DNA of 64,000 bases from a virus: the IMG/VR virus record IMGVR_UViG_3300042691_037543, positions 1-64,000 of that record. One strand, written 5' to 3'. How positions within the stretch are numbered: position 1 is the first letter of the stretch; each line of letters starts with the position of its first letter. Shown one piece after another: positions 1 through 64,000 of this stretch. Below the pieces are notes generated by a model. That model searched no databases. It was not told where the DNA came from and worked only from the letters and a program-made list of their open reading frames with translations. A program made the position numbers and the translations under genes.

Positions 1-19
1 GGGCGCTCTGAAACCCTGA

Positions 20-132
20 ACGAGCTAGTCATGTTTAAGAAAGGGCGACTGACTAGTGCGTACTGCGTTTCGATATCGTGCACGAGCTAGTCAGCGTTTC
101 GATATCGTGACTGACTAGTGCGTACTGCGTTT
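20..132. repeat. Nested direct repeats (62-bp period)
   Basis: ACGAGCTAGTCA at 20-31 and 82-93; GACTGACTAGTGCGTACTGCGTTT at 47-70 and 109-132; GCGTTTCGATATCGTG at 65-80 and 94-109. Confidence 0.9.
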
Positions 133-206
133 GGGGTATGGGCTCGGCACGAAGGCTGCTCTGACAGGCTCCCTAGAGCTCTGAGCAGAAAACCCTCTGA
201 ACCCTC

Positions 207-234
207 TTGCGTTCTCTTTAAGAATGGGTATTGT
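207..234 (+). promoter_or_regulatory. Putative sigma70-type early promoter
   Basis: TTGCGT (207-212), 16-nt spacer, TATTGT (229-234) in an AT-richer patch upstream of the first ORF. Confidence 0.4.
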
Positions 235-417
235 GTTGGGGCCTCGACGAACCGGCCCCCGCAAGGGGGCCCTGACGCGCCTAGGGCGCGAAACGCGAGG
301 CGCGACAGTCACAACATACTTCCCCCGCTGCGGCGGGGGCCTTTTCGCGTTCTAGGACTAGGCGCGAAACTGGGGAAGGGTGCGTCTTGTGTGCGCACCC
401 TGGAAAAGGATCGAACG

Positions 418-597
418 ATGAACGCCAAGGGTCTTATCAAGTCGGTTGCCCGCGTGTACGCCATCACGTCGCCGATCGCGGTCAGTTCGATGATCGTCGG
501 GTTTGGCGTAGGGTTCGTCGCGGGTACCCTCGCGAACCCTACGCACGGGTTCACCCGCGCCAACCCCTTCGCGAAGGGGGCCGGCGCCGCCAAGTAG
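418..597 (+). CDS. Small early membrane protein (59 aa)
   Basis: GGAAAAGGA RBS before ATG418; one hydrophobic Gly-rich segment (IAVSSMIVGFGVGFVAGTLA). Confidence 0.75.
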   Translation: MNAKGLIKSVARVYAITSPIAVSSMIVGFGVGFVAGTLANPTHGFTRANPFAKGAGAAK

Positions 598-781
598 CTC
601 CCTCGCGCCCCCTTCTCGAAGGGCCCCCTTCTCTACATCCTACGTCACCCCTAGCTAGGCATCGCGCCTAGCTTCTCTATACGCGTGCGATGCGTGTAGG
701 GTCGCCGGTACCCTCCCCCGGCAGAGCTCTTTTACAACTAGACGCGCGCGCCTACCCCTGGCGCCTCTCATGCTCGCGAGC

Positions 782-797
782 TGTTTCACGTGAAACA
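782..797. promoter_or_regulatory. parS: parS site 1
   Basis: Exact 16-bp palindrome TGTTTCACGTGAAACA, the chromosomal parS consensus; intergenic. Confidence 0.9.
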
Positions 798-925
798 GAC
801 TCCCGCGGCAAGAGGGTATGCCCAGGATGCAAGGTACCCGCGTGCGTCGCCTCTGCCAATACCCCCACCGGGCCCATTGAACCCGGTGGGGTCGATACCG
901 CGATGCCTCGCAGTACCTACCGCCG

Positions 926-941
926 TGTTTCACGTGAAACA
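926..941. promoter_or_regulatory. parS: parS site 2
   Basis: Second exact TGTTTCACGTGAAACA, nested in a longer inverted repeat (ACCTACCGCCGT 915-926 / ACGGCGGTAGGT 945-956). Confidence 0.9.
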
Positions 942-1027
942 GCTACGGCGGTAGGTTCTACGGTGCACCGCACCGTGTCTCGAAACCCGCGCCGCGATTC
1001 ACCGCGGCACTTGAAAGGAATTGCATC

Positions 1028-1933
1028 ATGGCCAAGTCCAACCGCCGCGCCCCCCGTACCACCATCCTTGCCACCATCGCGGATAGCGACACCGCCCCGG
1101 CCGACGAGGCCACCGTGCTCGACACCGCCCACGAGATTGCCGCGGACGCCGCGCACGAGCTCGCGGCCGACACCGCCGCCGAGTACACCGACACCGCGCC
1201 CGCGGTCACCGACCCCCACGGCGCGGCCGTGGCCTTTCTGGCCGCGTTCGACCCGGCGCGGTTGCCGCCGGGTATGCACGCGAAGTTCCTGTCCAGAGGG
1301 AACGTGACCCGTATGGGTCGCGTGGCTCTCGCGGCGGCCGGGGTCGAGCTGGACGGCCCGACGCACCGGGCATACAACGAGCTCCGTTCGGGATTCTGGT
1401 CCCGAATGGGCGGAACCCTCCCGCGGCGCGAAGGGGGCACGCCCCGTGCGCCCCGCACGGCCGGCGGTGCCCGCGGCGGGAACCGCGCCGCGCGCATCGC
1501 GGTGTTCGCGGCGAAGATTGCCGCGGCGTCGAAGAAGCTGGCCGGCATCCTCGCCACGGTTCCCGCGGGCGCCGCGCCCTTGGGTGATGGGCCCGAGTCA
1601 CTGGCCGCGGTGGCCGACATCACGGCGGGTGCCTTCGCTACCGTGGCCGCCGCGGTTGCCGGCCGCGCAGGGACGAACCCGGCCGGGTTCGAGGCGCCGC
1701 GAGTCGCTACGCCGGCCGTGGCGCCGGTTCCCCTCACCGCGGGAGGGTTCGCGGTGCTTACGCCCGCCGGACGGCGGTCCGCCGTCGAAGGGGGGTTGAT
1801 TGACGAAAACGACGCAGGCGAAAAGCTCACCATCCTGGCGTTGCCGGATGGTGGCAAGGTAGCCACCGTTCGCACGGCGAGCGGTGACCGCACTCGCATC
1901 GCGACGCGGTTTCTCGTCGGTGTGGCTGTGTAG
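1028..1933 (+). CDS. Early hypothetical protein, Ala-rich with acidic N-terminus and basic centre (301 aa)
   Basis: GAAAGGAA RBS, GC-rich third codon positions, followed by a hairpin at about 1946-1980. Confidence 0.8.
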   Translation: MAKSNRRAPRTTILATIADSDTAPADEATVLDTAHEIAADAAHELAADTAAEYTDTAPAVTDPHGAAVAFLAAFDPARLPPGMHAKFLSRGNVTRMGRVALAAAGVELDGPTHRAYNELRSGFWSRMGGTLPRREGGTPRAPRTAGGARGGNRAARIAVFAAKIAAASKKLAGILATVPAGAAPLGDGPESLAAVADITAGAFATVAAAVAGRAGTNPAGFEAPRVATPAVAPVPLTAGGFAVLTPAGRRSAVEGGLIDENDAGEKLTILALPDGGKVATVRTASGDRTRIATRFLVGVAV

Positions 1934-2051
1934 TTCCGTCACCTAGCACCGGGGCGCCTTACCGCGCGCCGCCCCGGTGCACACTCCCGCGCGGTCGTTT
2001 GTGCATATTCGTTTAATGTTTGGTTTTAGACCGTCTCGAACCCTCTAGACG

Positions 2052-2075
2052 GTTTGCATAAGAGATTATGCAAAC
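2052..2075. promoter_or_regulatory. Operator-like inverted repeat
   Basis: GTTTGCATAA-GAGA-TTATGCAAAC, perfect 10-bp AT-rich arms upstream of ORF 2145. Confidence 0.6.
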
Positions 2076-2144
2076 ATCGGCCGGCGCACGGTACCCACAC
2101 GGCCGTTACCTACCCCGCACCGGGTACCTGGAAAGGGAATTGTC

Positions 2145-2477
2145 ATGGATAAGAGCTTGAACCGACTTGCCCGCGAGAAGTTCGAGACTGCGCACGCGGC
2201 CGCGTGCGCCGCAGCGGCGGCCCGCGGGCCCGCACTCGCAGAGATGTCGGCAGTGTGCGGAGCTCCGGGTGACTACCCGGAGCTGCTCAATGGCCGTATC
2301 GCGGCCTACGCCGACGCGGCCCGCGCCGCCGCGGAAGCTGGCCTCGCGTTCGACGCGGTAGGGTCTACGCCGGGCGTAGACCCGGCGGCCTACTTCGCCG
2401 GGGCGCGGGCCCTCGCGGCGCCCGACGACCGCGAGCGACTCGAACGCGCGCAACGCGCGTTCGACGCGGTTTGCTAA
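2145..2477 (+). CDS. Early hypothetical protein (110 aa)
   Basis: GGAAAGGGAA RBS; followed by hairpin GCCAGGGCCC-TCGC-GGGCCCTGGC. Confidence 0.8.
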   Translation: MDKSLNRLAREKFETAHAAACAAAAARGPALAEMSAVCGAPGDYPELLNGRIAAYADAARAAAEAGLAFDAVGSTPGVDPAAYFAGARALAAPDDRERLERAQRAFDAVC

Positions 2478-2629
2478 CCGGCCAGGGCCCTCGCGGGCCC
2501 TGGCATCATGCGCCGCATATCGGTGCGTCCACCGTCCTAGCTAGACGGTACGCGCGGCGCGGGAAACCCGTACCCTCGTGCATGGTGCACGAGCAGCCGG
2601 GGAGCCAAACCAGGAAAAGGAATTGAGCC

Positions 2630-3025
2630 ATGAACAAGCACGAAGCCCGCGCCGTAGCTGAAACCGTTACGAGGGGGGTGTGCGTTCTGTTTGTAGGCTG
2701 GGATAGTGGTGGGCGGTACACCATCGGCGTCGAGCAGGGGGAGGAGTATTACGGCTTTAGCTGGGATGCTCCAAGTGCGAACATCCGTGGCGCTGCCACG
2801 GAAGCACTTTTCCGCAAGTGCCCGGGGGCCCGCCCCGTGGAAACGCTCAGTTTCACATCGGCGGCCCTGCGCGGCACCGTCACGCGCGGGGAAGCCAAGT
2901 ATATCCTGCGCGCCGAGTGCGGCGCGCTGCGAGCCTGGGAACGAACGGCACGGCTCGAAGTGCAGTGCCGGCGAGAGCGAAACGACGAAGTCACCGCGCG
3001 GGCGCGTGCGTTTCTCGCCGCGTAG
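2630..3025 (+). CDS. Early hypothetical protein (131 aa)
   Basis: GGAAAAGGAA RBS before ATG2630. Confidence 0.8.
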   Translation: MNKHEARAVAETVTRGVCVLFVGWDSGGRYTIGVEQGEEYYGFSWDAPSANIRGAATEALFRKCPGARPVETLSFTSAALRGTVTRGEAKYILRAECGALRAWERTARLEVQCRRERNDEVTARARAFLAA

Positions 3026-3143
3026 CACCGCGAACAGCCCCCGCGTGATGGGGCTGGCACTGCGCGCCCATAGTGGGCGCGTGGCCCGCGGCTGCACGGA
3101 TGCCGCAAGAGCGCAGGGAATGCGCCAGAAAGGGATGTCGATT

Positions 3144-3716
3144 GTGCTGATCCGTGTAAACACCGTGCCCGTGCTCGACGAAGACGGGGCAACCCGTCAC
3201 GTCCCGCACGGGACGATTGTAAGCTACCGGCGGCAGCCGGTAGCCATTGAGACGGTGCCGGTTGACGGCACCGTCTCGATCGACACGCCCACCGGGCGTG
3301 TTACCGCGTGGGTCGAGCCGGCCTACGCGGCGCGTCGCGGGCGCCCTTCCGTCGCGACGAGCGACGTGTCGGGCCCGCGTGCGGAGTACCGCACCGCGGC
3401 CCCCACGGTGGCGCACGCACGCACCATTGCGGCGTGCGACCGCACCCCAAACCGGGGCACCGCGCACATTGCGCTGGTGCCTGTTGCCCGCGGCAGCGCC
3501 GCGGGCACGGCTCGGGTCACCTTTTCATGGCTCGACCCGAGCCTGTCTCCCGCGCGCAGGTCTAAGCTGGCGCGCATGGTTTTCGAGCTCGCGGGGCTCG
3601 AAAACCCGTCGTCGGATGGTGCTTGGATCGTCCGTGACTTGGACACCGCACACCGCGAGCTTGTCGCGGTGTGCGCTCAGCTGGGGATCATGCCGGCGGT
3701 CAACCGCGTGGCGTGA
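3144..3716 (+). CDS. Early hypothetical protein (about 190 aa)
   Basis: GAAAGGGA RBS; GTG3144 (or ATG3135) within track ORF 2706..3716. Confidence 0.7.
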   Translation: MLIRVNTVPVLDEDGATRHVPHGTIVSYRRQPVAIETVPVDGTVSIDTPTGRVTAWVEPAYAARRGRPSVATSDVSGPRAEYRTAAPTVAHARTIAACDRTPNRGTAHIALVPVARGSAAGTARVTFSWLDPSLSPARRSKLARMVFELAGLENPSSDGAWIVRDLDTAHRELVAVCAQLGIMPAVNRVA

Positions 3717-3727
3717 TTCACGGCATA

Positions 3728-4237
3728 GCCGAACCCGAGCGAAGCGAGGGTGAGGCAAGCACCCCCACCCGGAATTCATCTAAGACTTTCCGGCTGGGGG
3801 GAGCGGGGGGTTTCCAAAGGGGGGTATGCGGGGGGCGACGGCGAGCGAAGCGAGCCCGCCCCCCTATATCCCCCCTTTGGGCTGAGTGCGCGAAGCGCAC
3901 CATGCACGGGCACCGCGGCGAGCGAAGCGAGCCCGTGCCCGTGCATCCTCGGCGAAGCCGAGGGCTCGATTGTCATGGTTTGGTCATAGTTCAGTCATTT
4001 CCTCACCATCGTTCACTTTTTCCCTTGGCAGATCGTGCGGTTTCTCTTAAAACGGGGGGTAGGGGGGAGCCGGACACCAGACCCCGGCTTCGCCGGGGGG
4101 TGAGAGGGCTTCGCCCTCTCACCGGGCGGCTTCGCCGCCCAATGCGAGGGGGGGCTGCTGCGCACCCCCCCTCCACCCCCCCGCTGTTCAGACTCCAGAT
4201 TCAGACCATAGGGAATGTAGCTTCGCTACATTCCCTA
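3728..4237. other. Cluster of GCGAAGC mini-hairpins on opposite strands; candidate replication/priming origin
   Basis: GCGAAGC at 3739, 3845, 3890, 3922, 3952; GCTTCGC at 4087, 4108, 4129, 4220; each at the tip of a stem; AT-richer core about 3965-4052. Confidence 0.65.
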
Positions 4238-4307
4238 TACACGGAAGCCCGGGATGCGCTCAGGCTTCTTAAACGAACGGTATTAAACGAAAAGAATAGG
4301 TGGGTCA

Positions 4308-5492
4308 ATGGACGTGCTCGAAGTGCTCAAGGTTGCCTACTTCGCGCGGGGTGGGTCCTACGGTGACGGGCTGCCGTTGCTGTTTTGGGGCCTCCCCGGC
4401 CCCGGAAAGACCGCGATCATCGAGCAGTTCGCTCGGTCGCTCGGGGTGCACTGCGAGGTGCTCTCCCCCGGCGAGCGCGGGGAGGGTGCCTTTGGGTGCG
4501 TGCCCGTGCCCGTGGGGAAGGCGAAGGATACGCGCATCGCGTACCCGCCGCCTTGGTGGCTGGATGACTTCAACGACAGGCCGGGCTCCATCCTCTTCGT
4601 GGATGAGCTGTCGTCGGCGCCCCCCGCGTTGCACCCGCCGCTGCTCGGTCTGATTCAGGCCAAGCGCATCGGCGGGAGCGAGCTCCCGCGCACGACGAGG
4701 GTTTTCGCAGCTGCGAACCCCCCGGAGTGCGCGGCGGGGGGCTTCGACCTCGCGCCCCCGGTGGCGAACCGGCTCGGCCACATCCAGTGGCCGATGCCCA
4801 CTGCTGAGCAGTGGGCCGACTACATGATCGGCGGCGCTTCGGGCGTGCGCCGCCCCATCGACGTGGCAGCCGCCACGTCGCTCGTGGAATCGGGCTGGGA
4901 CGCCGCGTTCGCGGCGGCGTCCGCGCTAACCAGCGCGTTCGCCCGAGCGAACCCCGGCATCCTGCACAGGATGCCGACGGAAGGGAGTGCCGCGAAGGCG
5001 TGGCCCTCCCACCGAACCTGGGAGCTCGCCACGCGAGCTCTCGCATCGGCCCGGCTGCACCGGGCCAGCGAAGAGACGAGCATCACGCTCGTCTCGGCCT
5101 TCGTTGGCGATGGCGCCGCCAGCGAGTTCCTGACGTGGGCGGCGCGTCAAGACCTCCCCGACGCTGGGGAGTTGTTGGATGGTCGTGCGACGTTCAAGCA
5201 CGACCCGACACGGGCCGACCGCACGCATGTGGTCGCGTCGGCCCTCGCGGCGACGCTCATCAGTGAGCGCGCCGACAAGGCGCGCTTCTCCGCGCGCGCC
5301 GAAAAGATGTGGGCGATCTTCGACGGCTTGGCCGTCGAAGGTGTGGACTTGATCTACGGTGCCGCGCGAGCGGCGCTCCTGGCCGCCAAGAACGGCCACC
5401 CGCTCGCGCCCGCGCTTACGACGGGCACGGCTTGGATTCGGGTGATGACCCGAATCAAACCGGCCCTCGCGGCGGCGGGCATCACCCCGTAG
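4308..5492 (+). CDS. MoxR-like AAA+ ATPase
   Basis: Walker A GLPGPGKT, Walker B ILFVDE, sensor AAANP, Arg finger PVANRL, PSHRTWE motif. Confidence 0.9.
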   Translation: MDVLEVLKVAYFARGGSYGDGLPLLFWGLPGPGKTAIIEQFARSLGVHCEVLSPGERGEGAFGCVPVPVGKAKDTRIAYPPPWWLDDFNDRPGSILFVDELSSAPPALHPPLLGLIQAKRIGGSELPRTTRVFAAANPPECAAGGFDLAPPVANRLGHIQWPMPTAEQWADYMIGGASGVRRPIDVAAATSLVESGWDAAFAAASALTSAFARANPGILHRMPTEGSAAKAWPSHRTWELATRALASARLHRASEETSITLVSAFVGDGAASEFLTWAARQDLPDAGELLDGRATFKHDPTRADRTHVVASALAATLISERADKARFSARAEKMWAIFDGLAVEGVDLIYGAARAALLAAKNGHPLAPALTTGTAWIRVMTRIKPALAAAGITP

Positions 5493-5560
5493 CCTTCACG
5501 GTAGGGCATCGGCTTCGGTCGGTGCCTCTCCGCGAGCGCTGCGCTCGGGAAAGGAATCGA

Positions 5561-6889
5561 ATGGTCTGGAATGCGAAAAGCCCCAAGAACCTCGGGGCGA
5601 AGGAAAAGCTGACCGCAGCCAAGATCACGGTAGTTCACAAACTACCGTATCTGGCCCAGGCGGTCAGCGCACTCGTACTGCGCGAAGTGCCGCGCAGTAC
5701 GCTGAACACGATGGCCGTGTCTCCCAACGGAGTGCTCCGTTGGGATGCGGCCGATATTGACGAACTGACCGTCGAACAGACGGCAGCCTCGCTCGTTCAC
5801 GAGGTGTTTCACCTCTTGAACGAGCACCATCCCCGACGCCATGCGTCGGGGATTCTCGACAGCGACGCGGCGTTGTGGAACGTCGCGGCGGACTGCGAGA
5901 TCAACGACAATCTCGCGGCTACGGGGATCGACATGTTCAGCATGGTGACCCCGACGAGCATGGGTCAGCCCGATGGGTTGACCGCAGAAATGTACTACGC
6001 CGCTCTCAAAAAGAGCGGCCAGGGCACGCCGCAGCCCAAGCAAGGCGGCCAGAGCCAGGGCCAAGGCCAGAGTCAGCCGAAAGCCGGCAACGCCCCCAAC
6101 AAGTGCGGCGGCAAGTGCGGCAGCGGCAAGTGCGGGGGTGGGGCCGGTGGTGAGCCGGCCGACGGCGAAGCCGGCGACAAGCCGGGCAGTGGTAGCGGCG
6201 CCGAGGGGCGTTCTGCGGGCGACATGAAAGCCGTGGCCGTCGCCACGGCAGCCGCAATGCAGGAAGCCGCGGCCAAACAGAAGGGGAGCGTACCCGGCGG
6301 ATGGGCGCGCTGGGCGGGCGACATGCTCGCGCCCCCCAAAGTGCGATGGCAAGACAAGCTTCGCGCGAAGGTGCGCAGCGCGGTCAACCATGCGGCCGGC
6401 ATGGTTGATAAGACCTACAAACGTCCAAACCGCCGACAGGCGGGGCTCGGCTACGGGGCCGGCGCCCCCGTTCTCGCGGGCTGGCACGCGCCACAGCCCC
6501 GCGTGATGGTCGCACTGGACACGTCCGGGTCGATGGGCTCGGGCGACTTCGAGCTCGCCATGAACGAGCTCGAAGGCATCCTCAAGGCGATGCCTGGGCG
6601 CGTCGTAGACTTCGTGGCGTGCGACGCCCAGGTGCACGCTGCGGTGCCCGTTCGCTCGTGGCGTGAGGCGAAAGCCTCGCTCCGCGGCGGCGGGGGTACA
6701 TCCTTCGAGCCCGTGATGGAACACATCACGGGGCTACCGGCCGCAAAGCGGCCGCACGTTCTCGTCGTAGCCACCGATGGCTACGGCGACGACCCCCCGA
6801 TCCCCCGCGACGTGCGGGTGATCTGGCTCGTCACGAGAGGCAACTACTGCTCTGCGAAGAGCGGAGAGCATGTCTACCTCGACGGGTGA
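5561..6889 (+). CDS. DUF2201-like protein: N-terminal HEXXH metallopeptidase plus C-terminal vWA domain
   Basis: HEVFH...WNVAADCEIN; Gly/Gln linker; MIDAS DTSGSM, GGGTSF, VATDG; RBS GGAAAGGAA before ATG5561. Confidence 0.88.
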   Translation: MVWNAKSPKNLGAKEKLTAAKITVVHKLPYLAQAVSALVLREVPRSTLNTMAVSPNGVLRWDAADIDELTVEQTAASLVHEVFHLLNEHHPRRHASGILDSDAALWNVAADCEINDNLAATGIDMFSMVTPTSMGQPDGLTAEMYYAALKKSGQGTPQPKQGGQSQGQGQSQPKAGNAPNKCGGKCGSGKCGGGAGGEPADGEAGDKPGSGSGAEGRSAGDMKAVAVATAAAMQEAAAKQKGSVPGGWARWAGDMLAPPKVRWQDKLRAKVRSAVNHAAGMVDKTYKRPNRRQAGLGYGAGAPVLAGWHAPQPRVMVALDTSGSMGSGDFELAMNELEGILKAMPGRVVDFVACDAQVHAAVPVRSWREAKASLRGGGGTSFEPVMEHITGLPAAKRPHVLVVATDGYGDDPPIPRDVRVIWLVTRGNYCSAKSGEHVYLDG

Positions 6890-7358
6890 CGCGATCATCG
6901 CGCGCGTGCACCTGCTCGGTGCGATGCACTCCGTGACGCACCGCACGCTCCCGTGCGCGTGCGTCGAAGAGTTCGCGTACACCGACAAGCAGATCGCAGC
7001 TCGGGTACCTGTGCGGTACACGAGCTTCAACGCTCAATGCCCGCTCGCGGGGCAAGACCACCGCAGCGGGTGGTTCGGCGTTGGCCACAGCGCGAACCGC
7101 TGGTCAGCGCGCCGTGTTCTGAACGACAACGTAGGCTCGCTCGCGGTGGTACTGACGCCTACGGATATCTTCGTAGGGTGGCCGCACGTCAAGAACACCA
7201 GCTCGCGTGACCCTGTCTTGTACAGGGTGTTCACCGACATGCTCCCCGGTGCGAGCAGATTTGGTGGATACGCGGACAACATCGAAGCACCGACGAAAAG
7301 ATTGCTGCGCGACGCGCTCGATGCGCGCATCGACGCGGCGTTAGTGGCTTGTCTGTAA
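6870..7358 (+). CDS. Hypothetical protein (162 aa)
   Basis: GGAGAG RBS; overlaps the end of the vWA gene; fills the gap to the next gene. Confidence 0.7.
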   Translation: MSTSTGDAIIARVHLLGAMHSVTHRTLPCACVEEFAYTDKQIAARVPVRYTSFNAQCPLAGQDHRSGWFGVGHSANRWSARRVLNDNVGSLAVVLTPTDIFVGWPHVKNTSSRDPVLYRVFTDMLPGASRFGGYADNIEAPTKRLLRDALDARIDAALVACL

Positions 7359-7373
7359 GAAAAGAGGAATCAC

Positions 7374-8243
7374 ATGGAAAAGCTGACGATCGTAGACGGT
7401 GGGGCGACCACGGGCGTTGTGACCTACTGGCAGCTGGCGGGGCGCACGGAGCGCACACGCCTGGAAGCGGCCTGGATGAAGGCCGGCCTGGACATGGCGG
7501 CGCTGCCGCCCGTCACTACGCCCCGCACGGCGCTCCAACGCGCGCTCGCAGAGTTTGCGGACAAAGATACGCTGGTCCGGCCGTCCGAGGATCCACACAC
7601 CTTCGCGGTGCTCAAGCGGGAGAAGGACTCCCGAGGAAAGCCCGTCTTCGTCACGCAGTGGGAGGCGCGGCTGGCGTCTCCCGACACCGACGACCCCGTC
7701 TGCGTGCTCCCCGACGGGGCGGATGTCTCCGAGGAAACCGCGGAGACGGTCGTGCTCGCGTTCCGCCGCGAGCTGCGCACGATCCACCACCACGACATCT
7801 CGTCGTGGCTGGTGGAGTGGGCTCGCCGCTGCCACGCCGTTTCGCTCCGAGACTCGGGCGGCTTCTACTACATCCCCAACACGCACGCGGCGACATGGCG
7901 TGCTGTCGGCGACGCGCTGGGCAGCGCATCGCGATCGAAGGTCTACGAGATCGCTGCGATGGCTGGCGACAAGGCGGCGGAAGCCGTACTCGACGCGCTG
8001 ACGCGCGAAGTACGCACCGTCGTCGAGGGCATCGACGAGAAGCTGGGCGACGTAGGCGTCCGCGCCCTCAAGGGTCGCGAGCGAGAGCTCGCAGCCTACG
8101 AGGCCAAGGTTGCCTCGTTCGAGTCGGCCCTCGGGGTGAAGCTCGATGCGCTCCGCGGGCAGCTCACCGAGCTCGGTGGCCGTGTGGCTGTGGCGGTGAT
8201 GGCCGCCGAAGCCAACACCGGGTTCAGCGGCCTGGGTCTGTAG
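7374..8243 (+). CDS. Hypothetical protein, DUF3150/DUF6744-like, with C-terminal coiled coil
   Basis: AGAGGAA RBS; SLRDSGGFYYIP motif recalled from this family, which often accompanies AAA+/vWA modules. Confidence 0.6.
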   Translation: MEKLTIVDGGATTGVVTYWQLAGRTERTRLEAAWMKAGLDMAALPPVTTPRTALQRALAEFADKDTLVRPSEDPHTFAVLKREKDSRGKPVFVTQWEARLASPDTDDPVCVLPDGADVSEETAETVVLAFRRELRTIHHHDISSWLVEWARRCHAVSLRDSGGFYYIPNTHAATWRAVGDALGSASRSKVYEIAAMAGDKAAEAVLDALTREVRTVVEGIDEKLGDVGVRALKGRERELAAYEAKVASFESALGVKLDALRGQLTELGGRVAVAVMAAEANTGFSGLGL

Positions 8244-8246
8244 CAT

Positions 8247-8279
8247 CGGGGTGCCCTATGGCACCCCGGCTTCTCTTTT
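8247..8279 (+). terminator. Rho-independent terminator
   Basis: CGGGGTGCC-CTAT-GGCACCCCG followed by TTCTCTTTT. Confidence 0.8.
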
Positions 8280-8306
8280 AGACTTCTGAATATCCAAGGA
8301 GATCAC

Positions 8307-8910
8307 ATGAAAGCGTGGACGTGGCGTGACTTAGAGAGCGGCGTGGTCTTCGACCCAACCGAGGCAGGATGGCTCCCCATGCATCTAGCCAAAAGATTTA
8401 CGGATGCCAAGTGGTGCGCCGTGCGCCGTGCGCCGCGCGTACGATTGCACAATTAACCCACCAGCCTGGAAAGGCTTGATGTTCGTGCGAACCCGTGGGT
8501 TCGCGTGCACGCGGCTGATGACTGCGATGTACATGAACGAAGACGGCTGCAAGCGGGTTCTCAAGATGCAGCCCGACGACCTCGCGCGGTTTTATCAGAC
8601 AAAGCCGGCGTGGGCGCGAACCCGCACAATAGAGCCTTTGTGGACCCACATCGTCGGCACCCTGTACGGCGACGCCTATGCGGCTGCGGATGCGGTCATG
8701 CACCGCGTGCCGTGCATGGCGGGAATGTACCGATCGGTACTCCCTATCGCGCAGCATACAAGGCTAACTGAGCTCTACGCGCCTGATCGCACCACGCTCA
8801 GGGTGGTGTTCGCGTCGGTGTTTGGTCGAGCGAACCCGAGCCGCACACAGGTTGCGGAGTGGCTAGGCGCATCCTACGCCGCGTGGAGTATGACCCGTGA
8901 AATGGGATGA
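8307..8910 (+). pseudogene. Hypothetical gene split by a (GTGCGCC)3 repeat
   Basis: AAGGAG RBS and ATG8307 frame stops at 8456; removing one 7-mer joins it in frame to ORF 8404..8910, giving 198 aa. Confidence 0.65.
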
Positions 8911-9433
8911 GCTGAAAACCAACGGAGCAGTGGCACTCAGTAACGAGTACCTGAGCAGTGTATGCCCCGACCACTACGACTTTGGCTGGCGTCGGAACAA
9001 CCGAATCGTCAAACCAACCGTAGACTTCCGCGAAATCCAGATCATCACGGCGCTCGACTTCCCGCAAGAGCTGTCGGACGAAATCCTGCTGATGACGCCT
9101 GATGAGTTCGCGGAGTTTATCGTTGCCAAGCCGCGAATCAGGCTCCCCGATACAGATGAAGTGCTCGTCGATGGATTCCACGGAAGGTATGACATCTTCG
9201 CAGAGATCGTAACCTTCCGGCTACGCACCTCGGGGTATGTGCTGCGCGCGCTACACCCGCTTGGCGACCTTCCGCTGACAACCACCGGGGCGTCTGTTTG
9301 GCAGTACACGCCAGAGCAAGTGCGGGAGGCATGTTTGTTCTGGACGGGGAAGCCCGAACCGGGGCCGATGGAGCTGGAGAACGCCATGCGCGAGCGGTGG
9401 CACGTCGTGCGTGGCTTGCTGGTGGCGGAATGA
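8897..9433 (+). CDS. Hypothetical protein (178 aa)
   Basis: GGAG RBS with GTG start; overlaps both neighbours. Confidence 0.75.
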   Translation: MKWDELKTNGAVALSNEYLSSVCPDHYDFGWRRNNRIVKPTVDFREIQIITALDFPQELSDEILLMTPDEFAEFIVAKPRIRLPDTDEVLVDGFHGRYDIFAEIVTFRLRTSGYVLRALHPLGDLPLTTTGASVWQYTPEQVREACLFWTGKPEPGPMELENAMRERWHVVRGLLVAE

Positions 9434-9795
9434 AGAAACCGAGCCTTCACCTCCGTGCGTTCGCTGAGCTCAAGACAACAGACGGGGATGGGCTCGTCAA
9501 ATGCCTCGCGCCGTACATCAGCCCCCGCGGTTTGAGATGGTCGTGGGCTGGAATGGCCAACACCATCCGTGCCAACAGGTACATACATAACTTGGCTACC
9601 CCGAGCAACAGCGGGTTGGCCACATACCTCAGCATGTACGGGGCGCTTATCTACAAAATCGTAGACGAGCCGCTTGCCCGTCAATGGGTTGCTGAGTTTC
9701 ACAACATCGACAAGCAAGAGGTGGTAGACTCCTGGGAGTACCTGTACTGGTACTACGATGAAATCCTACCCGTGATCCAAGCAATCATACAGTGA
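9430..9795 (+). CDS. Hypothetical protein (121 aa)
   Basis: ATGA overlap with upstream stop. Confidence 0.7.
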   Translation: MKKPSLHLRAFAELKTTDGDGLVKCLAPYISPRGLRWSWAGMANTIRANRYIHNLATPSNSGLATYLSMYGALIYKIVDEPLARQWVAEFHNIDKQEVVDSWEYLYWYYDEILPVIQAIIQ

Positions 9796-9802
9796 GCGTG
9801 AA

Positions 9803-10327
9803 GTGAACCAAACAATCGTGGACGTGCTCAACGAAGCCGCACGACGGTACAACCGCGTGTGGTGGGCAAACGCAATGGAGCTCACCCAGGCCGCGTGGCC
9901 CGACGTGCTCGTGGCCAGCCGTCGGTTCGACCCGGCTCGCGGCGACTACCGCGGTCTGCTGTACCACGTCGCCGTGCGGGCAATGGCGCGGTACCTGCGC
10001 TCGATGAGCGCCCCGGTGAGCGGGGACGTGTGGCGCAAGGGGAGGCTCGACGGGATTCTTAGAGAACCCGTCGAAGACGATTCTTTAACACTTGACGCCG
10101 CGCCCGAGCGGGTCGAATGTGTCGCGCGGGTTCGCGCCCGCGTCGAGGAAGTCCTCGGAGAAGAAGCGCCGTTCGCAGTGCGTTTGCTAACGCGCGAGAG
10201 CACGGCACAAGAGATTGCCGACGAGGCGGGTGTATCCACCAGTCTCGTATACAAGTGGACGATGGTGTGGCGTCGTGTTCTCAAGCACGACGCCGAGCTC
10301 CGTCTGCTGTGGGAGGAGTCCGACTGA
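9803..10327 (+). CDS. ECF/sigma70-like factor
   Basis: Region-2-like ELTQAAW...RRFDPARGDYRGLLY and region-4 HTH TAQEIADEAGVSTSLVYKW. Confidence 0.75.
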   Translation: MNQTIVDVLNEAARRYNRVWWANAMELTQAAWPDVLVASRRFDPARGDYRGLLYHVAVRAMARYLRSMSAPVSGDVWRKGRLDGILREPVEDDSLTLDAAPERVECVARVRARVEEVLGEEAPFAVRLLTRESTAQEIADEAGVSTSLVYKWTMVWRRVLKHDAELRLLWEESD

Positions 10328-10953
10328 TGGACATGGAACTCAAGACGATTACGGCTGCCGAGCTCCGCAGGCAGCCGGTGAACCCGAACGAGATGTCGAG
10401 CGACGAGCTCGTCATGCTCCAGAAGTCGATCAAGCGCTTCGGCATGATCGACCCTGTCATCGTGCAGCCCAACGAAGACGGGCTGACGTATGACATTCTC
10501 GACGGGCACCACCGACTCGAAGCCGCCATCGCGAACGGCATCGTCGGGATTCCGTGTGTCGTCGTGGGCGGGTACATGCCCGACGAGATCAACGCGCTTC
10601 AACTCGCGTTGAACAAGAACCGCGGGCACATCCGACTCGACACTGCGGAGACGATCCTCCGCGAGCTGGCGAGTATGGGGTGGGAGCGCACGGAGCTCGC
10701 GGTGACGGGGTTCAGCGACGACGAGCTCTCGCGCCTGCTCGATGACGCCGTCGAGCAGACTGCGAAGGCGGCGAAGGCGGTGTCGGTCGAAGCTCCTGCG
10801 GCCGAAGACAGACCCTTCACCCTGGAGCTCAAGTTCCACACACAAGAGCAGCTCCGCGCGGTGCGCAAGGCGCTCAAGCGGTCGAGCGGAGAGCTCAAGG
10901 ACGAAAGCCTCGGCATGTTGAACATGCTCGGGCTTCTGGAGGATGGACGATGA
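10327..10953 (+). CDS. ParB/Sulfiredoxin N-terminal domain protein 1
   Basis: NPNEM...SIKRFGMIDPVIV...ILDGHHRLEAA; C-terminal LAVTGFSDDEL typical of phage ParB-N proteins. Confidence 0.85.
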   Translation: MDMELKTITAAELRRQPVNPNEMSSDELVMLQKSIKRFGMIDPVIVQPNEDGLTYDILDGHHRLEAAIANGIVGIPCVVVGGYMPDEINALQLALNKNRGHIRLDTAETILRELASMGWERTELAVTGFSDDELSRLLDDAVEQTAKAAKAVSVEAPAAEDRPFTLELKFHTQEQLRAVRKALKRSSGELKDESLGMLNMLGLLEDGR

Positions 10954-11258
10954 CGACGGAAGTGGTGAAGACGCGGCACGCCCGCAAGTACAAGCGGCGC
11001 ACCTCGAAGGCCGACGACGCGTGGCTCTTGCGTGGGTACATCAACCCGTCGCGGGTGAGCGAGCTCCTCGGCCTGACGGCCCCGACGGTCTACCGCTGGG
11101 GGGCGCTCGGGTATGTGAAGGTCGTCGAAGACGGGCGACGCCGCTTCTTCGACGTGGCATCGCTGCGTGCATATCTGGCGGACGAGAGCCAGACCGCACT
11201 GATCGACGCCCACATCCGTGAACGCAAGGCCCAGCTCCTCGACGAGCTGGACACCTAG
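10950..11258 (+). CDS. Excisionase/MerR-like HTH DNA-binding protein
   Basis: YINPSRVSELLGLTAPTVYRWG...RRRFFDVASLRAYL. Confidence 0.75.
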   Translation: MTTEVVKTRHARKYKRRTSKADDAWLLRGYINPSRVSELLGLTAPTVYRWGALGYVKVVEDGRRRFFDVASLRAYLADESQTALIDAHIRERKAQLLDELDT

Positions 11259-11259
11259 C

Positions 11260-12705
11260 GTGTGGATCGAGGTGGACAACGTCGTCGCGCGGGTCAGCAA
11301 GATCAGCGACGACGAGGCGCACTGGCTGTACAACTTCCTCGTACTGCCAGTGAACGGCTTTCGTGCGCGGTACCTGGGCGGCCAGCAAGGCGAGCCCTTG
11401 TACAACGTGCGCGCGCAGTGCTTCCCGTCAGGGTTGCTCGGCGTGGTCATGCGCGGCGCGCGCGCCGAGAGCATCGAGGTGAACGTGCGCGACAAGCGCA
11501 AGCCGCCTGGGAAGCACGACCACAAGGCGGACCTGTCGTGGCTGCGCGACTACCAACATGAAGCCGTCGAGCGGTGCTTCGTCAAGCACCGCGGCATCAT
11601 CAAGGTAGGGACGGGCGGCGGCAAGACGGAGATCATCGCAGCGCTCGCAGCGCTCTACCCCGTCGAGTGGGATTTTCTCGTGCACCGCGCGAGCCTTCTC
11701 GACGAGATCGCCACGCGCATCGAGCGCCGTATCGGTGAGCCGGTAGGCCGCTTTGGTGACGGCCGGCGGACCTTCGAGCGCGTGAACGTCGTGATGTTTC
11801 AGTCGCTCCACAAGGCGCTCTGTCAGAAAGACAGCCGCGCCTTGGCGCACGTCAAGAGCGTACGCGGCATGGGCATCGACGAAGTGCACGTCGCCGCGAG
11901 CAAGACGTTCTTGCAGACCGCGCAGGCGTACAGCGGGGCGTACTACCGCTTCGGGTTCAGCGGCACGCCGCTCGACCGCAGCGATGAGCGCAACCTCGCA
12001 GTGATCGGCGCGACGGGCGACGTGATTTACCGCCTCGACTCCGCGCAGCTTGTCGAGCACGGCGCCATCGCCCGGCCGACCATTCACCTTGTGCGTATCC
12101 CGGTGCCGCGCATCGGCGGCTACAAGGCGATGAACATGATGCAGTTCTCGCGGCAGTGGGCGCAGTCGTACGACGCGGTCATGGCGTCGCAAGAACGGAT
12201 GAAGGTGCTCGTCAGCACGGTGCAGCAGGCGCCCAAGCCGTGCCTGACTTTCGTGAGGAGCATCGACCACGGGCGTGAGGTAGTGCGCGCGCTACGCAAG
12301 GCGGGGGTCGCGGCAGACTTCGTCTTCGGACAGCGCGACACGCACGCACGAGCCAGCGCGGTCAAGGCGCTCGTCAACGGCGACCTCGATGTGCTGGTCG
12401 CGAACATCGTGTTTCAAGAGGGCGTGGACATCCCGTCGCTCCAGTCCCTCGTCATGGCCGGTGCGAACAAGAGCACCATCGGCACCCTCCAGTCGCTCGG
12501 GCGCGCGCTGCGCCGAACCGACTCCAACAACGTAGTCGTGAAGGATGAAGTGCCGGTTTACGACATCGCGGACACGCACTGCGGGTGCAAGCGCACCGAG
12601 GGCGGGTACACGATGTACGACCACAACACTTGCAAGTGGTTCGACCAGCACACGTCTGCGCGTGTGAAGGACTACCGCAAGGCCGGGCATACTGTGAAGG
12701 AGTGA
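11260..12705 (+). CDS. Superfamily 2 DNA helicase (UvsW-like)
   Basis: LRDYQ, GTGGGKT, DEVH, SGT, EGVDIP, QSLGRALR motifs; start may be 11218. Confidence 0.92.
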   Translation: MWIEVDNVVARVSKISDDEAHWLYNFLVLPVNGFRARYLGGQQGEPLYNVRAQCFPSGLLGVVMRGARAESIEVNVRDKRKPPGKHDHKADLSWLRDYQHEAVERCFVKHRGIIKVGTGGGKTEIIAALAALYPVEWDFLVHRASLLDEIATRIERRIGEPVGRFGDGRRTFERVNVVMFQSLHKALCQKDSRALAHVKSVRGMGIDEVHVAASKTFLQTAQAYSGAYYRFGFSGTPLDRSDERNLAVIGATGDVIYRLDSAQLVEHGAIARPTIHLVRIPVPRIGGYKAMNMMQFSRQWAQSYDAVMASQERMKVLVSTVQQAPKPCLTFVRSIDHGREVVRALRKAGVAADFVFGQRDTHARASAVKALVNGDLDVLVANIVFQEGVDIPSLQSLVMAGANKSTIGTLQSLGRALRRTDSNNVVVKDEVPVYDIADTHCGCKRTEGGYTMYDHNTCKWFDQHTSARVKDYRKAGHTVKE

Positions 12706-12706
12706 G

Positions 12707-13471
12707 ATGATTGACTTGAACCAGCCTTTGATTGGCGGCGCACCCGTCCGGCGGGTTATGCCGTGGGGGCTCATCACGGTGACGTGGCAGGGTGTGTTTC
12801 CACGAGAGCCGGGCCCGTGGCTCTACACGCAGCTCCCGCGTCCCCCGGTGCTCAAGGCAACCAACACCGACGAGCAGAACGCACAGCTCGTCGCGACTGC
12901 GCTCCGCACGACCTACGAGTATGTGCACCCAATTCGTGCACGCTCCGTGAAGGCGGAGCTGGGGTACAGCCGCAGGCGCGCGGTGGGGTCGCTCGACGTG
13001 TACCCGCAGCTCGTCGAGTTCGCACAGCACGCGCTACGGCGAACGTGCGCCCCGCACGAGTGGTTCTACTGGAGCCTCGCTGTGTGGAGCAACCACGTCC
13101 GCGCGAAGAGCAGCGAGGTGTCCATCTTCCCACGCATGGACTGGATGCTGCGCGCGTCGCGCATCGGCACCGACAAGACGTGGGCGTGGTTCAAGCACGA
13201 CCTGCGCAAGATGGGCGGCCAGATCGTGCTCGCCGCGGAGGCGCGGCTGTACGCCGAGCGCTTTCAGCAGATGCAGGCGCGCGTGCAGGCTGTCGCAGAC
13301 CACGGCGCTGCAAAGTCGGTTGTGGTCGCGGCGGCCAACGACGGGCCGTGCACGTTGGAGCAACTGCGCGCGATGGCCCCCAAGGCAGAGCGTGCCGCCA
13401 GGGAGCTCTCCGCAGACCTACAGGCGCGCTACGACGCGTTCGAGTTCTTGAAGGAGTGGGCAAGTGGCTGA
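12707..13471 (+). CDS. Hypothetical protein between the helicases (254 aa)
   Basis: AAGGAG RBS; tightly packed in the replication operon. Confidence 0.75.
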   Translation: MIDLNQPLIGGAPVRRVMPWGLITVTWQGVFPREPGPWLYTQLPRPPVLKATNTDEQNAQLVATALRTTYEYVHPIRARSVKAELGYSRRRAVGSLDVYPQLVEFAQHALRRTCAPHEWFYWSLAVWSNHVRAKSSEVSIFPRMDWMLRASRIGTDKTWAWFKHDLRKMGGQIVLAAEARLYAERFQQMQARVQAVADHGAAKSVVVAAANDGPCTLEQLRAMAPKAERAARELSADLQARYDAFEFLKEWASG

Positions 13472-14765
13472 CAAAAAAGATTCCTACGGGATGACGATGT
13501 CCTTCGAGCGGCTGGTTGCATGTATGTGCGCCAGCCGCGCCTCGTTCATCGGCAAGATCATCACCATCGACCCGTCGCGTCTCGGTGACCCGGCCGCGCA
13601 GCTCGCCGTTCGCTGCGCGCTGGCGATCTTCAAAGACACGGGGCACGGCCCGAGCAGCACGGTCATCTGCGCGCAGCGCGCGCGAAGGTGGGTGCACGAG
13701 GGCTCCACCACCTACGAAGAGCTGAACATGATGCTCGACATGTTCATCGAGGCCCCGCACGAGAAGACTGGCGAGGCCGACGTGCTTGGGGAGCTCGTAC
13801 CCGTACTCAAGCGCGCGGCGCACCAAGAGATCGTCACGAGCACCATGACCGAGTTCGCGAACCGCGGTGACTTCACCAAGGTCCGCAAAAAGCTGGACGA
13901 GGTAGACCGGCTGGGCGTCGTGGATACGTCGCTCGGTACGATTCTCGGCACCGAAGACGTGTTCTCGGAGATCAACCGCTCCAACCTCGCAGACAGACGG
14001 AGCACGGGCATCTTCGAGCTCGACCTCGTGCTGCAAGGCGGCCTGCCTCGTGGGTGCTTGCTGATCGCCGTGGCCGGCACGAGCGGCGGCAAGAGCGTCT
14101 TTATGAATCACATGAGCGCCAAGGGTCTGCGCGACGGGTTGTTCGTCGGATACGCGACCCTGGAGCTGAACGTGGCCACGGTGAACGCGCGCCTGCTGGC
14201 CAACCTCACCGAAGTGCCGATCAACACGATCATGGGCGGCAACCACACGATCGCCCGTGAGAAGTACGAAGAGATGAAGCCCAACCTCGGGCAGTTCGTG
14301 AGCAAGTGGTTCCCCGCGAAGCTCACGACCATGACGGACATCAACGCGTGGGTGGCCGACGCCGAGCAGCGCATGGGTCGCAAGATGGATTTGCTGGCCG
14401 TGGACTACGGCGACAAGTTGGCTTCGACGAAGCAAGCCGACAACATGCAGTCGAGCAGCTACGCCGCGATGGACACGGTGTACGAGACGATGCGCATGTC
14501 GAGCGAGGTTGCGCAGCGCTTCACGATCACCGGGTCGCAGGCGCAGCGTCGCAAGACCAACGACCGCAACAAGCGCATCGAGTCGGAAGACATCGCGGAC
14601 TCGATGGCGAAAGCTCGCATCTGCGACCAGATGATCTCGATGGTCAAGAGCGACGACGGCATGATTACCTTCTTCGTCGCCAAGAACCGCTTTGGTGACG
14701 AGAACATGCTGGTCGGCCCCGTGGCTACCAACTTCGCGTGCGGGCGCATCGCGGGGGTGTACTGA
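13464..14765 (+). CDS. dnaB: DnaB-like replicative helicase
   Basis: STGIFELD...GGLPRG, Walker A AGTSGGKS, TLEL, AVDYGD, AKNRFG. Confidence 0.88.
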   Translation: MADKKDSYGMTMSFERLVACMCASRASFIGKIITIDPSRLGDPAAQLAVRCALAIFKDTGHGPSSTVICAQRARRWVHEGSTTYEELNMMLDMFIEAPHEKTGEADVLGELVPVLKRAAHQEIVTSTMTEFANRGDFTKVRKKLDEVDRLGVVDTSLGTILGTEDVFSEINRSNLADRRSTGIFELDLVLQGGLPRGCLLIAVAGTSGGKSVFMNHMSAKGLRDGLFVGYATLELNVATVNARLLANLTEVPINTIMGGNHTIAREKYEEMKPNLGQFVSKWFPAKLTTMTDINAWVADAEQRMGRKMDLLAVDYGDKLASTKQADNMQSSSYAAMDTVYETMRMSSEVAQRFTITGSQAQRRKTNDRNKRIESEDIADSMAKARICDQMISMVKSDDGMITFFVAKNRFGDENMLVGPVATNFACGRIAGVY

Positions 14766-15652
14766 TGCGCTACCGCCAGCTCAAGGACGCGGTCGCCGCA
14801 GCACTAGAGAGCCCCGAGGCGCGCCGAGGCAACGGCCGCGCACGGGTGCTCTGCCCAAACTGCGTGAGCAGCAAGACCAACCGGCCTGACCACAGCATGT
14901 CCGTGCACCTTATCGCCGGGTGGTTCTACTGCCAGCGATGCAACGTGCGCGGCAAGCTGTGGGACAGCGTAGAAGAGACGGTGCGGGCGATAGGCGGCAA
15001 CGACACAGCACCGGCTTTCGAGTTCTCGTCGGCGGTGTCCGGCGGCCGCGCACTGCGTGACGTTTCCCGTGAATACACGCTCGGCAAAAAGCTCGCGCAG
15101 TTCATCGAGTATCGAAAGCTCCCTGAGCTGTGGCACGCGCCGTTCGTGACCGTGCGGTCGAGTTTGAACACGGACACCGACTTCTCGCTGACGGCGCTCA
15201 TGCACCGCGTGGATAAGCTCGACGAGGTAGCAGGCGCGCAGCGCTTGTACTGCTCAGAGCAATTCTCGCGGTGGACCGTCGAGAAGCGCACTTTGGGGGG
15301 GAGCGACCGAGCCCACGCGTTCTACAACGCACACCAGCTCATGCGCCCGTGCCGGCGCCCGGTGCTGGTGGTCGAGGGGCTGTTCGACGCGGTTGCGCAC
15401 CTACCTGACGCAGTCGCAGTGATGGGCACCCCCGCGGAGGGGCATCTCGAAGCGCTCGCCTTCGCGCCGCGCCCTGTCGTACTCGTGCTCGACGGCGACG
15501 CCTGGGAGCGTGGGTGGGCGAACTCCGAGTACCTACGCTTCATGGGGCAGTGGTCTGCGTCGGTTCGGCTGCCGCCCCGAAAAGACCCTGACGACTTCAC
15601 GCGAGCACAGTTGATGCGTGCAGCGATCGACGAGCTTCTCGAAACCGTATGA
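14765..15652 (+). CDS. DNA primase (Zn finger plus TOPRIM)
   Basis: CPNC...H...CQRC; VVEGLFDA, LDGD, KDPDD. Confidence 0.9.
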   Translation: MRYRQLKDAVAAALESPEARRGNGRARVLCPNCVSSKTNRPDHSMSVHLIAGWFYCQRCNVRGKLWDSVEETVRAIGGNDTAPAFEFSSAVSGGRALRDVSREYTLGKKLAQFIEYRKLPELWHAPFVTVRSSLNTDTDFSLTALMHRVDKLDEVAGAQRLYCSEQFSRWTVEKRTLGGSDRAHAFYNAHQLMRPCRRPVLVVEGLFDAVAHLPDAVAVMGTPAEGHLEALAFAPRPVVLVLDGDAWERGWANSEYLRFMGQWSASVRLPPRKDPDDFTRAQLMRAAIDELLETV

Positions 15653-16416
15653 GCTTCCGCACCGTCGGCAACACGAAGCGAAAACCTGCAACGGCTCGGC
15701 GCGCAGCGAAACAGGTTTCCATCTACCACCTGACCGGCGGCGACCCCGAGCTCTGCAAAACACTGTACGATCCTGTCCCGCGTATCCGCGTCGTAGCGCC
15801 ACCTCCCGAGCTCTACACGCCGAAGGCAAAGATGCGGTGGTCCCTTGACCTGCGCGGGCAGTGGGGGCTACTCAACGCACTCCGAGGGTATGCGCCCACC
15901 GACCGCGCAGCCCTCGGCACGCACTGGCACTGCGTATGCCGCTGCGGCGCGCAGGTTATGGTCATCGCCTCGAAGCTCACCCAAGGTGCCGTGTTCGCCT
16001 GCTCGTGGGCGTGTTGGAACCGTCACGTTGAAGCCGTCATGGAGCTCGACGGTGTGCCTCGCGAAACTGCGGTGCTCTCGCTGCTGGCCCTGACGCGCAC
16101 GAGAATTCGCCGCTTCCTCATCGGGCAGCTTGGGGGGATCGACCCACACGATCATAAACGAATTCTTACAACAACCCGTCTCGTGAAAGGTACGGAACGG
16201 GTTGCACAAGGCATTATGCGCGCATGGGCGCGCCTCGACGAGCGCGAGTGCCACGTCGAGCTGACCCGGCGGTTTCTTCCTGACGGTGTAGAAGCGAAAT
16301 GGGTGGCGCGTGTGACGCGCGCCACCGACGGCAAGACGAAAGCCGTGTCCGCCAACACAGCCATCGGCGCACTGCACAGGCTCGCCCGAGCGGTGAAAAG
16401 GGATCGTATTACATGA
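15649..16416 (+). CDS. Hypothetical protein with a homing-endonuclease-associated Cys domain
   Basis: DLRGQWGLLNAL...WHCVCRCG...LTQG...ACSWAC resembles N-terminal domains of phage HNH/AP2 proteins; no HNH core seen. Confidence 0.55.
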   Translation: MSFRTVGNTKRKPATARRAAKQVSIYHLTGGDPELCKTLYDPVPRIRVVAPPPELYTPKAKMRWSLDLRGQWGLLNALRGYAPTDRAALGTHWHCVCRCGAQVMVIASKLTQGAVFACSWACWNRHVEAVMELDGVPRETAVLSLLALTRTRIRRFLIGQLGGIDPHDHKRILTTTRLVKGTERVAQGIMRAWARLDERECHVELTRRFLPDGVEAKWVARVTRATDGKTKAVSANTAIGALHRLARAVKRDRIT

Positions 16417-16739
16417 AGACGTTTGTGCTGCTGCACACCACCCTCGCGGGTGCGAAGCACCACTTGAACCCCGCAACCTGGGCCAAGCTGTTGCCGCACG
16501 GCACGCCGCTCGATCTGGAGTTCGAGCCGGAAAACGAGTTCGACAAGAACGCGATCCGGCTCATGCTCGGATCGCGCATCAAGGCGGGGTACATTCCCGC
16601 CACGCTCGCACCGATGATCGGTGCGCTGCTCAAGAACGGTCACTGCGTCATGGCGGAAGTCGATGACGCCGATTCGAGTAGCCGCAACCCCACGGTGGGG
16701 ATTGCGCTGCTCATGTTCGTAGCGGAGAGCAAACAATGA
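16413..16739 (+). CDS. HIRAN domain protein
   Basis: TLAGAKH...EPENEFDKNAIR...GYIPATLA. Confidence 0.88.
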   Translation: MKTFVLLHTTLAGAKHHLNPATWAKLLPHGTPLDLEFEPENEFDKNAIRLMLGSRIKAGYIPATLAPMIGALLKNGHCVMAEVDDADSSSRNPTVGIALLMFVAESKQ

Positions 16740-17386
16740 AGAAGCTGGTTCGATTCTGGACGACCAACAACGGCGACGGTGGGTGCAGCGCGACGGTGGA
16801 GTTCGAGTGCTCGAACACCGAAGAGGCGCTCGCCGTGCTCGGTGAGCTCGGGTTCGTCAAGCGCCCCACGGTCGTGACGCTGCCGCCGGCTGCGCCCACG
16901 GTGCCGCCGCCCCCGAAGGCCAACCGCGTCGAGCCCGAGCCGACGCCGCCCCCCGCGGTCGCCGCGCCGGCCCCCGTCGCCCCGGCGCCCGCGGCCGAGG
17001 CCCCCGTGCGGCGCGGCCCCGGTCGCCCCCCGAAGAACCCGGCCCCCGTCGCCCCCGTGGCGCCCGCGCCTCAGCCGAAGCCGGCCCCGGCGCCCACCCC
17101 CGTCGAAGAGAGCGACGACCTCGACAGCCTCGACGAGCCGGAGCCCGAGCCGGTCGCGGTGCGGTCTGGCGAAGACGACAAGATCGTGGCCGACGCGGCG
17201 AACCTCGGCAAGATTCGCGACGTGGTGGAGCTCATCATCAAGCGCAAGGGCTTCACCAAGAGCGAGCAGATCGCGGACTGGGTCGCCAAGTACGGCGCCC
17301 GCATCGAGGCGGTTGCCCGGCTGGGTGACAAGGGTGTCGAGCGCGCCCGCACCGCGGCCGACTTGATGCTCCCCGACGAGGAGTAG
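16736..17386 (+). CDS. Pro/Ala-rich protein with AT-hook-like motif
   Basis: RRGPGRPPK in a long PA linker between two small globular ends. Confidence 0.75.
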   Translation: MKKLVRFWTTNNGDGGCSATVEFECSNTEEALAVLGELGFVKRPTVVTLPPAAPTVPPPPKANRVEPEPTPPPAVAAPAPVAPAPAAEAPVRRGPGRPPKNPAPVAPVAPAPQPKPAPAPTPVEESDDLDSLDEPEPEPVAVRSGEDDKIVADAANLGKIRDVVELIIKRKGFTKSEQIADWVAKYGARIEAVARLGDKGVERARTAADLMLPDEE

Positions 17387-17395
17387 CCCGTACCG

Positions 17396-17436
17396 AGGCG
17401 CGGCTGGGTTTCTTCCCCAGCCGCGCCTTTCTTTTT
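17396..17436 (+). terminator. Rho-independent terminator
   Basis: AGGCGCGGCTGGG / CCCAGCCGCGCCT stem followed by TTCTTTTT. Confidence 0.85.
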
Positions 17437-17440
17437 AGAC

Positions 17441-17935
17441 ATGAGAACATTCATCCACCAGCGGTTTTCCATAATATGCATGTCTGACGAAAGCCGATTC
17501 AACGCATCGCACGAGAACTCACTGTTGAGCACGGGATACCCTCTCGGATCGTGCCAAGTGTGCAACCGCTCGTACAACGTCATGCGCGTTATGTTCAGTG
17601 CGCGAGCTCGTGGTGCTGCGCGATGGTCGTTCGACTTGTGCCCGACTTGCGAACCGTCGGACGTGTGGGTTGACCGCGAGCAGTATTCTCGCTGCGAGAA
17701 AACGGTCCCGTTCAAGCGTGTGGAAACCTACAAGAGCGGGGGCATTCGCGTAGTGCTTTTCCACCGGCACTCCTCGTTCGTGATGGAGTCGATGCTCACG
17801 CACAACAGCTACATGAACCGTAATCTGACGATCCCGAAGGAAATGCAGGCTCCAACGATCCTGTACACCGGGGTCGCACGAAAAGCACACGAGTTCATCG
17901 AGGCGTTGTTCGTTATGACGGGAATGGCCCTGTGA
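17441..17935 (+). CDS. CxxC-CxxC Zn-finger hypothetical protein
   Basis: CQVC...CPTC; start uncertain. Confidence 0.7.
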   Translation: MRTFIHQRFSIICMSDESRFNASHENSLLSTGYPLGSCQVCNRSYNVMRVMFSARARGAARWSFDLCPTCEPSDVWVDREQYSRCEKTVPFKRVETYKSGGIRVVLFHRHSSFVMESMLTHNSYMNRNLTIPKEMQAPTILYTGVARKAHEFIEALFVMTGMAL

Positions 17936-18402
17936 GGTACGATGAATACGCGCCACGAATCGGCATAGCGCAAATGCTGGATAAGCGTTGCGCTAAGTGC
18001 GGTGCGGCGGACGCGTTGGAAATGTACCCTCTCAGCCAAAACTTGATGCCGCCGGCTTGCTGCTTGTGCTGGCTGAGCAGCATCGCACGGGTAGAATATA
18101 CCAAACAGACACCCGACCGCGTACACGGTGCTTGGTCACACACCCGTGAATCGTCTGGCTTTCTTTTCAAAGAGCCAGTGATCTACGCGAACTCGGCAAT
18201 ACCCGGCAAGATGCTGACGACGGTAGCAACACTGCGTGCGTCGTGCGTCTCGTTCGTCGAAATCCGTGTGAATCACGACAACGTGCGAGGGGAGAATGGG
18301 CGTGTGGGCTGGTTCCGCCGTACCGTCGTGTACTCACGGAGCACAAAAAACGCCTTGGCGTTCTACGATGCGCTCCAAACGTCCGAGATAATCAGCAGTT
18401 GA
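17932..18402 (+). CDS. CxxC-CxxC Zn-finger hypothetical protein
   Basis: CAKC...CCLC; GTGA overlap with upstream stop. Confidence 0.7.
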   Translation: MRYDEYAPRIGIAQMLDKRCAKCGAADALEMYPLSQNLMPPACCLCWLSSIARVEYTKQTPDRVHGAWSHTRESSGFLFKEPVIYANSAIPGKMLTTVATLRASCVSFVEIRVNHDNVRGENGRVGWFRRTVVYSRSTKNALAFYDALQTSEIISS

Positions 18403-18410
18403 GGGAAAAC

Positions 18411-18977
18411 ATGCTACAAGAATTGGTGAAGACGCTCGTAAACAACACCGCCACGCGCGACAACCCGCAGATTGTCATACTCCGCGGGCTGCCGGGGGCC
18501 GGCAAGACTGCGGTGGCCGACTACCTGCGCTCAGAGCTCCTCGCTCATGGTCGCGTTGCGTACGTCACGAGCCTTCTCAACGCGGCGGCGCGGCGTAATC
18601 GGTCGGTGCCGGGCAGAAAACTCCAGGCCGACGAGCTTTTGGAGCTCGACACATGGATGTTCGCAGACGCGGACAGTGTGATGCGTGAATCGCGTGGGTA
18701 CGCGACGCCAAACGTGCTGATCGTGGACTCGTCTTTGATCTTCAACGAAGACGTGTCGCCCTACATCATGCTCGCGCGGCTCGATGGGATGGTCCCCCAC
18801 ATCGTCGCGTGCATCGCAGACCCGTACGAGGCGTACAAGCGCTCGCGGAAGTTCTACTCCGAGGCGCAGCTCGTGCAGCTCGTGCCGAAGTTCATGGGGG
18901 AGATCATGCACCAGCCCCCCTTCTGGCCGAAGGCGTTGCACGTCTACCCGTCGAAGGAGCTCTCGCTGTGGGCGTAG
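18411..18977 (+). CDS. P-loop kinase (AAA_33/polynucleotide kinase-like)
   Basis: IVILRGLPGAGKT; LIVDSS; AYKR lid. Confidence 0.8.
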   Translation: MLQELVKTLVNNTATRDNPQIVILRGLPGAGKTAVADYLRSELLAHGRVAYVTSLLNAAARRNRSVPGRKLQADELLELDTWMFADADSVMRESRGYATPNVLIVDSSLIFNEDVSPYIMLARLDGMVPHIVACIADPYEAYKRSRKFYSEAQLVQLVPKFMGEIMHQPPFWPKALHVYPSKELSLWA

Positions 18978-19531
18978 CATACGCCGGCTACGGGGTGTGG
19001 CCGTTCAACCGCCCCGACCGCGAACCGATCGCCGTGTTTCACGGCGACAACGCCCAGGAGCTCGCACGGAACTACGCCAGCCTCGTCGGTGGGGCGCTGG
19101 TGAGCCCCGTGACCTGCATCACGTCGAACCGTAGTGACGACGTGTTGCGGAGCGTCTCCAACTACGAAGAAGTCATCGCGACCTTGGAGCGCAAGGTCGA
19201 AGACGCGGAGCACAGCCTGGAGCTAGAGCGCGCAGACCGCGAAGACACGCGTAGGCAGAATCTAGCGGCGCAGGTCACCTACACCAGACAAATTGCGGCG
19301 CTCTTGCGCGCGGTCAACGCTGTCCCTTCGCAGGGATTCTCGAACGGCCACATCGTAGACAGCGTGGCCGAGCGCACGTTCTACGACGAGAAGTACGTTC
19401 ACGAGCTGGAGGTCGCCCTGGGGCTGGAGGGATTCCCCGAAGTCGCCATCGAGCGTCTCCGCAGACGATGCATCGTCGCGGGAGGCAACTACGCAATTCG
19501 TCCGCACGATAGAAAGGTCGCGACACCGTGA
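18968..19531 (+). CDS. Hypothetical coiled-coil protein
   Basis: AAGGAG RBS before GTG18968 in track ORF 18809..19531. Confidence 0.7.
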   Translation: MGVAYAGYGVWPFNRPDREPIAVFHGDNAQELARNYASLVGGALVSPVTCITSNRSDDVLRSVSNYEEVIATLERKVEDAEHSLELERADREDTRRQNLAAQVTYTRQIAALLRAVNAVPSQGFSNGHIVDSVAERTFYDEKYVHELEVALGLEGFPEVAIERLRRRCIVAGGNYAIRPHDRKVATP

Positions 19532-20355
19532 GCAACAAGCTGCTGCCCCCGGAAAACCTGCTGCGCAACCGGCCGAAGAAGGGTACGACGAACATCAAGC
19601 GCATCGGTAAGCAGCGGTTGCGCCACGAGATGAACCTCGCGAACCTGCGCTTGATCGGCGTAGACAGGGCGCGCCCCAAGACGCGCGCCGACTGTCTGCA
19701 AGGGCCGAACGCGCAGCGCCCGTGCCCGTTCGTGTCGTGCAAGCACCACCTGTACCTCGACGTGAATCAGCGCGTGGGCTCCATCAAGCTGAATTTCAGC
19801 GACCTCGACGTAGGGATGCTGTGGGAGACATGCTCGCTCGACGTGGCCGACCGCAACGGCGCGTCGCTCGACGAGATCGCGAAGTACATGAACCTCGGGC
19901 GTGAGCGCGTCCGTCAGATCGAAGAGGCGGCGCTCGCGAAGCTGAAAGATGGTGTGGCCGCGTTGGGAATCAGCGCGAGCGATATCACGCACACGTTCAG
20001 CGCGTGGGATACCGCGACCTCGCCCGTCACCTCCGAGGTAGACGGCATCGACGACAGCGAATACAGGGCCATCTCGCGCCAAGTCATCCGAGACTCGGGC
20101 GACTTGCTCAAGGTGCCGGTGTTCATGCGCGGCGACATGGCGCTGCTGAGCAGTGAGAAGGGGCGCAAGTTCGTCTTGGCCCGTGCGACGAAGAAGCTCG
20201 ATCGGTACAAGCGGGGGCTGGCCACCGCGCAGGGGTATCTTGCGAAGTGCATCGCCAAGAACCGCAGCACGGTGATCGCGCAGCGCTCGATCCACCGATA
20301 CAAGCAGCTCATGGCCCTGACGGCGCGCCGGATCGAAGCGATCCAGAACTTGTAA
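19528..20355 (+). CDS. Sigma70 region-4 HTH protein with Cys/His N-terminal motif (myxobacterial-type)
   Basis: RPKTRADC...RPCPFVSCKHHLYLDV...ETCSLDVA..SLDEIAKYMNLGRERVRQIEEAALAKL. Confidence 0.85.
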   Translation: MSNKLLPPENLLRNRPKKGTTNIKRIGKQRLRHEMNLANLRLIGVDRARPKTRADCLQGPNAQRPCPFVSCKHHLYLDVNQRVGSIKLNFSDLDVGMLWETCSLDVADRNGASLDEIAKYMNLGRERVRQIEEAALAKLKDGVAALGISASDITHTFSAWDTATSPVTSEVDGIDDSEYRAISRQVIRDSGDLLKVPVFMRGDMALLSSEKGRKFVLARATKKLDRYKRGLATAQGYLAKCIAKNRSTVIAQRSIHRYKQLMALTARRIEAIQNL

Positions 20356-20383
20356 GAACTTCGTGTAAGAACGAGGGTGGAAA

Positions 20384-20686
20384 ATGAATCTTTTTCAAAT
20401 CGCAGACCAGATCGCAACCGGCAAGCTGGTCGAACAAGACCACGTCGCTCGTGTACTCCGAGCCGCCGCGGACCTTGCCGCGGCTCGTAAGCTGGTTGTC
20501 GCGGCAGAGAACAACGCGTTGCAGGTACGCGAAGCCATGCGTGGTGCGAACGAGCTGCACACGTTCCGCGCACCGCAGTACCGCTCTGCACAAGCCAACG
20601 TGCGCGCGGCCGACGCGCGCATGACCCACGCCAAGCTGCGCTTCGCAGAAGCGCAGGCACACTTCGACAAGATCGTAGGAGGTTAA
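20384..20686 (+). CDS. Hypothetical helical protein (100 aa)
   Basis: GAGG RBS; fits operon packing. Confidence 0.7.
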   Translation: MNLFQIADQIATGKLVEQDHVARVLRAAADLAAARKLVVAAENNALQVREAMRGANELHTFRAPQYRSAQANVRAADARMTHAKLRFAEAQAHFDKIVGG

Positions 20687-20692
20687 AAAGAA

Positions 20693-21547
20693 ATGCTGTC
20701 TATTGCTCAGTACCTCGCCGGGATCAAGCGCTGCGGAAACACGCCCAAGTCGTTCCGCAACTGGCTGGACTACGCCACGCAGGAAGACGAAAGCGACGGT
20801 GTGCCAAAGCACAAGTTCGACGCGTGCGGTGGGGGGTTTCTCAACCCGCTGTCTCAGCAGCCCAGGGCAACCATTATCTCGGTGTACAAATACTGCCGAG
20901 CAACCCGCAACGGTGGGGTGCCTGCGGCTCCGCGCAACGACAACTTCGTGATCGGGTTCAGTGCGCTGGACGTGCCCCACTGGCCGCGCGGCTTGCTCAG
21001 CAAGTGGTTCGTTGGCATGGAGTGGATTAGCCAACGCGGCTTGAAACTGCGCGGGGTAGGTGCGTCCCCGATGCTGGCGGGGATGCTCAACACCATCCCG
21101 CAGGCGATTCCCGGTGCTTGGTGGGCGGCGCGCCCGCACGGGTTCACCGTGTCCACTCCCGGCAACAACGTGGTGGAGCTGCGCCCGTACCCCGCGGGCA
21201 GCGACGTGCACTTCCTCGCGTACTACGGCGACCAGACGGCCGACGTAGCGCCGGAGGCGGACCTCGGGCAGATCATCTTCGATCTCGTCACGAAGCCGCG
21301 TACGCAGAAGCCGGTGACCACGCCGCGAGAGCCCGAGCAGCCTACGGTTGCCACGGCGTCCCCGTCGGTGGCTTACGCGCGTTTCCGAGACATGGAGCGG
21401 GAGATGGACGAGCTTCGCTTGACCGTGAAGAAGCTCACGGGCGGCGCGGAGATCGCCAAGTACGTTCTGCAACAGATCAACAACGGGTCTGCCGTACCCC
21501 CGGCGCTCGTGAACTACGCCATCGCCCGTCTCGGGGGTGGTGAGTGA
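20693..21547 (+). CDS. Hypothetical protein (284 aa)
   Basis: GGAGG RBS; long ORF coupled to the next gene. Confidence 0.75.
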   Translation: MLSIAQYLAGIKRCGNTPKSFRNWLDYATQEDESDGVPKHKFDACGGGFLNPLSQQPRATIISVYKYCRATRNGGVPAAPRNDNFVIGFSALDVPHWPRGLLSKWFVGMEWISQRGLKLRGVGASPMLAGMLNTIPQAIPGAWWAARPHGFTVSTPGNNVVELRPYPAGSDVHFLAYYGDQTADVAPEADLGQIIFDLVTKPRTQKPVTTPREPEQPTVATASPSVAYARFRDMEREMDELRLTVKKLTGGAEIAKYVLQQINNGSAVPPALVNYAIARLGGGE

Positions 21548-21981
21548 ACGGGGCAGAGCTTCTCGTGGCGCTCTTGTCGCTGTGGCGGCACATGCGGTAC
21601 CGCGAGTGCATCGAAGCGCACCGCGCTCAGATCGTCGCCGTCGCAGAGGCGGGTGAACGTGAGTACGGCGTGCCCGCCGGCTTGTCGCTGGTGACGGGCT
21701 TCTTCGAGACGCACCTGGGCTGCGCGCACGGTGAGGGCGGCAATTGGGGTGCGCCCATCGACCGCTTTCACCGGCACACCGCAGGTACGCCCATGCACGC
21801 CGTGCGTGCGATGGCTGCAAGCTACCGAGTGTGCGGCACCTGGGTTGGTGCGGTGGGTCGCTTTCGTTCGGGCTTGTGCCACCCGACGAACCCCCTGCAT
21901 CGTGTGGCGGTCACCATGCGCGTGCGAACTACACGCATCATCTACCAGCAGGCGGGCCTACCCGTCCCCGAGGGCTTGTGA
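21544..21981 (+). CDS. Putative lysozyme-like/lytic transglycosylase protein
   Basis: Hydrophobic N-terminus; AGEREYGVPAGLSLVTGFFETHLG resembles the SLT catalytic helix; WVGAVGRFRSG resembles the YN motif region. Confidence 0.5.
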   Translation: MNGAELLVALLSLWRHMRYRECIEAHRAQIVAVAEAGEREYGVPAGLSLVTGFFETHLGCAHGEGGNWGAPIDRFHRHTAGTPMHAVRAMAASYRVCGTWVGAVGRFRSGLCHPTNPLHRVAVTMRVRTTRIIYQQAGLPVPEGL

Positions 21982-24647
21982 AGCATCTCCCACTCTACCC
22001 AAACGGTACGCCCTCCCCAACGGACAACCGGGTGCCTGCACCGAGCTCGGGGCTCGGGTGTACCGCGTGCGAGCTCTCGTCGGGGGCCAAGTACGCACCT
22101 CTGGCCAACTACGTTCTCGGTCGGCGCATGAGCAGCGGAGCCGAGAAGGGCGCACCTTCCGTAGCTGTGGTGTTCGAGGCGCCGACTCGCGGTGAGGACG
22201 CAGGCGGTGACCCGTTTAGTAGCGCCACCTACCGTACGCTGGTGGAGATCATCCGTGCGTCGAGCACCCACCGTGTCGTGCCGATGTACGCCGTGCACTG
22301 CGCCCCTGGTAACGCCGAGGTAACTGCGGAGCACGTCACAGCTTGCCGAGGGCATATTCACGAGACGCTCGCCCAGGGTGCCGCCGCCGTGCATCTCATC
22401 ATCGCGGTTGGCCCTCTGGCGCACATCGCGGTGCTCGGTCGGAAAGTCGCGGCAGACCTCGTGCCAAACACGGTGAGCGTGATCGACGCGTTTTGGGCCA
22501 AGCGCGTTCCCGTCATCTGCCTGCCCGCGGCGAGCGTGCTGCGCAAAGACCCGGCACGGACGCGGTGGCGCATCGCGGACGCGATCGAAACGGCACAGAA
22601 CGTGGCTAGGTCAATCCATCACGGCCGGCTCGCGACAACCTTCGTCCAGTCGTACGAAGATCATCTACGCGTGCTCGGTGTTCTTAAAAAGGCGGACGCA
22701 CTCGTGCTCGACACGGAGACGGTCGGCCGGCTGCATACCCCGACGTTCTACGTCGAGGAGCTGTCGTTCGCTGTGAACGACAGTAACGCGGTCACCTACG
22801 GCCGCGATGTGCTGAGCGACCATCGCGTTCGTAGTGACTTGAAGGCGCTGTTGGAGAACCACGCCGTCTGCAAAGTCGGCCACAACATCAAGTACGACCT
22901 ACTCGCGCTGCGGACGTGGCTCAACGTGCACTGCTTCGGGCACCCGCTTCGCGACACGCGCCTCGACCACAAGCTGCTGCACGCAGACTCGGTGGGTGAC
23001 CTCGCGACCTGCGCAGAGATGGTCGGCTTCGGCGGCCACAAGGAAGAGGCGCGGGCGGCGATCGACGTGGTCAAGCACGACCTGAACGCGCTCGCTTCGG
23101 CGCCGAAGCGAGCTCTGACCAAGAGCGGCAAGCCGCGTAAGCCGCCCACGCTCAAGTACCTCGACGAGTCCGAGGTGGACCCCGAGCATCTCGAAGACAT
23201 CCAGCAGGGCGCCGACACCGAAGCGTACGCGCAGGCGTACATTCCGTGGCGTGTCCGTGCGCGGTACAACGCGCTCGACGCGATGAGCACCTACTGGCTC
23301 GACAAGCTCAACGCAGACCGCTTCGACATGTCCAACCGCGAGTTGTCGGAGGGGCGTATGGCGGTCGCGAACGAGATCGTGCGGCCTGCTATCTCCGCGC
23401 TGGTCGAGATGGAGGCGACGGGTATCCGTGTGGACACCGCGGCGCTAGACATCTTCACGCAGTTCTTGAAGTCCGAGATCGCCGTAGTGCAGTCTCGGCT
23501 CAACCACTACCCCGGCGTGAACTTCGCGAGTCCGAAGCAGCTCGCGGAGCTCCTCTACGACAAGCTCGGGCTGCCTGTGCTCGCAGAAACACCCTCGGGG
23601 GGCCGCGCGACCGGCGAAGAGGTGTTGCTCGAACTCGCGGAGAAGACCAAGCACCCGCTTCCCAAAGACGTGCTCGCTTTCCGCGAGCTCGAAAAGCTGC
23701 TCGGCACCTACGCCGAGGGCATGAAGAAGCACATCCGTGTGGGGCCCAACGGGCCGCGCATCCATCCGAGCACGCTGCTCGACGGGGCTGGTACCGGCAG
23801 GTTGTCCAGCCAGAACCCCAACATGCAGAACGTGCCGAGCCCCGACCGAGATACGCCTGGGCGGCCGGCGTTCGGCAAGATGGCTCGTGACATCTTCGTC
23901 GCAGACCCAGGCTGCGTACTCCTCGAAGTGGACATGAGCCAGCAAGAGCTGCGTATCGCTGGGATGCTCTCGGGCGACCCGGTGATCCTCGAATGTTATA
24001 AGAACAACGAGGATATTCACCGCGGCACGGCGGCGATTGTGTACGGCGTCCCGCTGGCCGCAGTAACGAAGGAGCAGCGGGCACGCTCGAAGACCGTGAC
24101 CTTCGGGCTGGTGTACGGCAAGACCGACCGCGGGCTCGCCAAGCAGCTCAACATCACCGTGGCGGAAGCCGCGCGCATCCGCAAAGCGGTGCTCGGGCGG
24201 TTCAAGAAACTCGCAGAGTTCTGCGAGCGGTGTCTGGCGTCGGCCCGCAGGGACGGTGGCGCGTATACATGGTGGAACGGTCACGAGCGGGCGCGGTGGC
24301 GCCCGCTGCCTGCGATCAACGACATGACCGACGAAGGCTTCGGCGCGCGCATCAACGCGGAGAACGCCGCGGTGAACACCCCGGTCCAGGGGCTCGCCGC
24401 GGACATCGTCACCGCCAGCTTGTTTCCGATCGTTGCCCGCTTCCGCAAGGACAACCTCGACGCGCAGCTGGTGAACACCGTGCATGACTCGGTGATGGTC
24501 AACGTGCGCGAAGACCAGCTACCGCTCGCCGCCAAGATCATGCGCGAAGTGATGCTCGGGCACAACACGAACGGGTTTCCGCTGGGCGTTGACATGAAGG
24601 TGGGCAAGAGCTGGGGCAGCATGACCGAGTACCACCTACCGGGGTGA
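21978..24647 (+). CDS. polA: Family A DNA polymerase with N-terminal UDG-like domain and 3'-5' exonuclease
   Basis: Exo DTET, HNIKYD, YNALD; TGRLSSQNPNMQN; motif A DMSQQELR; motif B KTVTFGLVYG; motif C VHDS; N-terminal CTAC..EAP..C..C. Confidence 0.95.
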   Translation: MKHLPLYPNGTPSPTDNRVPAPSSGLGCTACELSSGAKYAPLANYVLGRRMSSGAEKGAPSVAVVFEAPTRGEDAGGDPFSSATYRTLVEIIRASSTHRVVPMYAVHCAPGNAEVTAEHVTACRGHIHETLAQGAAAVHLIIAVGPLAHIAVLGRKVAADLVPNTVSVIDAFWAKRVPVICLPAASVLRKDPARTRWRIADAIETAQNVARSIHHGRLATTFVQSYEDHLRVLGVLKKADALVLDTETVGRLHTPTFYVEELSFAVNDSNAVTYGRDVLSDHRVRSDLKALLENHAVCKVGHNIKYDLLALRTWLNVHCFGHPLRDTRLDHKLLHADSVGDLATCAEMVGFGGHKEEARAAIDVVKHDLNALASAPKRALTKSGKPRKPPTLKYLDESEVDPEHLEDIQQGADTEAYAQAYIPWRVRARYNALDAMSTYWLDKLNADRFDMSNRELSEGRMAVANEIVRPAISALVEMEATGIRVDTAALDIFTQFLKSEIAVVQSRLNHYPGVNFASPKQLAELLYDKLGLPVLAETPSGGRATGEEVLLELAEKTKHPLPKDVLAFRELEKLLGTYAEGMKKHIRVGPNGPRIHPSTLLDGAGTGRLSSQNPNMQNVPSPDRDTPGRPAFGKMARDIFVADPGCVLLEVDMSQQELRIAGMLSGDPVILECYKNNEDIHRGTAAIVYGVPLAAVTKEQRARSKTVTFGLVYGKTDRGLAKQLNITVAEAARIRKAVLGRFKKLAEFCERCLASARRDGGAYTWWNGHERARWRPLPAINDMTDEGFGARINAENAAVNTPVQGLAADIVTASLFPIVARFRKDNLDAQLVNTVHDSVMVNVREDQLPLAAKIMREVMLGHNTNGFPLGVDMKVGKSWGSMTEYHLPG

Positions 24648-24684
24648 AACCTTTTCAACGCGCCGCACAAGACACGAAACGCCT

Positions 24685-25131
24685 GTGAAGAAACCGCAGC
24701 ACAGCATCAACCCCGACCAGATCGACCTGGAGTTCATGCGGCTCCCTGGCGACTTGGCCTACTTCGGGCAAATCTTCGCAGAGGCGTGCGAAGCGCTCAA
24801 CGAGCTGGAGCTGAAACTGGAGGTGTACGAGGCTCGTACGAGCCTGACCATTCGTGAAGCAAGAAGCATGATGGGTGAACGTGTGACGAACGACACGGTT
24901 GCCGCTAGAATGCGTGGCAGCGCGGAGTGGCAAGCGCTGCGCGAAAAGGTCATCGAAGCGGAGGCCGACAAGCTCCGCGCGAAGATTGACCTCGACGCGG
25001 TCATCGCGAAGAAAGACATGCTCATCAGCCTGGGCGCGTACATGCGGGCCCAGGCAAACGGCGACCCGGCCATTCGGCTGCCGAGCGGCAAGCCGAGGCA
25101 GACTGACAAACACAACTGGAGTGGTGAGTGA
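24685..25131 (+). CDS. UvsY-like helical recombination mediator
   Basis: Helical 148 aa with AKKDMLISLGAYMR C-terminus; sits before SSB and RecA. Confidence 0.55.
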   Translation: MKKPQHSINPDQIDLEFMRLPGDLAYFGQIFAEACEALNELELKLEVYEARTSLTIREARSMMGERVTNDTVAARMRGSAEWQALREKVIEAEADKLRAKIDLDAVIAKKDMLISLGAYMRAQANGDPAIRLPSGKPRQTDKHNWSGE

Positions 25132-25889
25132 ACATGACGAACGCACTGGACGGGCTTTTCTCGGACTACGACGACGCGAGCGCTGCCAAGGACGTAGAGC
25201 TGGCGAAGAAGCCCTCGCAGTTCATCAGCAAGCTGCCGGTGGGCAAGACCGTGATGCGGTTCCTCCCGCCCGCGCCTGGGAAGAAGAGCCCGTTTCGGGT
25301 CTACTACCAGCACTTCGTGAAGGGCATCCCCGGCGTCGCGGACTGCGTGTTCGTGTGCCCGCGCATGGAGATGAAGCGGCCCTGCCCGCTCTGCACGCTC
25401 AAGGCGCGGTGGGAGGCGAGCGACGACTCGACCAAGATCAACGCGGCGAAGGACTTGGAGCCGCGCTCCACCACGTCGGCTCTCGTGATCGTGCGCGGCG
25501 AAGAGGAGCAGGGCGTGCGGGTGTTCCGCATGAGCTACTCCGTGCACCAAGCCCTGCTGGAGATTCGCAACGAGCTGGACATGAATTTCAGCCACCCGAT
25601 CGACGGGTGCGACATCGTCATCTCGCGCAAGGGCACGGGGCCCACCGACACCCGCTACCGCGTGATCCCCGACCCGAGGGGCAAGTCGCCGCTCGCGTCG
25701 AGCGAAGCCGAGATGGCTGAGCTGCTGGGTTCGATGCCCAACCTCGACAGCTTCGTCAAGGTTCACGACGCGCCCACCATCGAGGGGATGCTCCGCGGTG
25801 AGAAGCCGCAGAACCGCCAGCTCGGCGGCGGGGGTGGCGCGCAGCAGCTCCCCGGCAAGCGCGCCTCGTCGTACTTGAACGACGAGTGA
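25128..25889 (+). CDS. gp32-like single-stranded DNA-binding protein
   Basis: MRFLPP, H...CP...CPLC Zn site, GCDIVISRKGTG..TRY. Confidence 0.85.
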   Translation: MNMTNALDGLFSDYDDASAAKDVELAKKPSQFISKLPVGKTVMRFLPPAPGKKSPFRVYYQHFVKGIPGVADCVFVCPRMEMKRPCPLCTLKARWEASDDSTKINAAKDLEPRSTTSALVIVRGEEEQGVRVFRMSYSVHQALLEIRNELDMNFSHPIDGCDIVISRKGTGPTDTRYRVIPDPRGKSPLASSEAEMAELLGSMPNLDSFVKVHDAPTIEGMLRGEKPQNRQLGGGGGAQQLPGKRASSYLNDE

Positions 25890-25896
25890 CCCATCA

Positions 25897-26021
25897 GACA
25901 CGGTCGCCTGCGGCCGTGTCTCCCGTAACGGTGTGCGGTCACCTGTACGCGCTTCCGCAAGCAGCGTGTACGGTGCGGGTTCGACTCCCGCGGCCGGTCC
26001 CACAGGGCGCCGCAAGGCGCT
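25897..26021 (+). ncRNA. tRNA-like structured element
   Basis: T-arm GCGGG-TTCGACT-CCCGC followed by 8 nt and CCA; no complete cloverleaf. Confidence 0.4.
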
Positions 26022-26041
26022 CTCTTCGTTTAGAGGTACCC

Positions 26042-27025
26042 ATGTCGGACGCAAACGCGCGCCTGCTGAAAGTGCAGAAGGCGCTCGCCAAGAAATTCGG
26101 TCAAGAGAGCGTATCGGTGGCGTCGCAAACCACCACGCGCTCGAAGATTACCACGGTGCTCCCCACGGGGCTGCCCGTACTGGACGAGTACGTCATCGGA
26201 TGCGGTGGCCTGCCGACACGACGCATCAGCGAAATCTACGGCGGCGAGGGCGACGGCAAGACTTCCTTCGCGTACGCGGTTGCCGCGAGCGCACAACGGG
26301 CCGGCGCAGTCGTCGGGTGGTGCGACAGCGAGCACGCGTTCGACAGCGCCCGCGCCAAGTCGTTCGGCGTGGACGAGAGCGCGATGCTGCTCATGGACCC
26401 GTACACTTTCGAGGAAGCGATCAACCAGCAGCTCGAATTCCTGCGGGCACTCGAAGACAACGGGGCCCCCGTGCTGCTCGTGTGGGACTCGCTCTCGGGG
26501 TCGCCTACGGCGTCGGCTCTCGACGGGCAAGCGGGCGACAAGGTGGTTGCCGACCGAGCCAGAATGCTCTCCCAAGGAGTGCCGGCGGCTCTGAGCCTGT
26601 GTGTGAAAAAGAACGCACACTGGATGGTGATTAACCAGCTGCGCGAAAAGATCGGCGTGATGTACGGCGACAACACCACCACGCCGGGTGGGCGCACGCT
26701 CAAGTATTTCGCGTCGATCCGACTGCGCCTGTACGGCGGAAAAGCCATCAAGGCCGGCGAGTCCGACAACGCCATCGGCAAGATGGTCACCATCTCGGGC
26801 GTGAAGTCGCGGTGGGCCCCCGCCTACCGCAAGACACGCGTGCGGTGGCTGTTCAAAAAGGGCTACGACCTCGATTGGTCGTTGGTCGATCACTTCAAGG
26901 CGCAAGGGCTGGTGAATGGGCGCGATAAGAACGCTCTGGAGAAGGCTCGTGGGTTTGCTGACCAAGAACGATGGGAAGGCGACGATGATGCTCAGAGCGC
27001 AGGTTCAGACGACGACGAAGACTGA
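26042..27025 (+). CDS. recA: RecA/UvsX recombinase
   Basis: GGLP..RISEIYGGEGDGKT, DSEHAFD, VWDS, INQLREKIGVMYG..TTPGGRTLKYFASIRL. Confidence 0.95.
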   Translation: MSDANARLLKVQKALAKKFGQESVSVASQTTTRSKITTVLPTGLPVLDEYVIGCGGLPTRRISEIYGGEGDGKTSFAYAVAASAQRAGAVVGWCDSEHAFDSARAKSFGVDESAMLLMDPYTFEEAINQQLEFLRALEDNGAPVLLVWDSLSGSPTASALDGQAGDKVVADRARMLSQGVPAALSLCVKKNAHWMVINQLREKIGVMYGDNTTTPGGRTLKYFASIRLRLYGGKAIKAGESDNAIGKMVTISGVKSRWAPAYRKTRVRWLFKKGYDLDWSLVDHFKAQGLVNGRDKNALEKARGFADQERWEGDDDAQSAGSDDDED

Positions 27026-27176
27026 CCAACACCGGCACTACGCGCTGCTCAAGACGCGCGACGGCAACCTGCTGATCTACAGCGGGTGCACCGACACCAT
27101 GACGTACGAGCTGCTCGGAGCCACGCCCATGCCGGCGAAGTGCGTGCTCTTGCCCCCGGTGGAGACGCTCCAGTGA
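26985..27176 (+). CDS. Small hypothetical protein (63 aa)
   Basis: Fills the gap between recA and the nuclease; GTGA overlap downstream. Confidence 0.45.
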   Translation: MMLRAQVQTTTKTDQHRHYALLKTRDGNLLIYSGCTDTMTYELLGATPMPAKCVLLPPVETLQ

Positions 27177-28330
27177 GAACTGCCTTCATCGCAGACGTGC
27201 ACATCGGCAACCACAGCGCACCGCAGCCTCCGCACAGTCTCGTCGCCCACACCAAGTCGCCGCTGTTGAACATGCGGGCGCAAGAGGTGTTGGGCGTGTT
27301 GAGTGCCGCGGTGGGGGTCGCGCAATACCACAAAGCCGCTGAGCTCGTCGTGTGCGGTGACCTGTTCGACGTGCCGTCGCCTTCTGCGCCGTTTTACATG
27401 GCCGCACGCGCGGCATTCAGCACGTTCATGGGCGACGTGGTCTTGTTGGCGGGCAACCACGAAATCGCGTCGTCGCAAGCAACCGACAGCCCGGCGGCGG
27501 TGCTCGCGAAGATGCTGCCTCGGTGTCGGTACGCCCCGCCTGGGCAGACGGTAGACACCCCGCGAGGTGTGCGGTGCCTCGGGTTCCCCGCGTTGGCAAC
27601 GCAGAGCGAAACCCTCGCCGCCGTGAGGGGCGCCGCGGCGGCCCGCGGGAACGCGTACATCCTGGCTACGCACTTGGGAGTCATCACCGACGGCACACCG
27701 CCGTGGAGCCGTGACTCTGCGGAGGCGCTCTCCGCGAGTGCGTTCCGCGAAGTGCTCAAGGGGTGGGGCGGCGTCGTGTTGGGAAACTGGCACGACGCCG
27801 AGAGCATCGAAGGCTCGCCGTGGGTCGAGCAGGTTGGCGCGCTGTGCCCAACGGGGTTCGACAACGCCAACGACCTGCTGAACTACGGCCAGTTGCTCGT
27901 CGTTGACCACGAAGAGGGTACGCGGTCGCGGCACTTCGTACCCGCGCCGCGGTTCGTCCGCGTGGACGTACCGAGCGGCGCACCTGTGCCCGACTTCGCG
28001 GCGGCGCTCGTCGGCGTACTCGCGCAGAAAGCCGGTCGGTACAACCTCGTGACCAACCTGTACGTCAGGCTGCGGTGTGTCGCTGGCGACCAACGCCGCG
28101 TACGGGACGAAGCAGAGAAGTACCGGCCGGCGCTCGAAGCACTCACCCGCGGTGTGGTGCTCGTCGTGGACCCAACCATGCCGAAAGACGTGAGCGTCAA
28201 GTCGGTGTCGGTCACGCAAGCGGAAGAAGACGACCACCTGTTTGACTACGTCGTGCAGACCGACATCCCGACGAACGTGCCGCGCAAGCGCTTGATGAAA
28301 ACCTTGAAAGAGTTGGTGAAGCGTGAGTAA
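27173..28330 (+). CDS. SbcD/Mre11/gp47-like metallophosphoesterase nuclease
   Basis: ADVHIG, GDLFD, AGNHE, THLG, GNWH motifs. Confidence 0.9.
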   Translation: MRTAFIADVHIGNHSAPQPPHSLVAHTKSPLLNMRAQEVLGVLSAAVGVAQYHKAAELVVCGDLFDVPSPSAPFYMAARAAFSTFMGDVVLLAGNHEIASSQATDSPAAVLAKMLPRCRYAPPGQTVDTPRGVRCLGFPALATQSETLAAVRGAAAARGNAYILATHLGVITDGTPPWSRDSAEALSASAFREVLKGWGGVVLGNWHDAESIEGSPWVEQVGALCPTGFDNANDLLNYGQLLVVDHEEGTRSRHFVPAPRFVRVDVPSGAPVPDFAAALVGVLAQKAGRYNLVTNLYVRLRCVAGDQRRVRDEAEKYRPALEALTRGVVLVVDPTMPKDVSVKSVSVTQAEEDDHLFDYVVQTDIPTNVPRKRLMKTLKELVKRE

Positions 28331-28721
28331 CGATCAGCGCTTCGCGCAGATGCGTGAAGCACTCGAAAAGCTGGCAGCGCACGACGCCAAATTGGCGAAG
28401 CCCGCAGCGACGTTCAAGCCACAGCGCGGGTCGGTGTTCACGCCGGGGTCGAACACTCCGACGGACCCGGCGTGGGCTGAGATGAACACAACCGAGGAGA
28501 TGATCGACTTCATGTTCGGGGCAGTCACCGCCAACCTCGCGGCGCTCTCCGAATGGGAGGTGACCTTCGTTGACTCAGCCAAGAACCAGCACAACCGCAA
28601 GATGGCGGCAGGGTTCAAGGCCACCAACACCCTGAGCGGGCGCCAGCTCGTCGTGCTGTACCGCATCGTGCAAAAGCTGGCGTCCACAACCGTGAAGGCG
28701 ATGACCAATGAAGATCAGTGA
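28323..28721 (+). CDS. Hypothetical protein (132 aa)
   Basis: LSEWEVTFVDS...LSGRQ small helical phage motif. Confidence 0.7.
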   Translation: MSNDQRFAQMREALEKLAAHDAKLAKPAATFKPQRGSVFTPGSNTPTDPAWAEMNTTEEMIDFMFGAVTANLAALSEWEVTFVDSAKNQHNRKMAAGFKATNTLSGRQLVVLYRIVQKLASTTVKAMTNEDQ

Positions 28722-30333
28722 CCTGAGCATCGAAGGGTTCTGCGGCATCGGCTCGCGCGCCAACGTGGCGTTCCCACAAACGGGCCTCGTGCTCGTGACG
28801 GGCCGCAACGGGTACGGCAAGAGTACGTTGATCGAATCCGTCTCCCACGCCGTGTGGGGCGAGGGTGTGTTTCGCACCGGGTCGCTGTGGGCGGACAAGG
28901 GCACCATCGAGCTGCACACACACGACGGCTCGATGGTGCACAGACAACGCGCGGGCTCGCGTACGTCGGGGCAGTTGTACCGGCACGGCAGTACGTCGCT
29001 GTTCGACACCGCTACGAAGATGAACGAGGCGGCAGCGACGGCGTTCGGGTCACACGACGCGTGGCGCACGACGCACATCATCGAGCCCAGCGACGCGGCG
29101 ATGTTCACGCGCGCAAGCGACACGGTGCGAAAGCACGTCTTGGAGGGGCTTCTCGGGCTGAGCGTCTACGACGACGCCCTGGTGAAGTCCCGCACGTTCC
29201 GCAAGGCAGCAGACCGGGTACGCGAAGACACGGCGAACAAGATCGCCGAGATTCGCGGTCGCCTGGAGACGCTCAACAACGTGTACAGCGCGTCCAAGTC
29301 GGCCCGCTCGAAAGAGGAGCTCACCGCGATCATCGACGACGCCACCGCGCGCATAGACGCCCTGCAACAGCGCATCACGGAGTGCGACGACAAGGTGGGC
29401 GATCTGCGGTCGTCGGCCCAAAACCTACGCAGCTCCGAAGCGGTGCTGGTTGCGAAGCTGCACAACATCCACCGCGTAGCCGTGCACGGCGACCGGGTGT
29501 GTCCCCTGTGCGGCAGCACCGTCGGTGACGACGTGGCCAAGGGGATCAATGATGCCGCGACTGCCGAAGAACACGAAGTGAAAGCCCAACTTGCGGAGCT
29601 GCGAGAGAAAGCCCACCTGTGCGAAGCCGAGTTGAGCACGCAGTTGCTCGTGCAGGGCGACACGCGCCGGGATCAGGTGGCCCAGCAAGGCCGGCAAGAC
29701 GCGGCGCGCCGCGAGCTCGACATCGTTCAGAAGGCCGAGGGCATTCGCGAGCGCATGGAGGCCGAGCAGGCACAGCTCGACGTGCTGAACGACAAGCTCG
29801 CGAACTCCATGACCGACGTAGACCTGTACGCGACCGCCGAGAAGATTCTCGGGGTGCGTGGTGTGCGCGCGCACATCCTCGACAACGCGGTCAACGCGCT
29901 CGGGCACTTCGCGGCGCAATGGATGTCGCAGCTCTCCGACAACGAGATGAGCGTCTCCGTGCAGTCCTACACGGAGAACACCCGCGGCGACGCCCGCAAC
30001 GCTATCTCCATCTCGCTGCTGCGCGGTGACCGCACGACGCCGTACGCCGCCTGCTCTCGCGGTGAGCAGCGCCGCATCGACATCGCCGTGACGCTCGCGC
30101 TGGCCGACATTCAGTCGTCCGCGACGGCGCACCCGACGGGCACGCTGTTCGTAGACGAGATCATGGACGGGCTCGACTACGCCGGGGCTCTCGCAACGCT
30201 GAGCTGTCTCGCGAAGATGGCAGCCAAGCGTTGCGTAGTGGTAATTACTCACAAGGCGAGCGTGCAGCTCGCCGCGAAGGCTGCGGCGCACTTCATGTTC
30301 GTGGCGCCGGGGGTTATCGAAAGGGCGAAGTAA
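28708..30333 (+). CDS. SbcC/Rad50/gp46-like ATPase
   Basis: GRNGYGKST, coiled coil with CPLCG Zn hook, CSRGE signature, LFVDE, VITH. Confidence 0.93.
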   Translation: MKISDLSIEGFCGIGSRANVAFPQTGLVLVTGRNGYGKSTLIESVSHAVWGEGVFRTGSLWADKGTIELHTHDGSMVHRQRAGSRTSGQLYRHGSTSLFDTATKMNEAAATAFGSHDAWRTTHIIEPSDAAMFTRASDTVRKHVLEGLLGLSVYDDALVKSRTFRKAADRVREDTANKIAEIRGRLETLNNVYSASKSARSKEELTAIIDDATARIDALQQRITECDDKVGDLRSSAQNLRSSEAVLVAKLHNIHRVAVHGDRVCPLCGSTVGDDVAKGINDAATAEEHEVKAQLAELREKAHLCEAELSTQLLVQGDTRRDQVAQQGRQDAARRELDIVQKAEGIRERMEAEQAQLDVLNDKLANSMTDVDLYATAEKILGVRGVRAHILDNAVNALGHFAAQWMSQLSDNEMSVSVQSYTENTRGDARNAISISLLRGDRTTPYAACSRGEQRRIDIAVTLALADIQSSATAHPTGTLFVDEIMDGLDYAGALATLSCLAKMAAKRCVVVITHKASVQLAAKAAAHFMFVAPGVIERAK

Positions 30334-31010
30334 TGAGCGACCGCGTGGAGTTTCAGAAGGTAGGCAACCTGACGGTCGGGCTCGTCCCGCTCAGCCGGCT
30401 GGTGCAGCGTCGGACGAACTACCGACAGATGAGCGACCGCGACTACGCGGCGCTCAAGACGGCGATCTCCACGTTCGGGTTCAGCACGGTCATCGCCGTG
30501 CGGCTCGCTGCCGACGGTGAGCACTACGAAGTCATCGACGGCCACCACCGCTGGCGCGCGGCGAAGGAGCTGGAGATGGACAGCATCCCGGCGGCCCTGG
30601 TCAACACCGACGACGACATGGCCGACGTAGCCATGCTCTCTTTCAACGTCTCGGGCGACGTGTTGCCCGACGTGCTGATGGAGATGCTCCGCGAGATGAG
30701 CTCGCGCGTCGCGTCCTCCGTGGTGGAGGCGCACGCGGGGTTCAGCGATGGGTTCATCGAGGAAGCGATCCGCGCCGCCGAGGGCGCCGTGTCGGCCGTC
30801 GCCCCGCCGAAGGAACCCAAGGCACGCGCGACTCCGAAGGAGCCCACCGTCGATCGCATCGAGCCGGTGCCGACCATCACCGTGCTGCTCACGCGGCAGA
30901 TGGCCCGAGCCATCGAGGCGATTCGCAAGGACCGCAGCTACGACTCGTCGATGAGCGACGCCGACGTGCTCACGGCTGTGATGCTCGATACGGCGATGGG
31001 CGATGCCTAA
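30333..31010 (+). CDS. ParB/Sulfiredoxin N-terminal domain protein 2
   Basis: NYRQM...AISTFGF...YEVIDGHHRWRAAKEL. Confidence 0.85.
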   Translation: MSDRVEFQKVGNLTVGLVPLSRLVQRRTNYRQMSDRDYAALKTAISTFGFSTVIAVRLAADGEHYEVIDGHHRWRAAKELEMDSIPAALVNTDDDMADVAMLSFNVSGDVLPDVLMEMLREMSSRVASSVVEAHAGFSDGFIEEAIRAAEGAVSAVAPPKEPKARATPKEPTVDRIEPVPTITVLLTRQMARAIEAIRKDRSYDSSMSDADVLTAVMLDTAMGDA

Positions 31011-31398
31011 GAAAGCCAAGCCCTCGGCCGAGGCAACGCGCCGGGCGAAAGGGTCGCGGCGTAAGGGGCAGACCTACGAGCGTGAAAACGCCAACCGGCT
31101 CAAGTCGGTGTGGCCAGATGCCAAGCGCGGCATCGGTCAGGCGCGGAGCGCGAAAGAGGTGGCCGACGTAGAGGGCACCCCCTACTGGATCGAAGCGAAG
31201 CATCACAAGCGCGTCAACATTCGGGCGGCCTTCAACCAGGGCACAGAGGCCACCGATGGGCGCCCGGTCGTCGTGGTGAGCCGCGACACGAACAAGCCGC
31301 CCGATCTTGTGACCATGAGCTTCGACGAGTGGCTCCGCTTGGTCGCAGAGTTGGCGAAGCTGCGGAAGGTCGTCGATGACTACTTGGACAAGGTGTAG
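31003..31398 (+). CDS. Holliday junction resolvase (PD-(D/E)XK)
   Basis: SRRKGQTYERE...ADV...IEAK. Confidence 0.85.
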   Translation: MPKKAKPSAEATRRAKGSRRKGQTYERENANRLKSVWPDAKRGIGQARSAKEVADVEGTPYWIEAKHHKRVNIRAAFNQGTEATDGRPVVVVSRDTNKPPDLVTMSFDEWLRLVAELAKLRKVVDDYLDKV

Positions 31399-31400
31399 CC

Positions 31401-31709
31401 GTGGCCTGCCGATGTGAGCACTGCGATGAGTTTCACCCGCGGGCCCACGACTTGTGTGAGTTCTGCGAGGAGCACTGCCCGCACATGATCGAACCGCAGG
31501 GAAACTTCGTCGAAGGCTTCCTCGGCATTCAGCGGTGGCACGCGCACCGGGCCAAGTCGTACCTCGACGATATGGCTGTAGACGGCTCCGTCCATGCCGG
31601 CACGCTGATGCGACACGGCATGGACGGAGTCTTGCGCGACCTACGCTTGCTGAAAGAGTCGCGTGAGCTCGACCGAGGCTTTCTTAGAAGTCTCGATCGA
31701 ACGCAGTAG
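31401..31709 (+). CDS. Cys/His-rich hypothetical protein
   Basis: CRCEHC...LCEFCEEHC; AAGG before GTG start. Confidence 0.6.
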   Translation: MACRCEHCDEFHPRAHDLCEFCEEHCPHMIEPQGNFVEGFLGIQRWHAHRAKSYLDDMAVDGSVHAGTLMRHGMDGVLRDLRLLKESRELDRGFLRSLDRTQ

Positions 31710-31714
31710 GCACG

Positions 31715-32695
31715 CTACTTGTTGAGCGCCAGGATGGCTTGCGTCGTGGCGGGGCCGACGATGCCGTCAACCTTGAGCCCCGCATCGCGCTGAAATGCCT
31801 GTATGGCGCCGGCACCGCCGTACCCGGCTCGTTGCAGCTTGCAGGCGAGCACGAAGGCGATCCGCCCTTCTTCGTCGGAGCGCGTGGGCAGCGCCCATCC
31901 GAAGCTGAGCGGGTGGCGGAGTGCGCCCGCGATGGTGTCCGTACGGCTGACATGGTGCAGCTGATAGTACGGCGCCCAATCCACGTCGGTTAGGTCCGCG
32001 GGCCCGTCGGGGGCGTCCGGGCGAATGCCCAGGTTCCGCACGCCGTCACGCCACGAGGCCAGGGCGCGCGCCTCGCGCCGCGGGAGGGCGCCCCGGTGCG
32101 CCATGCCGGCGTCACCCGCGGCGCCCGCGGCGTAGACCTGCGCGGCCGACAGACGCACGGGCGACCGCGCCCCCAACCACGCCGCCCACGGGTAGGTGGT
32201 GTGGAAGCTGGGGTGATCGTACGCGGTGTGCCACTGAAGAAGCTGCGGGTAGGCTGCCTCGACAGCCTTCAACGACTCTTCGATGGCTTCCTTGAGACGC
32301 GACCGCTGTGAAGCATCCGGCGGCGTCTTCCAGTCCGCCTCGGCGTTCCACATGGTCGCGTCGGCGCCCGCGTCGGCTGCGGCGCCGGCACAACGAAGAA
32401 ACTGCCCGATCGCCCACTTCGTGTTGCGCCCGCCTTTGGTGACGGACCGCGCCGTGCCATCGACGCCGCAGCCGATGACGAGTCGGTAGCCCTCGCCGCG
32501 AAGCAGCGACACGAGACGCTTCGGGGTCCAAGTGTGGAGCTGTACGGCTTCTGGTCGCGCCTCGGCAAGCAGCTTGGCGACTTCGACGGTGTAGGCGTTG
32601 TGAATCCCGCCGGAAGGACTCCAGAGGGTCGGCACAAGACCACGGAACGGCGCGCCGCCCACGGCGGCGTCGGGCACAGCAGGGTTGCTCGTCAT
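31715..32695 (-). CDS. Putative endolysin with C-terminal peptidoglycan-binding domain
   Basis: AIQAFQRDAGLKVDGIVGPATTQAI (PG_binding_1); N-terminal domain with NAE motif, possibly a glycoside hydrolase. Confidence 0.75.
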   Translation of the reverse strand: MTSNPAVPDAAVGGAPFRGLVPTLWSPSGGIHNAYTVEVAKLLAEARPEAVQLHTWTPKRLVSLLRGEGYRLVIGCGVDGTARSVTKGGRNTKWAIGQFLRCAGAAADAGADATMWNAEADWKTPPDASQRSRLKEAIEESLKAVEAAYPQLLQWHTAYDHPSFHTTYPWAAWLGARSPVRLSAAQVYAAGAAGDAGMAHRGALPRREARALASWRDGVRNLGIRPDAPDGPADLTDVDWAPYYQLHHVSRTDTIAGALRHPLSFGWALPTRSDEEGRIAFVLACKLQRAGYGGAGAIQAFQRDAGLKVDGIVGPATTQAILALNK

Positions 32696-32720
32696 GGTGC
32701 GAGCCTAGCAGGAGCAAAGC

Positions 32721-33203
32721 ATGAGCGAGCTGGTCGTAGAACCGATCCCTGTCGTGAGCCTAGAGAGCTTGTCTCCCACATCCGTCAGCGTGGGCCCCAG
32801 CAGCTTCCTGTGCGCGGTGTGCAGGGTGACACAGCGTGAAATGTACAACAACGGGCTGTTCATTATCGCACCATGTATCGGGGACAACGGTGTGGTTCGG
32901 CGAGCGGTGAACCACCCGGTACTTTGGCTTTGTCACCAATGCGGGTCGTCGGCCCCGAGGATGGTCAGGGACGATTGCTGGTTTATAACAACCACGCCAC
33001 AAGCCCACCACCCTTTCATCGTGCGTGTGTCGATGCACCTCGCCAGTCAAAAGACCAAAGACGGGCGGGATATTGCCCTGCTGGCACGGCGTGCGATGGA
33101 CTTCGAGGGTCCGTTCACATGGCGGCTCGTTGGCCCGCACGAAGCGGCCATCGCCTACTACGAGGCTGTCGCGACGATGGTGGTGATGACACATGGAGAT
33201 TGA
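32721..33203 (+). CDS. CxxC-CxxC Zn-finger hypothetical protein
   Basis: AGGAG RBS; CAVC...CHQC. Confidence 0.75.
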   Translation: MSELVVEPIPVVSLESLSPTSVSVGPSSFLCAVCRVTQREMYNNGLFIIAPCIGDNGVVRRAVNHPVLWLCHQCGSSAPRMVRDDCWFITTTPQAHHPFIVRVSMHLASQKTKDGRDIALLARRAMDFEGPFTWRLVGPHEAAIAYYEAVATMVVMTHGD

Positions 33204-33633
33204 ATACTTTAATGAAAGAGTGGTGATGAGCGGATTCGGCGACGCAGTCCGCTTTTACGAAGGTGAGTCGCGGAAAAGCTGCATGATCTGCCGCAAGAAC
33301 ACTGAGAATACATCGACAACAAGAATGCTGTTCCTGCGCCGCATCGGCTACGAAGTCGTGGACTTCGGCCCCCTGTGTGGAGCCTGCCTCTCAGGCACGA
33401 GAAGCGTGAACCTCCACTGCGGCGCGCGATCCGCACAAGTGCACTTCGTGCGCGGATTCCTCGCGGTGTGGCGAACCACACAGGAATCTTGGCGGCACGT
33501 CGTCGGTAGTTGGGACGCAATCGGCGGCGGGTGGCGCTGCGCCATCGTCGCGGGCTCTGTCGAAGAAGCTGACCAGTTCGCGTCCGCATCATTGACTGCC
33601 TTGATGATGTCGCTGGAAGACACGCGTGAATAA
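33193..33633 (+). CDS. CxxC-CxxC Zn-finger hypothetical protein
   Basis: CMIC...CGAC; overlaps neighbours. Confidence 0.72.
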   Translation: MEIEYFNERVVMSGFGDAVRFYEGESRKSCMICRKNTENTSTTRMLFLRRIGYEVVDFGPLCGACLSGTRSVNLHCGARSAQVHFVRGFLAVWRTTQESWRHVVGSWDAIGGGWRCAIVAGSVEEADQFASASLTALMMSLEDTRE

Positions 33634-34183
33634 CGACCCCGAGCACCTTCTGAACGTCGCGAACGTGCTGTTTTGCAACCGCCCGTGTGTACACTGCGGT
33701 ACCGCCTGCTTTCATATAAGCGTCCTGGGTGAGACGCCGCCGGCTCTCGTATGCGTGCGTATGCCCGACATGCCGTGGGTTGTGGACGAAGCCGATCCCC
33801 AAAAAGGGCCGTGCTCGTGGTGCCGAAGCTACGCGCGTGTACGGCGCAACGGCCGCAGCGTGCGGGCAGGCGCTTGGGGTATGCTTCCGACATGGAAGCT
33901 GTGTAAATTCCGCTTCGGTTGGGTGATGGGGCCACACCTCTACTTCGCGGTCGGTAGACCCGTGCCGGGTGACCCCGGCCGTGTCGCCGAAATTGCGCTG
34001 CGCGTGTTGACCATCCCCGGTCGAGTAAGAGGCGACTTCCACAACTTTCACTTGATAAATTTCAGCGGGACACGCGCAGTGGTGCAACCGATAAACAAGC
34101 GGTGGACGCACCCTAGTGTAGCTGCGTTCATAAAAGACACAGCGACGGCGCTCGCTGTTTCTCTAACACTGTCCACGGAGTAA
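33626..34183 (+). CDS. CxxC-CxxC Zn-finger hypothetical protein
   Basis: CVHC...CSWC. Confidence 0.7.
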   Translation: MNNDPEHLLNVANVLFCNRPCVHCGTACFHISVLGETPPALVCVRMPDMPWVVDEADPQKGPCSWCRSYARVRRNGRSVRAGAWGMLPTWKLCKFRFGWVMGPHLYFAVGRPVPGDPGRVAEIALRVLTIPGRVRGDFHNFHLINFSGTRAVVQPINKRWTHPSVAAFIKDTATALAVSLTLSTE

Positions 34184-34187
34184 AAAG

Positions 34188-35360
34188 ATGGAGCTCTCAC
34201 TCGAAAAGCACTTCACGAAGCTCTACCGCACTATGCTCGACAAGCCCGCGGAGGTATTCGCGCTCCGCGGCGCGGTTGGGGTGGCCATCGTGCACTGGCT
34301 GGATTCCGGCTGGAACGTGTACCTGCCCGGTGAACCGTTGGTGCGGCGTCACTGGGCCGATTACCCCGAAGCTCGTCAGGCTATCGAGGCGTTGGTGGTC
34401 CGTGTTGGTGGGATGCTTTTCGCTGGGCGCCCGCTGACGCACCCGAATGTGTCGATGAGCTGTGGTGAGCGTGGTGGGCCGGGAAAAGGGCGCTTGGTGT
34501 ACCGCGTTCGCGTCGGCGCGGACCAGGAGGTATTCGACGACGCGAACGCGGCAGCGCTGCGATGGATGATCGCCGTTGCCGAGTACGCGGAGACGCCTGC
34601 GGAGACGCCGGCCGAGCCCTACGTCCGCCCGCTCAACAAGCAAGACTTCGACGTGCACGACGAGATGAACCCCGACGGCACCGTCAGGTGCACGGTGTAC
34701 GCGCTTCGGAACGGCCAGGGGCTCCGTATCGCGTACTGGCCCTCCGAGGGGATGTACGAAGCGTACGATGTTAACGAGACGTTGCAGTACACGGGCTACT
34801 TCTGCGCGGTAGAGTTCGATGCCGCAATCGACAAGCTGCGGCAGGTTGCTGTGCAGTCATTGGCTGCGTATCATCTGCCTTTCAAGCTAGACGGCGCGAC
34901 CCGCCGCGCCGTCGAGAGCCCTGACGGCAAGCGCTGGACGTTCGCGTCTGCGGAGAACGCGCAGCGCTATTGGTTGGCGAGCATCGCGGGGCACATACCG
35001 CCGGCCACCACCCCGGAGCCCGCCGAGCCTAGTGCGGTGCCGGTCGAGTCCACCGACGACGAAGGAGGGAAGAAGTACGACGGCGGCAAGCCCGACTACG
35101 CACTCCTTCCGCCGCTCGCGATCGATGCGATGGTGCGCGTGCTCACCTACGGGGCGAAGAAGTACGGCCCCGACAACTGGCGCAAGGTGCCCGACCTGCG
35201 GCGCCGGTACCTCTCCGCGCTGCTGCGGCATGTCTTCGCGCACATGCGGGGCGAGACGCGCGACCCCGAGACGGGGGAGAACCACCTCGCGCACGCGCTG
35301 TGCTGCGTGGCCTTCATTCTTGAGCTCGACGAGGAGAGCGCGACCTCTGGGAAGGCGTGA
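34188..35360 (+). CDS. Protein with C-terminal dATP/dGTP diphosphohydrolase (DUF5664-like) domain
   Basis: GKKYDGGKPDYALLP...VLTYGAKKYGPDNWRK...ALLRH...DPETGENHLAHA. Confidence 0.88.
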   Translation: MELSLEKHFTKLYRTMLDKPAEVFALRGAVGVAIVHWLDSGWNVYLPGEPLVRRHWADYPEARQAIEALVVRVGGMLFAGRPLTHPNVSMSCGERGGPGKGRLVYRVRVGADQEVFDDANAAALRWMIAVAEYAETPAETPAEPYVRPLNKQDFDVHDEMNPDGTVRCTVYALRNGQGLRIAYWPSEGMYEAYDVNETLQYTGYFCAVEFDAAIDKLRQVAVQSLAAYHLPFKLDGATRRAVESPDGKRWTFASAENAQRYWLASIAGHIPPATTPEPAEPSAVPVESTDDEGGKKYDGGKPDYALLPPLAIDAMVRVLTYGAKKYGPDNWRKVPDLRRRYLSALLRHVFAHMRGETRDPETGENHLAHALCCVAFILELDEESATSGKA

Positions 35361-35569
35361 TGCGTGGCGTTGCCGAAGTGCTCAATGTGGTCGCGTATGT
35401 GACCATTCCTATGTTCGGCGTAGCGCTCTCGTTCTACGCACTCATCGCGGTAGGCCCGATGCCAACGCAGAAGGCTATCTGCGCCGTGGTGCTCCATACG
35501 GGCGCGTGGCTCAACATCCTGGTTGCGTACCTGCATGAGTATGCGAGCAGGCACTACGGCGAGGGCTGA
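35357..35569 (+). CDS. Small two-TM membrane protein
   Basis: Two hydrophobic segments; overlap with upstream stop. Confidence 0.65.
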   Translation: MMRGVAEVLNVVAYVTIPMFGVALSFYALIAVGPMPTQKAICAVVLHTGAWLNILVAYLHEYASRHYGEG

Positions 35570-35622
35570 CCCCCCACCGCGCTGTGCGGTGGGGTGACAA
35601 CGGATCGAAAGGAACACAGACG

Positions 35623-35958
35623 ATGAATACTCAACAATACGAAGAAGAAGTCCGTCGAACTACGCCCAGCACTACCAGCGACGCGCAGGGGTGGTCGCTC
35701 GTCGGGCTCGGGCTCGCGGGAGAAGCCGGCGAGGTGGTCGAGCTCATCAAGAAGCACGTTCACCACGGGCGCGGGCTCGACCGCGAGAATCTGCTGAAAG
35801 AGCTCGGGGACGTGCTCTGGTACCTCACGCTCGGGGCACATCTCGGCGGCTTCACGCTCGAAGAAGTGATGGACGCGAACATCGCGAAGTTGCGTGCGCG
35901 CTTCCCCCACGGCTGGAGCGCCGAGGCGGCGAACGCGAAGGCCGACGAGAAGCGCTGA
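35623..35958 (+). CDS. mazG: MazG-like nucleotide pyrophosphohydrolase
   Basis: LGLAGEAGEVVELIKK...ELGDVLWY...NIAKLRARFPHG. Confidence 0.92.
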   Translation: MNTQQYEEEVRRTTPSTTSDAQGWSLVGLGLAGEAGEVVELIKKHVHHGRGLDRENLLKELGDVLWYLTLGAHLGGFTLEEVMDANIAKLRARFPHGWSAEAANAKADEKR

Positions 35959-36021
35959 CACACCCACGCGAGCGCGTACGCGCGGTGCGACTCCGCGCGG
36001 TGGGGCCAGGAGGGAGAGGCG

Positions 36022-36435
36022 ATGAATGACACCGACTTGCGCGCCGAGTTGGCTCGCGTGACCAAAGAGCGTGACGAACTCTTGCGCTGGAAGCGATGGA
36101 CCGTCGCACGCGAGATGGTGCTCGTGATGGGCAAGTCCATGAATCGCGAAGACCGCGAGCAGTCGGTCAGGTGGCACTTTGCGTTGACTCGCTACGGGGT
36201 CAGCCTGCGCTGCGAGCGCCAAGGGGCACGTCTGGTGATGTCCGTAGTACAAGACAAGCTCGGCATCCCCGCTGCCCGTCTGTCCGGCGTCGAATTGTCC
36301 CGAGAGCCCCCTCTCAGTAGCGCGATGACCCGGCGGTTGTGCAGACTCATCGGTGTGGACCCGAAACCGCTGCTTCGGGAGAGGGCGGACGCACTGCGCG
36401 CGATGATGAAGCTCGCGGGTAGTGTGCGGCCGTGA
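36022..36435 (+). CDS. XRE/Cro-like HTH protein
   Basis: VVQDKLGIPAARLSGVE...PP....RRLCRLIGVD; GGAGG RBS. Confidence 0.65.
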   Translation: MNDTDLRAELARVTKERDELLRWKRWTVAREMVLVMGKSMNREDREQSVRWHFALTRYGVSLRCERQGARLVMSVVQDKLGIPAARLSGVELSREPPLSSAMTRRLCRLIGVDPKPLLRERADALRAMMKLAGSVRP

Positions 36436-36465
36436 ATAGATCACTTAAAAAGAAACGAGGCTGCG

Positions 36466-37008
36466 GTGCCTGTTAAAAAGAAAAAGAGCGACGTGCAGCC
36501 GTGCCAGTCGTATCGCAACCAGTATCGGTTGCGGCGCTGGTGGAACCACGACGTACCGATGATCGACTCGGATCGGTGCGAAGCCGCTTGGCCGTGGGGC
36601 CTGCCGCGATCGGCCTACACCACGACGAACACCGCGTGCGCGCGACCGGCGAATACAGCTCTCACCGGCCCCACCGCGGTGCTCGAATTCACCGTGCGCA
36701 AAACATTCAGAGTCATTGCGCGCATCGAGTACATGGGGGTCTTCAATTCTTATAAGCAAGCGCTCGGAGTGCGGCACTACGGGAAGAAGCCGAACTCGAT
36801 GCTGATGGGCATGTGGGTTCTCACGGACCTCAAGGTGTACACGCGCGAGCCGGAAGGGCACCTTGCCTTCGTGCAGCAGGTTGACCTCTACCCGTACGGT
36901 ACCGTGGGGCGGCGAGGGGAAATGGAAACCCACGCGCGGAACATCGCTGAGGAGTTTGCCGATGAGTACGCGAAAGCCGTTGTCGATGACATCACCAGGA
37001 CCGATTAA
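36466..37008 (+). CDS. Hypothetical protein (180 aa)
   Basis: GAGG RBS with GTG start. Confidence 0.7.
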   Translation: MPVKKKKSDVQPCQSYRNQYRLRRWWNHDVPMIDSDRCEAAWPWGLPRSAYTTTNTACARPANTALTGPTAVLEFTVRKTFRVIARIEYMGVFNSYKQALGVRHYGKKPNSMLMGMWVLTDLKVYTREPEGHLAFVQQVDLYPYGTVGRRGEMETHARNIAEEFADEYAKAVVDDITRTD

Positions 37009-37444
37009 ATTTCTCGACTTCGCCGTGGACTGCCAGTCGGGCAGGCAGCACGCAGAAAGCCCCGATGGCCCACTCATGTCAGGGGCGCCGATCTGCGGCG
37101 AAGACGGGAAGCACACTTGCTACCTACCCTGTCTGCGGCGCACCGAGCTCTACTACCCCGCCTGCCGACGGCAGGGTGGGAAGTGCGGTGGGCCTGAGTA
37201 TCACGTCACCATTCGTATAAAAGTGGGCGCGCTATACGCGGTGTATCGCGTGACCAACACGATGCGCCGCCGCTGCTGGCACGTCTATGTGACCGTGCAC
37301 GTCGGGGGAAAGAGCAACAGTTGGGGGATCGTCGAAGACGCCCCCGTGCGCACGGCGCAGCAAATAAAAGACCTCGGGTTTCACGAAATTGTCGTGAGGA
37401 TGGTCAGCGAACCCGTGGTCGCAGCTATGACGAAGGAAAGCTAA
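36962..37444 (+). CDS. Cys-rich hypothetical protein
   Basis: GAGGAG RBS before ATG36962 in track ORF 36863..37444. Confidence 0.65.
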   Translation: MSTRKPLSMTSPGPIKFLDFAVDCQSGRQHAESPDGPLMSGAPICGEDGKHTCYLPCLRRTELYYPACRRQGGKCGGPEYHVTIRIKVGALYAVYRVTNTMRRRCWHVYVTVHVGGKSNSWGIVEDAPVRTAQQIKDLGFHEIVVRMVSEPVVAAMTKES

Positions 37445-37894
37445 ATGGACACGTGCGTAGACGAAGCGCTGAATCGCGGCGATCAGTGCACCCGCGAGCC
37501 GCGGATGCTGTTCCACAACCCGGTGGGGTTGTGCTCTACCGAACCCCTTGGGAACGAGCCGTGCCGTGCGGTTTCGTACATCGTCAGGATGTCGTACAAA
37601 GGCATTACGATCGTAGCCAAGCTCACGCTCAACGCGGCGGACAGGAACAACATGCTCGTACCGCGATGGCGCTGTCAGCAACCACACATGGGGTCCACGA
37701 AAGAGTTTAGCGACGCATGGTCGCGTCTGCATAGGAACGGCTACGACAAGAAAATGCAGTTGTACCCGCGGTGGCCTACGCGCGCGGCGTCGAAAGAGTT
37801 TCTTGAGCAGCGTCTCAGGGATAATTTGAAAGAGCACGTCGATCGTATCTTCGCGGCAGACACCGCGCTGCGAATGACGGAGCACACGCCGTGA
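37445..37894 (+). CDS. Hypothetical protein (149 aa)
   Basis: AAGGA RBS; abuts upstream stop. Confidence 0.72.
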   Translation: MDTCVDEALNRGDQCTREPRMLFHNPVGLCSTEPLGNEPCRAVSYIVRMSYKGITIVAKLTLNAADRNNMLVPRWRCQQPHMGSTKEFSDAWSRLHRNGYDKKMQLYPRWPTRAASKEFLEQRLRDNLKEHVDRIFAADTALRMTEHTP

Positions 37895-38280
37895 CACCCA
37901 CACCCGGTAATTCGGTCTGCGCGCGCATCGGTGCGTTCGGGTGGAGACGCAACGTGTGCCCCCCGCATTCACGGGGGCAATGCCGCCGCGCGTGTATAGA
38001 GGTGAGCACGCGAATGGGTGGCTTCCAAGCTACAGCATACTTCACGCGTGACGCGACTCGCGGCGTGTGGGTGTTCGCACGCGACCATTATGGGGACGCC
38101 CGCGTGTGGGGTGTATGGGTGCGCGATGAGCTTGCGGTCAAGTACCGCGATGCCACGACATTCACCGTGGACACCGCCCGCACATTCGTGGAGCTAGACA
38201 ATGCAAAAGAATACCTGCGAGAGCGCATCGACGCCGTGTGGGCCGGTATCACCGCGGCTGCTATGGCGTGCACCGACTGA
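37891..38280 (+). CDS. Hypothetical protein (129 aa)
   Basis: GGAG RBS, GTGA overlap. Confidence 0.7.
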   Translation: MTPTPGNSVCARIGAFGWRRNVCPPHSRGQCRRACIEVSTRMGGFQATAYFTRDATRGVWVFARDHYGDARVWGVWVRDELAVKYRDATTFTVDTARTFVELDNAKEYLRERIDAVWAGITAAAMACTD

Positions 38281-38656
38281 CAGCGCAAAGCCGCCAGAAG
38301 TCTGCAAGACCTGCGGGAGCGACCCCTGGTATCCGAATCTACCCACCGATCGGTGCGTATACCCGATGGTGTATCACATGACGATCCCCGTCCCCGGCTC
38401 TCATGTCGATGTGACTCTGCTCGATATGACTCTGCGCTTCGCTCGTGTGGGCGGTCGGTGGAGATGCGACCTCTGGGTTTCTTGGGACGCAGCGTTTCGC
38501 ACTACGCTGCACCGCGACACCATGCGGCAGATTGAAAAAGCCCGAGTGATCCCCGCGGAAACCACGACCGATAGCTGGTTGGAGGGGCTCGACTGGGCGC
38601 TCACCCACGCCGAGTGGGTAGAGGCTTGCTTCATAAGCAGCCTTTTGGCTAAATAA
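38201..38656 (+). CDS. Hypothetical protein (151 aa)
   Basis: GGAG RBS; ends at the convergent terminator. Confidence 0.62.
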   Translation: MQKNTCESASTPCGPVSPRLLWRAPTDSAKPPEVCKTCGSDPWYPNLPTDRCVYPMVYHMTIPVPGSHVDVTLLDMTLRFARVGGRWRCDLWVSWDAAFRTTLHRDTMRQIEKARVIPAETTTDSWLEGLDWALTHAEWVEACFISSLLAK

Positions 38657-38694
38657 AAAGCCCACCCAAGCCGAATGCCTGGGTGGGCTCGTTC
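38651..38694. terminator. Terminator between the convergent genome arms
   Basis: AGCCCACCCA...TGGGTGGGCT stem with AAATAAAA on the left (U-tract for - strand transcripts). Confidence 0.8.
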
Positions 38695-38730
38695 GTGGGG
38701 GGTGAACGTGCTGCCGACTCTACAGCAGCG

Positions 38731-39357
38731 TTACCCGAGGAGCCACCGCGGGCCACCGCGGGCCGCGAGCAGTTCGTTCAGCCGAAGCACAGGCTTCGTG
38801 CGGAGCACCCCGTTGGCGATCGACGTGAGCGCAATCTCGCTCATGTCCCCAGCGAGCACCCGCCCCTTGGCACCGAGCTCGCCGTTGAGGTTGTAGCCCT
38901 GCGTCAGCCCCGCGCAGACCGACTCGGGGGTGTACGCGCTCGGGTCGCCTTCGAGCACCGCGTGCACCTCGGGGCCGGTGCGGTACGCCTGCGCCTCGTA
39001 CGCCGCGAGCGCTTCCATGACCGTGAGGTAGAGCCACATGAACTTGATGGGGTCCGCGAAGAACTGCTCGACGTGAACGAGCTCGTGCAGCAACACGAGG
39101 ATGCGCTGCTTACGGCTCCACTTGCGCGGGATGAAGATGAACATGCCGAGCGTGGTGGCGTAGTTCTCCAGAAACTCCTTCGGTGCGGGCACCCCCGGCA
39201 GAAGCCCGAGCTGGCGCCCGACCCCGAAGGCTTCTGCCACGCCGCGCATGACGAAGTTGTCTTCCTTGTCGAGCACGATGGCGCCCGTGCCCTTCACGAG
39301 CTCCGCTTCGAGCTCGGCGCACCGCTCGTCGTTCCACTCCCTGTCGATCAGTTGCAT
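38731..39357 (-). CDS. HEXXH zinc metalloprotease-like protein
   Basis: ATTLGMFIF...LLHELVHVEQ...YEAQAY; AAGGAG RBS before ATG39357. Confidence 0.75.
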   Translation of the reverse strand: MQLIDREWNDERCAELEAELVKGTGAIVLDKEDNFVMRGVAEAFGVGRQLGLLPGVPAPKEFLENYATTLGMFIFIPRKWSRKQRILVLLHELVHVEQFFADPIKFMWLYLTVMEALAAYEAQAYRTGPEVHAVLEGDPSAYTPESVCAGLTQGYNLNGELGAKGRVLAGDMSEIALTSIANGVLRTKPVLRLNELLAARGGPRWLLG

Positions 39358-39671
39358 CGGGCGTCTCCTTCGGCTTCGTGGATCACCACGACGGTTGCGG
39401 TGTGCGTGTAGAGCTTGATGTGCTGATGGCACGGGCGTGGTGACACGCACCGCGGGCACTCGCTCGACGTGGCGAAGTCATCTTCGGCCCACTCATACAG
39501 CGCACCTACGTCGGGGGCGCGCAGCGGGCTCTTGGCGGCGTGCTCGGGTACTTCGACGCTGCCTTCGGCGTCGTTTTCCTCGACGATCCACCCGGCGCCG
39601 TGCCTACGAATATCCACCTCGCGGCGAACTTCGTAGGTCGGAAGGTCACTGTGCGTCGGTGGTTCCGGCAT
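39348..39671 (-). CDS. Hypothetical protein with CxxC...CxH motif
   Basis: CPRCVSPRPCHQH; fills the gap between neighbours. Confidence 0.55.
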   Translation of the reverse strand: MPEPPTHSDLPTYEVRREVDIRRHGAGWIVEENDAEGSVEVPEHAAKSPLRAPDVGALYEWAEDDFATSSECPRCVSPRPCHQHIKLYTHTATVVVIHEAEGDARCN

Positions 39672-40218
39672 CGCCGCTGACCATGCACGCGAGGGCGGGC
39701 ACACACGCATGGACGAGCCGTCCCCGTGGGGATAGCGCCTCGCAGCACACCGCCCCCGGCGTCGTCGAGCAGGGCTCCCCGTTCACCTCCACGGGCGTCC
39801 ACCGCTGCGTCTGGCTGCACACCTCGGGGCTGTTGTTGTGGCAGCGGGTCGAGCTCGGGACACACCCCGAGGGGTTGGGTAGCCGGGGGCACGCCGCGAG
39901 CACGAGGGTCGCCAGGGTGAACACCCCGGCGAGCCAAACGAGCGACGCCCACCGAACGTGGCCCGACTGCCCCCGCGGGGGCTCCTCGGGCTTGGGCTCC
40001 GCGGGCTGAAACAGGCTGCGCCCGACGACGGGCCACGAGAGCTTGTTCTGCGCCCCGTTGCGGGTGACCGCCGAGAGCCGGTCGATCAGCAGCTCGACGA
40101 GCGCCTTCGGGCGGCCCTTGAGCATCGGGTTGACGAGGTTCACGAGCACGAACAGCGCGACGACGCACACCTCGAAGGGGTGCGCGAGAATCCACGTCCA
40201 GACTACCTGCATGTTCAC
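39646..40218 (-). CDS. Membrane protein (holin/spanin candidate) with internal lipobox and Cys-rich tail
   Basis: N-terminal TM; second hydrophobic stretch ending VLAAC; 8 further Cys. Confidence 0.65.
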   Translation of the reverse strand: MNMQVVWTWILAHPFEVCVVALFVLVNLVNPMLKGRPKALVELLIDRLSAVTRNGAQNKLSWPVVGRSLFQPAEPKPEEPPRGQSGHVRWASLVWLAGVFTLATLVLAACPRLPNPSGCVPSSTRCHNNSPEVCSQTQRWTPVEVNGEPCSTTPGAVCCEALSPRGRLVHACVPALACMVSGDAGTTDAQ

Positions 40219-40754
40219 GGTGCCGTACCTTTCTCGGGAGCGTGGTGCCGCCGAATCTCAGCGATCAAGTCCTCGTAGCGCCGCTCTTGCTGCTCGCGGA
40301 GTGTGCGCTCGGAGCGTAGCTCTTGCGCCATCACTTCGACGCGCGCCGCTGCGTCTTGCGCGACAGCCATCGCGCCGACGAGCTCTCTGTGGCAGTCGTC
40401 GCGCTGCCGGACAAGCTCCTCTTTTGCGACGTTCGCCGCGGCTTCGACCATCGCGATGCGCGTGTGCAGGTCACGGTTCTGGTCGAACAGCCCGCGAATC
40501 ATCGCCTGCACGGTCATGTTCGACGCTTCGATCGCTGCGCGCTCCGCAATCACCTCTTGCGTGCGTACGGCGCTGACCGCCTCGAGCGTGGCTTGCTCGG
40601 TGCGCTCCTCCGCAACCCGTGCCGCGGTGAGGGACCGCACCTCGGAAGCGCGCCGCATCTCGCGTGAGCGAAAGTACCCGGCGGCGGCGCCGACGCCACC
40701 ACCCGCACCGAATACTGCGCTGAGCAGCGGGATCAGTAGTTCGCTCATCGCCAT
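40215..40754 (-). CDS. N-terminal TM plus coiled-coil protein (lysis cassette candidate)
   Basis: LLIPLLSAVFGAGGGVGAAAGYF followed by heptads. Confidence 0.7.
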   Translation of the reverse strand: MAMSELLIPLLSAVFGAGGGVGAAAGYFRSREMRRASEVRSLTAARVAEERTEQATLEAVSAVRTQEVIAERAAIEASNMTVQAMIRGLFDQNRDLHTRIAMVEAAANVAKEELVRQRDDCHRELVGAMAVAQDAAARVEVMAQELRSERTLREQQERRYEDLIAEIRRHHAPEKGTAP

Positions 40755-40755
40755 G

Positions 40756-41160
40756 TCACACCCCCGCGGAGGGCTGGAGGGAGTACACGGCAAGCGGAAC
40801 GACTACCGTACGGTCGCTCCCCTCGACCATCACCACGTCGTAGACGTAGCGGCCAGGGTCCATCGTATTGTTCGCCGCGGTGACGGGGAACGTCACGACA
40901 CCCCGAGCCGCGTCGGTCAGCACGCCGGCCACCGAGAACCCCGGCGGCACGGTGCGCTGGAGGGTGTTTCGCTTCACCGTGAGCGTGAGGGTTTTCCCCG
41001 TCAGGTTGTGCGGGGAGCCATCGGCGTTCACGACGTAGACCGTGACCGTGAGGTTCGACTTCGCTTGCGCGGTGAGCTGGTGCCCCGCGGGCTGCGTAAG
41101 CGCGGTGCTCAGCCGCGAGCCGTCGTAGACGATCCCGAGTAGAGTTTGTGCGTTCATCAC
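40756..41160 (-). CDS. BppU-like Ig-fold structural adaptor
   Basis: NLTGKTLTLTVK...DAARGVV...GRYVYDV. Confidence 0.7.
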   Translation of the reverse strand: MMNAQTLLGIVYDGSRLSTALTQPAGHQLTAQAKSNLTVTVYVVNADGSPHNLTGKTLTLTVKRNTLQRTVPPGFSVAGVLTDAARGVVTFPVTAANNTMDPGRYVYDVVMVEGSDRTVVVPLAVYSLQPSAGV

Positions 41161-41495
41161 AGCCTCGCGGTGACGACGATGGTGCCGTAGCTACCGTCGT
41201 CGGGTACGACCACGACGGTAGCGCCCACGGTAACGACGTACTGGTAGTCGTACGTCCCCGGCTGGAGGTCAGTAGTAGCGAACGTGGTGTCCACGTTGCC
41301 GTCGGTGGCGGGGGATACGACCGAAGGGGTTTTCGTGACGCGCACGCCGAGGTCGCGGTGCTTCGCAACGAGGCTCACGGTAGCCGCGGTCAGGTCGATC
41401 GGCTCCCCGCCCTGTGTCAGCGTGTCGCGCAGCACGGGGAGGGTGGCGCCCTCGCTGATATAGAACTCGCTCAGGCACCCGCAGCTCATGGTCAA
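41157..41495 (-). CDS. BppU-like Ig-fold structural adaptor
   Basis: YISEGATLPVL...PIDLTAATV...GTYDYQYVVT...PDDG. Confidence 0.75.
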   Translation of the reverse strand: MTMSCGCLSEFYISEGATLPVLRDTLTQGGEPIDLTAATVSLVAKHRDLGVRVTKTPSVVSPATDGNVDTTFATTDLQPGTYDYQYVVTVGATVVVVPDDGSYGTIVVTARL

Positions 41496-42511
41496 CGCCT
41501 CCGTCGGAAGGACGATACCGCGCGAAGGCGCCCCACGGCAGTCGTGGTCGTGCGCTCCGCGGCGAGGGCTTCCGTCGTCTCTCGGCCAACGCCGACGGCG
41601 GCTGTGCTCGGGCGCTGCTGTGGGGTGAGCGCGGTCGTCGTACGCGGGGCGAGGCGGAACACGCGCAGCGCCCCGACGACGTATCCGACTCCGGCGGCCT
41701 GCGCGGAGAGGCCCGCGCGGTTTACGAGTGTGCCGGCGGCGCTGGACGTACCCGTGGAGACGGCCGCGAGTGCGCGCAGTGCGCTGAGAGCCCCTGCAAC
41801 GGTGGCCGCACCGTCGGCGTGCGCCGAGAGGTAGACCGCGCGGGATAGACTGCCGCTGACGACAGCGCTTCCGGCAGCACTGCCGGCGAGGATGCGCGTC
41901 GCGACGAGGCGCCCTTCTGCGGTGGCGTCGCCGTCCGAAGAGCCGGCGAGTAGGCGCGCGACGCCGAGGGTTCCGCCGGCCGTGGCGGCGCCGTTGGCCG
42001 CGCCAGCCAGGGTTCGCGTCGCCGCGAGCGCGCCGGAGACAGTGGCTACGCCGTCCGCGCGTCCTGTGAGGAGGCGCAGGATGGCGAGGGTTCCGGCCGC
42101 AGTCGCTTCACCCGCACTCGCCGCAGCAAGACCACGGGTCGCGGCCAAGGCGCCGGCAACGGTCGCCACGCCGTCGGACTGGCCGGCGAGAGACTTTGCC
42201 GTAGCGAGGGTTCCGCTGGCGGTCGCGGCACCATCGGCGCTCGCGGAGAGATCGCGGAGAGCTCCGAGGGTCGCACTGGCTGTCGCTACACCGTCTGCGC
42301 GGCCCGCGAGTTGAGCGAGTACGCCGAGTGCTCCTCCCGCGGTGGCTACACCCGCAGAGCTCCCCGCCAGGGTGCGCGTAACGGCGAGCGCCCCGCCGGC
42401 CGTAGCAACGCCTGCGGAGGAGCCCGCGAGATCGACCGTCGCGCCCGCGTTCGAGAGGGCAACGTCGAAACCGCCGGCCCCGTTGTCGCGTAGCGAAACG
42501 TCGAAACTCAC
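41492..42511 (-). CDS. Ala/Gly-rich protein with 13 tandem 20-aa repeats
   Basis: Unit resembles LAGxAxGxATxxGxLxxxRx, repeated in register. Confidence 0.85.
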   Translation of the reverse strand: MSFDVSLRDNGAGGFDVALSNAGATVDLAGSSAGVATAGGALAVTRTLAGSSAGVATAGGALGVLAQLAGRADGVATASATLGALRDLSASADGAATASGTLATAKSLAGQSDGVATVAGALAATRGLAAASAGEATAAGTLAILRLLTGRADGVATVSGALAATRTLAGAANGAATAGGTLGVARLLAGSSDGDATAEGRLVATRILAGSAAGSAVVSGSLSRAVYLSAHADGAATVAGALSALRALAAVSTGTSSAAGTLVNRAGLSAQAAGVGYVVGALRVFRLAPRTTTALTPQQRPSTAAVGVGRETTEALAAERTTTTAVGRLRAVSSFRRRR

Positions 42512-42522
42512 GGCGCGCCTCC

Positions 42523-44505
42523 CTAGGTCAGCGTAGCCGTTGCGTTGTCGCTCCGACCGAGGTGGGTGGAGTCCTCGCGGGCTGAAACGAACGTGGGGTT
42601 GACGTTCGTATCGACGAGCGCGGTGTACGAGCCGTCACCGCTGCGGTTCGTCTCGCCCGTGAGTTCGTTGAGTACCGCGTCGTACGCGAGCAGGGTCACC
42701 GTACCGCCCGAGCTCCCCGTGACGTTGCCAGTCGCGGCATAGCGGTAGGCGTGCCACGTCACCCACACGCCCGTTCCCATTCGGTACGTCGCGGTGACCG
42801 TGCGCAGCCGGTAGTTGCGCGCCGTCTCGATGTTCGCGCGCCCGGTGATCGTCGGGCGGTAGTTGAAGAATTCCGTGACAACGTGCGTCGCGCCGTACGT
42901 CCCGAGCTCGGCGTCGAGCACGACGTACACGGTTGGGATCGCGTGCGTCCACCCGTAGGAGTTGAACTCCCCCGACTGGTTTGCGAACTGGAGAACGAGC
43001 GCGTTCGTGGCGCCGACGCGCCCCTCGAACTGGTAGCCCACGTTCAGCAGCCGGTAGCTGCTCTCGGGAATGACCGGCGTGCGCATCCCCGAGCTGATCG
43101 TAGTGATCGTCGGCTGCGCGCCGCTCGTCGGAGCGGCCTGCTCCAGCAGCCAGTAGGTCGAGTGCGAGCCGCGGAACGCCGCCGGGGAGCCTCCCTCCGT
43201 CGCGATGTCCGACTCGTAGTTGAGGTAGATCACCCCGTACTGCACCGAAAACGTCGTGGCAGCCGTCGTGTACTGCCGCGCGGAGCAGTTGTTGTTGCCG
43301 CGCACGAGAGTGATCGACGAGTTGTGGTCGATCCGGTGGATGACCGACGAGCCGCCCGAGTTCGTCAGGTTCGCGAGAGTGTAGCTTCGCTCGGCCTGCG
43401 CACCGGCCCACATGCGGAACGTGGCGCCCGCGGGCGCGTTCCCGCGAATCTGCACGCCGCTCTGTTTCAGCGTGATCGTGCCCGCGTCCTCGATCCAGAG
43501 CGCTTGCCCAACGTCCTCGGCGTCCGCGGTGGTCGTGGCCTGGACGTAGATGTTCTCGTCGCCAAGGCTACACGGCAGCACGAGCGAGTTGAGCACCCTC
43601 GTCGTGGTCGTCGGGTTGTACTCGTAGGTGACGACGAGCAGCGCGCCGCAGCACTCGAAGCGCCCGGTGAGCCCGCCGCGGGCCTTTGCCGCGTGCGCGC
43701 TCGCGGTGCTGTAGGTCGCCGTGTCATAGGGGATCAGATCGCGGTAGTAGGCGCCGCCGTTGAGCGCGCCCTCGCGAAACCCGCGAACCAGCTCAGGGTC
43801 GCTGTCGATGGCGAAGTAGAAGATGAAGTCCGTCGTTGCGGCTGCGGCGTCGTTGCACTCGACGATGAAGTACGCCTGCCGGATCACCTTGCTGGCTTCG
43901 GGAAGGAAGGTGTCGAGGGCCGGAATCTGGTTCGCCGGGGCGTTGTTCGTGCCGCCCGTCGTGCCGAACTCTTGCAACACCGCCGTGAGCGTCGTGTGGT
44001 GCGACTGCAGCGGGATCACCACGGTCTTGAGCTCCGCGGTGATGCCCGCGTCGTCGTACTCGTAGGTGATGAACAACTCACACGTCAGCAGCCCGACGAA
44101 CACTGCGGCGCTCGCCTGCGCGACGAACGACCACTCGCAGGTCTGCGAAGCGCCCGCGCCGAAATTCGTGACGAAGTAACTCGTCACGTCGCGCGTGAAC
44201 CCAATCACGCTCTCGGGGTCGCCTGTGTTGGTTTGCGCCGTCGGCGTCCAATCTTGGTCGCTCACCGCGACGGCGCCGAGCTTGATGCCCAGGCGCACGC
44301 CGGTCAGGTTCGACGCAATCGCCGCTTCCCAGTTGAAAGAAACGACCATCGCCACGCTGCGGATAGTGCGCGAGGTCGTCTCGGGGAGATGGATTGTCGT
44401 CGCCGCGCTGTTGAACCGCGTGCTCGCCGCGAACGTGGTGTCCGCGGTGATCGACAAGACGCGGGTTTCGAGCGCGTAGCGGACCGTCTTGGTGCGCAGC
44501 GCCAC
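42523..44505 (-). CDS. Virion fibre/receptor-binding candidate (660 aa)
   Basis: Thr/Ala/aromatic beta-rich composition; located in the fibre cassette. Confidence 0.7.
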   Translation of the reverse strand: MALRTKTVRYALETRVLSITADTTFAASTRFNSAATTIHLPETTSRTIRSVAMVVSFNWEAAIASNLTGVRLGIKLGAVAVSDQDWTPTAQTNTGDPESVIGFTRDVTSYFVTNFGAGASQTCEWSFVAQASAAVFVGLLTCELFITYEYDDAGITAELKTVVIPLQSHHTTLTAVLQEFGTTGGTNNAPANQIPALDTFLPEASKVIRQAYFIVECNDAAAATTDFIFYFAIDSDPELVRGFREGALNGGAYYRDLIPYDTATYSTASAHAAKARGGLTGRFECCGALLVVTYEYNPTTTTRVLNSLVLPCSLGDENIYVQATTTADAEDVGQALWIEDAGTITLKQSGVQIRGNAPAGATFRMWAGAQAERSYTLANLTNSGGSSVIHRIDHNSSITLVRGNNNCSARQYTTAATTFSVQYGVIYLNYESDIATEGGSPAAFRGSHSTYWLLEQAAPTSGAQPTITTISSGMRTPVIPESSYRLLNVGYQFEGRVGATNALVLQFANQSGEFNSYGWTHAIPTVYVVLDAELGTYGATHVVTEFFNYRPTITGRANIETARNYRLRTVTATYRMGTGVWVTWHAYRYAATGNVTGSSGGTVTLLAYDAVLNELTGETNRSGDGSYTALVDTNVNPTFVSAREDSTHLGRSDNATATLT

Positions 44506-44508
44506 GGA

Positions 44509-44913
44509 TCACGTCTCCGTGATGTCGAGCTCACCCGCGGCGAACTGCGCCGTGTCGCCGCTGCCGATCGCCTTCGGCGTCGTCAGGTCGCCCCAGTAGA
44601 GCATGTTGCCGCCGCTGCTCGCGTCCATGATCGCGAACGCAACGACGGTGCCCCACGAAGCGGATGCCGTGGTGAACGAGATCGTCGAGGTGTTCGCGGT
44701 GGCGCCGCCCGACGCGGCGTCCCACGTCCCACCCGCGCGGGAGACGGCGGCGCGGGCGTAGCTCCCGCCCGTCACCTCGGTCCCGCCCCCGGCGTCCGTC
44801 GGGGCGACGGTGAACAGCGCGACGTACAGCGTGCCGGGGAGGCTCAGCGCTACGCCGCGCAGGAGGTCGTTGAGCAGGTTGTTCGAGAAAGCGGTGGTCT
44901 TGCTACCGGCCAT
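44509..44913 (-). CDS. Small phage fibre-associated structural protein
   Basis: LYVALFT.AP....GTEV.GGSYAR...ISF......WGTV...AIMDASSGGN.LY..L, a widespread phage family. Confidence 0.85.
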   Translation of the reverse strand: MAGSKTTAFSNNLLNDLLRGVALSLPGTLYVALFTVAPTDAGGGTEVTGGSYARAAVSRAGGTWDAASGGATANTSTISFTTASASWGTVVAFAIMDASSGGNMLYWGDLTTPKAIGSGDTAQFAAGELDITET

Positions 44914-45505
44914 GCGCGGACGATAGCACGGTCAGTAGCCGCACATCCGCGTGGCGCAGGTACACGTCGAGGCTCAGTCCGTCGCCGAGGTCAGGGATAC
45001 GCGGAGCGAGGATCGCGGGGCCGAACACCTCCTCATGGCAGTCGGCTACCTCGCTGGGGAACGCACAGACATGGCCGAGCCAGCGGTGACGGTCCCAGGT
45101 CAGCCAGTGGAGCAGCTCGTGGGTCGCCACCCACGCGAGCACGTCCTCACTCGGCGTACACGCCGGGTCGATCTCGACGTACCGCGCCCCCGCGACGTAC
45201 CGCCCCGAGCCCTCCACCGCGCAGCTCGACGCCGGGTAGGCGTAGATCACCACGTCCGCGCTCCCGGTGCCGCTCGCGACCCAGGTATCGCCCGTCGCAG
45301 CGAGCACGCGGAGCACGCGACCGAGGAGCACTTCGCGCTGCTCGGGTCGCCATCCCGTCGTGCCGTCGAGACTGTCCTCCGCTGCGACGCGGATTGTGCG
45401 CCCGGTGAGTCGCGCGTGAAACTCCTCCGCGGGGCACGCGAGGAGTAGCGCGCTGAGGAGAATCGCGACGGCTACGCGCAGGGCGGTCGCCAAGGAGTGC
45501 GTCAC
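44903..45505 (-). CDS. Lipoprotein with HEXXH metalloprotease motif
   Basis: Signal peptide ending LLLAC; ATHELLH...LGH. Confidence 0.65.
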   Translation of the reverse strand: MTHSLATALRVAVAILLSALLLACPAEEFHARLTGRTIRVAAEDSLDGTTGWRPEQREVLLGRVLRVLAATGDTWVASGTGSADVVIYAYPASSCAVEGSGRYVAGARYVEIDPACTPSEDVLAWVATHELLHWLTWDRHRWLGHVCAFPSEVADCHEEVFGPAILAPRIPDLGDGLSLDVYLRHADVRLLTVLSSAHGR

Positions 45506-45834
45506 GGCCGAGGCCCACGCCCCGGGGGCCATCCGAAGGGGGGCTCTTTCGAGTCCGCGGGAGCCTTGAATGCGGTTGGCTCCGCGTTCTCTGCTACACG
45601 AAGCACGGCACGCTCCTCACCGCGCAGGCGCGCTTCAAACTCGGGCGGGATGATCGCCTCACCGGCTGCGTCTACCTCGACCGCCTCGGTCGTAGCGCAG
45701 AGGTGCAACGGGACGTGGTGGCCACCGCCCGCACGATCCGCCTCCGTAGCCTGCTTCGGGTAGCCGAGCTCCGTGCGCAGTCGCGCGCGCAGTCCGTCCA
45801 CTACTTCCTTCGGTGGAGGAACTCGCTTTGCCAT
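45502..45834 (-). CDS. Hypothetical protein (110 aa)
   Basis: ATG45834 immediately after the upstream stop. Confidence 0.6.
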   Translation of the reverse strand: MAKRVPPPKEVVDGLRARLRTELGYPKQATEADRAGGGHHVPLHLCATTEAVEVDAAGEAIIPPEFEARLRGEERAVLRVAENAEPTAFKAPADSKEPPFGWPPGRGPRP

Positions 45835-45835
45835 C

Positions 45836-46645
45836 TCAGTACCCCAGGTCGTAGATGAGGATTCCGTACCGAGCGCCGATATACGCGCGAACACGGCGCC
45901 GCTCCGCGAGGGTGAGCTCTCGGCTGAAACCGATGATCTCGCAGTAGGAGTTTTCAACGCCGACGGCGACACCCGGTTGCTCTCGCCCGAGGAACGCCGG
46001 GAACGACGGGTCCGCGGTATCCACAGCCGCCGCGAGCACGCCGTCCGCTCGGTACAGCCACCCGTCGGAGAGGGTGAGTAGCTTCGTCGTGGCGCCGGGG
46101 GTCCACAGCCACTCGTCTACGCGCCAGCCCGAGCCGTACACGCTCCCGGTGGTCGTGGCATTCATCGGGTAAGGCGCACCGGCCGCGCGAACATTCACGA
46201 ATTGCTGGTAATCCGCGATGCGCCTGTACAGGTTACCGACGCGCCCAATCCCACCGTCGCACGTCGCGAGGTGCGTGCTGAACGACGTGAACGACGGCGC
46301 GCTCGTCACGACGAAGACGTGCGAGTTCGGCGTGTGGAGCCACTTCCAGTCGCTCGCCGCAGTCACCGCTTGCATGAAGCGCGTGTTGCCGATGGAGAGC
46401 GACGGAAGGCCACGACCACCACCCGCCGCACTGTACGGAGGCTGCGCGCCCGCGGTGTTCTGCACGAAGTCCCGCCCGTTGCCGCTCTGGTCCGCCCACG
46501 CAACGACGTTCGCGCCATTGAAAGTCAAGCCCAAGTCAGAGCGCAGCCAAAGTGCGGGGGCGAGCGAGAGCATGGAGAACGACGCCCCAGCGAGGACGCC
46601 CTCGACGTTGAGTAGTCGGCCGCCGCTACTAAGGAGCTCGGGCAC
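45836..46645 (-). CDS. LamG/concanavalin-like virion protein
   Basis: LWLRSD...VVAWADQSGNGRD..Q...QP; EIIGFSRELT..ER..V..Y...RYG. Confidence 0.8.
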   Translation of the reverse strand: MPELLSSGGRLLNVEGVLAGASFSMLSLAPALWLRSDLGLTFNGANVVAWADQSGNGRDFVQNTAGAQPPYSAAGGGRGLPSLSIGNTRFMQAVTAASDWKWLHTPNSHVFVVTSAPSFTSFSTHLATCDGGIGRVGNLYRRIADYQQFVNVRAAGAPYPMNATTTGSVYGSGWRVDEWLWTPGATTKLLTLSDGWLYRADGVLAAAVDTADPSFPAFLGREQPGVAVGVENSYCEIIGFSRELTLAERRRVRAYIGARYGILIYDLGY

Positions 46646-46648
46646 GGC

Positions 46649-46933
46649 TCAGCTCTCCGCGATGATCTGGACGACGAGCCCCGTGGCAGAGGCCGCGCGC
46701 TTGAACCAGAGCTTCGTCACGCCCTGCTTGAAAACCATGCCGGCGCTCGGCGTCCCCGGTGTGAACTGCGCATGGTCCGTCACGCCGTCGTAGCTCATCA
46801 GCGCCGCCACGCTCGGGTGCTCGTTGATGACGGCGAGCGACTTGGGGACGAAGGGAATCGTCACCGAGGGCGAGCCGGCCGCGGGGTACGCGGAGACGGC
46901 ATCGAGGGTCACGGTCGTGCGGTACTGAGCCAT
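46649..46933 (-). CDS. Small beta-rich structural protein (94 aa)
   Basis: Located in the fibre region, upstream of the LamG gene. Confidence 0.7.
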   Translation of the reverse strand: MAQYRTTVTLDAVSAYPAAGSPSVTIPFVPKSLAVINEHPSVAALMSYDGVTDHAQFTPGTPSAGMVFKQGVTKLWFKRAASATGLVVQIIAES

Positions 46934-46951
46934 GCCGGCGAGCGTAGCGCG

Positions 46952-49900
46952 CTACGGCTCGAACACCAATTCCGCACTGTAGAGGGCTTTCGGCGAGGTG
47001 TTCCCGCCGTTATCACCGTCCACCGTGACCGTGAAAATGTCGCCGTCGGCCGGCGGCCAGTTCGACCCGCCAAGGGTGTTGAGGTTCGGCGACACGAGCT
47101 CGACGAGCGCTAGGGAACTCGACTCCAAGTAGAACTGCCCCACGTCGAGCTCCACGGCGCCGACTGTGCTGTTGTACAGCCGCACGCGGACGTTCTCGGT
47201 GATGTCGGTCGTCGCGACGACGCATCGGAAGTAGGCCGCGCCGCTGTTGTCGTGCTCGGCGGTACGAAACACGTCGCCACCGCCGGTTACCTCCGCGTTG
47301 ATCGCTTCGAGATACGCCTTGTGCAGCGTCAGAATCGTCCTCGTCGCCGCGGGAGAGCTGCCCGCCCCGAGGTGCGACGCGAGGATCAGCCATCCGCTCG
47401 ACGGGGTGCCGTCGGTGTACGCGCCGAGCTCGTACGAGTCGTTCCACTTGAGCGTGATGTTGCTGCTCTTGTAGTCGATGGTCGTGCCGCTGAATCGCGC
47501 GAGCGTCAGGTCGGTCTTGTAGGTCGGCCCGGTGTACTTCACCCGCAGCTTGCGCCCGTGCGAGAGCTCGGTCGGGTTCGGCAGCGTCACCGTGAACGTG
47601 GTCGCGCCCGCGGGGATGATGAGCGCGTACGTCGTGCTCGGCGCGATGCTCGCCGTGCCCGTGATTACTTGGAGTACCTCGTCGTGCACCGACGTGTACC
47701 CGTTGATTGAGATGCCGGCCTTCGTCTTGTAGGGGATCGTCGAGCTGGCGCCGATGACCGAGTAGTGCCCGCCCACTTGCACGCTGCCCGAAGCGTCGCT
47801 GGTGTTGAACAGATACGAAGTGCTGTTGCCGCTCGCGAAGACGTGGTTGCCGAGGAGCTTCACCACGGAGCTGCCCGACAGCATGAACATGCTGTTTTCG
47901 GTCGCGGTAAGCGCCGCCGTGATCGCGTTCACGCCTGGGAACAACACGAGCTCGGATGCGCCCGCGAGCTTGAACTGCCCGTTCGTCGTCGTGATCTCGG
48001 GATGGAGAATCCCGAGGTACGTCAGACCGCCCGCGGAGGAGTCGAGCACCGGGGGCTGCGCGCTCGACGAGTTCGTAGTCGTCGCCGAGCGCACGCGGAC
48101 GTTGATCTGCCCACCGATGTTTTCAAACGCACCGACGCTGCTCGACGACGTGCACGCGACGCGCTCGAACGTCCCAACAAGCGCCGCCACAACCGCATCG
48201 GTCTTGACGCGGATCGCGCCGACGGAGCCAGACCCGTTGGCCTGCACGCTCACGTCGTCCACGAACATGATCGCGGCAGCCTTGTCACCCGCGGGGTTAA
48301 CAAGGATGCCTTCGTTCGTCCCGGTGTTTTCGACCGTGAGGTGCGCCGCGCCGCAGTAGTCGATATCCGTCGGGCCGTACGAACTGTCTGTCGTGAACGT
48401 CGCGGTGATGCGCGTAACGACGGTCACATCGCGGCAGCCCGCGAGCCCTGTGACGAACCACCCCGGTTCAAGCACCACGGTTTCCGCGTACGTTCCCGGC
48501 AGGAACACGAACACGCACGGGTTGTCGGCGTTCGTGTGACCGTCGGTCTGCGCCTGCGCCTTCGCCGCCGCGTACGTCGCGAACTGCGGGCTCGCGCCGT
48601 AAGGGCCGACGCCCGCAGCGCCGATGATGTACTCCGGCAACACTCCGCGGCTGCCGATGGGTACCCACGCCGAGCCCGTGTAGAACTCGAACTGCCCCGT
48701 CGTGGTGTTGTAGATGAGCAGCGACGTAGCGGGCGACGCGATGGCGTTGCGCTGCGTCGTCGTCATGCGCGGGATGAGCAGACCCTTCGTGGTCGAGTTC
48801 ATCTCCAGCATCGCCGTCGTAACAGGCGTCGTGCCGAGGCCGAGCGACGTTTCGATGCGCGCGGAGCCCGCGCCGGGGTCCGTCGTCGTGCCCACCATCA
48901 AGCCCTGCACCACACGCACGCGGTCGGTCGCGTTCGTGCGCAGGATGATCGGGTTCGCTCCGGTGGCTTCGAGCGTCAGCTCCGCGTTGCCGAGGAGCGT
49001 TCTCCCCGTAGCCATTTGCAGGTTGGCGTCGAAGGTCTTGACGCCCGTGATGGTCTGCGCGCCCGCGAGCTTGACGTAGAGCGCGTCGTTATTTCCTTCG
49101 AGGATTGTCCCGGCCGTCGTGCCGAATGTAACCCCAAGGGTGAACGAGGCCCCGGTGCCTCCTCCCGTGAGCGGCGCGCTGGTGTTGATCGTGATGGAGC
49201 TCGCCGGGGGCGCGGCCCAGGTAGGCGCCGAGCCGGCGCCGTTCGTCTGGAGGAGGTAGCCCGCGGTGCCGGGGGCGAGGCGCACCCACCCAGAGGCGTT
49301 CCGGTAGAGCAAGTCGCCGTGCGCTTCGCTCGCGACGCTGAACGAGAGGTTGAAGGTCGAGCCGGTGGCGCCACCTTGCAGCGGCGACGCGGTGTTGATG
49401 GTGACGGAGCTCGACGCGGGGGTAGCCCACGCCGGCACACCGCCGGAGACGGTGAGCACCTGCCCCGCGCTCCCGATCCCGAGGCGCTGCCACGTCCCAC
49501 CTGCGCGGCGAACAATGTCGCCGTCCGCCTGCCCGGTGAACTGGAACGAGAGCGTGCGGTTGGCGCTCAGGTCTACCGCGGAGTGAACGCCCGCGACGGC
49601 GATGGGCTCGGCGCCCGTGAGCGTGCGAGTGAGCGGAACGAACGCACCGTCGAAGTCGGGGAACGCACCGTCCCACCACAGCGAGTACGGGCCGGAGCCT
49701 GCGGCGACGTGGCCGACGATCCGGCGAACCGTACCCTGCGTCGCCGAGAGCGTGCCCGAGTCGTCGAGGTAGACGAGGGCGCCCACCGCGGGGCTGCCGG
49801 CGACGCTGAGCCCTTGCGCGAGGCCCACCGTGCGAACCTGAAAGAGCTTGCCGGCGGTGATCGCGCCGCCGTCTACCGACTGCACGACCACGCCGAGCAT

Positions 49901-50443
49901 CCCGCGGCAATTCGCCGCCGTCGTGGCGTTCGCCGAGCCCCAGCGCGAGAGCACTTCCTGACCGGGGAGTGTCGCTTTGATCGTCGTCGTGCTGACGACG
50001 CGCACCACCTGCCCTACCGAGAGCGATCCATCTGCGACGCCGATGAACACGCCGGGGTCGGTTTTCGCCGTCTCGGCGAGTTGGAGGACGAGGTTCGCCG
50101 CGAGCGCCCAGCCCTTCGTGGAGTTCACCTCGGAGGTTTCACTCGCCGCCGGGACGCGCATCCGCGTCTTGAGCTGGCGCACGGCGCACACCACCTTGTT
50201 CTCCAAGGTGCCGTTCACCGTGAGCTTGATGAGGTAGCTCCCCTCCTTCTTCGGCGTGAAGGTAACGGAGGGCGCACTCGACGAGCTCAGCGTGTCCGCG
50301 GTGCCGACGGGCTGATCGACGATCTCCCACAGGTACGTTGTCTCGCCGCCCACGTTGTCGTTGGCGAGCGTAACCAGCGTGTCGATGGGGAGATCGTCGT
50401 TCGAGCCGACGACCGCGTTGACGGTGATGAGGGCTTGCGGCAT
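46952..50443 (-). CDS. Tail fibre protein (1163 aa)
   Basis: N-terminal PKD-like YLWEIVDQP..FTP..EGSY; repeated GDI/L.R...W.RL..G.AG.VL; GLLIPRMTTTQR; beta-helix-like segment. Confidence 0.88.
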   Translation of the reverse strand: MPQALITVNAVVGSNDDLPIDTLVTLANDNVGGETTYLWEIVDQPVGTADTLSSSSAPSVTFTPKKEGSYLIKLTVNGTLENKVVCAVRQLKTRMRVPAASETSEVNSTKGWALAANLVLQLAETAKTDPGVFIGVADGSLSVGQVVRVVSTTTIKATLPGQEVLSRWGSANATTAANCRGMLGVVVQSVDGGAITAGKLFQVRTVGLAQGLSVAGSPAVGALVYLDDSGTLSATQGTVRRIVGHVAAGSGPYSLWWDGAFPDFDGAFVPLTRTLTGAEPIAVAGVHSAVDLSANRTLSFQFTGQADGDIVRRAGGTWQRLGIGSAGQVLTVSGGVPAWATPASSSVTINTASPLQGGATGSTFNLSFSVASEAHGDLLYRNASGWVRLAPGTAGYLLQTNGAGSAPTWAAPPASSITINTSAPLTGGGTGASFTLGVTFGTTAGTILEGNNDALYVKLAGAQTITGVKTFDANLQMATGRTLLGNAELTLEATGANPIILRTNATDRVRVVQGLMVGTTTDPGAGSARIETSLGLGTTPVTTAMLEMNSTTKGLLIPRMTTTQRNAIASPATSLLIYNTTTGQFEFYTGSAWVPIGSRGVLPEYIIGAAGVGPYGASPQFATYAAAKAQAQTDGHTNADNPCVFVFLPGTYAETVVLEPGWFVTGLAGCRDVTVVTRITATFTTDSSYGPTDIDYCGAAHLTVENTGTNEGILVNPAGDKAAAIMFVDDVSVQANGSGSVGAIRVKTDAVVAALVGTFERVACTSSSSVGAFENIGGQINVRVRSATTTNSSSAQPPVLDSSAGGLTYLGILHPEITTTNGQFKLAGASELVLFPGVNAITAALTATENSMFMLSGSSVVKLLGNHVFASGNSTSYLFNTSDASGSVQVGGHYSVIGASSTIPYKTKAGISINGYTSVHDEVLQVITGTASIAPSTTYALIIPAGATTFTVTLPNPTELSHGRKLRVKYTGPTYKTDLTLARFSGTTIDYKSSNITLKWNDSYELGAYTDGTPSSGWLILASHLGAGSSPAATRTILTLHKAYLEAINAEVTGGGDVFRTAEHDNSGAAYFRCVVATTDITENVRVRLYNSTVGAVELDVGQFYLESSSLALVELVSPNLNTLGGSNWPPADGDIFTVTVDGDNGGNTSPKALYSAELVFEP

Positions 50444-50477
50444 GGCGCGGGTAGCGTACCGCGCGCGCAGCCCTCAG

Positions 50478-50759
50478 TCAGACGGGCTCGAAAATCCGCG
50501 TGTCGTTGAGCATGAGCGTGCTCGTGTCGATCATCTCGTTCGGGTCATCGACGCTGACGAGCGTGCACGGGCCGTTTGGTATACGCGCGCACGCCGCGAG
50601 CTCGTAGACGCGCCCCTTGTATCGGTACCGTGGCAGGCCGCTATGGGCGGCCTTCACCTGCGGGGTGCGAGCAGGCTTGTACCGCGCGCACGCCGTCTTG
50701 TGGCCGAACACCCCGTCGCAGAGATCGCACTGCGACTGCGAGCCTTCCCATGCGCTCAC
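50478..50759 (-). CDS. Small hypothetical protein (CxxC..H..C motif, DUF1653-like YRYKG segment)
   Basis: GTG50759 overlapping the upstream stop; CDLCDGVFGHKTAC. Confidence 0.55.
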   Translation of the reverse strand: MSAWEGSQSQCDLCDGVFGHKTACARYKPARTPQVKAAHSGLPRYRYKGRVYELAACARIPNGPCTLVSVDDPNEMIDTSTLMLNDTRIFEPV

Positions 50760-50959
50760 TTGGCGAGCACCGCGCGCACGGCGGCGTCTTTCGACTCCAG
50801 CAGCTTGCGCAGCGCGACGGAGCGTTCGGCGTTCCGCGGAGTCGCCGCGACGATGTTGTGGGCGAGGTCGCTGAACGGCTTGCTGGCCGCTTGGAGTTGC
50901 ACGGGCAAGTGCGCATACGAGAAGAATTGCAGGATGGGCTCGGGTTGCTCGGTGTGCAT
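50756..50959 (-). CDS. Acb2/Tad1-like helical hairpin protein (putative immune-signal sponge)
   Basis: ILQFFSYAHLP..LQ..SKPF..LA......PRNAERSVALRKLLESKDAAVRA. Confidence 0.7.
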   Translation of the reverse strand: MHTEQPEPILQFFSYAHLPVQLQAASKPFSDLAHNIVAATPRNAERSVALRKLLESKDAAVRAVLAK

Positions 50960-50968
50960 GCGGCGAGG

Positions 50969-51154
50969 CTAGTGCGCCATGCCCGAGCGCACAACCCACC
51001 GCGGCCAGAACGGGTCGCTGTCGGTGAGGAACCGCAGGAGCTGCTCGTGAACCTGCTCGCGCAAGCGGAGGTTCCACGGCAGCGCAGCGAGGTCACCCTT
51101 GATCCACTGTTCGGCGTAGGCCACCGCCTCGTCGCGATTCTTCGGTACGCGCAT
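50969..51154 (-). CDS. Small hypothetical protein (61 aa)
   Basis: TGATG coupling with upstream gene. Confidence 0.55.
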   Translation of the reverse strand: MRVPKNRDEAVAYAEQWIKGDLAALPWNLRLREQVHEQLLRFLTDSDPFWPRWVVRSGMAH

Positions 51155-52290
51155 CAGTACGACCAGAACACCGTGAAGTGGTACGTCGCCGGGTCGGGCG
51201 TCACCGGGCTCGGGTCCGTCACGGCGTCGTTCTGGTCGATCTGCCGCACGCGGAAGCGAAAGATCGGCTGCCCCTCGGCCACCTGCGTGACCGGCGCGCT
51301 CACCGCAGCGTCGGCGTACGCGGCCACGTCGCCGCTCGTCGCCACCGCGGAGCTCGTCACGGTGATGCTCGCGTGTCGAAACTCACTCCCCGTGACGAGG
51401 TAGAGCAAGCTCGCCTGCGGCGTGAACCCCGCCACCTGCGCGCCGGCCCGTACCGCGATCTCCACCTGCGAGCCGGACACCGACACGCCGCGGGCGATCA
51501 CGTCTACACCCGGCGGGGCTTGGAGGTTCGACAGCGTGGGCAAGAGCGAAACGCCCGTCGCCGGCATCGTCACTCGCCCGCTCGCCATGCCGATGCCGTT
51601 CGGGAACAGCAGCTTGCGAAGGTCGGTGATCTTGTTCTCGGCGATGCTCGTCGCCGCAGCATCGACGAGCACCTCGGCGATCTTGATGTAGCCGGCCGTC
51701 GTGCTCGGCGCCGCGGGGGAACCCGCGGGCGTGCCCGTCTTGTAGTTGATCTTCGCCGCGCCGTTGACGCTCGTGCGCCCGTCTTGGAGGAACGCCAGCG
51801 TCTTGTTCACCAGCGTGGCGACGAACTGCCCCGTGCCGGTGTCGAGCACATCGCGCGAGCTCGAATCGGTGGTGTATCGGTCGTACGCCACTTCGACGAT
51901 GTCGATGCGGGGGTTCGTAGGGTCGGCGGCGGGGACTGCGATGGTCTGCGCGGCGTTGAGAACCAACGGCTTGTACGAACTACGGTCGTCGAGCCCGGTG
52001 ACGCTCCCGATGGCCACGGGTACGTCAGCACCGTTGTTCTGAAAGCCGTACCCAGCGCGCACGACGATGTTCATGCTCGCCGGCGACTCGGGGCCAACAC
52101 GGAACGAATCGCCGAGAAACCCCTCGCCCGCCGCGAGCGTGGGGTTGGCTACCGCCGTACGCACACCGAGGAGGTACTTGAGCATCTCGCGCAGCGACCG
52201 GGCGCTCTGCGACCACTGCTGGTTCATGTCCGTGCTGAGCGGGCGCTCGCGGACGTTGAGAATGACTTGATCCCAGGGGTTGTTCGCCAT
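51154..52290 (-). CDS. Baseplate/tail-fibre attachment protein
   Basis: AADPTNPRIDIV...TGTPAGSPAAP....GYIKIAEVLV....SI....ITDLR. Confidence 0.8.
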   Translation of the reverse strand: MANNPWDQVILNVRERPLSTDMNQQWSQSARSLREMLKYLLGVRTAVANPTLAAGEGFLGDSFRVGPESPASMNIVVRAGYGFQNNGADVPVAIGSVTGLDDRSSYKPLVLNAAQTIAVPAADPTNPRIDIVEVAYDRYTTDSSSRDVLDTGTGQFVATLVNKTLAFLQDGRTSVNGAAKINYKTGTPAGSPAAPSTTAGYIKIAEVLVDAAATSIAENKITDLRKLLFPNGIGMASGRVTMPATGVSLLPTLSNLQAPPGVDVIARGVSVSGSQVEIAVRAGAQVAGFTPQASLLYLVTGSEFRHASITVTSSAVATSGDVAAYADAAVSAPVTQVAEGQPIFRFRVRQIDQNDAVTDPSPVTPDPATYHFTVFWSY

Positions 52291-52292
52291 CG

Positions 52293-53915
52293 CTACTCTC
52301 CTCGGAGCTCCATCACCGACGCGACACCGGCAGCGCGGATGGCCGCGATGTTGTCGAACAGTGTCTTGTAAAACTGCTGCTTGGGAAGGTCGAACCCGTC
52401 GTACCCGCCCTGCACGCCGAAGCTGAACGTGGCCGGCACGTCGAACGCAGCGTATGCGCGGCGCCCGACAACCTCGCCCTGTGTATAGCTGTGGCCGGCA
52501 GCGTTCATCGCGGTGTCGTCGTACGCCATCCCCACGTCTTCGAGGTGGGCGAGGTTCGGGACACCCACAATGAACGCGGCGCGGTACTCCACGTCGTCGA
52601 GCCACCGATTCCGCATCGGGACCGTCGGCGCGGGCCAGTCGTAGCAGAAGATCGACTCGTACGGCGAGAGCCACGCAGGGAGTGCCCCACCGTAGTACGT
52701 CGGCGTGCCAGCTTGATCCGACGGGTAGTCCCAGCACGTCTGGTACGCCGGCTCGAACGTCTCGATGAAGTCGTACGTCAGCCCGTACAGGTCGAACACC
52801 GTCTCCAGAAACCGCTCGATGGCGTCCGGCGAGATGGTGTCCGGCAGCGTGCGGACACGATAGCGGTACTGGTTGTCTGGCTCGTTTCGAGCGCGGGTAA
52901 TTCCTCGGTCGAACCCCACCGCGTCGAGCATGGCCGCCTTGCCGTTCGTAAACGGCAAGATGTTCGTGACCGTGATCGTGTTATCGATGAACGTGCGCGC
53001 GCCGGACGTGTCGAGCTGCACCATCTTCTCGACGGTGTCCACGTCCCCTTCGAGCGTGATCGCCGAAACAGGTGTGATGACGCGGCCGAGCGCGTTGTAC
53101 TGGTAGCTTTTATGAAGCGACCGGGCGCTTGCGGCGATGGGGCCGAGGTCAGATGCACCGAACACAGCGTCCGTCGTCGTGACGAAGCGCCTGCCCGACT
53201 TGCTGCATCGCAGAATGGTGCCAGCACCAACAGTCACCGCGCCGGCCGCGTCGGTTGGGCGCTGAAACTCGACGGTCCCCGTCGCGAATGCGCCGCTGTC
53301 GGCGTACATCGCGAGGTTGCCGCACTCGAATCGCTCGATGGCGAGAGAGATGCGCTCGGCTACGGCGGCGACCGCGCGGAACACCTCGTAGCCGCTGTCC
53401 GTGTAGAGCTTGAGCGGGTCGAGGTACCAGCTCGGTAGGATGTTATCGATCAGCCGCAAGTAGTACGCGGCATCGTGCGCGACGCCGTCGCACTCTGTCG
53501 GCCCAGGCCCCGCCGTGGCAGAGAACGTCGGCACGACGGTTGGCTCGGGCGCAGGCGCCCCGGCTTCCAGCGAGTAAACCGCGGTGTTGTCCGCGAGCTC
53601 ACCGCCGGTGCCGATCGCGAACGTGTGCAGCGTAGGCCCGTCGGGCCAGATGGGTGCCCGCCGGAGCGTGTACCCAAACCCGTTGCCGTAGGTTCCGTGT
53701 ACGACAGCGATGCGTGTCGAGAGCCCGCGGTACGACTCCGTGAACGCCGAGCCATCCCAGGCAACTTCTGTAAGAAGCATCCCAGGAAACTCGACGGAGA
53801 GGATATCCCGCGCGATGGCGGTGCCGTTCTCGTACACCTCGACGTAGATGCCGTCGTCGGTGGCGATCTCGGAGCCCGATGCCGGGCTGTTCGCGGTGAT
53901 GACGGGTGGTGCCAT
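52293..53915 (-). CDS. Baseplate wedge protein (J/I-like domains)
   Basis: ATGTVEF.R....VTVGAGT...FVTT; LDAVGFDRGITR..NEPDNQYRYRV. Confidence 0.75.
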   Translation of the reverse strand: MAPPVITANSPASGSEIATDDGIYVEVYENGTAIARDILSVEFPGMLLTEVAWDGSAFTESYRGLSTRIAVVHGTYGNGFGYTLRRAPIWPDGPTLHTFAIGTGGELADNTAVYSLEAGAPAPEPTVVPTFSATAGPGPTECDGVAHDAAYYLRLIDNILPSWYLDPLKLYTDSGYEVFRAVAAVAERISLAIERFECGNLAMYADSGAFATGTVEFQRPTDAAGAVTVGAGTILRCSKSGRRFVTTTDAVFGASDLGPIAASARSLHKSYQYNALGRVITPVSAITLEGDVDTVEKMVQLDTSGARTFIDNTITVTNILPFTNGKAAMLDAVGFDRGITRARNEPDNQYRYRVRTLPDTISPDAIERFLETVFDLYGLTYDFIETFEPAYQTCWDYPSDQAGTPTYYGGALPAWLSPYESIFCYDWPAPTVPMRNRWLDDVEYRAAFIVGVPNLAHLEDVGMAYDDTAMNAAGHSYTQGEVVGRRAYAAFDVPATFSFGVQGGYDGFDLPKQQFYKTLFDNIAAIRAAGVASVMELRGE

Positions 53916-53916
53916 G

Positions 53917-55125
53917 CTAGTACGCGGGCGCGTCGGGGTTGTTGCTGCCCTGGAGCGTGCGGTCTGGTTGCACGCTGGTGGCGACGACGATGGCGGACGA
54001 GCTGCGGAGCACTTGGAGTGGGGCCACGTTCACGTCACCCACTGGTGAAAGAATCTCCTGCCCCGTTACGTCCAGACCGTTCACCGCGCGGAGTCGTTGA
54101 ATCATGCTGGCGATGGTCAGGTCTTGCCCGGGTGCGAGCGAGTTGATGTACGCCGCGATCACTCCGCGGGCGTTCATCGCCACCGTGTCGGCGTCGCTGC
54201 CGGCGTAGAAGCGCAGACCGAGCGTGACAGCCTGCATCACGACCGATGCGACCTGCACCTGCACGAAGATGCCGGCGGCGCGGGTGTCGGAGAGCGCGTT
54301 GAACACTTGGTTCGCGAGCGTCTGGCTCTGCGACTGATACGACGCGGGCGTCGGGTCCAAGTCCATCAGCGCCTCGGTGAACGCATCGGTTACGATGAGA
54401 TTCACGAAGCGCGCGGGCCGCCCGAGCTGATCCTGCCCCTCGAACGCAGTAGCGGTGCGGACACCCGGGACACCACGCGCCGCAAACTCGATGGCGGGCA
54501 GGGTGCCTCGGCGGGCCGTTGTAAAGAACAACCGCGCCCGCGCGCGCAGCTGGTCGTCTGTCTCTTCGTCGTCGGCGCCCGTCGTCGCGACGGTATTCGT
54601 CACGCGAAGGTCCGCCGGCGCACCGACGATGGGCGTAACGATAGATGTGATCGTGCCGACGCGCGCTTGGTTCTCCAAGCCAGGAAACACGGATCGAACT
54701 TCGACGGCGACCGGCCCCGTGCTACCTGCGTTGAACGTCGCATCGACCCAGGTGATGAACTCCTTACCGTCGGAGGTCTGTAGCTTCACACCCTTGGGGA
54801 TCGAGAACGTGCCGGGCGACGGCGCCGTCGTGCTGAACAGCACCGTACCGAGCGCCTGCGACGCCGGCTTGCGGGTCATGCCGCTGCATCGGTCGAACAC
54901 GAGCCGGTCGAGGTCTTTCTTCTTCGCGACGCTCAGCAACAACGCACCCTGCGCGCGCACCAGCTGCGCGCTCAGGTCATCCCCCACCGAGGCGATGGCC
55001 GCCACGATGGAGTTGGTGTCCGTACCCTCGCGCTCGATCACCTCGCGAGTGAGCTTCGAGTTACGCGACAGCATGGCGTCGCGGGCGATGCGGAAGTAGT
55101 CCTCGAACGAAGGTGCGTCAGCCAT
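53917..55125 (-). CDS. Baseplate J/gp47-like protein
   Basis: LDRL...TRKPA..A.G.V.F; TGADDEETDDQLRAR; RGTLPAIEFAA..VPGV. Confidence 0.9.
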   Translation of the reverse strand: MADAPSFEDYFRIARDAMLSRNSKLTREVIEREGTDTNSIVAAIASVGDDLSAQLVRAQGALLLSVAKKKDLDRLVFDRCSGMTRKPASQALGTVLFSTTAPSPGTFSIPKGVKLQTSDGKEFITWVDATFNAGSTGPVAVEVRSVFPGLENQARVGTITSIVTPIVGAPADLRVTNTVATTGADDEETDDQLRARARLFFTTARRGTLPAIEFAARGVPGVRTATAFEGQDQLGRPARFVNLIVTDAFTEALMDLDPTPASYQSQSQTLANQVFNALSDTRAAGIFVQVQVASVVMQAVTLGLRFYAGSDADTVAMNARGVIAAYINSLAPGQDLTIASMIQRLRAVNGLDVTGQEILSPVGDVNVAPLQVLRSSSAIVVATSVQPDRTLQGSNNPDAPAY

Positions 55126-55133
55126 GTTCGCCT

Positions 55134-55973
55134 CTACAGGGAGACAACCGCATCGGGGATGCGCGAGCGTACTTGAATCTGGTTGCCCGTGCTGATGCGG
55201 CGGGCGGAAACCGTGACGTAGACGATGCCGTCAGGGTCGATGTCTACCCGTGCTGACACCGTGTCCACGTCCGGCTCCTGGCGAATCTGCCGCTCGATTT
55301 CTGCAACGAGCGCAGGTACGTCGGAGAGTGGTGTCGGCTCCTGCACGCGAAACCCGACGCCGAACCTGTCGCGTGGGATGTGCGTGAACTCACCGGGCCG
55401 CGCGATCAGCCGGCGAACGATCATCTTGTAAAGAAGGTCGTCACCAGAGTCGCTCGCGTAATCGCCGCCAGCCTGCACGGCTAGAATGCCCGACACGTCG
55501 TCTGGCGCAGCCTGCCGGTTACGGATATCGACGAAGTTGACTCGGTTGATTTGCTTGGATGCTGCGGGAACCTGCGCCGCGGCGCAGGACGCGGTGGTCG
55601 GCGCCACCATCGAAGCCCCCGCTGCGGACACAATATTCGGACAGGCCACCTGCAACGTGTGAAACACGTCAGGAAACTTCTCCAAGCAGTACAGCTCGAA
55701 CTGCCGGCCGCCGCTGCCCTCGACCTCGCGCACGGCGATCAGCCGCAGGTTCGTGGTGGCGCCCACAACGCTGATCGACCAGTTGCTCAGGTTGAGCGCA
55801 GCACCCGTGCGGAACGCGGTGCCAACGCGAGCCGGCTCGGTAAAGGTGACACGCACCGTGCGCTCGCTGTTGGCGAACACGTCCTCGATGGAGAACACCC
55901 CCGTGGTCGGCTCGATGCCCCACGGACCTACGCCCCAGTAATCCGTACCGTAGCCGGAACCGTTGCTCGGCAT
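55134..55973 (-). CDS. Baseplate protein with C-terminal gp25/W-like domain
   Basis: RRLIARPGEFTH...FGVG...EIERQIRQEPDV; N-terminal GYG..WG..PWG and Ig-like segment. Confidence 0.75.
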   Translation of the reverse strand: MPSNGSGYGTDYWGVGPWGIEPTTGVFSIEDVFANSERTVRVTFTEPARVGTAFRTGAALNLSNWSISVVGATTNLRLIAVREVEGSGGRQFELYCLEKFPDVFHTLQVACPNIVSAAGASMVAPTTASCAAAQVPAASKQINRVNFVDIRNRQAAPDDVSGILAVQAGGDYASDSGDDLLYKMIVRRLIARPGEFTHIPRDRFGVGFRVQEPTPLSDVPALVAEIERQIRQEPDVDTVSARVDIDPDGIVYVTVSARRISTGNQIQVRSRIPDAVVSL

Positions 55974-56707
55974 TACTTCACCTCCGTATCGGTAGCACGG
56001 GGGTCAGGCGGGATCGGTGGCGTCGGCGGGCTCGGGCTCGCGGGCGGGATCGGCGTGGCCGTCGTACCGGGCGCCGCAGCGACGGTGTGCGTGTGCGCGT
56101 TATACGCGGCGAGGAGCGTCGAAGCCTGCGCTCCTAGCGTGGTGAAGCGGTTTTCGACCGTCTGCATCCAGTCGTACAGGGTGTTTCCGAGCACCGCGGG
56201 CTGGAGTGCGGTGTCGCCGAGCTTCACCTTGCCGCCGCCCTTGGCCTGCAAGCGAATGTCACCGTCGCCTTCGGTGGTCATGGTGATGCCGCCACCACCC
56301 GTGGCGCGGACGCGCAGGTTCTTGCCCGGCTCGACATACAGCAGCACGTCCTCCGTGGCCTCGTTCCCGGTGCCGCCGTCCGACATGGGCTTGTCGGCAC
56401 CCGTCCACACCCGCGAGATGATGACCGGGCCGCTGTCTTGGTCACCGTACGGCACGGCAACCACGACGATGTCGTCGGGCTTCGGCGGCATGAAGAACCC
56501 GAAACCGTCGCCTGCGTAGGCCGCCCCGATCAAGCACGTCTGCTCCTCACCCGTGGGCTCGAACTCCACGTCCGCGAAGAACCCGTGGTCGGGGTCGAAG
56601 CCGGTCTGTACGACACGCGCGAGCGTGATCCACGTCCGTGGGTCCACGCCGGGGCGCGAGACGAGCCGCGAGATTTTGCCTGCGTCTACGCTGCGTCGCC
56701 GCGGCAT
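55973..56707 (-). CDS. Baseplate spike (gpV/gp45-like)
   Basis: OB-fold GFFMPPKPDDIVVV; C-terminal YNAHTH metal-binding tip. Confidence 0.85.
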   Translation of the reverse strand: MPRRRSVDAGKISRLVSRPGVDPRTWITLARVVQTGFDPDHGFFADVEFEPTGEEQTCLIGAAYAGDGFGFFMPPKPDDIVVVAVPYGDQDSGPVIISRVWTGADKPMSDGGTGNEATEDVLLYVEPGKNLRVRATGGGGITMTTEGDGDIRLQAKGGGKVKLGDTALQPAVLGNTLYDWMQTVENRFTTLGAQASTLLAAYNAHTHTVAAAPGTTATPIPPASPSPPTPPIPPDPRATDTEVK

Positions 56708-58560
56708 TACGATCTCCGTCTAGACCGCGCGGGGACGGTCGTGCGCGTCGGTGGTGTAAGCGCCTGCTGGATATCCGCGCCGCCGATGTCGTTGCGGATG
56801 ACGAAGTAGTTTTGAAACTCGAAGCTCGCGCTGATCCCGCCCGTACCCGTCGCGTCCCAACTCAGACTGACGCTGCTGACGCGAAAGAAGTTCTGGATGC
56901 GGTTTACCGAGCCGCGGCTTGTCGCCATGATCGCCCGCGCAAGCTGCTCGTTACCCAGGCGCTCGGTGATCTCGCGAAGCTGGTCCGCGAACGGCGCGCG
57001 GAAGTGGTCTACGGCTGTGGACGTGATGGACTCGCGCCCACCGCGCACCACAGAGCCGTCGAAGAAGAACTCGACGGCGTCTCCAGGCCGCACGCGGAGA
57101 ATGTCGGGGTCGTCGTTTCCGCCGCCGTAGCTCGCGAGGTCTTTCGTCTCGCACGAGCCGGTCATCTCGTTGCGGCTGATCTCCTCGAACAACATCCGCG
57201 CGATGGACTGCAACCGCGCCTGACTACGCACGCCGTACACCGGCACGTTGACCATGTCCGTCTGCGACTGTTGCCCGGACGGAGCTACGCGGTTTCTCGC
57301 GGCGTCTTGAACAGCCTGAGAAGCGGCCTCTACGGCGGCGTTCGGCGCCCGGCGAAGACGCGCAGCGAGCGCCGCGGCATTCGGCTCCGTGCGCTGCCGC
57401 GGCGGGGTCAGCGGCCACCGCGCTTCGAGCCGTCGTGCGTTACGCGCCGTGCGGTCGTAGTCCACGGAGATCACGCGCACGACCTTCGGCTTCTGGTTGC
57501 CGCCGAACTTGCGGTTGAACTTCACCGAGGTCGCGTTGCGCCCGTAGATGATGCGCCGGACGCTCCACGGCGCCATCACGCCATCGCCGCGAGGCTGATC
57601 GGGGCGGAACGGCGTACGGATCGTCGCGTCGAAGCCGGCGTTTACCTGCTGGAAGTACCCACGGGCGGGGCGGATGAACAGCGAGCGGTTGTTGAAGTAC
57701 GGGATGGCGCCGACGAGGTAGCAAAGGCGCACGATCACGTCCCAATAGGTCATCTCCGTGCCGCCTTGCTGGCTGGCTACGGGCGCCGTGCGCTGCCCGC
57801 GTGCGCCACGGCGGTGGCGCGGAATGATGTCGTCGGGCAGGGCGCTCGGGATACCGTCAGGCCACTCCCGCTCGTTGACGACCACCTGAAAGTGGTCCGA
57901 GCCGGGGTGCATGGCGAGCACGTCGCGCACGACCCGGTCGATACGCTGGTTCACGTTCAGGTTGGCGAGCGCCCGTGACGTGATCGGCGAGTCGAGCAGC
58001 AGCCCGCGGAGGTCGCGGCCAGAGATGTTGATTTCCGCGCCCTCGGACGTGTACTCGACGTTCCATTCATCGGCGATGCCAGCGAACACGATGGTGGAGT
58101 TGTTGGGGTTGTTCTTGTCGTCGCGTGTGCGGAGCTGGGACGCACGCGGGCGGTTGCCACCCACCTGACGAACACCATCGGCGAAGTCCGCGGCAGACAC
58201 GGTGCCCATGTGAATCTCGACGCCAAGCGCGCGCACGGTGCGCGGATCGATAGGCAGCTCGCGGAAGTCGAACGTCAGGTCGAACGTCGATGCCTGCCGG
58301 ACACTCGGCATCTCGACAGAGCACGACTTCGGTACACGCCCCATGATGAACGTCGGGATGCCACCAACCTTGTCCTGTCGAGCAACACGGTTCGGCGTGA
58401 GGATATCGGGGCTTGACCGCGCGTTGCCGTCGCCCGACGCAGGCGCATCCGATGTGTCGTCCGTCGAGAGCGGCACCGGCGGCGTGACCGAGGCAAGCAG
58501 CGCTTCGTCGAAGACGATGCTCAAGTTCACGACGCAACTTGGGTAGTAAGTGCCGCTCAT
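56707..58560 (-). CDS. Baseplate hub (gpD/gp44-like)
   Basis: VFAGIADE...ISGRDLRGLLLD; position between tube initiator and spike. Confidence 0.8.
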   Translation of the reverse strand: MSGTYYPSCVVNLSIVFDEALLASVTPPVPLSTDDTSDAPASGDGNARSSPDILTPNRVARQDKVGGIPTFIMGRVPKSCSVEMPSVRQASTFDLTFDFRELPIDPRTVRALGVEIHMGTVSAADFADGVRQVGGNRPRASQLRTRDDKNNPNNSTIVFAGIADEWNVEYTSEGAEINISGRDLRGLLLDSPITSRALANLNVNQRIDRVVRDVLAMHPGSDHFQVVVNEREWPDGIPSALPDDIIPRHRRGARGQRTAPVASQQGGTEMTYWDVIVRLCYLVGAIPYFNNRSLFIRPARGYFQQVNAGFDATIRTPFRPDQPRGDGVMAPWSVRRIIYGRNATSVKFNRKFGGNQKPKVVRVISVDYDRTARNARRLEARWPLTPPRQRTEPNAAALAARLRRAPNAAVEAASQAVQDAARNRVAPSGQQSQTDMVNVPVYGVRSQARLQSIARMLFEEISRNEMTGSCETKDLASYGGGNDDPDILRVRPGDAVEFFFDGSVVRGGRESITSTAVDHFRAPFADQLREITERLGNEQLARAIMATSRGSVNRIQNFFRVSSVSLSWDATGTGGISASFEFQNYFVIRNDIGGADIQQALTPPTRTTVPARSRRRS

Positions 58561-59702
58561 CCGACGACTCCGCTGGTGAGCACGGGGATCATCACGAGGT
58601 CGCCGACGGAGAGCTCCGGCTCGCGGAACCCGTTGTAGACCATGAGCGCCCGCCACTGGTCCGGCGTGTCGTAGAACTGGCGCGACACGTCGCGGAGCGT
58701 CTCGCCGGCCCGCGCGAAGTGTACCGCCTGCACCTCGGCTTCGAGCACTTGGAGCTGAATCTGTTTCTCGATGGCCGCCTCGCGCTTCAAGTCCTTCGCA
58801 GCGACCAGCACCTCGGTCGTATACGCGAGGTTCTCGAAGTATTTGATGTACGCCTCTCCGTCATCCACGAACGGGTTGAGGAACACGTCCTCGGGCGCTG
58901 CGAACTGCGAGTAGGTGTCGATCACCTCGGTGCAACCGTTGATGACACCGTTGAGCAGGCCGAGCGCGTTACGCGCCGTCCCGACAGGACCGAGCACGTT
59001 GTCAGCGAAGCTCACTGCTGTGGACGTGTACTCGTCCATCGCGGATCGCGCGCGGGACAGCCCGCGGTTGATCTCGTTGAGCATCCCCGAGATGGAGTTG
59101 GTGTCCGGTGCGTCGTTGATGATGTCTTCGAGGTCCGCGAGCGACCCGCGCATCACTTGAAGGTTGCGTACCGGGGATGGCCCGTCCGCGACCACGGGCG
59201 GCGTGACGCGCTGACCCTGGCTCGTCCACTTGAACGCGAGCGACCACTCGCAGTCGTTCAGGTTGTCCCAAGTGTGTGAAAACGACGTGATGTGCCCGCG
59301 GCGCGTGATGTGCCCCCAGCTCACTTCGACGAGCTGGCCGGCCATGCGCATGTCATCGACGAGGTTCACTAGCGCAGCGACGGAGTCCACGCGCGTGTTG
59401 CTCACGGTGGCGGGGCCGCCACGGGTTGTGGTGGGGGCCGTCGCCGTCGCGGCAGAGCGGATGTACTTGTCCTTCCACTTGCCCTGGATCGTCGTGTCGC
59501 CCTCTTCGGTACCCGTGACGGTGCTCGTCGCGACCGGGTTGCCGGCGTAGTAGGTGACCTCGACGCGCTGTGTGCCGCTGAACTGGAGTGGGCGGTAGGG
59601 CAGCGCACGGCCCGTCAGTCGAAGCTCACGGCGCGGGCCGGTGAGCTCTTTAATGACGAACGGCGGGACGATGTCATTCGCTTCTGCGCTGATGGTCGCC
59701 AC
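58557..59702 (-). CDS. Tail tube initiator with C-terminal LysM/gpX-like domain
   Basis: AGETLRDVSRQFYDTPDQWRAL...N....L.VGD.V.IP. Confidence 0.8.
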   Translation of the reverse strand: MATISAEANDIVPPFVIKELTGPRRELRLTGRALPYRPLQFSGTQRVEVTYYAGNPVATSTVTGTEEGDTTIQGKWKDKYIRSAATATAPTTTRGGPATVSNTRVDSVAALVNLVDDMRMAGQLVEVSWGHITRRGHITSFSHTWDNLNDCEWSLAFKWTSQGQRVTPPVVADGPSPVRNLQVMRGSLADLEDIINDAPDTNSISGMLNEINRGLSRARSAMDEYTSTAVSFADNVLGPVGTARNALGLLNGVINGCTEVIDTYSQFAAPEDVFLNPFVDDGEAYIKYFENLAYTTEVLVAAKDLKREAAIEKQIQLQVLEAEVQAVHFARAGETLRDVSRQFYDTPDQWRALMVYNGFREPELSVGDLVMIPVLTSGVVG

Positions 59703-59705
59703 GGC

Positions 59706-61742
59706 TCACCGAATGGAGAAGATGGGCTCGAAGCCGCCTTGCAGCCGGTTATCGGCCGCGGCTTCGAGGTCCGTGATGAAGCCTGCCGCGATGCGGTCGG
59801 GGTCGAAGCCCTCTGCGAACTTCTGCGTGATATCGAAGTGACTGTTGCGGAAGTCGTTGTGCGTGCGGTTGCCGCCACGGGCGCCCGGTGTGCGTGTGCG
59901 GTTGGTCGCGATGGCCGTCTCCGCGTTTACGGCTGCGGTGTTTTCGTCGGTCGCCGCAGCGAGACGGGCGAGGCCGCGGCTGATCGGGTCATCCGCCGTG
60001 GCATTCGCGTGCTGCGTCATGTTGCTTAGCTCGGCGCCGGCCTCCCGAAACATGCGTGCGATGAAGTTGATGACCGACGCAATCGCGTTCGCGAACTGCG
60101 TGACGATGGGGATGACGTGGTCGCGGACGCGCTCCCACACCCACGCGAGTCCGATGGCGAGCGCGCGGAGCGCTGGCATAAGAAACGAGCCGATCGAGGT
60201 GAACAAGTTACCGATGGCCCCGGCAACGAGGAGCACCGCTGGGCGCACACGGTCGATCAAGTCGCTGATGACCGGGCTCATGTACATGAAGAACTGGCGC
60301 AGCCCCTCGGCAGCCCCAGCGATCATGTTCGCAAATCCAGGCAGCACCTCGATCATGATGTCGCCGACGACTTCGCTCACCTGCCCGAAGATGTTGGCGA
60401 TGTAGTAGACCATCGGCATCAACGAGTTGAATGCGTTGACGAGCTGGGTTGTCACCAGCGCCACCTCGTCTTCGGCCTCCATGAAGTGCGCGAATCCGCC
60501 GGTAATCAGACCGGCCATTGGGCCGCCGAGCAGCGCCCCCGCGGCCATCGCGCCGCCACCTGCCTGCACACGCCCCGCGTTGTCGCCATGCTGGAGCTCG
60601 TTGAACAACCCGCCTGCGCGCCGCTGCACGTTCTCGATGTACGGCAGCACCATCATCCGCACGCGGCTGTCCACCGCCGTGAACATGTGCTCCACACGCT
60701 CGGTGAACCGACCAGTCATCCCCACGAGCGCCTGCGAGATACTGGCACCAACTGTCTTGATGCGGTCTTCGTACCGAGACAGCAGCCCGTTCATGGCGCG
60801 AAGCGAGTCCTTCACACCTTCAAACAGCGGCGCCGTGATGGCACGCTGGATACCCGTGATGTGAGACTGGAACTCGCCCTGTAGCGCAGAGTAGGTATTG
60901 CCCGCGCGAGAGATCATGTCTGAGAGGCCACCGAACGAGCCTTCCAGCAACCGGAGGCGCTCCGGCTGCTGCATTCGGTTGAACGTCTCGGCAGTGACCG
61001 CCGCCTGCCCCATCGACCGGCGGTAGTTGTTGATGAAGGGCAAGAGGCGTTGGAAGGTCGCCACGTCGGCGCCGGCACCCGCTTGTCCCTCGCGGATCAT
61101 CAGCGACATGTCGCGGCCGATCTGCTCGGCGTCGACCCCGAGGGACCGCCCGATGGCCGCGAAGTTGTTGCTGAACGAGAGCATCTGATCGAGGTTGTTG
61201 TTGAACCCCGCCGCGAGCCCGGAGATGCCTGCCTGGAAGACGGTGATGTACTCACTCGTCTCGCCGGGTAGCCGCGCTGCTGCCTCGTTGATGCGGTTGA
61301 GCGCCGTCTCGGCGATGTTCACACCGCCAGTGATATCGCTGGCAAACCCGAGGGCTTGGAACGTACCCGCCATCGTGTTGACCATGTCTTCTTGACTCTG
61401 GTGCAACCCGACGACGGTGTTGGATAGGAAGGCGTACGCGCGCTGCGCAGTCCCGACCGCGATGCCGAGCGCGTTGAAGTTGCCGACGAGCGACATGATG
61501 CCGCCCCCGCCACCTCCACCGCCAGCAGCACCGCCGCCAGAGACGATGTTGCTAGTGGCGGCCATGATGCCGCCGGCCGACTGCGAAGTGCTCTTCTCCG
61601 TAGAGGCAAAGAGCTTCTTCACACGCTCCATCACACCGACGACGCGCTCGGCGGTCTTGGTGGCGCGGTCGATGGCGCCCAGCGTGACGCCTACGTTGTA
61701 GACAATACGCTGGGCGCCCGAAGTCGGCTCGTCGTCTGCCAT
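59706..61742 (-). CDS. Tape measure protein (678 aa)
   Basis: Long Ala/Gly-rich helical protein directly after the tail chaperones. Confidence 0.88.
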   Translation of the reverse strand: MADDEPTSGAQRIVYNVGVTLGAIDRATKTAERVVGVMERVKKLFASTEKSTSQSAGGIMAATSNIVSGGGAAGGGGGGGGIMSLVGNFNALGIAVGTAQRAYAFLSNTVVGLHQSQEDMVNTMAGTFQALGFASDITGGVNIAETALNRINEAAARLPGETSEYITVFQAGISGLAAGFNNNLDQMLSFSNNFAAIGRSLGVDAEQIGRDMSLMIREGQAGAGADVATFQRLLPFINNYRRSMGQAAVTAETFNRMQQPERLRLLEGSFGGLSDMISRAGNTYSALQGEFQSHITGIQRAITAPLFEGVKDSLRAMNGLLSRYEDRIKTVGASISQALVGMTGRFTERVEHMFTAVDSRVRMMVLPYIENVQRRAGGLFNELQHGDNAGRVQAGGGAMAAGALLGGPMAGLITGGFAHFMEAEDEVALVTTQLVNAFNSLMPMVYYIANIFGQVSEVVGDIMIEVLPGFANMIAGAAEGLRQFFMYMSPVISDLIDRVRPAVLLVAGAIGNLFTSIGSFLMPALRALAIGLAWVWERVRDHVIPIVTQFANAIASVINFIARMFREAGAELSNMTQHANATADDPISRGLARLAAATDENTAAVNAETAIATNRTRTPGARGGNRTHNDFRNSHFDITQKFAEGFDPDRIAAGFITDLEAAADNRLQGGFEPIFSIR

Positions 61743-61990
61743 CAGTCGTCCTTCTCGGCCTCGGCTGCTTCCTCTTTAAGAAGCTCAGAGATCGCGTTCG
61801 AGAACACTCTGATCGTAGGCATGGGCAGCGAGAGCAGCGTTCCCAAGTCGGCCCGCCCGTACCGCGCGCAGAACGCGAGCAGCTTCCAGAGCTTTCTCGC
61901 GTAGCTGCCGTCTCCGTACGCCTTGTAAAAAGCCAGGGCGTACCGCGGCGGGGTTACGCTACCGTAACCCGCCGACTCTTGAGAAAATCC
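61742..61990 (-). CDS. Tail assembly chaperone, -1 frameshift extension (gpGT-like)
   Basis: Open -1 frame from slippery GGATTTT (61990-61984) to a stop abutting the tape-measure start. Confidence 0.7.
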   Translation of the reverse strand, partial: GFSQESAGYGSVTPPRYALAFYKAYGDGSYARKLWKLLAFCARYGRADLGTLLSLPMPTIRVFSNAISELLKEEAAEAEKDD

Positions 61991-62322
61991 TCGGACACCT
62001 CGCGATCCGCGTTGTTGATCTCGCTGTAGGCGGCCATCACGAGGTTGCGCAGCTTCGGGCCCATCTCCGACCACGCCTGCTCTTGCGTGCCGTTGGCCGG
62101 CGAAACCGGCTTGTCGTTGATCGCGCGCAAGCTCGCCATCGCAAGCTGGAAAGCGAGCACCGTGGCGTCGCCGCGTGCGGCCTGCGCGCAGCGGAGCTCG
62201 TCCATCGCGGAGAGCTCGCCCACCGTGATGCTCGTGACTTCCATGTTGAGCACCTTCCTACGCAGCTTGTCGGGCACGGCGTAGGTGAAGGTGGCGGTCG
62301 GGGTCGGCGTGATGTTGCTCAT
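61954..62322 (-). CDS. Tail assembly chaperone (gpG-like)
   Basis: 122 aa between the tube and tape-measure genes. Confidence 0.8.
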   Translation of the reverse strand: MSNITPTPTATFTYAVPDKLRRKVLNMEVTSITVGELSAMDELRCAQAARGDATVLAFQLAMASLRAINDKPVSPANGTQEQAWSEMGPKLRNLVMAAYSEINNADREVSEDFLKSRRVTVA

Positions 62323-62365
62323 GGAAAAACCTGTGCCTGTTGGTTGTTAGAACTCGGCTGTGCTC

Positions 62366-62803
62366 TCAGCCGATGATGGCGCGCGCGTCGCTCGCCTCGA
62401 AGTCGAGCGACGTGGTGCCGTAGTCCGAACGCGAGCCGAAGTTCACGGGCAGCTCACCGAACTCCACGTCGGGAACGATGATCCGCACGCGGCGGCCGTC
62501 GGGGAAGTTCAGCGTCATCTTGACGTTGACGGTCACCCCCGGCAGGCGGCGCTTCGACTTGTCGTTCATCTGGATGAAGAAGTTGAAGGCGTTGGGGTCG
62601 TCGAGGTGCACCTCCATCGACCCGCTCACGCCCTTGAAGATCGAGTCCTTCCGCTCGGTCTTCTCGCCGATGTAGCCCTCGGAGAGAATCTCGCGGTTGT
62701 ACTTGAACTCGCAGCTCCGCACGGCCGTCATGGACGACACGATCTGGTTGTCTGCGACGATCTCGACGGACACTTCCTGACCCTTGATACGATTGCTAGC
62801 CAT
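62366..62803 (-). CDS. Tail tube protein
   Basis: About 145 aa beta-rich protein immediately downstream of the sheath. Confidence 0.85.
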   Translation of the reverse strand: MASNRIKGQEVSVEIVADNQIVSSMTAVRSCEFKYNREILSEGYIGEKTERKDSIFKGVSGSMEVHLDDPNAFNFFIQMNDKSKRRLPGVTVNVKMTLNFPDGRRVRIIVPDVEFGELPVNFGSRSDYGTTSLDFEASDARAIIG

Positions 62804-62925
62804 CACTGCCCTCGCGTTTTTGAAACGAACAAGGCCCGGAGGCTTTCACCATCCGAGCCCTATCCCCCGCAAGCGCGGGGTGCGGCACGCACGCTTGTGG
62901 TACCCGACAGGTACCTGTGCGTCAA

Positions 62926-64000
62926 CTAGGTGAGGGTCCGCGTGATGACCACGCCCTCACCGATGTTGGTCTGGAAGACCAGCACGTCGCCCGTGGCGAG
63001 CAACCGCACGTCACCGATGATGACGTGCACACCCGCCGCTTCGAGGTCTGCGGTGTTGCCGCTCTTGTCGTCCACGGAGTAGCCAGAGATGCGCTGCGCC
63101 GCGGGGTTGTTCTCCGAGAGCAGCCCGTCGAGGAACGAGATCACCTCCGACAGCGCCGCATCCTTCCAGGCGTCGGTCATCGGCTGCTTGGCGAGCTGGT
63201 TCAGCCGGTTGGTGACCGAGTCTTGGATGAAGTCGGCCATGCGACGACGGCTGATGTTCTTCTGGCCGCTCGTGAGCGACGTGGTGACGCCGCTCTGGTA
63301 GATCGGCCCCGCGATGCGGTCGAAGCGCATGGCCACGATGCCGGCAGCGCGCAGGGCGATGTACTCGGCCATCGACAGATCGGGCGTGCCGCGCGCGAAG
63401 GCGAGCACGCTCGACATGATCGTCGGAATGGGCTCGCTCGCCTGACCGGGGTTGCGCTCCGGCGGCAGGTTGGCCTCCACGCTGGCGAGCAGTACGTCGT
63501 TGGTGTCGTCGAGCACGCCATCGCTCGTCGTGCTGCCGTCGCTCGTGGCCACTGAGAACCCGACAGCTTCGGGCACCGAATGGCGGTAGCCAGGCCATGC
63601 GTAGTCCACACGATCCGTGCGGAAACCGCCGACACCCGGGGCAGAGCTCGCCAACACGTTGTTGAGCGTGAGCTGGTTGACGGCGGGGGCCGTAATCACA
63701 CGGCGCGTCAGCCCACGCTCGCTCGCCGTGAGCGCATGGGCGCGCAGCTTCGCGGCGATGGTGTTGTCCTTGCGGGCCGACACCACGATGTTCACGTCGC
63801 GCATCGGCTCTGCATCCGATAGCAGCGCGTCCACCGCGCGGTCGTACCGGGCGCGGATGGTCGCGTTCGTCGCGGCGTTCGGCGCGTGCACGTTGGCGTC
63901 GTAGGTGAGCGCCGTGCCGGGGCTGACCCGCATCCCGAGGCCCGAGAGTACGTCCCACGAGCTCGCGGTGCCCGCGTCGGGGACAACCGTGGGCGTGCAC
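62926..64000 (-). CDS. Tail sheath protein (5' end outside the window)
   Basis: C-terminal KNISRRRMADFIQDSV...AQRISGYSVD..N pattern of sheath proteins. Confidence 0.9.
   Translation of the reverse strand, partial: CTPTVVPDAGTASSWDVLSGLGMRVSPGTALTYDANVHAPNAATNATIRARYDRAVDALLSDAEPMRDVNIVVSARKDNTIAAKLRAHALTASERGLTRRVITAPAVNQLTLNNVLASSAPGVGGFRTDRVDYAWPGYRHSVPEAVGFSVATSDGSTTSDGVLDDTNDVLLASVEANLPPERNPGQASEPIPTIMSSVLAFARGTPDLSMAEYIALRAAGIVAMRFDRIAGPIYQSGVTTSLTSGQKNISRRRMADFIQDSVTNRLNQLAKQPMTDAWKDAALSEVISFLDGLLSENNPAAQRISGYSVDDKSGNTADLEAAGVHVIIGDVRLLATGDVLVFQTNIGEGVVITRTLT

What the first reader, a model, noticed from the sequence alone, without database searches (positions are those of the whole stretch)
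782..956. Phage carries two perfect bacterial centromere (parS) sites in its early region
Seen: TGTTTCACGTGAAACA occurs twice, 144 bp apart, in intergenic DNA, each with an extended palindromic flank. Known: this is the consensus bound by chromosomal ParB (Spo0J) CTPases, which spread on DNA, load SMC and engage ParA; ParABS is essential in Myxococcus and Caulobacter. No parA is visible in the window, and the two phage ParB-N proteins show no obvious HTH. Inference: the phage mimics the host centromere to recruit host ParB/SMC. This could position or segregate its DNA, coat early promoters, or titrate ParB and stall host division. This is the strongest candidate for an undescribed system here.
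Basis: partly seen in the sequence, partly recalled or inferred. Interest (0 to 1): 0.85.

Follow-up and report, generated by a model that had tools for sequence, protein, structure and literature searches.

The report
Host-type centromere sites on a phage
An uncultured 85-kb phage with no partition genes of its own carries two exact copies of the bacterial chromosome centromere site (parS) at the head of its early genes, so it most likely loads the host's ParB protein onto its own DNA, as Bacillus phage phi29 is already known to do.

Summary
Observation confirmed. TGTTTCACGTGAAACA occurs perfectly at 782-797 and 926-941 and nowhere else in the complete 84,736-bp genome. Composition predicts 2.5e-6 perfect sites per genome. 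Both sites lie in non-coding DNA between the leftward terminase/late block and the rightward early/replication block.

The whole genome has no ParA, integrase, resolvase, HTH_3 repressor or protelomerase. Its two ParB_N proteins score below the ParB family cut-off. They carry DGHHR in place of GERRxR, and the helix that reads parS in ParB is acidic in them. They are therefore poor candidates for binding the sites.

The one sequence-readable relative keeps both sites inside a conserved non-coding island. In IMG/VR the motif hits at least 119 stretches, against 2 and 39 for two control palindromes. 17 of 80 listed loci hold two or more sites, and 0 of 67 records examined encode a canonical ParB.

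Best reading: orphan loading sites for the host's ParB. The downstream effect (positioning or inheritance, titration, early-gene control) is inferred. This is not undescribed: phi29 carries five host-type parS sites used by host Spo0J. This scan has also noted orphan parS on other phages. The host is unknown and binding is untested.

The parts
782..797 (.). parS site 1: perfect 16-bp chromosomal-type parS, the core of an 18-bp palindrome at 781-798
   Evidence: identical in relative L003/L126
926..941 (.). parS site 2: perfect 16-bp chromosomal-type parS, ending 86 bp upstream of the ATG of ORF 1028
   Evidence: identical in relative L003/L126
916..955 (.). Extended imperfect palindrome around site 2: 10-bp arms CCTACCGCCG / CGGCGGTAGG with a 4-nt bulge
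   Evidence: I1; -18.6 kcal/mol, z -5.2; the arms are kept in L003 and only the bulge differs
701..1027 (.). Conserved non-coding island that holds both sites and a 10-bp-stem hairpin between them (863-891). It is 95-99% identical to the relative, while the flanks are 69-74% (left) and 77-92% (right)
   Evidence: (RNA fold of 671-1030, z -8.1)
418..597 (+). Small 59-aa ORF upstream of the sites. In the relative it is replaced by unrelated small ORFs (a variable cassette)
   Evidence: no family; joint 415->692 with 231 other letters
1028..1933 (+). First long early gene downstream of the sites (301 aa, no known family). It served as the anchor for finding relatives
   Evidence: 5 proteins in 5.8 billion; model pLDDT 55, not usable
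10327..10953 (+). ParB_N paralogue 1 (208 aa, DGHHR motif). Judged unlikely to be the parS reader and listed because it was considered
   Evidence: (TIGR00180 41.9 bits against a cut-off of 58.45)
30333..31010 (+). ParB_N paralogue 2 (225 aa, DGHHR motif, acidic helix where ParB has its recognition helix). Judged unlikely to be the parS reader
   Evidence: (40.7 bits against 58.45)

Best explanation
The two sites are orphan, host-type parS sites, meaning loading sites for the chromosomal ParB (Spo0J) CTP clamp of the unidentified host. After phage DNA enters the cell, host ParB dimers would nucleate on the two palindromes, close around the DNA with CTP and slide into the flanks. Those flanks are the early control region on one side and the terminase side of the divergent junction on the other. 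The result would be a partition complex on phage DNA. That complex would couple a non-integrating, lytic-looking genome to the host's ParA/SMC/anchoring machinery. The phage DNA would then be placed, and when lysis is delayed inherited, like a chromosome origin, as shown for phi29. Shown here: the sites, their uniqueness, their position, the absence of phage ParA and canonical ParB, retention in close relatives, and enrichment and clustering of this motif in viral contigs that lack par genes. Inferred: binding by host ParB, spreading, and the physiological outcome.
For: (1) Both sites match the consensus 16 of 16, and 2.5e-6 perfect sites are expected per genome. The same 16-mer is used as the parS consensus for diverse phyla (PMC10197239 methods passage; PMC7022226 Table 1 passage; 27 papers hold the string).
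(2) The complete genome (direct terminal repeats, CheckV 100%) gave 0 matches to CbiA or AAA_31 ParA families. It has only two ParB_N proteins, both below the TIGR00180 cut-off.
(3) Those proteins have DGHHR instead of GERRxR. The stretch that the family profile aligns to the ParB recognition helix is acidic in the 67-sequence alignment.
(4) The sites sit in a non-coding island that is 95-99% identical to the relative G004, while the neighbouring sequence is 69-92% identical. Both sites are perfect there.
(5) In IMG/VR the motif hits at least 119 stretches (capped), against 2 for the reversed palindrome and 39 for a centre-swapped palindrome. 17 of 80 listed parS loci have two or more sites, against 0 of 39 and 0 of 2 for the controls.
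(6) 0 of 17 multi-site records match TIGR00180, ParB_N or AAA_31. 0 of 50 single-site records reach the ParB cut-off, and 2 of 50 have weak ParB_N-like matches.
(7) 7 of the 17 multi-site records encode a protein-primed PolB as phi29 does, and 10 do not, including complete 59.7-kb and 61.5-kb phages.
(8) Precedent: phi29 carries five parS sites and uses host Spo0J (PMC2731898 passages).
(9) No integrase, resolvase, HTH_3 or protelomerase was found, so the phage looks virulent, like phi29.
Against: No binding data exist and the host is unknown. It therefore cannot be shown that the host has ParABS or uses this consensus.
Conservation is documented only in close relatives. One sequence-readable record, G004, has 100% identical TerL. 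For the Logan variants the full list of differences was not shown (668 changes unlisted).
The only more distant phage with the upstream region covered (G002, TerL 51%) lacks parS, but its gene order there differs. Homologues of ORF 1028 at 42-45% identity could not be inspected upstream.
The phage does encode two ParB-fold proteins whose fold continues into an HTH-like domain, so a phage-encoded reader is not excluded.
The island is densely palindromic, so a structural RNA or DNA role could coexist.
The IMG/VR enrichment may include prophage flanks or misclassified host DNA, and the two controls differ from parS in dinucleotide content.
Confidence: 0.55

Rival explanations
1. ParB sponge. Host ParB does bind, but the purpose is titration. 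As the phage replicates to high copy, its parS copies outnumber the few chromosomal sites. They pull ParB (and with it SMC loading and ParB-dependent division control) away from the host origin, which stalls segregation and division and keeps a larger cell for phage production.
For: The site evidence is the same as for the main reading. The phage has its own replication set of PolA, helicase and SbcC-like protein, so parS copy number would rise automatically. No temperate-type functions were found, which makes an inheritance function less obviously useful.
Against: Two sites per genome is a weak sponge early in infection. Nothing in the sequence distinguishes titration from positioning. The phi29 precedent is about segregation, not titration. 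That extra parS copies perturb division in some species is recalled, not checked here.
Confidence: 0.13
2. Host ParB acts as a regulator of the phage early operon. The sites lie 86 and 230 bp upstream of the first long early gene. Bound or spreading ParB would then repress or gate early transcription, tying lytic development to the host cell cycle or ParB level (a lytic-deferment switch).
For: Both sites lie in the leader or promoter region of ORF 1028, in a conserved island. A contig from an RNA library covers 671-2495, across both sites and into the early genes; this is a weak hint that the region is transcribed, because DNA can be present in such libraries. Repression of promoters next to high-affinity parS sites by chromosomal ParB is the subject of PMC5521831 (title and start of abstract in a search listing only).
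Against: No promoter could be located: there were 0 sigma-70-like hits in 1-2700. ParB spreading is usually a weak silencer (recalled). Many other parS-bearing viral loci have sites inside long open frames rather than at promoters.
Confidence: 0.12
3. The phage's own ParB-fold proteins (10327-10953 and/or 30333-31010) bind the two sites. This would be a private, ParA-less ParB/KorB-like clamp or regulator system that happens to use the chromosomal consensus.
For: Two ParB_N proteins are encoded. The ParB-2 model (pLDDT 91) superposes on KorB, Noc and the Caulobacter ParB-parS complex over 130-142 residues, including the start of the DNA-binding domain (Z 10.9-12.9). The family profile aligns through the ParB HTH.
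Against: Both score below the TIGR00180 cut-off (41.9 and 40.7 against 58.45 bits). DGHHR replaces GERRxR. The residues aligned to the recognition helix are acidic in both paralogues and across 67 family members. Both genes lie 9 and 29 kb from the sites. 0 of 17 other multi-parS viral records have any ParB_N protein, so phage parS does not generally travel with this family.
Confidence: 0.1
4. No ParB is involved. The palindromes would act as nucleic-acid structures (leader-RNA hairpins, terminators or attenuators, or cruciforms of an origin or packaging region), or they would be a neutral remnant of captured host DNA.
For: The 671-1030 stretch folds far better than shuffles (z -8.1). Each site is embedded in a longer inverted repeat, and another hairpin lies between them. 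The junction region is rich in other repeats.
Against: A structural role does not require the exact 16-of-16 ParB consensus twice (2.5e-6 expected). No Rfam family matches and no intrinsic terminator was called on the + strand at the sites. The same motif is enriched and clustered in unrelated viral contigs, while composition-matched palindromes are not. Higher conservation than the flanks argues against neutral DNA.
Confidence: 0.07

Closest known systems
Host-type parS sites of virulent Bacillus phages phi29 and Nf (host Spo0J; Meijer et al. 2005 as summarised in PMC2731898)
   Same: A lytic-type phage without its own partition system carries copies of the host chromosome's parS. The host ParB homologue is used to move the phage genome with the host chromosome (PMC2731898 passages). 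7 of 17 multi-parS IMG/VR records found here encode the phi29-type protein-primed polymerase.
   Different: phi29 is a roughly 19-kb protein-primed podovirus of a spore former. It has five sites along the genome and acts together with Spo0A boxes. This is an unrelated 84.7-kb, 65% G+C, baseplate-bearing phage with PolA. It has two perfect sites 144 bp apart at the early/late divergence point, each in a longer palindrome. The host is unknown and no link to sporulation is known. The original 2005 paper was not held.
Chromosomal ParABS: parS bound by ParB/Spo0J CTP clamps near oriC
   Same: The 16-bp sequence is identical to the consensus used for Bacillus, Caulobacter, Hyphomonas, Burkholderia and others.
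   Different: No parA or parB is encoded in cis. The replicon is a virus.
Self-encoded partition cassettes of plasmid prophages (P1, N15, mycobacteriophage parABS)
   Same: Centromere-like sites on a phage genome.
   Different: Those phages encode their own ParA and ParB and use private site sequences. Here neither protein is present, the site is the chromosomal consensus, and no prophage functions were found. The details of P1 and N15 are recalled; P1 ParB is mentioned in PMC12704722.
KorB-OB operator system of plasmid RK2 (a ParB-family CTP-dependent repressor)
   Same: A ParB-fold protein and palindromic sites in control regions. The ParB-2 model superposes best on KorB over 141 residues (Z 12.9).
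   Different: The phage proteins lack basic residues in the helix aligned to the DNA-reading helix. The sites are the ParB consensus, not OB.

Membership tests
Chromosomal-type parS (ParB/Spo0J binding site) | 16-bp palindrome matching TGTTNCACGTGAAACA | tested here: met
   16 of 16 positions at 782-797 and 926-941. Consensus as printed in PMC7022226 Table 1 and PMC10197239.
Chromosomal-type parS (ParB/Spo0J binding site) | Bound by a ParB CTPase that nucleates and spreads | not testable with these tools
   Needs EMSA, BLI or ChIP with the host ParB. The host was not identified.
Complete ParABS partition cassette (chromosome, plasmid or plasmid prophage) | A ParA (Walker-type ATPase) gene on the same replicon | tested here: not met
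   0 matches to PF01656 and PF13614 at E<=1 in the complete 84,736-bp genome. The controls rang in 14 of 14 genomes.
Complete ParABS partition cassette (chromosome, plasmid or plasmid prophage) | A canonical ParB (TIGR00180 above cut-off, GERRxR box, basic HTH recognition helix) | tested here: not met
   Two ParB_N proteins score 41.9 and 40.7 bits against a cut-off of 58.45. They have DGHHR in place of GERRxR. The stretch aligned to the recognition helix is acidic.
phi29-type exploitation of host ParB by phage-borne parS | Host-type parS on a phage that lacks its own ParA and canonical ParB | tested here: met
phi29-type exploitation of host ParB by phage-borne parS | Virulent-type genome (no integration or plasmid-prophage functions) | tested here: met
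   0 matches to Phage_integrase, Resolvase, HTH_3 and ResT/TelK. Absence of these markers does not prove a strictly lytic life.
phi29-type exploitation of host ParB by phage-borne parS | Host Spo0J/ParB-dependent segregation of the phage genome (into the prespore in phi29) | not testable with these tools
   Experimental; the host is unknown.
phi29-type exploitation of host ParB by phage-borne parS | Evolutionary kinship with phi29-like phages (protein-primed PolB, genome of about 20 kb with ITRs) | tested here: not met
   The genome is 84.7 kb with a PolA-type polymerase (phrog_17), baseplate and tape-measure genes. It works like phi29's sites, but the phage is not a relative.
KorB/Noc-like private ParB-family regulator with its own sites | A ParB-fold protein with a DNA-reading HTH matched to the sites | tested here: inconclusive
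   The fold extends into an HTH-like domain, but the aligned recognition stretch is acidic.

The most novel reading that the evidence does not exclude
Capture of the host's ParB by orphan consensus parS would be a general, convergently evolved phage strategy, well beyond phi29-like phages. In this large, high-G+C, apparently virulent phage the tandem pair at the early/late divergence point would make the incoming genome pass as a chromosome origin. It would then be positioned and inherited as an unintegrated carrier-state genome. It might also be treated as 'self' by SMC-family surveillance of foreign DNA, without any phage-encoded partition protein.
Probability: 0.2. Interest if true: 0.75.

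Novelty: new member of a known kind. Interest (0 to 1): 0.45.

Why it matters
If host ParB really loads on this phage, a large lytic-looking phage of a high-G+C host uses the near-universal bacterial centromere as a handle on host chromosome biology. So far this has been shown only for phi29 in a spore former.

The small survey made here points the same way. The motif is enriched at least 3-fold and at least 60-fold over two control palindromes. It occurs in clusters. None of the 67 viral records examined has a canonical ParB. This suggests the trick is recurrent in unrelated phages. That would make ParB a common target of phage exploitation and give a simple sequence marker for phages able to persist unintegrated.

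For this single locus the finding is a further example rather than a new principle.

Tried and rejected
Relatives:
- blastn (distant mode) of the first 8 kb against cultured phages found no match.
- tblastn with TerL and the major capsid protein found only remote hits of 30% identity or less, to phages of many hosts. No cultured relative or host follows from them.
- ORF 1028 has only 5 proteins in the 5.8-billion set.
- The metagenome scan returned only a fragment of the same phage.
- The viral scan with the alignment added L132 (45% identity), but that contig starts inside the gene, so its upstream region is missing.
- TerL relatives G001 and G003 are fragments without the region.

Host:
- Two genome-contig scans (TerL alignment, endolysin-like protein) found nothing.
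- No tRNA and no WhiB were found.
- The Atlas rows for the endolysin-like protein name Actinomycetota most often. Together with 65% G+C this is only a weak hint.
- Run labels ('fungus metagenome', 'wastewater metagenome') say nothing about the host.

Other checks:
- Z-genome idea: a MazZ-like domain is present but there is no PurZ, so the idea was dropped.
- ORF 1028 as a ParB adaptor: the model is too poor to search with (pLDDT 55) and the Atlas gave nothing usable.
- Rfam found nothing at the sites.
- The sigma-70 scan found no promoter in 1-2700, so no promoter overlap can be claimed.
- Parts of the stretch without cover in runs X4 and X8, and the short parS-only pieces of other organisms' contigs there, were not interpreted.
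- The claim in earlier notes that cultured Gordonia phages carry parS could not be tested: the 'phages' collection cannot be scanned for a 16-mer.

Literature:
- No description of host-type parS on phages other than phi29/Nf turned up in searches. This covers only the held library.
- Supplements are closed. The SI of PMC12704722 (survey of phage ParB-fold proteins) might bear on the DGHHR family.
- Livny 2007 and Lin & Grossman 1998 are recalled, not read.
- Meijer 2005 is not held.

Full report
WHAT IS THERE

The window is the first 64 kb of a single 84,736-bp virus record. IMG/VR classes it as having direct terminal repeats and CheckV rates it 100% complete. Its first 69 bases recur at its end.

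TGTTTCACGTGAAACA occurs perfectly at 782-797 and 926-941. With up to 3 mismatches these are the only 2 matches in the window. The shuffle expectation is 0.11, and 1 of 100 shuffles reached 2 at that loose setting. In the whole genome nothing else comes closer than 4 mismatches. From base composition, 2.5e-6 perfect sites are expected per genome.

Site 1 is the core of an 18-bp palindrome. Site 2 lies between 10-bp inverted arms with a 4-nt bulge. A further hairpin with a 10-bp stem lies between the sites.

GENOME CONTEXT

A crude GC3-based gene map and family scans give two blocks.

- Rightward early/replication block, from about 1.0 to 38 kb. It includes a MoxR-like ATPase, a DUF2201/VWA protein, a ParB_N protein, an HTH protein, a helicase, a PolA-type polymerase, an SbcC-like ATPase and a second ParB_N protein.
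- Leftward late block, from about 83.7 down to 38.7 kb. It includes large terminase, portal, major head protein, tape measure and baseplate genes.

The two sites therefore sit at the divergence point of the two blocks. They are about 1.75 kb from the terminase start codon when counted across the record ends. They lie 86 and 230 bp upstream of the first long early gene (1028-1933, no family). About 1.4 kb of repeat-rich non-coding DNA and a small variable ORF (418-597) lie in between.

No tRNA was found. No Rfam family matches at the sites. No sigma-70-like promoter was found in 1-2700.

DOES THE PHAGE HAVE ITS OWN PARTITION SYSTEM?

It does not. The complete genome has 0 matches to the ParA families CbiA and AAA_31. 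It also has 0 matches to tyrosine integrase, serine recombinase, HTH_3 or protelomerase families. It therefore looks virulent.

It has two ParB_N proteins. Their true lengths are 208 aa and 225 aa, and they are 30% identical to each other.

- Both score below the curated cut-off of TIGR00180: 41.9 and 40.7 bits against 58.45.
- Both read DGHHR where ParB has GERRxR.
- The second was modelled from 67 homologues (pLDDT 91). Residues 9-156 superpose on KorB, Noc and the Caulobacter ParB-parS complex (Z 10.9-12.9, 130-142 residues aligned). The fold therefore does run into an HTH-like domain.
- The family profile aligns through the ParB HTH. However, the stretch opposite ParB's recognition helix is acidic in both paralogues and across the family.

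I conclude, by inference, that these proteins are poor candidates for reading parS.

RELATIVES

Only one readable relative exists in IMG/VR: G004, seen as L003/L126. Both sites are perfect there and at the same place.

Per-100-bp identity between the two phages:

- about 100% over terminase and the upstream non-coding DNA
- 69-74% over 401-700, where the small ORF is replaced
- 95-99% over 701-1100, the parS island
- 77-92% in ORF 1028

So the sites lie in a conserved non-coding island.

A JGI contig spans the record ends and both sites. Logan contigs of a 2025 run reproduce the G004-type variant. A contig from a metatranscriptome library covers 671-2495 as a third variant. No change inside either site is listed, but 668 changes were not shown, so this is weak evidence.

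Deeper conservation could not be tested:

- G002 (TerL 51%) lacks parS but has a different gene order upstream of terminase.
- G001 and G003 are fragments.
- L132 starts inside the ORF 1028 homologue.

IS THIS PECULIAR TO THIS PHAGE?

It is not. The motif read backwards (same composition, also a palindrome) returned 2 stretches. A centre-swapped palindrome returned 39.

17 of the 80 listed parS loci hold two or more sites, against 0 of 2 and 0 of 39 for the controls.

Of the 17 multi-site records, 0 match TIGR00180, ParB_N or AAA_31. Seven of them encode a protein-primed PolB, as phi29 does. Ten do not, including complete phages of 59.7 and 61.5 kb.

One of these, G013, has two sites 156 bp apart in an intergenic gap about 1.7 kb upstream of a small-terminase-like gene.

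Of 50 single-site records examined (13 more were not examined), 0 reach the ParB cut-off and 2 have weak ParB_N-like matches.

Caveats: many records are fragments, some may contain host DNA, and the controls differ from parS in dinucleotide content.

WHAT IS KNOWN

The 16-mer is the standard chromosomal parS consensus.

Passages of PMC2731898 state that phi29 contains five parS sites. They also state that evidence exists for host Spo0J segregating the phi29 genome into the prespore (citing Meijer et al. 2005, which is not held).

A 2025 survey of the ParB-CTPase fold reports many divergent phage ParB-like proteins with other nucleotide preferences (PMC12704722 passages).

Six literature searches found no other description of host-type parS on phages.

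Earlier notes of this scan report orphan host-type parS on several other phages. I treat these as leads. My IMG/VR survey is an independent check of their general drift. Their claim about cultured Gordonia phages was not tested.

MECHANISM

Most likely (0.55), the sites load the host's ParB. The clamp spreads over the early/late junction and ties the phage genome to the host's segregation machinery, as in phi29.

The rivals that also assume host ParB are a sponge (0.13) and a regulatory gate on early genes (0.12). A private phage ParB reader gets 0.10. A ParB-independent structural or neutral role gets 0.07.

Shown: the sites, their position, the absence of cognate genes, local conservation, and enrichment elsewhere. 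Inferred: binding, spreading and outcome.

The host remains unknown. The only weak hint is Actinomycetota, from the Atlas rows for the endolysin-like protein.

VERDICT

This is a further, unrelated example of a trick already described for phi29, so I class it as a new member of a known kind, of moderate interest. The broader pattern of recurrent orphan parS on phages deserves a systematic study.

Noticed in passing
G000 80943-83699 (- strand; L124:4943-7699; beyond the window's end): The large terminase is 918 aa, against 502 aa in relative L127. The extra C-terminal part of about 400 aa begins with Cys and ends ...HN followed by Cys, which looks like an intein with a homing-endonuclease insert. 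The intein reading is by eye and recall; no family scan of the insert was made.
   Followed up: partly
window 1-140 and G000 84500-84736 (L124:8500-8736): A cluster of repeats straddles the record ends. ACGAGCTAGTCACGTTT-like units occur at least 3 times in L124, with further copies in two 62-nt tandem units at 3-126. There is also a perfect 16-bp inverted repeat (L124 8594-8609 / 8636-8651). This is a candidate packaging, origin or regulator site.
   Followed up: no
window 418-597: The small 59-aa ORF just upstream of the parS island is replaced by unrelated small ORFs in the close relative (69-74% identity over 401-700; a joint 415->692 with 231 other letters in a Logan contig). It is a variable cassette next to a conserved island.
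   Followed up: partly
window 517-531 and 701-715, also by eye near 832-843, 2090-2140 and 2570-2580: A recurring GGTACCC-containing motif (GTCGCGGGTACCCTC / GTCGCCGGTACCCTC) occurs in the early intergenic regions. It may be an operator or promoter element of the early genes (D4; the other copies were seen by eye).
   Followed up: no
window 34188-35360 (+): A 390-aa protein carries a dATP/dGTP diphosphohydrolase N-terminal domain (PF18909, MazZ-like) at residues 293-383, but the genome has no PurZ-type adenylosuccinate synthetase. It is therefore probably not a 2-aminoadenine genome.
   Followed up: partly
window 10327-10953 and 30333-31010: Two paralogous ParB-fold proteins have a DGHHR motif and an acidic helix where ParB reads DNA. 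The family has 1156 relatives at E<=0.001 among 1.84 billion representatives. Its function is unknown.
   Followed up: partly
L024 2657-3444 and L063 10535-11462 (IMG/VR fragments): Two related-looking viral fragments (about 51-54% G+C) each carry five perfect parS sites within 0.8-0.9 kb of mostly non-coding DNA. Some flanks are similar. Neither has ParB, ParB_N or ParA on the record.
   Followed up: partly
L058 3643-3814 (record G013, complete 59.7-kb phage, 43.5% G+C): An unrelated complete phage has two perfect parS sites 156 bp apart in an intergenic gap about 1.7 kb upstream of a small-terminase-like gene. The arrangement resembles the one studied here.
   Followed up: partly
window 671-1030: The whole leader region folds far better than shuffled sequence as RNA (-173.7 kcal/mol, z -8.1). 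A contig from an RNA library starts at 671 and runs through it. A structured 5' leader is possible.
   Followed up: no

Follow-up and report, generated by a model that had tools for sequence, protein, structure and literature searches.

The 84,736-bp genome of this uncultured phage carries, between an upstream gene and a MoxR/AAA_5-like ATPase gene, a gene-free stretch of ~0.5 kb that holds an array of DNA mini-hairpins (Table 1). The window that we analyzed is a 64-kb stretch of this DNA; some counts run over the whole 84.7-kb genome. The upstream protein had no Pfam or PHROG match, no usable ESM Atlas hit, and only 4 homologues among 5.8 billion proteins; it showed no similarity to the primase of L005, another ATPase locus. 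The ATPase matched phrog_1297 at 2.6e-33 and Pfam AAA_5 weakly, and the gene after it encodes DUF2201_N and DUF2201.

Table 1. Features of the array and its flanks, with their state in the related contigs L003 and L004
Feature	Position	Strand	Description
Upstream gene, 193 aa	3135..3716	+	Stops 12 nt before H1; frame conserved in L004 (69% aa, 254 bits)
H1	3728..3756	+	GAA loop, 9 Watson-Crick pairs, two tandem 5'-GA-3'/3'-AG-5' sheared-type mismatches
Promoter-like box TTCATCTAAGAC	3775..3786	+	Present in L003 and L004 too
Four G6 runs, G6-AGC-G6-TTTCCAAA-G6-TATGC-G6	3796..3835	+	G-quadruplex-type motif; invariant in L003 and L004; last two runs double as the H2 5' arm
H2	3814..3880	+	Long, bulged; GAA apex 3840-3856; one tandem G.A mismatch
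H3	3886..3900	+	Perfect 6-bp GAA hairpin; L004 counterpart gtcgcGAAgcgac
H4	3902..3946	+	Long; GAA apex 3917-3933; one tandem G.A mismatch
H5	3947..3963	+	Perfect 7-bp GAA hairpin; 1 pair changed on both sides
AT-richer core	3964..4053	.	11-nt phased repeat 3970-4002 and second + strand box 4041-4053
G6-TA-G6	4054..4067	+	Immediately 3' of the second box; kept in L003 and L004
H6, H7, H8	4082..4140	-	Abutting perfect hairpins of 7, 11 and 7 bp (4082-4098, 4099-4123, 4124-4140), GAA loops
C7-TCCA-C7 run	4165..4182	+	Pairs with G runs in a weak outer stem; lost in L004
H9	4208..4238	-	Perfect 14-bp stem, GAA loop
6-bp hairpin gaagcc/ggcttc overlapping box TTCGTTTAAGAA (4277-4266)	4244..4277	-	Both kept in L004
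MoxR/AAA_5-like ATPase gene	4308..5492	+	Downstream; opens the ATPase / metallopeptidase-VWA operon

Layout of the hairpin array

A heptamer scan bore out the claim, made in a sequence-only reading of this DNA, of nine mirror-arranged GCGAAGC mini-hairpins. The heptamer occurs five times on the + strand (3739, 3845, 3890, 3922 and 3952) and then four times on the - strand (4087, 4108, 4129 and 4220), and all nine copies cap hairpins, each with a G-N-A triloop, C:G closure and a G-C clamp on one strand. These are 9 of the 37 matches in the window, lying within 488 nt (3739-4226); the expectation for the entire 64 kb is 24.8 ± 5.4. Loops of the G-N-A type closed by C:G define the ultra-stable DNA mini-hairpins described in PMC13037366 and PMC3201870. 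Counting every C:G-closed GNA/TNC triloop on at least 5 Watson-Crick pairs gave 18 hairpins genome-wide, 9 of them in 3728-4238 (511 nt); the 9 elsewhere are near the level of shuffled genomes (~6).

Within the array, H3-H5 on the + strand and H8-H6 on the - strand form two inverted short-long-short modules around the AT-rich core, and the GNA strand runs 5'-3' toward the core in each half. H5 and H6 are 85% complementary. The core, which the same reading had called AT-richer, has 44% GC over the 90 nt from 3966 to 4055 and ties for fourth lowest among the non-overlapping 90-mers of the 84.7 kb, as would suit an unwinding element. Its phased repeat units are TTGTCATGGTT / TGGTCATAGTT / CAGTCATTTCC (TRF period 11, 2.5 copies, score 33); L003 and L004 retain both the repeat and the box, and the 11-nt motif has 4 matches window-wide versus 2.9 expected. 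G/C runs of at least 6 are also concentrated here, with 12 of the genome's 43 in 3796-4182.

Other structural claims fared unevenly. The tandem GA/GA mismatches reported for the left stems are present, two in H1 and one each in H2 and H4, and they stabilize only the + strand hairpin; in the right half the loops are the sole strand-specific feature. The perfect 14-bp stem placed at about 4208-4237 exists, but it ends one base further (4208-4221/4225-4238). Of the long G/C-run stems, the left one (3814-3837/3857-3880) stands at 79% complementarity and is kept in both relatives, whereas the right one (4054-4085/4150-4181) holds only in part, being just 72% complementary and not kept in L004. Each half folds far more stably than shuffles on both strands (z -6.1 to -8.0). 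The energy model treats neither GNA loops nor sheared G.A pairs specially and therefore does not separate the + from the - strand.

The stretch is not translated, in line with the earlier expectation. The open reading frame that crosses it (3671-4366) has a GC3 of 0.58 versus 0.78-0.93 in real genes, and it was ruled out as a gene by this low GC3 and by frame-breaking indels (not multiples of three) in the relatives. Nor is it a known noncoding RNA: no Rfam family matched it, and neither Rfam families nor tRNAs were found anywhere in the 64-kb window.

Conservation in relatives

L003 and L004 retain the array, its order and its core, with a flanking ATPase that is just 77% identical. Compensatory stem changes in relatives, which the sequence-only reading had named as a check, were found: 16 pairs had changed on both sides, versus 6.0 ± 1.9 when shuffled and 0-3 in slid controls, and 92.8% of cells were paired in the L003/L004 alignment. 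Twelve of the 16 sit in the GNA-capped H2, H4, H5, H7 and H9. H2 has 27 pairs, 98.8% paired across the relatives with 2 changed on both sides, and H4 has 18 pairs, 98.1% paired with 4 so changed. In H7, 4 pairs are changed on both sides in L004. In L003, H9 carries a paired T>G / A>C substitution, and the identical change was seen in a contig of an RNA-library run; this hairpin is missing from L004, and one resembling it stands in L005, 88 nt upstream of the ATPase gene. As judged from the aligned sequences, the array hairpins are under selection.

The strand switch that had been noted is kept in L004, with four + and then three - hairpins plus an H2 capped by GCA. Loop variants among the three genomes are this GCA, a GGA in H4 of L003, both of which fit G-N-A, and an AAC in H1 of L003, which breaks the rule; in L004, H1 is retained with one A-T to G.T change. 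By this comparison most loops appear to obey the DNA rule of G-N-A with C:G closure. In L003 the H7 loop is inverted and the H1 loop lost, so polarity is not strictly held. The exact inversion of H7 would be the expected product of intrastrand template switching in a DNA hairpin, and so bears indirectly on folding of the single strand in vivo. L003 also has an extra canonical terminator, inserted between the stop codon and H1.

We considered that GAA loops might kiss UUC loops of the other half. This idea was rejected, as the GCA and GGA variants are uncompensated in the opposite half.

The full array was found in three closely related contigs only. No match was found for 3300-4700 among 50,697 phage records, for 3720-4245 among 72,556 plasmid records, or in an ATPase search of genome contigs. 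PolA matched distant phages only, all at <60% identity, and a metagenome scan for relatives gave 74 loci of at most 48% identity. Scanning IMG/VR for the G-run/TTTCCAAA motif returned just the two known contigs. A scan there for triple GCGAAGC gave at least 118 stretches; among those listed, just 10 loci pack four or more GNA-type hairpins into 700 nt, and of these L138, the same contig as L004, was alone in showing the mirrored layout.

Upstream of the ATPase gene, hairpins of this kind are sparse. Of 81 ATPase loci, we used the 68 in which the N-terminus is present (dropping L018, L019, L021, L025, L029, L048, L063, L064, L074, L075, L078, L082 and L083). In 62 of these, the 900 nt ahead of the gene contain no GNA/TNC hairpin whose stem reaches 6 bp. 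Some distant relatives nevertheless have GNA hairpins before the ATPase operon, all on the strand used in the right half of the array; their numbers, as - to + strand, are 3:0 in L050, 3:0 in L051, 2:0 in L058 and 2:0 in L005, where the element comes after the primase gene and an AT-rich repeat tract.

Possible RNA, palindrome, DNA-end and promoter explanations

The array may mark a site where the double helix opens, such as a replication start. A possible, if somewhat unlikely, explanation lies instead in transcription, with the array as a transcriptional or RNA-level hub between two early operons and its hairpins acting as RNA in stability, termination or attenuation. The upstream operon would then end in the left half as a structured 3' region, or a transcript from the 3775 box would have its leader there; the ATPase operon would be driven from the core (box 4041), and the right half would supply its structured 5' leader. 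Since the flanking genes are both on the + strand, + transcripts probably cross the region. The promoter-like boxes speak for such a hub: the family has 12 distinct sites in the genome versus ~1 expected, three conserved members lie in the region, at 3775(+), 4041(+) and 4277(-), and the same box precedes other + strand genes (e.g. at 8271, 20360 and 84376/84415). A scan for sigma-70 promoters over positions 1-6000 gave 0 sites. Both the tandem G.A and the G.T features of the left half fall on the sense strand. On that strand, near-perfect hairpins of the window show G.T:A.C counts of 8:0 for the left flank and 4:2 for the right one; at the homologous flank positions of L004, however, this bias is absent (14:16 and 3:3).

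Public sequencing runs were also searched (10 listed, as Logan contigs; X2, X3, X4 and X8 compared with the region) and yielded no starts, ends, joints or usable depth. Contigs of RNA-library runs span 3874-4027 and 4148 onward, which agrees with transcription but attests presence only, DNA carry-over being possible. Breaks in the DNA contigs fall at 3782/4177 for X2 and at 4015, 4142 and 4427 for X3.

Other observations speak against a role as RNA. The G-N-A loop with C:G closure is a rule of DNA stability, and the right half, read as sense RNA, would present UUC triloops, for which we know of no stabilizing rule in RNA. No hairpin in 3717-4307 has a U-tract (of intrinsic terminators with a GC-rich hairpin and U-tract, 4 were found in 1-6000 and 0 here), and the terminator added before H1 in L003 suggests that the array itself is non-terminating. 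In L050, L051 and L058 the hairpins stand upstream of a conserved promoter-like motif. Within the window, H3 and H5-H9 have perfectly palindromic stems that contain no G.U pair, and the lack of an Rfam match points the same way.

It is unlikely that the array is a REP/BIME-like cluster of no phage-specific function, spread by hairpin-mediated template switching or a single-strand mobilizer. Its palindromes would then persist as harmless or for some general structural benefit (supercoil sink, gyrase/IHF site, mRNA end protection), and an inverted duplication would account for the mirror image. The array does lie midway in an 8-kb zone where perfect hairpins of at least 7 bp number 51 versus 3.3 ± 1.5 expected (~15-fold); those in coding regions are only partly kept in L004 (93 of 173 pairs). 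Bacterial and archaeal genomes contain the exact 17-mer at the apex of H2 and H4 at 120 or more loci, between housekeeping genes such as recA/pilT-like and ilvD, and among the 120 loci listed, 56 have two or more GNA hairpins in a span of 600 nt, in some cases facing both ways; both this spread and the inverted loop in L003 are what a REP-like cluster could give. REPs in BIMEs, as described in PMC2817692, alternate in orientation, and the accounts in PMC2817692 and PMC3333891 describe GC-rich intergenic palindromes with short linkers, gyrase and IHF binding, and effects on mRNA ends. REPs are high-copy and share sequence, whereas the array is a single locus with no further copies in the phage, and its stems differ from copy to copy, with only the loop and closing pairs in common. 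Order, polarity, core and compensatory changes are kept despite the 77% identity of the ATPase, which argues for purifying selection, and the phage and plasmid records gave no match.

We consider it very unlikely that the core is a junction of physical DNA ends, or a start of packaging or recombination, at which 3'-ending strands would fold the hairpin modules after resection and the folded module would cap the end against nucleases or aid its replication. In linear replicons of Streptomyces, 3' overhangs fold, and telomere palindromes stand at physical ends with terminal protein. The polarity of the array fits such ends, as the GNA strand points 5'-3' to the core from both sides. All 8 GNA hairpins of L050, L051 and L058 are on the strand with its 3' end toward the contig end, 13-270 nt away, and the same polarity holds in 4 of 5 other end-proximal IMG/VR arrays (L108, L167, L180 and L192; not L157). 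The long contigs L043, L050 and L058 stop at most 0.7 kb upstream of the ATPase gene, and the phage encodes RecA, SbcCD-like and gp32-like proteins. Yet three independent assemblies (G000, L003 and L004) read through the array, and strong hairpins break short-read assemblies anyway, as the X2 and X3 DNA contigs do here. TerL lies 5 kb away, and a pac site would more usually be expected in the repeat-rich region beside that gene.

Single-stranded hairpin promoters of the N4 type, also offered by the sequence-only reading, are highly improbable given that no virion RNA polymerase gene was found. Template-strand GNA hairpins would here recruit a hairpin-reading RNA polymerase, with transcription away from the core. 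The N4 promoters P1-P3, as described in PMC4496689 and PMC13037366, have a GC-rich heptamer with a 3-nt GAA or GGA loop on a template-strand stem of 5-7 bp, a pattern shared by H3, H5, H6 and H8 with their GAA loops on 6-7 bp; the likeness extends, according to PMC4496689, to a GCG(A/G)AGC hairpin with sheared G:A and C:G closure, extruded from supercoiled duplex. The polarity of the right half would suit rightward transcription of the ATPase operon and recurs in L004, L005, L050, L051, L058 and L108. In the phage, however, neither a virion-type nor a T7-like RNA polymerase was found: the longest stop-to-stop frame, of 1,173 codons, gave PKD domains and an unannotated PHROG in Pfam/PHROG scans, and the other large proteins were tail, baseplate, terminase and portal. 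The array hairpins cluster and abut, leaving no space for separate start regions, whereas those of N4 stand kilobases apart, and the two polarities of the array face away from a common core. No conserved flank, -17 to +1 or +1 context was noticed by reading the sequence. The left half would transcribe antisense to conserved + strand genes, and a sigma-like gene in the phage points to use of the host polymerase.

Proposed strand opening and a possible replication origin

We tentatively prefer to read the array as an element that opens the strands at the DNA level; its likeliest role would be that of a replication origin in which each strand has its own hairpin module. The earlier view that it works as DNA and not as RNA is upheld in part, in that the stretch is non-coding and without an Rfam match, its stems covary, most of its loops follow the DNA rule and its strand switch is kept in L004.

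Negative supercoiling or an initiator would open the core, and the palindromes would extrude. At N4 promoters, as described in PMC4496689, SSB melts the complementary pyrimidine-loop hairpin and spares the GNA hairpin. In the same way SSB would melt the pyrimidine-loop side here and the GNA hairpin would stay, so that the duplex is kept open, its bottom strand exposed to the left of the core and its top strand to the right. For forks that depart from the core, these exposed strands would be the lagging-strand templates, and a DnaB-like helicase of 5'-3' polarity (13464-14765) would travel outward once loaded there. The SSB-resistant hairpin islands could be entry points for the phage primase (14738-15652), one module per strand, like ssiA and ssiB of RSF1010. 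The phage encodes its own replisome, with the DnaB-like helicase, a DnaG/Toprim-like primase of the Toprim/zinc-ribbon type (phrog_47), PolA, a gp32-like SSB and RecA. In a variant, the inward-facing boxes 3775(+) and 4277(-) would be promoters, and transcription would displace the G-rich, hairpin-forming non-template strands, leaving R-loop primers.

Diverging forks would put stable hairpins on the leading-strand templates, to be unwound by the polymerase; this geometry counts against an origin.

The arrangement resembles oriV of RSF1010, where ssiA and ssiB occur once each on complementary strands (as described in PMC8567376); the array likewise has hairpins on both strands, five on + and four on -, with the core between. 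At oriV, according to PMC8567376 and PMC13037366, the strand-wise hairpin signals lie beside an AT-rich, initiator-opened region and are exposed only after unwinding, as would hold for the array in our reading, and ssiA has its own GAA-capped mini-hairpin, CCGAAGG. RSF1010 differs in having one 40-nt signal per strand, as opposed to the 4-5 hairpins per strand of the array, and its ssi are read by the RepB' primase. Pfam/PHROG scans of the phage ORFs scanned revealed no RepB'-like domain, and there were no RepC-type iterons.

G4-type origins have three stem-loops and are similar in size to the three-hairpin module of the array. They belong to ssDNA phages with one origin on one strand, whereas here two inverted modules stand in a dsDNA myovirus-like phage. 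Mini-hairpins occur, as described in PMC13037366, at the G4 and St-1 priming sites and in ssiA, and they bind SSB poorly; the likeness to the complementary-strand origins of G4, St-1 and alpha3 is that mini-hairpins stand where primase starts on SSB-coated ssDNA.

A more elaborate form of the origin reading, quite unlikely when taken as a whole, would place polarity in the loops. Boxes 3775(+) and 4277(-) would fire inward into the modules of G runs and GNA hairpins, and the displaced non-template strands would lock into G-quadruplexes and mini-hairpins that hold the R-loops open. The 3' ends of the R-loop RNAs would prime both leading strands across the AT-rich core, the hairpin islands would serve as primase or helicase entry on the lagging-strand templates, and the surrounding 8-kb palindrome excess would be a mutational scar of long-lived single strands. 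R-loop origins (T4 oriF/oriG, ColE1) and mitochondrial CSBII have a promoter and then non-template G runs by an unwinding element, with structures in the displaced strand that stabilize the RNA-DNA hybrid. The array differs from them in that the promoter activity of its boxes is putative.

Several points weigh on an origin at this site. The mirror image may come from one ancestral inverted duplication of a three-hairpin module, as the complementarity of H5 and H6 allows, in which case the nine loop orientations would not be independent. Many prokaryotes have hairpins of the type CGAGC-GNA-GCGAG in ordinary intergenic DNA of the chromosome, where it is implausible that they act as origins, and this counts against an origin here. 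Three boxes lie inside the region, so on this point a transcriptional hub fits equally well. GC skew tracks gene strand over much of the genome, and its cumulative minimum is broad, from ~80 kb to 2 kb. Iteron-like direct repeats, two boxes and the genome's most AT-rich tract lie in the non-coding region at the contig junction, from 84.35 kb to 0.2 kb; that region is a rival origin or pac candidate, and at least as good an origin candidate as the array.

In uncultured phages, origins and strand-opening signals are almost never recognizable from sequence. In this array, a strand-specific signature can be read from the physical chemistry of the DNA, in the form of G-N-A loops with C:G closures and of sheared G.A pairs; it is conserved through stem covariation and flips its polarity across an AT-rich center. 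Were the array REP-like, the same hairpin from haloarchaea to phages, together with the 8-kb palindrome zone, would point to a general, undescribed process that makes and keeps mini-hairpins. If, as we tentatively prefer, it is an origin, fork or priming polarity would be fixed by hairpin loops and not by protein-binding sites, and N4 promoters, G4/IncQ priming signals and this array would be united under one principle.

Structure and coding status of the hairpin array

The GCGAAGC motif occurs 37 times in the window (24.8 ± 5.4 expected). Nine copies lie in 3739–4226, the first five on the + strand and the next four on the − strand, and each forms a hairpin apex, as the sequence-only reading had described. 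Counting triloop hairpins with a GNA loop (TNC on the complementary strand), C:G closure and at least five Watson–Crick pairs, we found 18 in the whole genome: nine in 3728–4238 and nine spread across the other 84.2 kb, the latter close to the shuffle level of ∼6. H3 and H5–H9 are perfect palindromes, and H1, H2 and H4 carry tandem 5′-GA-3′/3′-AG-5′ mismatches inside their stems; these mismatches and the 14-bp perfect stem of H9 had both been noticed from sequence alone. Because the complementary strand has pyrimidine-pyrimidine mismatches instead, H1, H2 and H4 should be stable on the + strand only. Of the longer G/C-run stems also proposed, the left one coincides with H2, and the outer one in the right half is weak and is lost in L004, an IMG/VR contig with the same array. 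Of the 43 G or C runs of at least six in the genome, 12 lie in the array region, which includes a four-run G-quadruplex-type motif at 3796–3835. H3–H5 and H8–H6 look like one module duplicated inversely (H5/H6 complementarity 85%), so the nine loop orientations are not nine independent observations. The region of the core (3966–4055) has 44% G+C, tied fourth lowest among the genome's non-overlapping 90-mers, and carries a phased repeat of 11 nt (2.5 copies at period 11 in TRF, with a score of 33) that is kept in L003, the other contig with the array, and gains a fourth unit in L004.

The array is non-coding. Translation of ORF 3671–4366, which the sequence-only reading had allowed for, is contradicted by its GC3 of 0.58 (0.78–0.93 in credible genes of this genome), by similarly low scores in all frames against L004, and by many indels in the alignment with relatives that are not multiples of three. 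These measures, with an Rfam search that returned no match within the window, rule out a gene or known RNA. No terminator-like hairpin with a T-tract was found in 3717–4307. In L003 alone of the three, an extra canonical terminator (5365–5400, 5-bp GC stem and T5) separates the stop codon of the upstream gene from H1; from this inserted terminator we argue that the array itself is not one.

DNA mini-hairpins follow a rule of G-N-A loop and C:G closure with the middle base free (PMC13037366, PMC3201870). The array resembles these and the N4 promoter hairpins (PMC4496689) in loop, closure and sheared-type tandem G·A pairs; among its loop variants in relatives, GCA and GGA fit a free middle base and AAC breaks the rule. 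Its grammar appears to be one of hairpins formed in single-stranded DNA, their polarity reversing from one flank of an AT-rich core with repeats to the other. Read as sense RNA, the right half would present UUC triloops, for which we know of no stabilising rule. But the asymmetric features of the left half lie on the sense strand and would serve equally well in RNA, which weakens a DNA-only reading; that the array is an RNA or regulatory hub is doubtful, though worth keeping in view.

Coordinates of the array, the recurrent boxes and neighbouring genes
Feature	Position	Strand or arm	Setting
Small conserved genes, unknown function	1028–1933, 2145–2477, 3135–3716	+ arm	
H1	3728–3756	+	left half
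H2	3814–3880	+	left half
H3	3886–3900	+	left half
H4	3902–3946	+	left half
H5	3947–3963	+	left half
Core	3964–4053		
H6, H7, H8	in 4082–4140	−	right half
H9	4208–4238	−	right half
Box in array	3775	+	between H1 and H2
Box in array	4041	+	right edge of core
Box in array	4277	−	just past H9
Other boxes, window	212, 2019, 8271, 17428, 20360, 61769		
Other boxes, genome	75316, 84376, 84415		
MoxR-like ATPase	4308–5492	+ arm	after array
DUF2201 metallopeptidase/VWA gene		+ arm	after ATPase
DnaB-like helicase	13464–14765	+ arm	
Toprim/zinc-ribbon primase	14738–15652	+ arm	
ParB-like genes (two)	10117–10953, 30231–31010		

Conservation and occurrence in other genomes

L003 and L004 were found through an ATPase search; their ATPases are 99% and 77% identical to that of the window and their upstream proteins 89% and 69%. 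When the fold predicted from the window was laid over the three aligned sequences, 92.8% of cells were paired. Sixteen pairs had changed on both sides; shuffles gave 6.0 ± 1.9, with none of 500 reaching 16, and slid controls gave 0–3. Because only three genomes contribute, two being close relatives, and one of the three supplied the structure, the count neither dates nor enumerates independent events. Twelve of the 16 fall within GNA-capped hairpins (H2 2, H4 4, H5 1, H7 4, H9 1); the H9 change, T>G with A>C, is seen in L003 and in one contig from an RNA-library run. Most loops remain G-N-A, with G and A retained in the variants GCA (H2, L004) and GGA (H4, L003), and the H1 loop of L003 is AAC. 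These results bear out the expected conservation of loops with compensatory stem changes, and show that the stems are under selection. L004 keeps the polarity of the window, + left and − right. The H7 loop of L003 is an exact inversion, TTC to GAA, as expected when a DNA hairpin undergoes template switching within one strand.

The 17-mer at the apex of H2 and H4, GGCGAGCGAAGCGAGCC, occurs at at least 120 bacterial and archaeal loci (L206–L325) that represent many phyla, with low-GC bacteria and haloarchaea among them. The listed loci sit between housekeeping genes, and 56 of these 120 carry additional GNA hairpins no more than 600 nt away, so the hairpin type is a general feature of intergenic DNA. 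In an Acidobacteriota MAG (L228) four consecutive hairpins separate a pilT-like gene from recA, and a haloarchaeal contig (L211) has seven GNA hairpins. This spread accords with a REP/BIME-like cluster, which we consider rather unlikely; the array itself is confined to three contigs and is absent upstream in 62 of the 68 ATPase loci examined.

Right-half polarity is kept in distant ATPase-operon relatives (L050, L051, L058 and L005). In the first three, TGC-loop hairpins (GCA on the − strand) number 3, 3 and 2, and the + strand has none; they precede a conserved promoter-like motif and lie 13–270 nt from the contig end. L005 has two on the − strand, which follow a primase gene and a tract of AT-rich repeats. 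In a GC-rich island (130–560) of an unrelated low-GC phage contig, L108, all eight GNA hairpins are on the − strand, with GTGTCA repeats, near the contig end and, by eye, upstream of a putative terminase gene. Another low-GC IMG/VR contig (L167, 9060–9611) ends in a long inverted repeat enclosing tandem CGAGCGAAGCGAG hairpin units.

Many contigs of ATPase relatives, some of 37, 45 and 92 kb, stop 40–700 nt upstream of the gene (L012, L014, L043, L044, L050, L051, L058 and others), reflecting either hairpin structure that is hard to assemble or a genome end. Since array-ended contigs fit real DNA ends as well as assembly breaks at hairpins, a telomere-like reading keeps a low probability; a role in DNA ends or packaging is improbable. 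The 84,736-bp IMG/VR record, of which the window is the first 64 kb, falls in the class with direct terminal repeats. With a repeat of just 69 bp, however, its start may reflect how the assembly was closed instead of where the DNA physically ends.

Genome setting and a second candidate site

Genes of this genome (∼65% G+C) are organised in two arms. The one on the − strand (83.7 to 38.7 kb) holds the large terminase with a Hint/intein insert, portal, major head protein, tape measure, and baseplate hub and wedge, so the phage is myovirus-like. The large terminase gene maps to genome 80943–83699 (−), or 6944–9700 in L203 coordinates, and its insert matches Pfam Hint_2 and Intein_splicing. The + strand arm begins near the contig junction, with the three small genes preceding the array; beyond the genes tabulated it encodes an SF2 helicase, sigma-like protein, PolA, gp32-like SSB, RecA and SbcD/SbcC-like proteins. 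There is no close cultured phage, PolA identity being below 60% in all matches.

The non-coding junction region (84350–84736 plus window 1–200; L203 10350–10737) adjoins the terminase gene. It contains several 20–30-nt direct repeats, GAGCTAGTCA...GTTTCGATATCGTGAC and GACTAGTGCGTACTGCGTTT units, a G6-TA-C6 palindrome, two boxes and the genome's most AT-rich 90-mer (34% GC); beyond it lie two parS-like palindromes, TGTTTCACGTGAAACA, at window 781–798 and 927–944, 146 nt apart. It is a classical-looking candidate for an origin or pac site.

The boxes (12–13 nt, roughly TTC-N-T-N-T-W-A-R-A-M) number 12 distinct genome sites against ∼1 in shuffles, an enrichment that is partly circular as the pattern was derived from some of the same sites. 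The + strand has nine of them, located within the + arm or ahead of it, and most occupy gaps that precede early or middle genes. All three array boxes are kept in L004, the outer two facing inward. We take the box for a putative promoter or operator of the phage.

Perfect hairpins (stem ≥7 bp, loop 3–5 nt) number 51 in 1–8000 against 3.3 ± 1.5 in dinucleotide shuffles, and four, at expectation, in each of 8001–16000 and 40001–48000; the remainder of the genome likewise shows no excess. The dense zone spans window 250–8500 with the array at its centre, is shared by L003 and is narrower in L004. Many of its hairpins lie inside coding sequence of flanking genes, and some of these (3223–3244, 3249–3277) are kept with paired changes; those in the ATPase and VWA genes are mostly half-paired in L004 (93 of 173 pairs, 7 compensated), with no bias of G·T over A·C there. 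The zone looks like the mark of some process or constraint that acts on the DNA itself and either centres on the early region or matches its extent.

Geometry of a possible origin

The array is real, conserved and more than chance. It shares its loops with N4-type promoters, and its being a set of them is highly improbable; it belongs to none of the families tested and is a variant of mini-hairpin priming or promoter signals. We tentatively favour a strand-opening element, most likely a replication origin. Against an origin stand the rival candidate at 84.35 kb to 0.2 kb, the non-independence of the nine orientations, the restriction to three contigs and the generality of the hairpin type in prokaryotic intergenic loci; GC skew is ambiguous.

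At the N4 promoters, SSB melts the hairpin with the pyrimidine loop but leaves its GNA counterpart folded (PMC4496689). If SSB acts likewise here, the opened state would expose the bottom strand in the left half and the top strand in the right half. If forks leave the core, the free strands would be lagging-strand templates; in such outward movement a 5′–3′ helicase would have to ride on them, and the GNA hairpins would lie on leading-strand templates. If instead forks or transcripts come in from the outer boxes, the displaced non-template strands would carry the GNA hairpins and most of the G runs; such a placement stabilises R-loops and is also that of ColE1-type priming signals. The nearest documented precedent for a bidirectional geometry is RSF1010, with ssiA and ssiB on complementary strands (PMC8567376). 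Both geometries would yield a bidirectional origin.
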